Counted from the stretch's first letter, positions 1 through 24,000 are shown. The stretch is DNA of 24,000 nt from Pseudomonadota bacterium (GCA_041190985.1 JBEEPT010000061.1:20497-44496); one strand, 5' to 3'. A program made the numbers and translations. The notes: generated from the sequence alone by a model not told the origin.

Positions 1-2
1 AA

Positions 3-791
3 AACATCCTCCCGAGCGACCACGCCGAAGCCAAGACCTCGCGCGGCATACAGAGCGTGGAGGTGGGAGGGCAGCTGCTCAAGGCGCTGGCGCGCAGCGG
101 CCACGGCATGGCGCTCAAGGACCTGGCGCGCGCGGCCGAGATGACGCCGGCCAAGGCGCATCCCTATCTGGTGAGCTTCGGCAAGCTCGGCCTGATCGAG
201 CAGGACCCCGCCAGCGGCCATTACGGGCTCGGGCCGCTCGCGATGCAGCTCGGCCTGATCAGCCTGCAGCAGGTCGATCCGGTGCGGCTGGCGATCGCGG
301 CGCTGCCCGCGCTGGCGCAGCAGCTCGGCTGCACGGTCTCGGTCGCGGTCTGGGGCAGTGGTGAGCCCATCATCATCCGGGTGGAGGAGGGGCCGACGCC
401 GATCCATATCTCGATGCGGCACGGCATCGCGGCCTCGACTCGGCACACCGCGACCGGCAAGGTGTTCGCTGCCCTGCACCCGCGCGCCGAAGTCGCGGCC
501 GCGCTGGCCAAGGAGGGCCACGCCGGCGACCTGGACGACCCGGGCTTCGCCGCCGAGCTCGAGGCGGTGCGCGCCACGGGTCTGAGCCGGGTGCAGGACG
601 AGCTGCTGCCGGGCATCAGCGGCCTGGCCGCGCCGGTCTTCGACGGCTTCGGCCAGCTCGCGCTCGTGATCGCGGCGATCGGCCCGAGCCACCAGCTGCA
701 GCTGGCGCCGGGCAGCCCGCAGGCGCGTGCGCTGGTGCAGCTGGCGCAGGAGTTGAGCCGCCGCCTGGGCGCGACCAACTTGCCGGGCTGA
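3..791 (+). CDS. IclR-family transcriptional regulator, 5'-truncated by the window edge
   Basis: The frame is open from nt 3 (NILPSDHAEAKTSRGIQSVEVGG...), so the start at 57 in the ORF track is probably internal. There is an N-terminal wHTH-like segment (LKDLARAAEMTPAKAHPYLVSFGKLGLIEQD) followed by an IclR-type effector domain (ATGKVFAA, GISGLAAPVFD). The family call is from recalled architecture only. Confidence 0.75.
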   Translation, partial: NILPSDHAEAKTSRGIQSVEVGGQLLKALARSGHGMALKDLARAAEMTPAKAHPYLVSFGKLGLIEQDPASGHYGLGPLAMQLGLISLQQVDPVRLAIAALPALAQQLGCTVSVAVWGSGEPIIIRVEEGPTPIHISMRHGIAASTRHTATGKVFAALHPRAEVAAALAKEGHAGDLDDPGFAAELEAVRATGLSRVQDELLPGISGLAAPVFDGFGQLALVIAAIGPSHQLQLAPGSPQARALVQLAQELSRRLGATNLPG

Positions 792-909
792 GCACGGCCG
801 TCAGGGGGCGGCAGCCCGAATGCCGGCGTGGCGCTTGCCTGCTGTCTTTTTTCTCACAAATAGTTGCGTGCGCATGCATCCATAGATAAACTGCCAGCCA
901 AGGAAAACA

Positions 910-1386
910 ATGCCCATGACCACCACCGCACATGACCGGCAGACGCCTGAGGCAGGCATGGGGCTGGAGCGCACGCTCAGCTACCGCCTGCACCTGCTGC
1001 ACAAGCTGACCGACCAGCAGAGCCAGCACGCCTACCCGCGCGAGACCGGACTGACGCTGAGCGACGGCCGCTGCCTGGCCACGATCGGCAGCTTCGAGCC
1101 GGTCTCGGTCAAGGACCTGGCCGAGCGCGCCAACCTCGACAAGGGCCAGGCCAGCCGCGCGGCGCAGGCCCTGGTGGAGCAGGGCCTGGTCAGCAAGCAG
1201 GCCAGTCCGCAGGACAGCCGGGCCGTGCTGCTGGCGCTCACGCCCGCCGGCCGCCAGGCCTGGGCGCGGACCATGGCGCTGATCGAGCGTCGCAACGAGG
1301 AGATGTTCGCCTGCCTGAGCCCGGCCGAGCGCGCCAGCCTGGGCGAGATGCTCGACCGGCTGATACGACAGGCGCGCGAAGCCTGA
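910..1386 (+). CDS. MarR-family transcriptional regulator
   Basis: 158 aa. The central winged-helix pattern VSVKDLAERANLDKGQASRAAQALVEQGLVSKQASPQDSRAVLLALTPAGR is typical of MarR. An AAGGAAAA Shine-Dalgarno-like element lies at 900-907. The stop is 29 nt before the next gene, so co-transcription is likely. Confidence 0.85.
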   Translation: MPMTTTAHDRQTPEAGMGLERTLSYRLHLLHKLTDQQSQHAYPRETGLTLSDGRCLATIGSFEPVSVKDLAERANLDKGQASRAAQALVEQGLVSKQASPQDSRAVLLALTPAGRQAWARTMALIERRNEEMFACLSPAERASLGEMLDRLIRQAREA

Positions 1387-1415
1387 ACCCCATACCCACC
1401 CAGCAGGAGACCTTC

Positions 1416-3107
1416 ATGCATCAGCCGACGACCGAGGCCCGTCCGTCCATCTACTACGACTACCAGGTGTTCGAGCCCTGGCTGCCGTCGCGCCATCCCG
1501 CGCAGTCGCGCCAGCGGGTCGTGATCGCCGGCTCTGGCCCCGCGGGCATGGTGGCCGCGCTGGAGCTGGCGCGCCATGGCGTGCCGAGCGTGATCGTCAC
1601 GTCCGAGCTGCAGTTCTCGCCGGGCAGCCGCGCCATCGTCTTCACCCGGCGCTCGATGGAGATCCTGCAGCAGGTCGGCGTGGCCGCTCGCATGAGCGCG
1701 GGCGGACTGCCCTGGCGCTTCGGCAATTCCTACTACCGCGGCCAGCGCGTGTTCCGCATGGAGGCGCCGCACGATCCGGACGACCGCTTCGGACCGCTGC
1801 TCAACGTGCAGCAGCAGTACCTGGAGGAATACCTGCACGACGCCTGCGCCGCCAGCGAGCTGATCGACTTCCGCTGGGGCAACAAGGTGACGCAGGTCAG
1901 GCAGCAGGACGGCTACGCCGAGGTCGTGGTCGACACGCCCGAGGGCGAGTACACGCTGGAGACCGACTGGCTGGTCGCGGCCGACGGCGGGCGCTCGGGC
2001 ATCCGCAGCGCGATGAACCTGCAGATGGAGGGCGCCTCGTACGAGGGCTTCTTCGTGATCGCCGACATCAAGATCGACCTGCCACTGCCGACCGAGCGCC
2101 TGGCCTTCTTCGACCCCGAGTGGAACCCGGGCAACACGGTGCTGATGCACCGCGAACCGAACGGCATCTGGCGCGTCGACTACCAGCTGCCCGAGGGCGA
2201 GACACCCGAGCAGGCGCTCGCGCCCGAGTCGCTCAAGGCCCGCATCGACGCCCAGCTGGCCATGATCGGCCACGCCGGCGTGCCGTGGGAGATGGACTGG
2301 TGCTCGGTCTATTCCGCCCGCACCCTGACGCTGCCCGACTATGTGCACGGCAGCGTGATCTTCACCGGCGATGCGGCGCACCTGCTGCCGATCTTCGGCG
2401 TGCGCGGCGCCAACACCGCGTTCCAGGACGCGCAGTCGCTGGGCTGGCAACTCGCCTACGTGGTCAAGGGGCTGGCCGGGCGCAAGCTGCTGGCCAACCA
2501 CAGCGCCGAGCGCGTCGGCGCGGCGCGCGAGATCATCGCGGAGGCGGGCAAGAGCGTGCGCTTCATGACGCCGCCCAGCCGCGGCTTCCGGCTGCTGCGC
2601 GACGCGGTGCTGTCGCTGTCGCTGCAGCACGAGTTCGTGCGCCCGCTCTACCACTGGCGCACCTCGCGTCCGCATGAGTACACCGATTCCGTGCTCAACA
2701 GCACCGGCGACGACAACGCGCTGTTCAATGCCGGGCCGGCGCACGGCGCGCCGCCGCAGAACGTGCGCCTGGCCCCCGACGACTACCTGCTCGACCACCT
2801 GGGCGGGGGCTTCGACCTGCTCTACTTCACTGACGCGGATGCGATCCCGGCGGCGTTGCAGGCAGTGATCGCCGAGACGCGCGCGCGCGGCGTGGCGCTG
2901 CGGGTGGTCGCGGTGGGCGCGCAGCAGCCGGTGGCCGGCGCCGAGCTGACGCTGGCCGATGCCGACGGCCACCTGCGCGAACGCTACGGCGTGCGCGCCA
3001 GCGGCGCGGCCTACCTGCTGCGGCCCGACCAGCATGTCTGCGCGCGCTGGCTGACGCTCGATGCGGTGCGACTGCAGGCCGCCCTGAACGCCGCATTGCC
3101 CGTCTGA
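1416..3107 (+). CDS. FAD-dependent aromatic-ring hydroxylase (group A flavoprotein monooxygenase, PheA/TfdB/MhpA-like, with C-terminal thioredoxin-like domain)
   Basis: 563 aa. Three motifs support the call: GxGxxG dinucleotide fold (VVIAGSGPAGMVAALELARHG), DG motif (LVAADGGRSGIRSAM), and GD motif (IFTGDAAHLLPIFGVRGANTAFQDAQSLGWQLA). The C-terminal ~150 aa ends with YLLRPDQHVCARW, like MhpA-type enzymes. GGAGA RBS at 1405-1409. Confidence 0.88.
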   Translation: MHQPTTEARPSIYYDYQVFEPWLPSRHPAQSRQRVVIAGSGPAGMVAALELARHGVPSVIVTSELQFSPGSRAIVFTRRSMEILQQVGVAARMSAGGLPWRFGNSYYRGQRVFRMEAPHDPDDRFGPLLNVQQQYLEEYLHDACAASELIDFRWGNKVTQVRQQDGYAEVVVDTPEGEYTLETDWLVAADGGRSGIRSAMNLQMEGASYEGFFVIADIKIDLPLPTERLAFFDPEWNPGNTVLMHREPNGIWRVDYQLPEGETPEQALAPESLKARIDAQLAMIGHAGVPWEMDWCSVYSARTLTLPDYVHGSVIFTGDAAHLLPIFGVRGANTAFQDAQSLGWQLAYVVKGLAGRKLLANHSAERVGAAREIIAEAGKSVRFMTPPSRGFRLLRDAVLSLSLQHEFVRPLYHWRTSRPHEYTDSVLNSTGDDNALFNAGPAHGAPPQNVRLAPDDYLLDHLGGGFDLLYFTDADAIPAALQAVIAETRARGVALRVVAVGAQQPVAGAELTLADADGHLRERYGVRASGAAYLLRPDQHVCARWLTLDAVRLQAALNAALPV

Positions 3108-3139
3108 GAGCGGGTCAGCCCGAGATCAAGGAGTCCATC

Positions 3140-3334
3140 ATGTCCACCCCCGACAAATCCCTGAACATCGCCGGCCTGGAGACCGCCTACGACGCGCTCG
3201 CCACGGCCATGGACCGCGCCGGTCCCGAGCAGTCCGAGCTCTTCCTGGTCAAGCTGGCGCTGCTGAGCGCCAACGCGCTGGCCGACGAGCGGGCCTTCCA
3301 GGGCTTGCTCGACGCCGCGCTGCAGGACCTCTGA
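3140..3334 (+). CDS. Small (64 aa) helical protein, DUF2783-like; possible coupling partner of the upstream hydroxylase
   Basis: Good RBS (AAGGAG at 3128-3133), host-like codon usage, and only 32 nt after the hydroxylase stop. The DUF2783 assignment rests on my recollection that such ~60-70 aa proteins follow this hydroxylase type. It is not verified. Confidence 0.55.
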   Translation: MSTPDKSLNIAGLETAYDALATAMDRAGPEQSELFLVKLALLSANALADERAFQGLLDAALQDL

Positions 3335-3413
3335 GGCGGCTTTACGGCCGGGCCCGCGTCGCCAGGCCAGCCAGGCCGGCGGGGCGGTGCCGAAGCGTTA
3401 CCATCTCGACCGT

Positions 3414-4376
3414 ATGTCTGAAAAACCTGTATCAACCCATATCGATGCCCTGCTGCATGATTTTTGCCAGCAAGGCAGGGTGCAGGCCGGCTCGCTGATT
3501 ATCACGGTCTTCGGGGACGCGTTCCTGCCGCGCGGCGGCCGCATCTGGCTCGGCAGCCTGATCCGCCTGCTGCAGCCGCTGGATGTCAACGAGCGGCTGG
3601 TGCGCACCTCGGTGTTCCGTCTGGTCAAGGACGAATGGCTGCGCACCGAGGCCGCCGGCCGGCGCTCGGACTACCTGCTGACCGAATCCGGCCAGCGCCG
3701 CTTCGAGGCGGCGGCGCGCCAGATCTACGCGGCCGACATCCCGCTGTGGGACCGGCGCTGGCGGCTGATCCTGCAGACGCGCGACCTCGACCCGAGGCGG
3801 CGCGAAGCCCTGCGCCGCGCGCTCTACTGGCAGGGCTTCGGCGAGCTGACGGCCGGCTGCTTCGTCCACCCCGGCGCCGACCTGGTGCGTGCCTTCGACG
3901 CGCTGGCCGCGGAAGGCCTGCAGGATCTGCTGCCCGCGCTGATGCCGCTGCTGGCGGCCGATCCGGTGCTGGAGCAGTCGGCGTCGGCGCCCGACATGGT
4001 CGCGCGCGCCTGGAACCTGGGTGATCTGGCCGCCGCCTACGAGGTGTTCACGCAGCGCTACCGGCCCCTGCTGGGCGAGGCGTCGGCAGCACCTGCGCTC
4101 GATCCGGAGCGCGCCTTCCTGGCGCGCATCCTGCTGATTCACGACTTCCGGCGGCTGCTGCTGCGCGACCCGCAACTGCCAGCAGACCTGCTACCCGCGG
4201 ACTGGCCCGGACAGCGCGCCCGTGCGCTGTGCCGGGAGCTCTACCGCCGCCTGCTGGCGCCATCCGAGCTCCATCTCGACCGTTGCATGCAACTGGCCAG
4301 TGGCGCCACGCCGCCGGCGTCGCGCACGCTGGAGTCGCGCTTCCTGCCCTCCGATCCGCTTGCCGCCGGCATTTGA
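3414..4376 (+). CDS. paaX: Phenylacetic acid degradation operon negative regulator PaaX
   Basis: Collinear with E. coli PaaX: SLIITVFGDAFLPRGGRIWLGSLIRLLQPLDVNERLVRTSVFRLVKDEWL...GRRSDYLLTESGQRRF. The ATG at 3414 gives an N-terminus of the same length as E. coli PaaX. The ORF-track start (GTG 3387) is an alternative. Confidence 0.9.
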   Translation: MSEKPVSTHIDALLHDFCQQGRVQAGSLIITVFGDAFLPRGGRIWLGSLIRLLQPLDVNERLVRTSVFRLVKDEWLRTEAAGRRSDYLLTESGQRRFEAAARQIYAADIPLWDRRWRLILQTRDLDPRRREALRRALYWQGFGELTAGCFVHPGADLVRAFDALAAEGLQDLLPALMPLLAADPVLEQSASAPDMVARAWNLGDLAAAYEVFTQRYRPLLGEASAAPALDPERAFLARILLIHDFRRLLLRDPQLPADLLPADWPGQRARALCRELYRRLLAPSELHLDRCMQLASGATPPASRTLESRFLPSDPLAAGI

Positions 4377-4548
4377 GGGCAGGGCGATCCTGGCCGCAAG
4401 GGCCGCCCGCTCACCGCTGCGGCTCAGCGCGGGCGTCCAGCCACCCTCTATTCCGTCATCCAGCCCCCTCGAGCCTAGACCCGATGGGGCTTTTCTGTTT
4501 TCATTTCCGGTTGGGATCCGCTTTCGTCTCAGGGTTTTCCCTGAACTA

Positions 4549-4600
4549 TTGATCTGGATCAACGTGATACAGTTTTCTCTAACAAGTAAACAAAACTGTA
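4549..4600. promoter_or_regulatory. Candidate operator/promoter region of the paa operon: two perfect inverted repeats in an AT-rich patch
   Basis: TTGATC-TG-GATCAA at 4549-4562. TACAGTTTT-N15-AAAACTGTA at 4568-4600, with 9-bp perfect arms. It ends 55 nt upstream of the paaN ATG, in the only AT-rich stretch of the 280-bp paaX-paaN spacer. Which regulator binds (PaaX or another) is inference. Confidence 0.35.
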
Positions 4601-4655
4601 ACGCGTTTGGGTCGGGCGGCAAGGCCGCGGACCCCGACCTCACTTCGGAGCCCGC

Positions 4656-6323
4656 ATGTCGCACCCCCTGTTCGAGAAGCACCGCGCCACCCTGGATGGC
4701 GCCCTCAACGCCATCGCCACCCGCGGCTACTGGTCACCCTACAGCGAGATGCCCAGCCCCAAGGTCTATGGCGAGACCGCCGCGGCCGACGGCAAGGCCG
4801 CCTACGAGGCTCATCTGGGCCGCAATTTCGAGCTCGGCCAGCCGGGCCAGACCGGCTGGGGCGGCAAGGAGAGCTCGCCCTACGGCGCAGCACTCGACGT
4901 GCGCTATCCCGTCTGCGATCCCGAGGCCCTGGTCGCAGCCGGGCAGGCCGCGATGAAGGGCTGGCAGGCGATCGGCGCAGCCGGGCGCACCGGCATCTGC
5001 CTCGAGATCCTGGACCGCATCTACCGTCAGAGCTTCGAGATGGGCCACGCCGTCATGATGACCACCGGCCAGGGCTGGATGATGGCCTTCCAGGCCGGCG
5101 CTGCGCACGCGCTCGACCGCGGCCTGGAGTCGGTGGCCTACGCCTGGCGCGAGCAGAGCTTCGTGCCGGCCGAGTCGCATTGGGAAAAGCCCCAGGGCAA
5201 GAACCCGGCCCTGGTGATGAAGAAGCACTACGAGATCGTCGGCCGCGGCGTGGCCCTGGTGATTGGCTGCGGCACCTTCCCGACCTGGAACACCTATCCC
5301 GGCCTGTTCGCGGCGCTGGCCACCGGCAACGCGGTGATCGTCAAGCCGCACAGCAACGCCATCCTGCCGGCTGCCATCACCGTGCGCACCATCCGCGCCG
5401 TGCTGGCCGACAACGGCATCGACCCCAACCTCGTGACCCTGTGCGTGGCCGAGCAGCGCAGCGCCACCCAGGCCCTGGCCACCCACCCGGCGGTCAAGTC
5501 GGTCGACTTCACCGGCAGCAACGTGTTCGGCCAGTGGCTGATCGACAACGCCAGGCAGGCCCAGGTCTACGCCGAGCTCGCCGGCGTCAACAACGTCGTG
5601 ATCGAGTCGACCGACAACTACAAGGCGATGCTGGCCAACCTGGCGTTCACGCTCTCGCTCTACTCGGGCCAGATGTGCACCACCACCCAGGCCATCATCG
5701 TGCCGGCCGGCGGCATCGAGACCGACCAGGGCCCCAAGAGCTACGACGAGGTCTGCGCCGACCTGGCGGGCGCGCTGCAGAAGTTCCTGTCCAGGCCCGA
5801 GGTGGCCTGCGCAGTGCTGGGCGCGATCCAGTCCGGCGCCACGCTCGACCGCATCGCCGAGGCCGGCAGCGGCCGCCTGGGCCGCGTCGTGCTGGCATCG
5901 ACCAAGATCGACAACCCCGAATTCCCGGGCGCCGAGGTGCGCACCCCGGTGCTGCTGGCAGTCGACGCAGCCGACGAGGCCGCCTACATGGAGGAGCGCT
6001 TCGGCCCGATCGCCTTCGTCGTCAAGGCCGCCGACGCACAGGCCGCGATCGCCCTGTCCGAGCGCATCGTCAGCACCCATGGCGCGCTGACCGTCGGCCT
6101 GTACTCGACCAAGCCGGAAGTCGTCGACGCCATGACCGAAGCCAGCTGGCGCGGCAAGGTGGCGCTGTCCATCAACCTGTGCGGCGGCGTGTTCGTCAAC
6201 CAGTCCTCGGCCTATTCCGACTACCACGGCACTGGCGGCAACCCCTCGGCCAACGCCTCCTACGCGGACTCGGCCTTCGTCGCCAACCGCTTCCGCGTCG
6301 TGCAGCGCCGCTACCACGTCTGA
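4656..6323 (+). CDS. paaN: Phenylacetic acid degradation protein PaaN (ring-opening aldehyde dehydrogenase, stand-alone ALDH without MaoC hydratase domain)
   Basis: 555 aa. PaaN-type N-terminus (HPLFEKHRATLDGALNAIATRGYWSPYSEMPSPKVYGE). ALDH catalytic Cys context (LYSGQMCTTTQAI). It heads the paa operon. GGAG RBS at 4644-4647. Confidence 0.9.
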   Translation: MSHPLFEKHRATLDGALNAIATRGYWSPYSEMPSPKVYGETAAADGKAAYEAHLGRNFELGQPGQTGWGGKESSPYGAALDVRYPVCDPEALVAAGQAAMKGWQAIGAAGRTGICLEILDRIYRQSFEMGHAVMMTTGQGWMMAFQAGAAHALDRGLESVAYAWREQSFVPAESHWEKPQGKNPALVMKKHYEIVGRGVALVIGCGTFPTWNTYPGLFAALATGNAVIVKPHSNAILPAAITVRTIRAVLADNGIDPNLVTLCVAEQRSATQALATHPAVKSVDFTGSNVFGQWLIDNARQAQVYAELAGVNNVVIESTDNYKAMLANLAFTLSLYSGQMCTTTQAIIVPAGGIETDQGPKSYDEVCADLAGALQKFLSRPEVACAVLGAIQSGATLDRIAEAGSGRLGRVVLASTKIDNPEFPGAEVRTPVLLAVDAADEAAYMEERFGPIAFVVKAADAQAAIALSERIVSTHGALTVGLYSTKPEVVDAMTEASWRGKVALSINLCGGVFVNQSSAYSDYHGTGGNPSANASYADSAFVANRFRVVQRRYHV

Positions 6324-6338
6324 GCTGGGGCGTACGAG

Positions 6339-7139
6339 ATGAGCTACCAACATATCCTGTTTGCGATCAGCGACAGCGGCGTGGCCCGCCTGACGCTGAA
6401 CCGCCCGGACAAGATGAACAGCTTCAACGCCGGGATGCACGCCGAGCTGCGCGACGCGCTCGACGCCATCCAGGCCGACCCGACCGTGCGCGTGCTGGTG
6501 ATCAGCGGTGCCGGCCGCGGTTTCTGCGCCGGCCAGGACCTGTCCGACCCCGAGGCGCGCTGCGTGCCCGGCGACACGCCGCCCGACCTCGGCGACCTGG
6601 TCGAACGCAACTACAAGCCGCTCGTCATGCGCCTGGCCAACCTGCGCGTGCCGACCATCGCCGCGGTCAACGGCATCGCGGCCGGTGCGGGCGCGAGCCT
6701 GGCGCTGGCCTGCGACATCGTGGTCGCAGCCCGGTCGGCGGCCTTCCTGCAGGCCTTCAGCAAGATCGGCCTGGTGCCCGACACCGGCAGCACCTGGTTC
6801 CTGCCGCAGCGCGTCGGCATGGCGCGCGCGATGGGCCTGGCGCTGCTGGCGGACAAGCTGCCGGCCGACAAGGCCGCCGAGTGGGGCCTGATCTGGGCCG
6901 CGTACGCGGACGAAGAGTTCGCCGCCAAGGTCGACGCGCTGGCCGAGCAGCTCGCCGCCATGCCGACCCGGGCGCTGGTGCGCACGCGCCAGCTCATGCA
7001 CGCCGCGCCGTCGCACACGCTCGAGCAGCAGCTGTCGATGGAAGGTGGCTTCATGCGCGAGCTCAGCCGCAGCGCCGACTTTGCCGAGGGCGTGTCCGCC
7101 TTCCTCGAAAAGCGCGCCCCGCGCTTCACCGGAGCCTGA
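6339..7139 (+). CDS. paaG: 1,2-epoxyphenylacetyl-CoA isomerase / oxepin-CoA-forming crotonase PaaG
   Basis: Near-collinear with E. coli PaaG along the whole length: LTLNRPDKMNSFN, SGAGRGFCAGQDL, AAVNGIAAGAGASLALACDIVVAARSA, and the C-terminal SADFAEGVSAFLEKRAPRFTG. Confidence 0.92.
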   Translation: MSYQHILFAISDSGVARLTLNRPDKMNSFNAGMHAELRDALDAIQADPTVRVLVISGAGRGFCAGQDLSDPEARCVPGDTPPDLGDLVERNYKPLVMRLANLRVPTIAAVNGIAAGAGASLALACDIVVAARSAAFLQAFSKIGLVPDTGSTWFLPQRVGMARAMGLALLADKLPADKAAEWGLIWAAYADEEFAAKVDALAEQLAAMPTRALVRTRQLMHAAPSHTLEQQLSMEGGFMRELSRSADFAEGVSAFLEKRAPRFTGA

Positions 7140-7141
7140 GC

Positions 7142-8669
<1,528 letters not shown>

Positions 8670-8677
<8 letters not shown>

Positions 8678-9134
8678 CGCCGTCCTCAGTCCCGAACAGG
8701 CCCAGGCCCGCGCCGATGCCGCCGCCAACGCCATGTGGTCGCGCGACGCCGCGACCCACGCCCTGGGCATGGAGCTGGTCGAGGTCGCTCCCGGGCGCGC
8801 CACCATGCGCATGCGCGTGCGTCCCGACATGGTCAACGGCCACCACATTTGCCACGGCGGCCTGATCTTCACGCTGGCCGACAGCGCCTTCGCCTACGCC
8901 TGCAACAGCTACAACCTCAGCACGGTCGCCTCGGCCTGCCACATCGACTTCCTGGCGCCGGGACGCGAGGGCGACCTGCTCGAGGCGGTGGCGCTCGAGC
9001 GCTCGGTCGCCGGGCGCACCGGCGTCTACGACGTCACGGTCAGCGTCGTCGGCGGCAAGACCGTCGCGCTGTTCCGCGGCAAGAGCTACCGCATCAAGGG
9101 CGAGGTCACCGCAAGCTTCGCGGCCGAGAGCTGA
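8670..9134 (+). CDS. paaI: Hydroxyphenylacetyl-CoA thioesterase PaaI (hotdog fold)
   Basis: 154 aa. PaaI-type motif MVNGHHICHGGLIFTLADSAFAYACN. The ATG overlaps the paaH stop by 8 nt, which suggests translational coupling. Confidence 0.9.
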
Positions 9135-9184
9135 GCCCGGACCACCGAGCCACCCGATACCCCGATCAGAAACAGAGGAACACC

Positions 9185-10510
9185 ATGACAAGCAAGCAAG
9201 CCCACCCCGGCGAACTGGACGCGATCGAGACCGCCAGCCGCGACGAGATCTCCGCGCTGCAGCTCGAGCGCCTGAAGTGGTCGCTGCGCCACAGCTACGA
9301 CAACGTCGCGCCCTACCGCGCCAAGTGCGAAGCCAAGGGGGTGCATCCCGACGACCTGCGCACGCTGGCCGACCTGTCCAAGTTCCCCTTCATGACGAAG
9401 ACGGACCTGCGCGACCACTATCCCTTCGGCCTGTTCGCCGTGCCGCGCGAGCGCGTCGCGCGCCTGCACGCCTCCAGCGGCACCACCGGCAAGTCCATCG
9501 TCGTGGGCTACACCCAGCAGGACATCTCCAACTGGGCCGGCCTGGTCGCGCGCTCGCTGCGCGCCGCCGGCGTGCGCCCGGGCGACATGGTGCACAACGC
9601 CTACGGCTACGGCATGTTCACCGGCGGCCTCGGCGCCCACTACGGCATCGAGCGCCTGGGCTGCACCGCGGTGCCGATGTCGGGCGGCCAGACCGAGAAG
9701 CAGGTCCAGCAGATCCTGGACTTCAAGCCCGACGCCATCATGGTCACGCCTTCGTACTCGCTGGTGATCGCCGAGGAGTTCGAGCGCCTGGGCATCGCGC
9801 CCGAGGACATCTCGCTCAAGGTCGGCATCTTCGGCGCCGAGCCCTGGGGCGAGGGCATGCGCGCCGAGATCGAGCGCAAGTTCGGCATCGACGCGATCGA
9901 CATCTACGGCCTGACCGAGGTCATGGGCCCGGGCGTGGCCTGCGAATGCATCGAGACCAAGGACGGCCCGGTGATCTGGGAAGACCATTTCTATCCCGAG
10001 ATCATCGACCCCGACACCGGCGAGGTGCTGCCCGACGGCTCCGAGGGCGAACTGGTCTTCACCTCGCTGACCAAGGAGGCCTTTCCGGTCATCCGCTACC
10101 GCACCCGCGACCTGACCCGCCTGCTGCCGCCGACCTCGCGAGCTTTTCGCCGCATCGGCAAGATCACCGGCAGATCCGACGACATGCTGATCGTGCGCGG
10201 CGTCAACATGTTCCCGACCCAGGTCGAGGAGCAGATCATGCGCGACCCGCGCCTGTCGGGCAACTACCAGATCGTGCTGACGCGCGACGGCCATCTCGAC
10301 AACGTCGAGATCCGCTGCGAGCTGCAGCATGCGCTCAGCGGCAAGCTGCTGCCGGCCGAGCTGCAGCAGATCGCGCGCGAACTGCAGCACCACATCAAGA
10401 CCATCATCGGCATCTCGACCCGGATCAGCGTGCTGGACGCCGACACCCTGCCTCGCACCGTGACCGGCAAGGCCAAGCGCGTGTTCGACGAGCGCCCCAA
10501 GCAGCTCTGA
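9185..10510 (+). CDS. paaK: Phenylacetate-CoA ligase PaaK
   Basis: 441 aa from the ATG at 9185, with GAGGAA at 9175-9180. AMP-forming motif LHASSGTTGKSIVVGYT. PaaK-type N-terminus (DAIETASRDEISALQLERLKWSLRHSY). C-terminal GRSDDMLIVRGVNMFPTQVEE. Confidence 0.93.
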   Translation: MTSKQAHPGELDAIETASRDEISALQLERLKWSLRHSYDNVAPYRAKCEAKGVHPDDLRTLADLSKFPFMTKTDLRDHYPFGLFAVPRERVARLHASSGTTGKSIVVGYTQQDISNWAGLVARSLRAAGVRPGDMVHNAYGYGMFTGGLGAHYGIERLGCTAVPMSGGQTEKQVQQILDFKPDAIMVTPSYSLVIAEEFERLGIAPEDISLKVGIFGAEPWGEGMRAEIERKFGIDAIDIYGLTEVMGPGVACECIETKDGPVIWEDHFYPEIIDPDTGEVLPDGSEGELVFTSLTKEAFPVIRYRTRDLTRLLPPTSRAFRRIGKITGRSDDMLIVRGVNMFPTQVEEQIMRDPRLSGNYQIVLTRDGHLDNVEIRCELQHALSGKLLPAELQQIARELQHHIKTIIGISTRISVLDADTLPRTVTGKAKRVFDERPKQL

Positions 10511-10526
10511 TCCGGGCCTGACCATC

Positions 10527-11309
10527 ATGTACCAGACCCTGAACATGGAGCGCCAAGGCCCGGTCGCCACGATCTGGATGGACCGCCCCGAGGTGTTCAA
10601 CGCCTTCGACGAGCGGCTGATCGCCGAGCTCGCCGCGGCCTGCGCCGAGCTCGACGCCGACGCCTCGGTGCGCGTGGTCGTGCTGGGCGGCCGTGGCCGG
10701 CATTTCTCGGCCGGCGCCGACCTCAACTGGATGCGCCGCGCCTCGACCTTCACCGAGGAGGAGAACCGCGCCGACGCGCGCCGCTTCGCCGGCATGCTGC
10801 GCGCCCTGTCCGGCATGTCCAAGCCCACGATCGCGCGCATCCAGGGCGCTGCGCTTGGCGGCGGCACCGGCCTGGCGGCGGCCTGCGACATGGCGGTGGC
10901 CAGCCGCGATGCCTCGTTCGCGACCTCCGAGGTCAAGTTCGGCATCATCCCGGCGGTCATCAGCCCCTACGTGCTGCGCGCCATCGGGCCGCGCCAGGCG
11001 CTGCGCTACTTCCAGAGCGCCGAGCGCTTCGATGCCCAGCGCGCCTACGAGATCGGCCTGGTCAACGAGGTCTGCGAGCGCGACGAGCTCGACGCGACCG
11101 TCGCCAGGCTGGTCGAACCCTTGATCGCCGGCGCGCCGCAGGCGCAGCAGGCCGCCAAGGACCTGATCGCCGCCATCCACGGCCGTCCGATCGACGACGC
11201 CGTGAGCGAAGAGACCGCGCAGCGCATCGCGCGCCAGCGCGCCACCGACGAGGCCCGCGACGGCATCGCCGCTTTCCTCGACAAGCGCAGCCCAGCCTGG
11301 CTGCCCTGA
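10527..11309 (+). CDS. Crotonase-superfamily enoyl-CoA hydratase, methylglutaconyl-CoA-hydratase-like subfamily; third crotonase of the cluster
   Basis: 260 aa. Oxyanion-hole segments FSAGADLNWM and GAALGGGTGLAAACD. SEVKFGIIPAVISPYV resembles the LiuC/AtuE-type ISPYV signature as I recall it. It is wedged between paaK and paaA with 16-nt and 27-nt gaps. Confidence 0.8.
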   Translation: MYQTLNMERQGPVATIWMDRPEVFNAFDERLIAELAAACAELDADASVRVVVLGGRGRHFSAGADLNWMRRASTFTEEENRADARRFAGMLRALSGMSKPTIARIQGAALGGGTGLAAACDMAVASRDASFATSEVKFGIIPAVISPYVLRAIGPRQALRYFQSAERFDAQRAYEIGLVNEVCERDELDATVARLVEPLIAGAPQAQQAAKDLIAAIHGRPIDDAVSEETAQRIARQRATDEARDGIAAFLDKRSPAWLP

Positions 11310-11336
11310 TTGCCATCCCAGCCTAGGAGAAACACC

Positions 11337-12347
11337 ATGTACACGCAATCCTTCAGCGTATCGGACGAGCCGGGCAAGGCGCTCAAGCCCGTCGCGTCGA
11401 CCGAGCCGGCCGAACATCTGGCCAGGTTCGAGTCCCGCATCGACGCCGACGGCCGCATCGAGCCGCAGGACTGGATGCCCGAGGCCTACCGCAAGACCCT
11501 GGTGCGCCAGATCAGCCAGCACGCGCACAGCGAGATCGTCGGCATGCTGCCCGAGGGCAACTGGATCAGCCGCGCGCCCAGCCTCAAGCGCAAGGCCATC
11601 CTGATCGCCAAGGTGCAGGACGAGGGCGGCCACGGCCTCTACCTGTATTCCGCTGCCGAGACCCTGGGCACCAGCCGCGCCGAGCTGCTCGACGCGCTGC
11701 ATTCCGGCAAGGCCAAGTACAGCTCGATCTTCAACTACCCGACCCTGAACTGGGCCGACGTCGGCGTGATCGGCTGGCTGGTCGACGGCGCCGCGATCAT
11801 GAACCAGGTGCCGCTGTGCCGCTGCAGCTACGGCCCCTACGCACGCGCCATGGTGCGCGTCTGCAAGGAGGAGTCCTTCCACCAGCGCCAGGGCTACGAG
11901 GCCCTGCTGGTGATGATGCGCGGCACCGAGGAGCAGAAGGCCATGGTGCAGGACGCCGTCAACCGCTGGTGGTGGAAATGCCTGGCCATGTTCGGTCCGC
12001 CCGACACCGACAGCCCGCACAGCGCGCAGGGCATGCGCTGGGGCATCAAGCGCATCTCCAACGACGACCTGCGCCAGAAGTTCGTCGACGCGACCGTGCC
12101 GCAGGCCAGGGTGCTGGGCGTGACCCTGCCCGACCCCGACCTGAAGTGGAACGAGGAGCGCGGCCACCACGACTACGGATCGATCGACTGGAACGAGTTC
12201 TGGGACACCGTCAACGGCAACGGTCCCTGCAACAAGGAGCGCCTGGCCACCCGTGTCAAGGCGCACAACGACGGCCAGTGGGTGCGCGACGCCGCCCTGG
12301 CCCACGCCCGCAAACAGCAACAACGTGCAATCAAGGAGGCAGCATGA
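11337..12347 (+). CDS. paaA: 1,2-phenylacetyl-CoA epoxidase catalytic subunit PaaA
   Basis: AGGAGA RBS at 11325-11330. Ferritin-like di-iron ligand motifs ([25 protein letters not shown]). The ORF-track start at 11310 is 9 codons upstream and lacks an RBS. Confidence 0.93.
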
Positions 12348-12640
12348 GCCACGCAGCATTGAAGGATTGGCCCCTCTGGGAAGTTTTTGTCCGCAGCAAG
12401 CAGGGCCTGGAGCACAAGCACTGCGGCAGCCTGCACGCATCCGACGCGCAGCACGCGCTCGAGATGGCGCGCGACGTCTACACCCGCCGCCAGGAAGGCG
12501 TGAGCATCTGGGTCGTGCAGTCGTCCCAGATCACCGCCAGCAACCCGGACGACAAGGGCGAGCTGTTCGAGCCGGCGGCCGACAAGATCTACCGCCATCC
12601 GACCTTCTACGAGATCCCGGAAGAAGTGGGGCACATGTAA
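12344..12640 (+). CDS. paaB: 1,2-phenylacetyl-CoA epoxidase subunit PaaB
   Basis: 98 aa. Shows an ATGA start/stop overlap with paaA and AAGGAGG at 12333-12339. PaaB signature [24 protein letters not shown]...IWVV. Confidence 0.92.
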
Positions 12641-13423
12641 ATGAGCGCAATCGCCAACTACCTGCTGCACCTGGCCGACAACGCCGTGGTGCTGGGCCAG
12701 CGCAACGCCGAATGGTGCGGCCATGGCCCCGTGATCGAGGAAGACATCGCGCTGGCCAACGTCAGCCTGGACCTGATCGGCCAGGCCCGCCTGCTGTACC
12801 AGCAGGCCGCGACCGCGCTCGGCGGCGACGCCACCGAGGACCGGCTGGCCTATTTCCGCGACGTGCCCGACTTCCGCAACTACACGCTGCTGGAGCTGCC
12901 GCATCACGGCGCGCTGGTTGGCTATGCCAAGAGCGACCTCGACTACGGCACCACCATCGTGCGCAACTTCCTCTACAGCGCGCTGATGGTGCTGGTGTGG
13001 GAGCAGTTGCAGCAGTCCCAGGACGAGCAGCTCGCCGCCATCGCCGCCAAGTCGCTCAAGGAAGTGCGCTACCACCTGCGCCACTCGCGCGACTGGCTGG
13101 TGCGCCTGGGCGACGGCACCGATGAGTCGCACGCCCGCGTGCAGGCCGCGCTGGACCACCTGATCCCCTACACGCAGGAATTCTGGACCGCCAGCGAGCT
13201 CGAGTCCGCCGCCGTGGCGGCCGGTGTCGGCGTCGACGTCGCGCTGCTCAAGCCGCAGTGGGACGAGCTGGTCGACGACGCGCTGGCCGAAGCCAGGCTG
13301 GTGCGCCCGGTCGTGGGCGGCCACGTGACCCAGGGCAAGGTTGGCCTGCACTCCGAGCACCTCGGCTTCCTGCTGAGCGAGATGCAGGGGCTGGCCCGCG
13401 CCCATCCCACCGCCACCTGGTAA
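12641..13423 (+). CDS. paaC: 1,2-phenylacetyl-CoA epoxidase structural subunit PaaC
   Basis: 260 aa. The ATG immediately follows the paaB TAA. Helical ferritin-like protein in the canonical paaABCDE position (LLHLADNAVVLGQRNAEWCGHGP). Confidence 0.9.
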   Translation: MSAIANYLLHLADNAVVLGQRNAEWCGHGPVIEEDIALANVSLDLIGQARLLYQQAATALGGDATEDRLAYFRDVPDFRNYTLLELPHHGALVGYAKSDLDYGTTIVRNFLYSALMVLVWEQLQQSQDEQLAAIAAKSLKEVRYHLRHSRDWLVRLGDGTDESHARVQAALDHLIPYTQEFWTASELESAAVAAGVGVDVALLKPQWDELVDDALAEARLVRPVVGGHVTQGKVGLHSEHLGFLLSEMQGLARAHPTATW

Positions 13424-13427
13424 GCGC

Positions 13428-13961
13428 ATGAGTACCACCTTGACGCCCGAAGACGCGGTACGTGCCGCCTGGGCCGCGCTCGAGGTCCTGAGCGACCCCG
13501 AGATCCCGGTCGTGACGCTGCGTGAGCTCGGCATCCTGCGCGACGTGCGCCAGGGCGCCGACGGTCTCGAGGTGGTGATCACGCCGACCTACAGCGGCTG
13601 TCCGGCCATGGGCCAGATCGAGGACGACGTGCGCGCCACGCTGCAGGCCACCGGCCTGCAGGCCAGGGTGATCACCCAGCTCGCGCCGGCCTGGACCACC
13701 GACTGGATGACCGACGCGGCGCGCGACAAGCTGCATGCCTATGGCATCGCTCCGCCGCAGCACCGCTGCGCCAGCCAGCCGCCGACGGGCGAGAGCGTGC
13801 TGCGCTTCGTGCGCCAGGCCGCCCAGCCCGAGATCGTGCCCTGTCCGCATTGCGGCTCCAGCCATACGGTGGAGTCCTCGCATTTCGGCTCCACCGCCTG
13901 CAAGGCGCTCTACAAGTGTCTGGACTGCCAGGAGCCGTTCGACTACTTCAAGCCTTACTAA
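13428..13961 (+). CDS. paaD: Phenylacetate-CoA oxygenase subunit PaaD (DUF59/SufT-like domain plus C-terminal Cys4 ribbon)
   Basis: 177 aa. DPEIPVVTLRELGILRDV...VITPTYSGCPA matches a DUF59-type domain. C-terminal CPHCGS...CLDCQEPF. Starts 4 nt after the paaC stop. Confidence 0.9.
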   Translation: MSTTLTPEDAVRAAWAALEVLSDPEIPVVTLRELGILRDVRQGADGLEVVITPTYSGCPAMGQIEDDVRATLQATGLQARVITQLAPAWTTDWMTDAARDKLHAYGIAPPQHRCASQPPTGESVLRFVRQAAQPEIVPCPHCGSSHTVESSHFGSTACKALYKCLDCQEPFDYFKPY

Positions 13962-13981
13962 GTACTACCGGAGACACCCGC

Positions 13982-15085
13982 ATGTCTGCCCCCCGTTTTC
14001 ATGAGCTCAAGGTCAAGCAAGTCAGCCCGGAAGCGGCTGGCTCGGTGGCCATCACCTTCGACATTCCCGCCCACATGCGCGAGGAGTTCCACTTCGAGCC
14101 GGGCCAGTTCCTGACGCTGCGCGCGCAGATCGACGGCCAGGACGTGCGCCGCAACTACTCGATCAGCAGCCCGCGCAGTCGCCTGCTCAAGGGCGGCGAG
14201 CTCGAGGTCGGCATCCGCCCGGTCGAGGGCGGCCTGTTCTCCAACTGGGCCGCGACCGTGGTCAAGGTCGGCGACAGCCTCAGCGTGCTGCCGCCCGACG
14301 GCCGCTTCACGGTCAGGAAGCCGCGCGCCATCCACCGAGTCGGCTTTGCCGCCGGCTCCGGCATCACGCCCATCCTGTCGATCGCCGCGACCACGCTGGA
14401 AGAGCAGCCCGAGTCCAAGTTCACCCTGGTCTACGGCAACCGCCGCATGTCGAGCGTGATGTTCAACGAGGCGCTGCAGGACCTCAAGGACCGCTACGCC
14501 GGCCGCTTCACCATGATCCACGTGCTGTCGCGCCAGGCCCAGGAAGTCGACCTGCTGCAGGGCCGCATCGACGGCGTCAAGGTGCGCGCCATCATCGACG
14601 CGCTGCTGCCGGCCAGGAGCATGGACGAGGTCTTCATCTGCGGCCCCGAGGCCATGATCGAAGCGACCGAGAAGGCGCTGATCGAAGCCGGCGTACCCGA
14701 GAACCGTGTCCACAGCGAGCGCTTCGCGACCTCGGCGGCGCAGGCGGCCAAGGTGCAGGCCGACACCGACGCCGCCGCCAGCAGGACGGCCGCCGCCAAG
14801 GAGGTGCAGATGACCGTGGTGGTGGACGGCAAGCCATACGACATTCCCGTCAGCCGCGACGAGCACCTGCTCGACGCCGCGCTCGGCGCCGGCCTCGACC
14901 TGCCGTTCTCCTGCAAGGCCGGTGTCTGCTGCACCTGCCGCTGCAAGGTGGTCGAGGGCAGCGCCGTCATGGACAAGAACTTCACGCTCGAGGCCGACGA
15001 GGTTGCGCAAGGCTATGTGCTGAGCTGTCAAGCGCGCGCCGCCGCCAACACCATGAAACTGGTGATCAGCTTCGACGAGCGTTGA
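13982..15085 (+). CDS. paaE: Phenylacetyl-CoA epoxidase reductase subunit PaaE (FNR-like FAD/NAD domains plus plant-type [2Fe-2S] ferredoxin)
   Basis: 367 aa from the ATG at 13982, with GGAGA at 13970-13974. RNYSISS FAD motif, GSGITPILS NAD(P) motif, and C-terminal CKAGVCCTCRCKV...LSCQ cluster ligands. Confidence 0.93.
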   Translation: MSAPRFHELKVKQVSPEAAGSVAITFDIPAHMREEFHFEPGQFLTLRAQIDGQDVRRNYSISSPRSRLLKGGELEVGIRPVEGGLFSNWAATVVKVGDSLSVLPPDGRFTVRKPRAIHRVGFAAGSGITPILSIAATTLEEQPESKFTLVYGNRRMSSVMFNEALQDLKDRYAGRFTMIHVLSRQAQEVDLLQGRIDGVKVRAIIDALLPARSMDEVFICGPEAMIEATEKALIEAGVPENRVHSERFATSAAQAAKVQADTDAAASRTAAAKEVQMTVVVDGKPYDIPVSRDEHLLDAALGAGLDLPFSCKAGVCCTCRCKVVEGSAVMDKNFTLEADEVAQGYVLSCQARAAANTMKLVISFDER

Positions 15086-15087
15086 TC
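14987..15087 (+). repeat. Direct repeat, left copy: functional 3' end of paaE (last 32 codons, stop codon and 2 nt)
   Basis: Matches 17820-17920. There are about 12 mismatches in 101 nt by eye, and 4 in the last 77 nt. See the findings. Confidence 0.9.
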
Positions 15088-15136
15088 CCGGGGCCCCTGT
15101 GCCGGCCAACAGACACATTGACATAGGAGACAACAA

Positions 15137-17731
15137 TTGCGCCCCTCTTTTTCCACCCCGTTTTATCCAAAATCTGGGGCCAGACCCTTGCGCCACATGC
15201 TGACGGCCAGCGGCCTGGCACTGAGCCTGCTCGCACCGCTCACGGCCGTAGCGAAGGAGCCCCCGGCCAAGTCGCTGCGCAGCGGCCAAGTGCGGATTCT
15301 GCGTGATGCCCACGGCATGCCCCATGTCTATGCCAGCACCACATCGGACCTGTTCTACGGCTACGGTTACGCTGTGGCGCAGGACCGGCTGTTCCAGATG
15401 GAAATGGCGCGGCGCAGTACCCAGGGCAAGGTGGCTGCCGTGCTCGGTGAAAAGTTCGTCGCCTTCGACCGCAGCATCCGCGGCAACTTTTCGCCCGAGC
15501 GCATCCAGGCCCAACTTGATGCCCTGCCGCGTGCCGAGCGCGACATCCTGGGCGGCTATGCCGCGGGCATGAATGCCTGGATCGCCCAGGTGCGCCGCGA
15601 GCCCGCCAAGTTGATGCCCAAGCAGTTCACCGAGCTGGGCTTCGAGCCCGCCGACTGGACGGCTTACGACGTCGCGATGATCTTCGTCGGCACCATGGCC
15701 AATCGCTTTTCCGACATGAACGGCGAAATCGACAACCTGGCCCTGCTGACCGCGCTGGATGAACGCCATGGCCGCGATACCGCCTGGCAGATCTTCAATC
15801 AGCTCAAGTGGCAGGTCGATCCCAAGGCGCCGACGACGGTGGCGCCAGAGGAGGGCAGCTACCAGCACACGCCCGTGCCGGCCGAACGCTCGCTGGCCTA
15901 CGCCTTGCCGCGCTATGACGGCACGCCGCCGATGTTGGAGCGCCTGGCTCTCGACCCCGCCGACCGCAGCCTGCTCGATGCCACGCCGCAGGGCAACCGC
16001 AGCGCCTTGCTGGCCCAGATCGAAGCCACCGGGGTGCAAGGCAGCGCCGGCTTCCCGACCACCAGCAATATGTGGATCGTCGGTCGCGACAAGGCGCGCG
16101 GCGCCAAATCCATCCTTGTCAACGGTCCGCAGTTCGGCTGGTTTGCGCCAGCCTACACCTATGGCATCGGCCTGCATGGCGCGGGCTTCGACATCGTCGG
16201 CAACACGCCGTTCGCCTATCCCTGCATCCTGTTCGGCCACAACGGCCGCATCAGCTGGGGCTCCACCGCCGGCGTCGGCGATGGCGTGGATATCTTTGCC
16301 GAGAAGCTCGATCCTGCCGACAGCACCCGCTACTGGCATGACGGCCAGTGGAAGCGCATGGAAAAGCGCAGCGAGACCATCGAGATCAAGGGCAGTGCGC
16401 CGGTGACGCTGGACGTCTACCGCACCGTGCATGGCCTGGTCACCAAGGTCGACGCCAAGAACGGCGTGGCCTATGCCAAGGCCCGCACCTGGGAAGGCTT
16501 CGAGATCCAGTCGCTGCTGGCCTGGACCCACAAGGGCCAGGCGCGCAACTGGAACGAGTGGAAGGCCCAGGCGGAGCGCCACGCCCTGACCATCAACTGG
16601 TACTACACCGACCGCGAAGGCAATATCGGCTACGCCCACACCGGCTTCTACCCACAGCGCCGCCCGGGCCATGACCCGCGACTGCCGGTGACGGGCACCG
16701 GCGAGATGGACTGGCTGGGCCGCCTGCCCTTTGCCAGCAACCCGCAGGTCTACAACCCGCGCCAGGGCTACATCGCCAACTGGAACAACTCGCCGATGAA
16801 GGGCTATCCCTCCACCGACCTGTTCGCGGTGATGTGGACCCAGTCGGATCGCCTGACCGAGCTTGAAGCCCGCCTGCGCGAGAAGCTGCAGCGCGATGGC
16901 GGCATCGACGCCGACGGCATGTGGTCGCTGCTCAAGCCCACCAGCCTGGCCGATGTCAACCTGCGCCATTTCCTGCCCTTTCTGCAGCGCGCCGTCGCCA
17001 CCCTGCCGGCCGACGACCCGCGGGCCCGCCGCGTGGCCTGGCTGGCCAAGTGGAACGGCATGAACAGCGACGAACAAGGGCGCGGCAGCTATGACCACGC
17101 CGGTGGCGCCCTGCTTGACGCCTGGCTGCGTGCCATGCTCAAGGCCACTCTGGCGCAAGACCTGCCTGGCGATTTCTTCAAGTGGTATGCCTCGGCCGGC
17201 TATGCCACCCCGGCGGCGCCCAACGGCGGGTCGGTCAATGTCTCGCCGGGCGGCAAGGTGCTGTTCAATGTGCTGGCGGGCGCTGCCGCGGGCGTCCCGC
17301 AAAAGCACGATTTCCTGCACGGCCGGCCCCAGGCCGAGGTGGTGCTGGAGGCACTCGATGCCGCCTGGGCCGAGCTGAGCCCGCGCTATGGCGAGGACCT
17401 CGACGCCTGGCGCGTGCCGGTGGCGCCGCTGGCGTTCATGAGCAACAACTTCTTCGGCGTGCCGCAAGGCAGTGCCGACGAGGCGCGCCGCGTTGCCGTG
17501 ACCATGAACCGAGGCACCGAGAACAACATGACCGTGTTCACCGACCGGGGCGTGCGTGCCTTCGACGTGGTGGCGCCCGGCCAGAGCGGCTTCATCGCTC
17601 CGGACGGAACCGCCTCGCCCCATGCCCGCGACCAGTTCGACCTCTACGTCAACTTCGGCAACAAACCCGTCTGGTTCACCGACAAAGAGGTACAGCGCAA
17701 CAGCAGCAGCGTCCTGCGCCTGCAGCGTTAA
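15137..17731 (+). CDS. pac: Penicillin G acylase homolog (Ntn-hydrolase, peptidase S45), periplasmic precursor
   Basis: Strong collinearity with E. coli PGA around the beta-chain N-terminus: TTSNMWIVGRDKARGAKSILVNGPQFGWFAPAYTYGIGLHGAGFDIVGNTPFAYPCILFGHNGRISWGSTAG. The nucleophile Ser codon is at 16064-16066. The beta chain from this Ser is 555 aa, which is the expected length. Signal peptide LALSLLAPLTAVA|KEP. The TTG start at 15137 is favoured over the ATG at 15197 for two reasons: AGGAGA lies 6 nt upstream, and only the longer form gives a positively charged n-region. Confidence 0.9.
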   Translation: MRPSFSTPFYPKSGARPLRHMLTASGLALSLLAPLTAVAKEPPAKSLRSGQVRILRDAHGMPHVYASTTSDLFYGYGYAVAQDRLFQMEMARRSTQGKVAAVLGEKFVAFDRSIRGNFSPERIQAQLDALPRAERDILGGYAAGMNAWIAQVRREPAKLMPKQFTELGFEPADWTAYDVAMIFVGTMANRFSDMNGEIDNLALLTALDERHGRDTAWQIFNQLKWQVDPKAPTTVAPEEGSYQHTPVPAERSLAYALPRYDGTPPMLERLALDPADRSLLDATPQGNRSALLAQIEATGVQGSAGFPTTSNMWIVGRDKARGAKSILVNGPQFGWFAPAYTYGIGLHGAGFDIVGNTPFAYPCILFGHNGRISWGSTAGVGDGVDIFAEKLDPADSTRYWHDGQWKRMEKRSETIEIKGSAPVTLDVYRTVHGLVTKVDAKNGVAYAKARTWEGFEIQSLLAWTHKGQARNWNEWKAQAERHALTINWYYTDREGNIGYAHTGFYPQRRPGHDPRLPVTGTGEMDWLGRLPFASNPQVYNPRQGYIANWNNSPMKGYPSTDLFAVMWTQSDRLTELEARLREKLQRDGGIDADGMWSLLKPTSLADVNLRHFLPFLQRAVATLPADDPRARRVAWLAKWNGMNSDEQGRGSYDHAGGALLDAWLRAMLKATLAQDLPGDFFKWYASAGYATPAAPNGGSVNVSPGGKVLFNVLAGAAAGVPQKHDFLHGRPQAEVVLEALDAAWAELSPRYGEDLDAWRVPVAPLAFMSNNFFGVPQGSADEARRVAVTMNRGTENNMTVFTDRGVRAFDVVAPGQSGFIAPDGTASPHARDQFDLYVNFGNKPVWFTDKEVQRNSSSVLRLQR

Positions 17732-17819
17732 CCGGCCCTCCGCCCTTCATCTTCTTCGTTATGGTCTGCATCCGCTCGAGCTCGTTGAGCAGAGGCGGTT
17801 CATTTCCTGAACCCCCGCG

Positions 17820-17918
17820 CTGGAAGCGGGTGAAGTGGCGCAGGGCTACGTGCCGAGCTGTCAGGCGCGCGCCGCCGCCAACACCATGAAACTGGTGATC
17901 AGCTGCGACGAGCGTTGA
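17820..17918 (+). pseudogene. Relic of a paaE 3' end (direct repeat, right copy); no start, in-frame TGA just upstream
   Basis: Encodes LEAGEVAQGYVPSCQARAAANTMKLVISCDER*, against paaE LEADEVAQGYVLSCQARAAANTMKLVISFDER*. It is preceded by an in-frame TGA at 17808-17810 and by unrelated sequence. Confidence 0.85.
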
Positions 17919-18027
17919 TCGGCCGCCCGCCGGCAGCGGGCGCTTGACCTCGAAATGACGGCCGCCCGCTTGGGCCGGAAGCTGTTCCGGCTACAGTGAG
18001 GCGGTCGCATTCACATCAGAGATACCC

Positions 18028-18810
18028 ATGTCTTCTTCCCCCGAATTTATCCAGGTTCGCACCGAAGGCCGCGTCGGCCTGGTCACGCTCAACCGTCCCA
18101 AGCAGCTCAACGCGCTCAACGACCAGCTGGTCGACGAACTGGTCGCGGCGCTCAAGGCCTTCGATGCCGACGACCAGATCGGCTGCATGATCGTCACCGG
18201 CAGCGAGAAGGCCTTCGCGGCCGGCGCCGACATCGGCGCCATGGCCAGCTACGGCTTCGCCGATGTCTACAAGGACGACTACATCACGCGCAACTGGGAC
18301 GCCATTCGCAGCGTGCGCAAGCCCGTGATCGCCGCGGTCAGCGGCTTCGCGCTCGGTGGCGGCTGCGAGCTCGCCATGCTGTGCGACTTCATCATCGCGG
18401 CCGACAACGCCCGCTTCGGCCAGCCCGAGATCAAGCTGGCCGTGATCCCGGGCGCCGGCGGCACCCAGCGCCTGCCGCGCGCGGTGGGCAAGTCCAAGGC
18501 CATGGACATGGTGCTGACCGGCCGCATGATGGACGCGCAGGAAGCGGAGCGCGCCGGCCTGGTCAGCCGCGTGGTGGCGCTCGACAAGCTGATGGACGAG
18601 GCGCTGGGCGCGGCGCTGACGATCTGCAATTACTCGCTGCCCAGCGTGATGGCGGCCAAGGAATCGGTCAACCGCGCCTTCGAGGGCACGCTGGCCGATG
18701 GCGTGATGTTCGAGCGTCGTCTGTTCCACGCGCTGTTCGCGACCGCCGACCAGAAGGAGGGCATGGCCGCCTTCGTCGAGAAGCGGCCGGCCGCCTTCCG
18801 GCATTGCTGA
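18028..18810 (+). CDS. paaF: 2,3-dehydroadipyl-CoA hydratase PaaF (short-chain enoyl-CoA hydratase type)
   Basis: 260 aa. Collinear with E. coli PaaF: LNRPKQLNALN, AFAAGADI, AAVSGFALGGGCELAMLCDF, FGQPEIKLAVIPGAGGTQRLPRAVGKSKAMDMVLTG, EGMAAFVEKR. A generic fatty-acid ECH cannot be excluded by eye. Confidence 0.85.
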   Translation: MSSSPEFIQVRTEGRVGLVTLNRPKQLNALNDQLVDELVAALKAFDADDQIGCMIVTGSEKAFAAGADIGAMASYGFADVYKDDYITRNWDAIRSVRKPVIAAVSGFALGGGCELAMLCDFIIAADNARFGQPEIKLAVIPGAGGTQRLPRAVGKSKAMDMVLTGRMMDAQEAERAGLVSRVVALDKLMDEALGAALTICNYSLPSVMAAKESVNRAFEGTLADGVMFERRLFHALFATADQKEGMAAFVEKRPAAFRHC

Positions 18811-18851
18811 TGTCCGGCGCGGGCGCCGGCCAGGACTGAGGGAGGACCAAG

Positions 18852-19496
18852 GTGTACGGCATCACCGATCTCGCGACCTTCGTCCTCGGCACCATCTTCA
18901 TCGTCCTGTTGCCGGGGCCGAACTCGCTCTTCGTCATGACCCTCGCCTCGCGCCTGGGCGTGGCGACCGGCTATCGCGGCGCGGCCGGCATCTTCGCCGG
19001 CGACACGGTGCTGATGGTGCTGTCGGCCGCGGGCGCCGCCTCGCTGCTGCGCAGCACGCCCGTGCTGTTCCTGGGCTTCAAGTACGCGGGCGCGCTCTAT
19101 CTGGCCTGGCTCGGGCTGGGCATGGTGCGCTCGGCGCGGCGCGTCTGGCGTGCCGGCGTGTCAGCGGCCGAGTCCGGCCTGTCCGCTGGCGCGAGCCGGC
19201 CCTTTCGCACCGCCTTGCTCATCAGCCTGATGAACCCCAAGGCGATCCTGTTCTTCGTCTCCTTCTTCATCCAGTTCGTCTCGCCCGACTACCCGCATCC
19301 GGCGCTGTCCTTCCTGCTGCTCGGCCTGATCGTGCAGGTCTGCAGCGCCCTCTACCTGAGCGCGCTGATCTTCGGCGGTGCCGGACTGGCACGCCAGTTC
19401 CGCCAGCACAGCCGGCTCTCGGCGCTGGCCATGGGCGGCATGGGGGCGTTGTTCATCGGCTTCGGCGTCAGGCTGGTCGGGGCGTCGCTGGCCTGA
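18852..19496 (+). CDS. LysE/RhtB-family amino-acid exporter (LeuE-like)
   Basis: 214 aa. GTG start with GAGGGAGGA at 18838-18846. N-terminal FIVLLPGPNSLFV motif and about 6 predicted TM segments. Resembles E. coli LeuE at the N-terminus. Confidence 0.85.
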   Translation: MYGITDLATFVLGTIFIVLLPGPNSLFVMTLASRLGVATGYRGAAGIFAGDTVLMVLSAAGAASLLRSTPVLFLGFKYAGALYLAWLGLGMVRSARRVWRAGVSAAESGLSAGASRPFRTALLISLMNPKAILFFVSFFIQFVSPDYPHPALSFLLLGLIVQVCSALYLSALIFGGAGLARQFRQHSRLSALAMGGMGALFIGFGVRLVGASLA

Positions 19497-19546
19497 GCGG
19501 CCGCTGCCGGCCCTGCCGGGCAGGCGGCGGCTGCGTGCATACTGGC

Positions 19547-19601
19547 GTCCTGTTTCCGTCCTGTTTCCGTCCTGTTTCCGTCCTGTTTCCGTCCTGTTTC
19601 C
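19547..19601. repeat. Perfect tandem repeat, 5 x 11 bp (GTCCTGTTTCC)
   Basis: Read directly from the sequence: five identical units with no mismatches. The array ends 3 nt before the ATG at 19605 and starts 50 nt after the LysE-family stop. Confidence 0.98.
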
Positions 19602-19604
19602 GAC

Positions 19605-20138
19605 ATGCCTGCCAGTCCAGCCCCGCATCCGAACCCGCCACCGCGTGGCCCCCGTCTTGTCAGCGCCTGGTGGCGTGCGCTCGCCATCGCCCTGCTGCTT
19701 GTGCTGCTGGTCGGCGCGGCGGCCAGCCTCAGCATGCTCGAGCAGCTCAGGGCCCAGATCGGGCATCTGCAGTCCAGGCTGGTGCAGCTGCCCCGGATCC
19801 GCCAGCTCGCGGTCCTGCTCGACCAGGCGCAGCGGCCGGCCCTGCTCGTCACGCATGACCCGGCCAGCGGCGTGCTGCAGCTGCAGCGGCTCAACGAGGT
19901 GAAGGAGGGCCGGGAGGACAGCCTGCAGCTGTGGGCGCTGGCCGAGGGCCAGCCGCCGCGCTCGCTCGGCGTGATCACCAGCCACTACAAGACCTCGCAG
20001 CTGCCGGTGGCGGCTGCCGCCTTGGCCGGCGTGGCGGAGCTGGCCATCAGCGTCGAGGACAAGGGCGGCGCTGCCGGGGGCCGGGGCCCCCGCCTGCCTT
20101 ATCTGTTCCGGGGCTGGCTGGTCGTCAAGGCGATCTGA
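19605..20138 (+). CDS. Single-pass membrane protein with RskA-like (anti-sigma-K C-terminal) extracytoplasmic domain; no N-terminal anti-sigma domain
   Basis: 177 aa. Pro-rich 20-aa N-terminus, then a TM segment (WWRALAIALLLVLLVGAAASL), then LQLWAL..GQPPRSLGVI...LAISVEDKGG. I recognise the last as the RskA C-terminal pattern. No Shine-Dalgarno element is visible upstream. Confidence 0.6.
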   Translation: MPASPAPHPNPPPRGPRLVSAWWRALAIALLLVLLVGAAASLSMLEQLRAQIGHLQSRLVQLPRIRQLAVLLDQAQRPALLVTHDPASGVLQLQRLNEVKEGREDSLQLWALAEGQPPRSLGVITSHYKTSQLPVAAAALAGVAELAISVEDKGGAAGGRGPRLPYLFRGWLVVKAI

Positions 20139-20189
20139 GCCCGGCTCGTGCTGCCGTGCGCTCGTTACCGCCGCAGCCCGCGGCCACGT

Positions 20190-20678
20190 TCAGGACCGCA
20201 CTGCAGGCAAGGCCGCTGCCGCAGCCTTGGCCGCTTTGGCTGCCCTGGGTGCCCGTGCGGGCTGGCGCGTCGGCGGCCACTGCGAGAACGCCACGGGCTG
20301 CGCGCGCGTGCTCGCGCCTGCCCATTCCTTGGCCTTGCACATGTCGGTGAACCTCATCACCGGATAGGCCAGCTGACCCGTGGCGAGCAGCCTATCGGTC
20401 AGGGTCTTGACCGCTGGCAGGCTGGCGACCAGGGCATGGCGGAATTCGTACGCCTGCGCGATGTGGGCCGCATTGCCCGTGAACTGCTCCGCAGACAGCG
20501 ACTCGGCGTCGAGCAGGGCCCGGCAGTCGCGAAAGTCGTCGATGATGAAGCGGGCCTGCGCCAGCCGGCGGTCCGACTGTATTTCCCGATTCGAGCCCAG
20601 CAACTGGGCCACGCTGACAGTACCTATGTGCCACCGGACTATGCCGTCATCCATCCAGACATGCTCGATCACGCTCAC
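20190..20678 (-). CDS. Hypothetical protein; weak resemblance to small STAS/SpoIIAA-like (DUF3478-type) proteins, with an Ala/Lys/Pro-rich tail
   Basis: 162-aa ORF. GTG starts at 20678 or 20672, with GGGAGG just upstream. The first ~120 aa have a globular composition (VIEHVWMDDGIVRWHIGTV...RFIIDDFRDC...VMRFTDMCKAKEW). The last ~40 aa are low complexity. The STAS-like idea rests on pattern memory only. Confidence 0.5.
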   Translation of the reverse strand: MSVIEHVWMDDGIVRWHIGTVSVAQLLGSNREIQSDRRLAQARFIIDDFRDCRALLDAESLSAEQFTGNAAHIAQAYEFRHALVASLPAVKTLTDRLLATGQLAYPVMRFTDMCKAKEWAGASTRAQPVAFSQWPPTRQPARAPRAAKAAKAAAAALPAVRS

Positions 20679-20840
20679 CTCCCTTGGTTATTCTTTTCAC
20701 CAGCAGACTTGCGCTGCCCTAGCTTTTAGTCAACTTGGTCATGATATGAAACGATAGAAATACCGTCAACATCCTTCCCCAAATTTGTGCTTGATGGGGG
20801 AGGTTGAAGTTCTTCATCCCGGATGTTGCTGCTTCGTCCG

Positions 20841-20854
20841 GCCTGGATCCAGGC
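20841..20854. repeat. 14-bp perfect palindrome GCCTGGATCCAGGC; shares a 13-mer with 21741-21753
   Basis: Read directly. Lies in the non-coding segment downstream of the cytochrome c gene. Confidence 0.9.
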
Positions 20855-21061
20855 GGAATGCGGGTCCGAGATAGCGCTGGCATGGGAACGCAGACGGGTC
20901 ACCACCAAGACTAACCCATAGACGTGGTGCGGGTAGCGAGGCGAGGGCGGTAAGGCCCCGGCTGCTGGCACGTGGCGCAGCCGCGTGCATGAAACTGCGC
21001 AGGCCTGGCTAGGGAATGCCGGCTGCGCTGTGGAACGTGCCGCGTCGCAGGCCAGGCTCGA

Positions 21062-21589
21062 TCAGTGGGCCGGCTGGCCGGGACCCTGGCTGCCGCTGGC
21101 GCGTGCCGACAGATAGGCGTAGAGGTCCATGATATGGGCGCTCACGCCCGGATCTTCGCGCCAACTCGGCATGATCATGGGGCTTTCCTGGCGCTTGAGG
21201 ATCTGCTCGGTACGTGCCTCGGCGGGCAAGCCATAACTGCGCCTCACGGCGGCCAGTTCCCAGTCATAGCGCCTGAGCACGCTATCGACGAAACGAGGGG
21301 GCACCATGCCACCCATGCGCGCCACCAGGTCGGGTCCGCTTTTGGTGCCGGTGGCGTCCGGACCGTGGCAGCGGGCACATTTGTCCTGGAAGGCGCGCCA
21401 GCCCAGGTAGACCTCGCTCGCTGGCGTCGTGGCCCCCGAAGCCGGCTGGGTGCCGCGCTCGCTCGCCGGTTCGCTGGCGCAGCCGGCGCTCAGGAGCAGC
21501 AACAACGCCGAGATCGCGGCCAGTGCGGGGAGCGTGCGTCGGGGCAGGGCGTCAGGCCACGCGGCGGTGGCCGAGGAAGCGACCTTCAT
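21062..21589 (-). CDS. Lipoprotein c-type cytochrome (single heme, class I-like)
   Basis: 175 aa from the ATG at 21589, with AAGGAGA 5 nt upstream. The ORF-track start at 21667 has no RBS. Lipobox LLLLSAG|C, heme motif CARCH, and a likely distal Met in PMIMPSW. Confidence 0.8.
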   Translation of the reverse strand: MKVASSATAAWPDALPRRTLPALAAISALLLLLSAGCASEPASERGTQPASGATTPASEVYLGWRAFQDKCARCHGPDATGTKSGPDLVARMGGMVPPRFVDSVLRRYDWELAAVRRSYGLPAEARTEQILKRQESPMIMPSWREDPGVSAHIMDLYAYLSARASGSQGPGQPAH

Positions 21590-21740
21590 GCTGATCTCCT
21601 TCTGGCGGGCAGGCGCGGAGCCGGAATTCGCGCATTGGGCTATCAACCCGTCTTGTGCATTCTCCATGACTGTCCCGGGTGCGGCAAGCCATGTTGAAGC
21701 GAAAATATCATTTCATCTTCAGTTGCTACTTGCTCAGCCT

Positions 21741-21753
21741 GCCTGGATCCAGG
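21741..21753. repeat. Second copy of GCCTGGATCCAGG, followed by T6
   Basis: Read directly. Lies exactly 900 bp from the first copy and about 150 nt upstream of the cytochrome c start on the - strand. Confidence 0.9.
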
Positions 21754-21886
21754 TTTTTTGATGACGTTGTCGAACTGGTATTCACTCCGAGTACGATGTG
21801 CAATGCACTGCAAGTCTGCCTTCCCCTGAGCGGTGAATCGCTGGGAAGCGCCAGCGTTGGAGACTTGAAATATGCACGTTCCAGTG

Positions 21887-23167
21887 TCAGGTGAGTCGGA
21901 GGTCCACTATCAGTCGGTCTGCCACCGCTTCCTCTGCGATGGCCAGTCCGTGCCGATACATCGCTGGAGCGAGTTGCGGATCCCAGTCGGCTGTGAGGTC
22001 CGAGGCGCCCAGGTCGCGCTGTCTGGGCGGAGTGTTTTGCACAGCGGTTTCGTAGTCCTGAGTACTCATTTTCCAGGGCTGTGCTCGCCAGCTGCGCAAT
22101 ACATGGTTGGCGATCTGCAGGCCGGGCCAGTCAAAATCGCCGTGGTAGTGCAGGTGGGCATCGGCTCTTGCCAGTTGATTGAGCAATGTGCGTTGTGCCG
22201 CCGCCGGCATGCCGTCGGTGCAAACGAGGGGTGCGCAGCGTGCGCCCAGACGGTCAGCTGCGATGGCCAGGAGGTTGGGGTTTTCGCAGACATAGATGGG
22301 CAGGCCTTCGACAGCCCATGTGGGTGGCCGGCGCAGCAGCTGGCGTAGCGACAGGTAGGTGGGTTCACCCGGGGTGGCCGGTACCGTCGCGAGCGACGGC
22401 AGGTTCAGCACCAGCACGGGCCGCGCCAGTTCGTTCACCAAGACACCGGCGCGAGCCCAGATGTCGCGTACACGCTCTTTGTCCGTCCGCGCTTTGCTGT
22501 CTATTGATATATCGAATTCAGACTCCAAGGCCATGCCAAGGCTGGAGGGTGCGATCGTGGCCTCGCCGTGGCACCATGCGGCCAGCACCAGGCTGGCCAC
22601 GGGCCGGCCCGCATCGAGCGCATGGGCATTGCCGAGAACCTCTGCCGCCAGTTGCGAGCGGGCAAGGCCCGGCGCAGGCAGGTGGCGCAAAACGGCATAG
22701 GCTTGTGCCAGCAAGGTTTCGGCGGTCGTGGCGTCTCGTCGGGCCAGGCGCTTGACCAAGGCTCTGGCGGCGGGTGTTTGCAGCCAGTCTTGCAGACGTG
22801 GGTCGCGGTCCGGCCGCTGGGTCACGGTCGACCATGCCGCCTCGGCGGCCGTGCGCAGGGCGACGCGGTTCGTGATGGGGCCGTCCAGCCGTTCGAGCGC
22901 ATCGCGCAAGGAGTCGCACAGGCCCGCGGCCCGCAAGGCAGCGTCGATGTTGGCAATGTCGATGCGGGCCGAACGTGCTGTGCGGGAAGAGCGGCCGGTC
23001 AGTAAGGCGAGCGCCTCGTGTTCAGCAGGATCGAGCTGGCTGAGGTGTAGCACCCGGCCCTCTTCTTCCCCGTTCTGCCGCTCGAAGTGGCGCCGCAGGC
23101 GCTGGCGCAGAGTTGCCAAGGCGGGGCTGCCCAGCAGGCGTTCGAGGCGTGCGTCGGAACTGTTCAT
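21887..23167 (-). CDS. jetD: Wadjet system protein JetD (TIGR02679/DUF2399-like, C-terminal Toprim nuclease domain)
   Basis: 426 aa from the ATG at 23167, which forms an ATGA overlap with the jetC stop. N-terminus LERLLGSPALATLRQRLRRHFE...LHLSQLDPAEHEALALLTG. C-terminal Toprim-like motifs: IYVCENPN (Glu codon 22283-22285) and HYHGDFDWPG (DFD codons 22130-22138). The first 126 codons of the ORF-track entry overlap jetC and are rejected. Confidence 0.8.
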   Translation of the reverse strand: MNSSDARLERLLGSPALATLRQRLRRHFERQNGEEEGRVLHLSQLDPAEHEALALLTGRSSRTARSARIDIANIDAALRAAGLCDSLRDALERLDGPITNRVALRTAAEAAWSTVTQRPDRDPRLQDWLQTPAARALVKRLARRDATTAETLLAQAYAVLRHLPAPGLARSQLAAEVLGNAHALDAGRPVASLVLAAWCHGEATIAPSSLGMALESEFDISIDSKARTDKERVRDIWARAGVLVNELARPVLVLNLPSLATVPATPGEPTYLSLRQLLRRPPTWAVEGLPIYVCENPNLLAIAADRLGARCAPLVCTDGMPAAAQRTLLNQLARADAHLHYHGDFDWPGLQIANHVLRSWRAQPWKMSTQDYETAVQNTPPRQRDLGASDLTADWDPQLAPAMYRHGLAIAEEAVADRLIVDLRLT

Positions 23168-24000
23168 TCGATTGGTGGAAAGCGGCGGTCCGGATCGGCT
23201 TCGCGCCGCCGAGCGCGGCCGTCCCAGGTCCAGCGGGAGACATGCACGGCGTCGATTCCTTCGCGTCGCTGCAATTGCACGATGGCCACGCCGGGCAACG
23301 CGGCATAGCAGGCCCATTCGCGTTCGCTGGTGATGACGAAGTCGAGGTCGAATTCCCGGATCAGCGCCATGCAGTGGGCTCGGGCGGCGTCGTCGATGCC
23401 GGCGAAGGCTTCGTCCAGCAGTACCAGGCGTGGAGCGTGGGCGGTGTCGGCCTGGCTGTAGTAGCTGGAAACGGCGGCAAACAGGGGCACGGTGAGTCCC
23501 AGTGCCCGCTCGCCGCTGGAGGCGGGGCCGGCGAGCGGGCGCCATTGCCCGTCTTGCCAGCGCTGCACGCGAAAGCGGTGCCAGCGGCGGTAGTCGAGGG
23601 CTCGCGCGAGCTGTTCCTGCAGGCTACCGCCTTGGTCGGCATCGGCGCGACTGCGTTCGGCGGCAATGCGCTGCTGCAGCATTTCGCCGACCACGCGGCG
23701 GTCTTCAGCGGTCCACAAGTCGGCGCTGGTGTTGAGCAGCCGGCGCCGCGCCGCCTCCAAGCCGACAGGTGCGCCTTCCGCGCCTTCGGTTAGGGTCTGC
23801 CATTGCAGCCGGAAGCGCACGCCGGTGGAGGTCGGGCGCTTTTCCAGTTCGGCGTTGATGGCGTTGATTTGGCGCTCGGCATCGCGCAGCAGTTTCTGCA
23901 CGGCGTTGGCGATCTCGGCCTGCAGGTGGTTTTCCAGCACCTCGCGCTCGCCGGCAGTCAGCAGTTCGCGGCGTTGTGCGATTTCTCCGGCCAAGCGCAG
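23164..24000 (-). CDS. jetC: Wadjet SMC-like ATPase JetC, C-terminal ~278 codons only (gene continues beyond the window)
   Basis: Coiled-coil-like segment (LENHLQAEIANAVQKLLRDAERQINAINAELEK), then the ABC/SMC C-terminal head with Walker B/D-loop (PRLVLLDEAFAGIDD) and LDFVITSEREW. The frame stays open to nt 24000. Confidence 0.8.
   Translation of the reverse strand: MRLAGEIAQRRELLTAGEREVLENHLQAEIANAVQKLLRDAERQINAINAELEKRPTSTGVRFRLQWQTLTEGAEGAPVGLEAARRRLLNTSADLWTAEDRRVVGEMLQQRIAAERSRADADQGGSLQEQLARALDYRRWHRFRVQRWQDGQWRPLAGPASSGERALGLTVPLFAAVSSYYSQADTAHAPRLVLLDEAFAGIDDAARAHCMALIREFDLDFVITSEREWACYAALPGVAIVQLQRREGIDAVHVSRWTWDGRARRREADPDRRFPPIE

Follow-up and report, generated by a model that had tools for sequence, protein, structure and literature searches.

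A penicillin G acylase gene inserted between paaE and paaF of a phenylacetate operon and bracketed by a duplicated paaE 3' end

The window, a 24,000-nt stretch of a metagenome assembly, derives from a freshwater Burkholderiales bacterium and carries a Comamonadaceae-type phenylacetate (paa) catabolic operon, in which the PaaABCDE epoxidase is encoded together with PaaG, PaaK, PaaI, PaaN and PaaX. PaaA, PaaC, PaaD, PaaG, PaaI, PaaK, PaaN and PaaX scored above the cut-offs of NCBIfam equivalog models, PaaE fell just below that of PA_CoA_Oxy5 (416.4 versus 420.8), and PaaB is known from the gene table of an identical contig. The N-terminus of PaaE (MSAPRFHELKV) agrees with those of its homologues. 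The paaF product reached 451 bits with PRK05862 (cut-off 396) and 289 bits with the PaaF model, and the gene is ordinary in that its divergence from the relatives' loci L008 and L009 equals the divergence between these two. Between paaE and paaF lies an intact pac gene, situated between two copies of the paaE 3' end (Table 1).

Table 1. Features of the paaE–paaF interval (window coordinates).
Feature	Position	Strand	Remarks
paaE	13982..15085	+	367 aa from ATG 13982; intact; putatively chimeric 3' end
Repeat copy 1	14984..15087	+	last 33 codons, stop and 2 nt of live paaE
New 49-nt spacer	15088..15136	+	sequence read directly; ribosome-binding site AGGAGA at 15125-15130, 6 nt ahead of the pac TTG
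pac, penicillin G acylase precursor	15137..17731	+	864 aa from TTG 15137
Anonymous 85-nt segment 3' of pac	17732..17816	+	contains the in-frame TGA 17808-17810
Repeat copy 2, dead paaE tail (relic)	17817..17920	+	no start codon, stop upstream; X-type (see text) over its whole length
Ancestral paaE–paaF spacer	17919..18027	+	two hairpins; blocks alignable with relatives
paaF-like enoyl-CoA hydratase gene, native	18028..18810	+	PRK05862 above NCBIfam cut-off

The pac reading frame, for which the public annotation gives a start at ATG 15197 (844 aa), matched solved penicillin G acylases over both alpha and beta chains (7reo, E = 1e-279; 1gk9_B, E = 8e-202; 1e3a_A, E = 1e-83), and PF01804 (Penicil_amidase; peptidase S45) is precomputed for P0001, a protein identical to the pac product. 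The nucleophile serine of the beta chain lies in TTS310NMWIVG (SNM motif), residue 310 aligning with residue 1 of the PDB beta chains. By these sequence features the product is a member of the penicillin G acylase family of Ntn-hydrolases; its nearest homologues are only 70–76% identical. The gene is compositionally atypical. Its GC3 is 0.866 versus 0.937 (Fisher P = 1.5e-11) and A/T-ending codons are more frequent, as the original prediction had stated (TTT 21 versus 6%, TAT 43 versus 14%, AAT 20 versus 4%). It is the sole coding-like open reading frame in 15088-17816, an interval in which, again as predicted, neither a transposase or integrase gene nor terminal inverted repeats were found. 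The 49-nt spacer matched nothing among the fetched loci and formed no hairpin above chance; the 85-nt segment had no significant match to these loci, to the sequences that follow other pac genes or to the Achromobacter ABC gene of convergent orientation. No promoter-like or terminator-like site was detected in the spacers flanking pac.

When codon-aligned, the two copies of the paaE tail differ at 13 of 104 positions. The paaE-tail repeat was the top family in a repeat search of 13000-19500 (14985-15087 against 17818-17920, 103 nt, 88% identical, spacing 2833); the longest exact run between the copies is 40 nt, and at least 91 of 104 matches would arise by chance somewhere in the window with a probability of about 1e-27. 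The duplication had been proposed for 14987-15087, where the counts given for it proved correct, with 12 mismatches, four of them in the last 77 nt (15016, 15021, 15031 and 15072). The in-frame TGA reported for the downstream copy is likewise present in the relic frame, which reads TPALEAGEVAQGYVPSCQARAAANTMKLVISCDER from stop to stop. All three of the reported amino-acid changes, D to G, L to P and F to C, the latter two being extra lesions of the relic, were confirmed. The full count is, however, four in 33 aligned codons, as a T to A change lies just outside the 32 codons originally considered. The relic stop (17916-17918) and the paaF ATG are separated by the 109-nt spacer that had been described, whose two-hairpin architecture is the same as in the relatives' loci L007 and L008 (z-scores of −2.3, −3.2 and −4.2). 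New DNA is bracketed by a direct repeat of the upstream gene's 3' end, as in a 3'-end displacement scar. The repeat itself is 104 nt of coding sequence, and the locus lacks the defining features of a transposon, insertion sequence, integron or integrative element.

Outgroup tails were taken from eight loci representing six pac-less lineages (L006 to L009, L171, L174, L176 and L177), in which the PaaE of L174 is that of L007 and L176 and L177 share one PaaE. The relatives' PaaE proteins are 86–94% identical to that of the window (92–94% for L006/L007 and 86–88% for L008/L009). Except for L006, whose contig stops about 290 nt past paaE, all these loci show paaE, a spacer of 90–104 nt and then paaF. 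A genome scan found pac after paaE in none of 80 paaE loci. By BLAST, collinearity with L006 to L009 stops at 15087-15092 and restarts exactly at 17818, and the ancestral order paaE–spacer–paaF, postulated from the window, is directly visible in the relatives. This synteny, the atypical composition of pac and the lack of mobile-element features together support insertion by recombination. The addition between paaE and paaF comprises pac together with the 49 nt that precede and the 85 nt that follow it; it brought a net gain of 2833 nt and took place by homology-dependent recombination at the paaE 3' end, not by a mobile element.

Comparison of the two tails with those of the relatives gave a polarity other than the one first proposed, in which the functional tail was foreign and the relic native. 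Per 102 nt, the relic differs from the eight relative loci at 19–23 positions and the live tail at 13–15, whereas the relatives differ among themselves at 0–7. When the 13 differences between the copies were polarised against the relatives, 10 were derived in the relic and two in the live copy. Nine further derived states are common to both copies, all of them in 15028-15082 and none in the first 44 nt (Fisher P = 0.009). Accordingly distributed are the differences between the live tail and the relatives, 2–3 in the first 44 nt and 10–13 in the last 58 nt, and the divergence ratio of paaE to the relatives is 2.95 in the last 33 codons versus 0.7–1.7 in ten other segments. The live copy is native-type over its first 38 nt (14984-15021) and of a divergent type, here called X-type, at 15028-15087, the switch lying within 15022-15027. 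In the relic, the first 38 nt also contain 9–10 sites unlike the relatives, mostly synonymous, and relic-specific changes are concentrated at 14984-15021 (max-chi2 breakpoint, permutation P = 0.003). All of the close PaaE homologues that were read end in AAADT[MI]KLVLSFDHR, whereas both window copies encode AAANTMKLVIS.DER.

Relative to the relatives' consensus the relic shows 20 differences, 13 of them at third codon positions (P = 0.004), and neither an indel nor a stop across 33 codons, indicating that it diverged while part of a working gene; its variants A, G, N, I and E are all residues present in functional PaaEs of other lineages. These tail statistics rest on 13–20 substitutions in about 100 nt. 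The statement that the relic follows the GC3 style of the paa genes was not supported, as GC3 is about equal in the two 33-codon tails (26/33 versus 27/33) and 0.91 in the relatives; the last ~60 nt of the live tail have a GC3 of 0.76–0.79. Nor was it supported that the synonymous differences point one way: TAT is ancestral, being found in all relatives, and the relic has GAA twice and GGT against GAG twice and GAC in the live copy.

In the reading that we favour, to which we give about an even chance, the relic is the whole of a paaE tail of foreign but related origin, whose last ~60 nt also terminate the live gene beyond a crossover at 15022-15027. The added DNA would then have at each end the paaE 3' tail of another, related operon, the X-type tail, complete but dead downstream of pac and as the end of live paaE upstream, and the incoming DNA would have been terminally redundant for it. 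The live copy, donor-type 3' of the crossover, has the form of a displacement scar, whereas the displaced fragment does not represent the 3' end that the recipient had before. The left copy fits Campbell-type integration of a circular intermediate (recipient 5', donor 3'), as does the 5' part of the right copy, but the 3' part of the latter is not native-type. As simple Campbell integration predicts a native-type 3' half of the relic, an extra assumption is needed; the options are gene conversion, copying of more than one turn, or a donor in which the repeat was already present. In the circular case, the intermediate would consist of the paaE tail and pac, and more than one turn of it might have been copied or integrated. 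Alternatively, a relative already possessing paaE–pac–tail might have donated it; the left crossover would then lie in register within the paaE tail, and the right-hand join at or past the stop of the tail. For the left crossover about 60 nt of ~85%-identical homology remains, which is short for RecA-type exchange. A donor with an X-type tail was found neither among the 177 fetched loci nor by peptide search.

The original polarity, with a foreign 'paaE tail + pac' crossing over in paaE so that the live tail is foreign and the relic native, would correspond to 3'-end displacement or homology-facilitated illegitimate recombination, the far end being joined illegitimately upstream of the native tail. 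In its favour, such a mechanism has been described (PMC5361080, PMC3240628), the relic runs on into the ancestral spacer and paaF, and the last ~60 nt of the live tail are indeed anomalously divergent and lower in GC3 than the relatives. A foreign-type tail thus does appear to be involved, but all nine foreign-looking states of the live tail are also in the relic, which is the more distant copy from the relatives, holds most of the derived differences and has in its first 38 nt a number of mostly synonymous changes unexpected for a native tail. As judged from these comparisons this polarity is already contradicted, and we consider the model improbable. Somewhat less so, though still unlikely, is duplication of the native tail in situ at insertion (a long target duplication), followed by neutral decay of the downstream copy and gene conversion of the 3' 60–80 nt, by which decayed states were brought into the live gene. 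Direct repeats at a distance of 2.8 kb commonly undergo gene conversion, each copy has the other as its nearest relative in 15028-15087 (three differences), and the shared derived states would be explained without a second donor. However, neutral decay should affect the codon positions equally, contrary to the third-position excess of the relic, and should not have spared its 33 codons from indels and stops; the double-nucleotide changes CTG to ATC and CAC to GAG give residues typical of working PaaEs elsewhere, and a decay of ~20% would equal or exceed the divergence from relatives that never had pac.

Two further explanations appear very improbable. If pac were ancestral to the clade, deletion between the 104-nt direct repeats could have been scarless, restoring a clean paaE–spacer–paaF in the relatives. 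Several losses would be needed, however, because the window's paaE nests among these relatives, a tail rebuilt from the window's repeats would carry X states, which none of the relatives does, and the composition of pac is atypical. An assembly artefact, in the form of a chimera of strains or a false join at the repeat, is suggested by the source being a metagenome-assembled genome, and the switch from native to X-type in the live tail could reflect a consensus switch between strains. Against this, a single contig holds both copies, which are separated by 2.8 kb and share at most 40 nt of exact identity, a relic 3' of pac must exist in some real genome, and 11582-24000 recurs with 100% identity in a JGI metagenome contig of 12,440 nt whose ends differ.

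The favoured reading, a foreign tail at both ends, resembles the displacement of Rhs C-termini, which proceeds via a circular intermediate (Jackson et al., 2009; PMC2935791). In both, incoming DNA is joined to a piece of the conserved upstream gene, the gene in which it then recombines homologously; a detached 3' fragment remains downstream, so that the 3' part of the gene is present as direct repeats, and only related sequences can serve as donor. Unlike in Rhs, the gene here encodes a metabolic reductase subunit, the cargo is a complete separate gene and not an alternative C-terminus, and there is a single displaced fragment, which is not the recipient's own tail. In homology-facilitated illegitimate recombination, as reported in PMC5361080 (de Vries and Wackernagel, 2002; Meier and Wackernagel, 2003) and PMC3240628, and in the displacement of T6SS effector–immunity genes in Vibrio (PMC5361080), one homologous anchor in a conserved upstream gene likewise brings in non-homologous cargo and shifts older sequence downstream. 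The shifted fragment of the window differs in lacking the predicted native identity, and no illegitimate junction with microhomology could be defined at the insertion.

According to the accounts in PMC9493321 and PMC2265553, pac of Escherichia coli W is controlled by PaaX (Galan et al., 2004), which binds the acylase gene's own promoter, and the functional logic is the same, the acylase scavenging phenylacetylated compounds for the paa pathway. The enzyme family is also the same, the window's pac being 53–54% identical to enterobacterial penicillin G acylases and matching both chains of 1gk9. The E. coli link is regulatory, whereas in the window it is physical, pac lying within the operon between paaE and paaF without a promoter-like site of its own. 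The closest named homologues are the Achromobacter penicillin G acylases (P0006 to P0031, 68%), whose genes adjoin LysR regulators and an ABC transporter and are not in a paa cluster. The closest overall are metagenomic pac genes (L002 and L166-168, 75–76%), which also directly follow paaE, so that native paaE–pac adjacency does exist elsewhere. The L166-type paaE is only 43% identical to that of the window, and its pac is followed by a PaaZ-like gene (from a 43-residue N-terminus) without a relic. Rather doubtfully, 'paaE tail + pac' could be a homology-targeted cassette, released as a circle through its flanking repeats and re-entering paa operons at the paaE 3' end. If so, the acylase would spread among paa operons, always just after paaE, without a dedicated recombinase; this would explain the terminal redundancy in the window and might explain why the closest pac homologues directly follow a paaE so dissimilar.

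The insertion of pac is a clear but fairly ordinary operon remodelling, with a scar of a known type (3'-end displacement, homology-facilitated recombination), and practical consequences are modest; both the mechanism class and the link between pac and paa were already known. The locus is a clean natural example of a catabolic operon gaining an upstream 'feeder' enzyme without a mobile element, with a recombination scar that can still be read and pac-less relatives with which to compare it. The dead copy of a scar like this is not necessarily native, so that outgroups are required to set the polarity. PaaE would remain intact with three residue changes (D to N, L to I and H to E), and pac, having its own ribosome-binding site, would be transcribed by read-through from the paa promoter. 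The phenylacetate that the predicted periplasmic acylase would free from phenylacetylated amides or esters would enter the pathway encoded by the operon itself. The physical placement of a penicillin G acylase gene in a paa operon agrees with the idea that such enzymes serve to scavenge phenylacetylated compounds.

The + strand of the window carries a cluster of phenylacetate (paa) genes; the host is a high-GC Burkholderiales metagenome-assembled genome (MAG). The acylase protein encoded within this cluster is 100% identical to the entry 'MAG Pseudomonadota bacterium RJA36_767', and 12.4 kb of the window is matched perfectly by another public contig, whose ends differ. The gene order was compiled from NCBIfam, a GC3 frame plot and the gene table of the identical public contig. 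The frame of the paaH-sized gene remains open through paaN and paaG, and the ORF listing therefore absorbed this gene into a 1356-amino-acid ORF that begins at 4607.

Gene order of the paa cluster in the window
Feature	Position	Strand	Remark
IclR- and MarR-type regulators, then FAD monooxygenase	5' of paaX		
paaX	3387-4376	+	
paaN	4656-6323	+	
paaG	6339-7139	+	
paaH-sized coding frame	about 7142-8677	+	GC3 frame plot only, frame 2
paaI	8670-9134	+	
paaK	about 9227-10510	+	
Enoyl-CoA hydratase	10527-11309	+	
paaA, paaB, paaC, paaD	between enoyl-CoA hydratase and paaE	+	
paaE	13982-15085	+	
pac (penicillin G acylase)	15137-17731	+	
paaE-tail fragment (relic)	17817-17920	+	
paaF-like hydratase	18028-18810	+	
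LeuE-type exporter	3' of paaF-like hydratase		last gene of the listed order

A repeat search returned 14985-15087 and 17818-17920 as copies of 103 nt, 88% identical and 2833 nt apart, with a chance probability of about 1e-27. When aligned by codons, the 3' end of the intact paaE (14984-15087, the live tail) and the dead downstream copy (the relic) differ at 13 of 104 nt. The mismatch counts of the original prediction (12 in its range, 4 in the last 77 nt) held in this alignment, as did its description of the relic as having an in-frame TGA at 17808-17810 and no start codon. The encoded peptides are ALEAGEVAQGYVPSCQARAAANTMKLVISCDER for the relic and TLEADEVAQGYVLSCQARAAANTMKLVISFDER for the live gene, and the L->P and F->C changes are lesions acquired later by the dead copy.

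As judged from its sequence, the gene between the repeat copies is predicted to be a genuine penicillin G acylase, as it aligns with solved PGAs over both chains and keeps the beta-chain nucleophile Ser (TTSNMWIVG). An AGGAGA ribosome-binding site lies 6 nt upstream of its TTG start. The start itself is ambiguous. TTG 15137 follows a strong ribosome-binding site and would give a leader of 39 residues, some of them basic; ATG 15197, used in the public annotation, would give an uncharged 19-residue leader. GC3 is 0.866 in pac versus 0.937 in 15 neighbouring genes (Fisher p=1.5e-11), and the proposed preference of pac for A/T-ending codons was found in all two-fold families tested except Cys (n=1). 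Within pac, GC3 is lowest in the first 72 codons (0.75); that of paaX (0.86) is as low as that of pac, the other paa genes ranging from 0.91 to 0.96. No other coding-like ORF or terminal inverted repeats were found within the added DNA, and a mobile element as carrier was rejected on these grounds. Promoter-like sites were likewise lacking there, and the sole +-strand terminator-like site falls within pac. For the 85 nt 3' of pac, six-frame translation gave nothing as to origin, and no likeness was found to sequences downstream of other pac genes or to the C-terminus of the convergent Achromobacter ABC gene.

That pac is an insertion into the paa operon is well supported by comparison with pac-less relatives. 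In a genome-collection scan with PaaE, none of 80 loci (71-94% identity) had pac after paaE, and the predicted ancestral order of paaE, spacer and hydratase was found in the closest loci, which belong to Malikia, Burkholderiales and Comamonadaceae MAGs, with a spacer of 90-104 nt. This order is shown by loci L007, L008, L009 and L171 and by L174, L176 and L177, the last three fetched via homologous proteins. With L006, these seven loci provided eight outgroup tails, which represent six lineages since one PaaE is common to L174 and L007 and another to L176 and L177. In BLASTN, collinearity of the window with L006 to L009 ends at 15087-15092 and resumes exactly at 17818, and none of the relatives has a duplicated paaE tail. 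The spacer 3' of the relic has the same two-hairpin architecture as the paaE-paaF spacer of the relatives (folding z-scores of -2.3 in the window, -3.2 in L007 and -4.2 in L008). This spacer occupies 17919-18027 in the window, 11084-11195 in L008 and 7864-7975 in L007. In the relatives the long hairpin has a U-run behind it and resembles an intrinsic terminator or attenuator in the paaE-paaF interval; the window has kept the hairpins, with compensatory changes, and lost the U-run (GGCGGUCGCAUUCAC). At 214-216 of L171, paaE has an in-frame TAG in place of the GAG of the relatives, owing to a nonsense allele or an error in sequencing; as a result, gene calling produced a separate 38-amino-acid 'protein' equal to the paaE tail.

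The original prediction had taken the live tail as foreign and the relic as native, a polarity contradicted by the eight outgroup tails. Per 102 nt, the relatives show 0-7 differences among themselves, the live tail 13-15 and the relic 19-23, and the 13 inter-copy differences comprise 10 that are relic-derived, two that are live-derived and one site where both copies differ from the relatives. The synonymous differences said to point one way had been chosen selectively: TAT is ancestral in all relatives, and two GAG codons and one GAC codon of the live copy are GAA and GGT, respectively, in the relic; tail GC3 is 26/33 and 27/33 for the two copies versus 0.91 in relatives. A further nine derived states are common to both copies; they are confined to 15028-15082, and the first 44 nt contain none of them (p=0.009). 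Changes specific to the relic are concentrated in 14984-15021, as shown by a max-chi2 breakpoint (permutation p=0.003). When paaE is divided into segments of 33 codons, divergence between window and relatives is 0.7-1.7 times that among the relatives in ten segments and 2.95 times in the last. The C-terminus is AAADT[MI]KLVLSFDHR in every close PaaE homologue read (86-94% identical), and N, I and E replace residues of this stretch in both window copies.

We read this distribution, on sequence grounds, as a live gene that would be native-type up to 15021 and would end, over its last ~60 nt, in one divergent tail type, X, of which the relic probably contains the whole. Compared with the relatives' consensus, X shows 20 differences, 13 at third codon positions (p=0.004), and it has no indel and no stop across 33 codons. 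As working PaaEs from other lineages have the same variant residues (NFAL, EAGE, VISFDER), X resembles the 3' terminus of a functional paaE of another lineage, and its two-residue-longer tail, otherwise seen in this clade only, would make the donor a related one. Neutral decay of a native tail was rejected as sole explanation on the strength of the third-position bias. The same bias is left unexplained by the main rival, in which the tail was duplicated in situ and later altered by decay and gene conversion; this rival does account for the derived states common to both copies, and we consider it unlikely. Plain Campbell integration, like the displacement model of the original prediction, predicts a native-type stretch in the relic, and none was seen.

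With X as a foreign tail, a succession of native sequence, X, pac, X again and spacer would need incoming DNA terminally redundant for the X tail. Such DNA might have arisen if a circular 'tail + pac' molecule was copied over more than one turn, or might have been transferred from a relative already carrying paaE-pac-tail. The scar type is like that of Rhs C-terminal displacement with circular intermediates and also like that of homology-facilitated illegitimate recombination; the operon event is a further example of an already known kind. Divergence of paaF and the spacer was examined for a rightward extension of the donor tract. paaF is no more distant from L008 and L009 than those two are from each other, a normal divergence, and the window spacer diverges more than any other in its alignment (50-54% versus 55-85%), other intergenic stretches being too short for calibration. 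K-mers that mark the X-type tail are, for example, GCGCTGGAAGCGGGTGAAGTGGCGCAGGGCTAC and CAACACCATGAAACTGGTGATCAGCTTCGACGAGCGT. In the donor search, both tails, the 49-nt and 85-nt flanks of pac and the spacer matched only known relatives by blastn-short against all fetched loci, and the 47-amino-acid peptide of the repaired relic gave a single candidate, which proved to be a normal paaE tail on a contig interrupted by an internal stop codon. No match of pac to plasmids exceeded 54% (tblastn), and the metagenome scan gave no pac closer than 68%.

At its 3' end the window carries, on the - strand, JetD (21887-23167; PADLOC JetD2, E=4e-140) and the C-terminal part of JetC (23164-23994; JetC2, E=2.5e-119) of a type II Wadjet anti-plasmid system, with GC3 of 0.69-0.79, below that of the paa genes. 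Between an anti-sigma-like gene and these genes, GC falls from about 0.70 to 0.57-0.585 (20400-21000). The ORFs 20190-20678 (-) and 21062-21667 (-) matched no PADLOC family, and the former no NCBIfam family.

In L002 and L166-168, which have the closest pac homologues (75-76%), pac likewise stands immediately 3' of a paaE, one that is only 43% identical; the gene 3' of pac there has a 43-residue N-terminus that is PaaZ-like by eye, and no relic is present. A 70% homologue and the Achromobacter enzymes (68%) lie outside paa clusters, and more distant members of the family adjoin paa genes at many different positions. Penicillin-acylase-family genes with 38-62% identity to the window pac stand beside paa genes in 14 metagenome contigs (L097, L118, L119, L120, L127, L129, L131, L149, L151, L156, L159, L162, L163 and L165), in the arrangements paaN-paaX-pac, paaI-pac-paaK, pac-paaK and pac-paaA. 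In published work, PaaX connects pac with the paa regulon, and penicillin G acylase is regarded as a scavenger of phenylacetylated compounds. The analysis suggests that acylase genes have been recruited to paa clusters repeatedly and independently.
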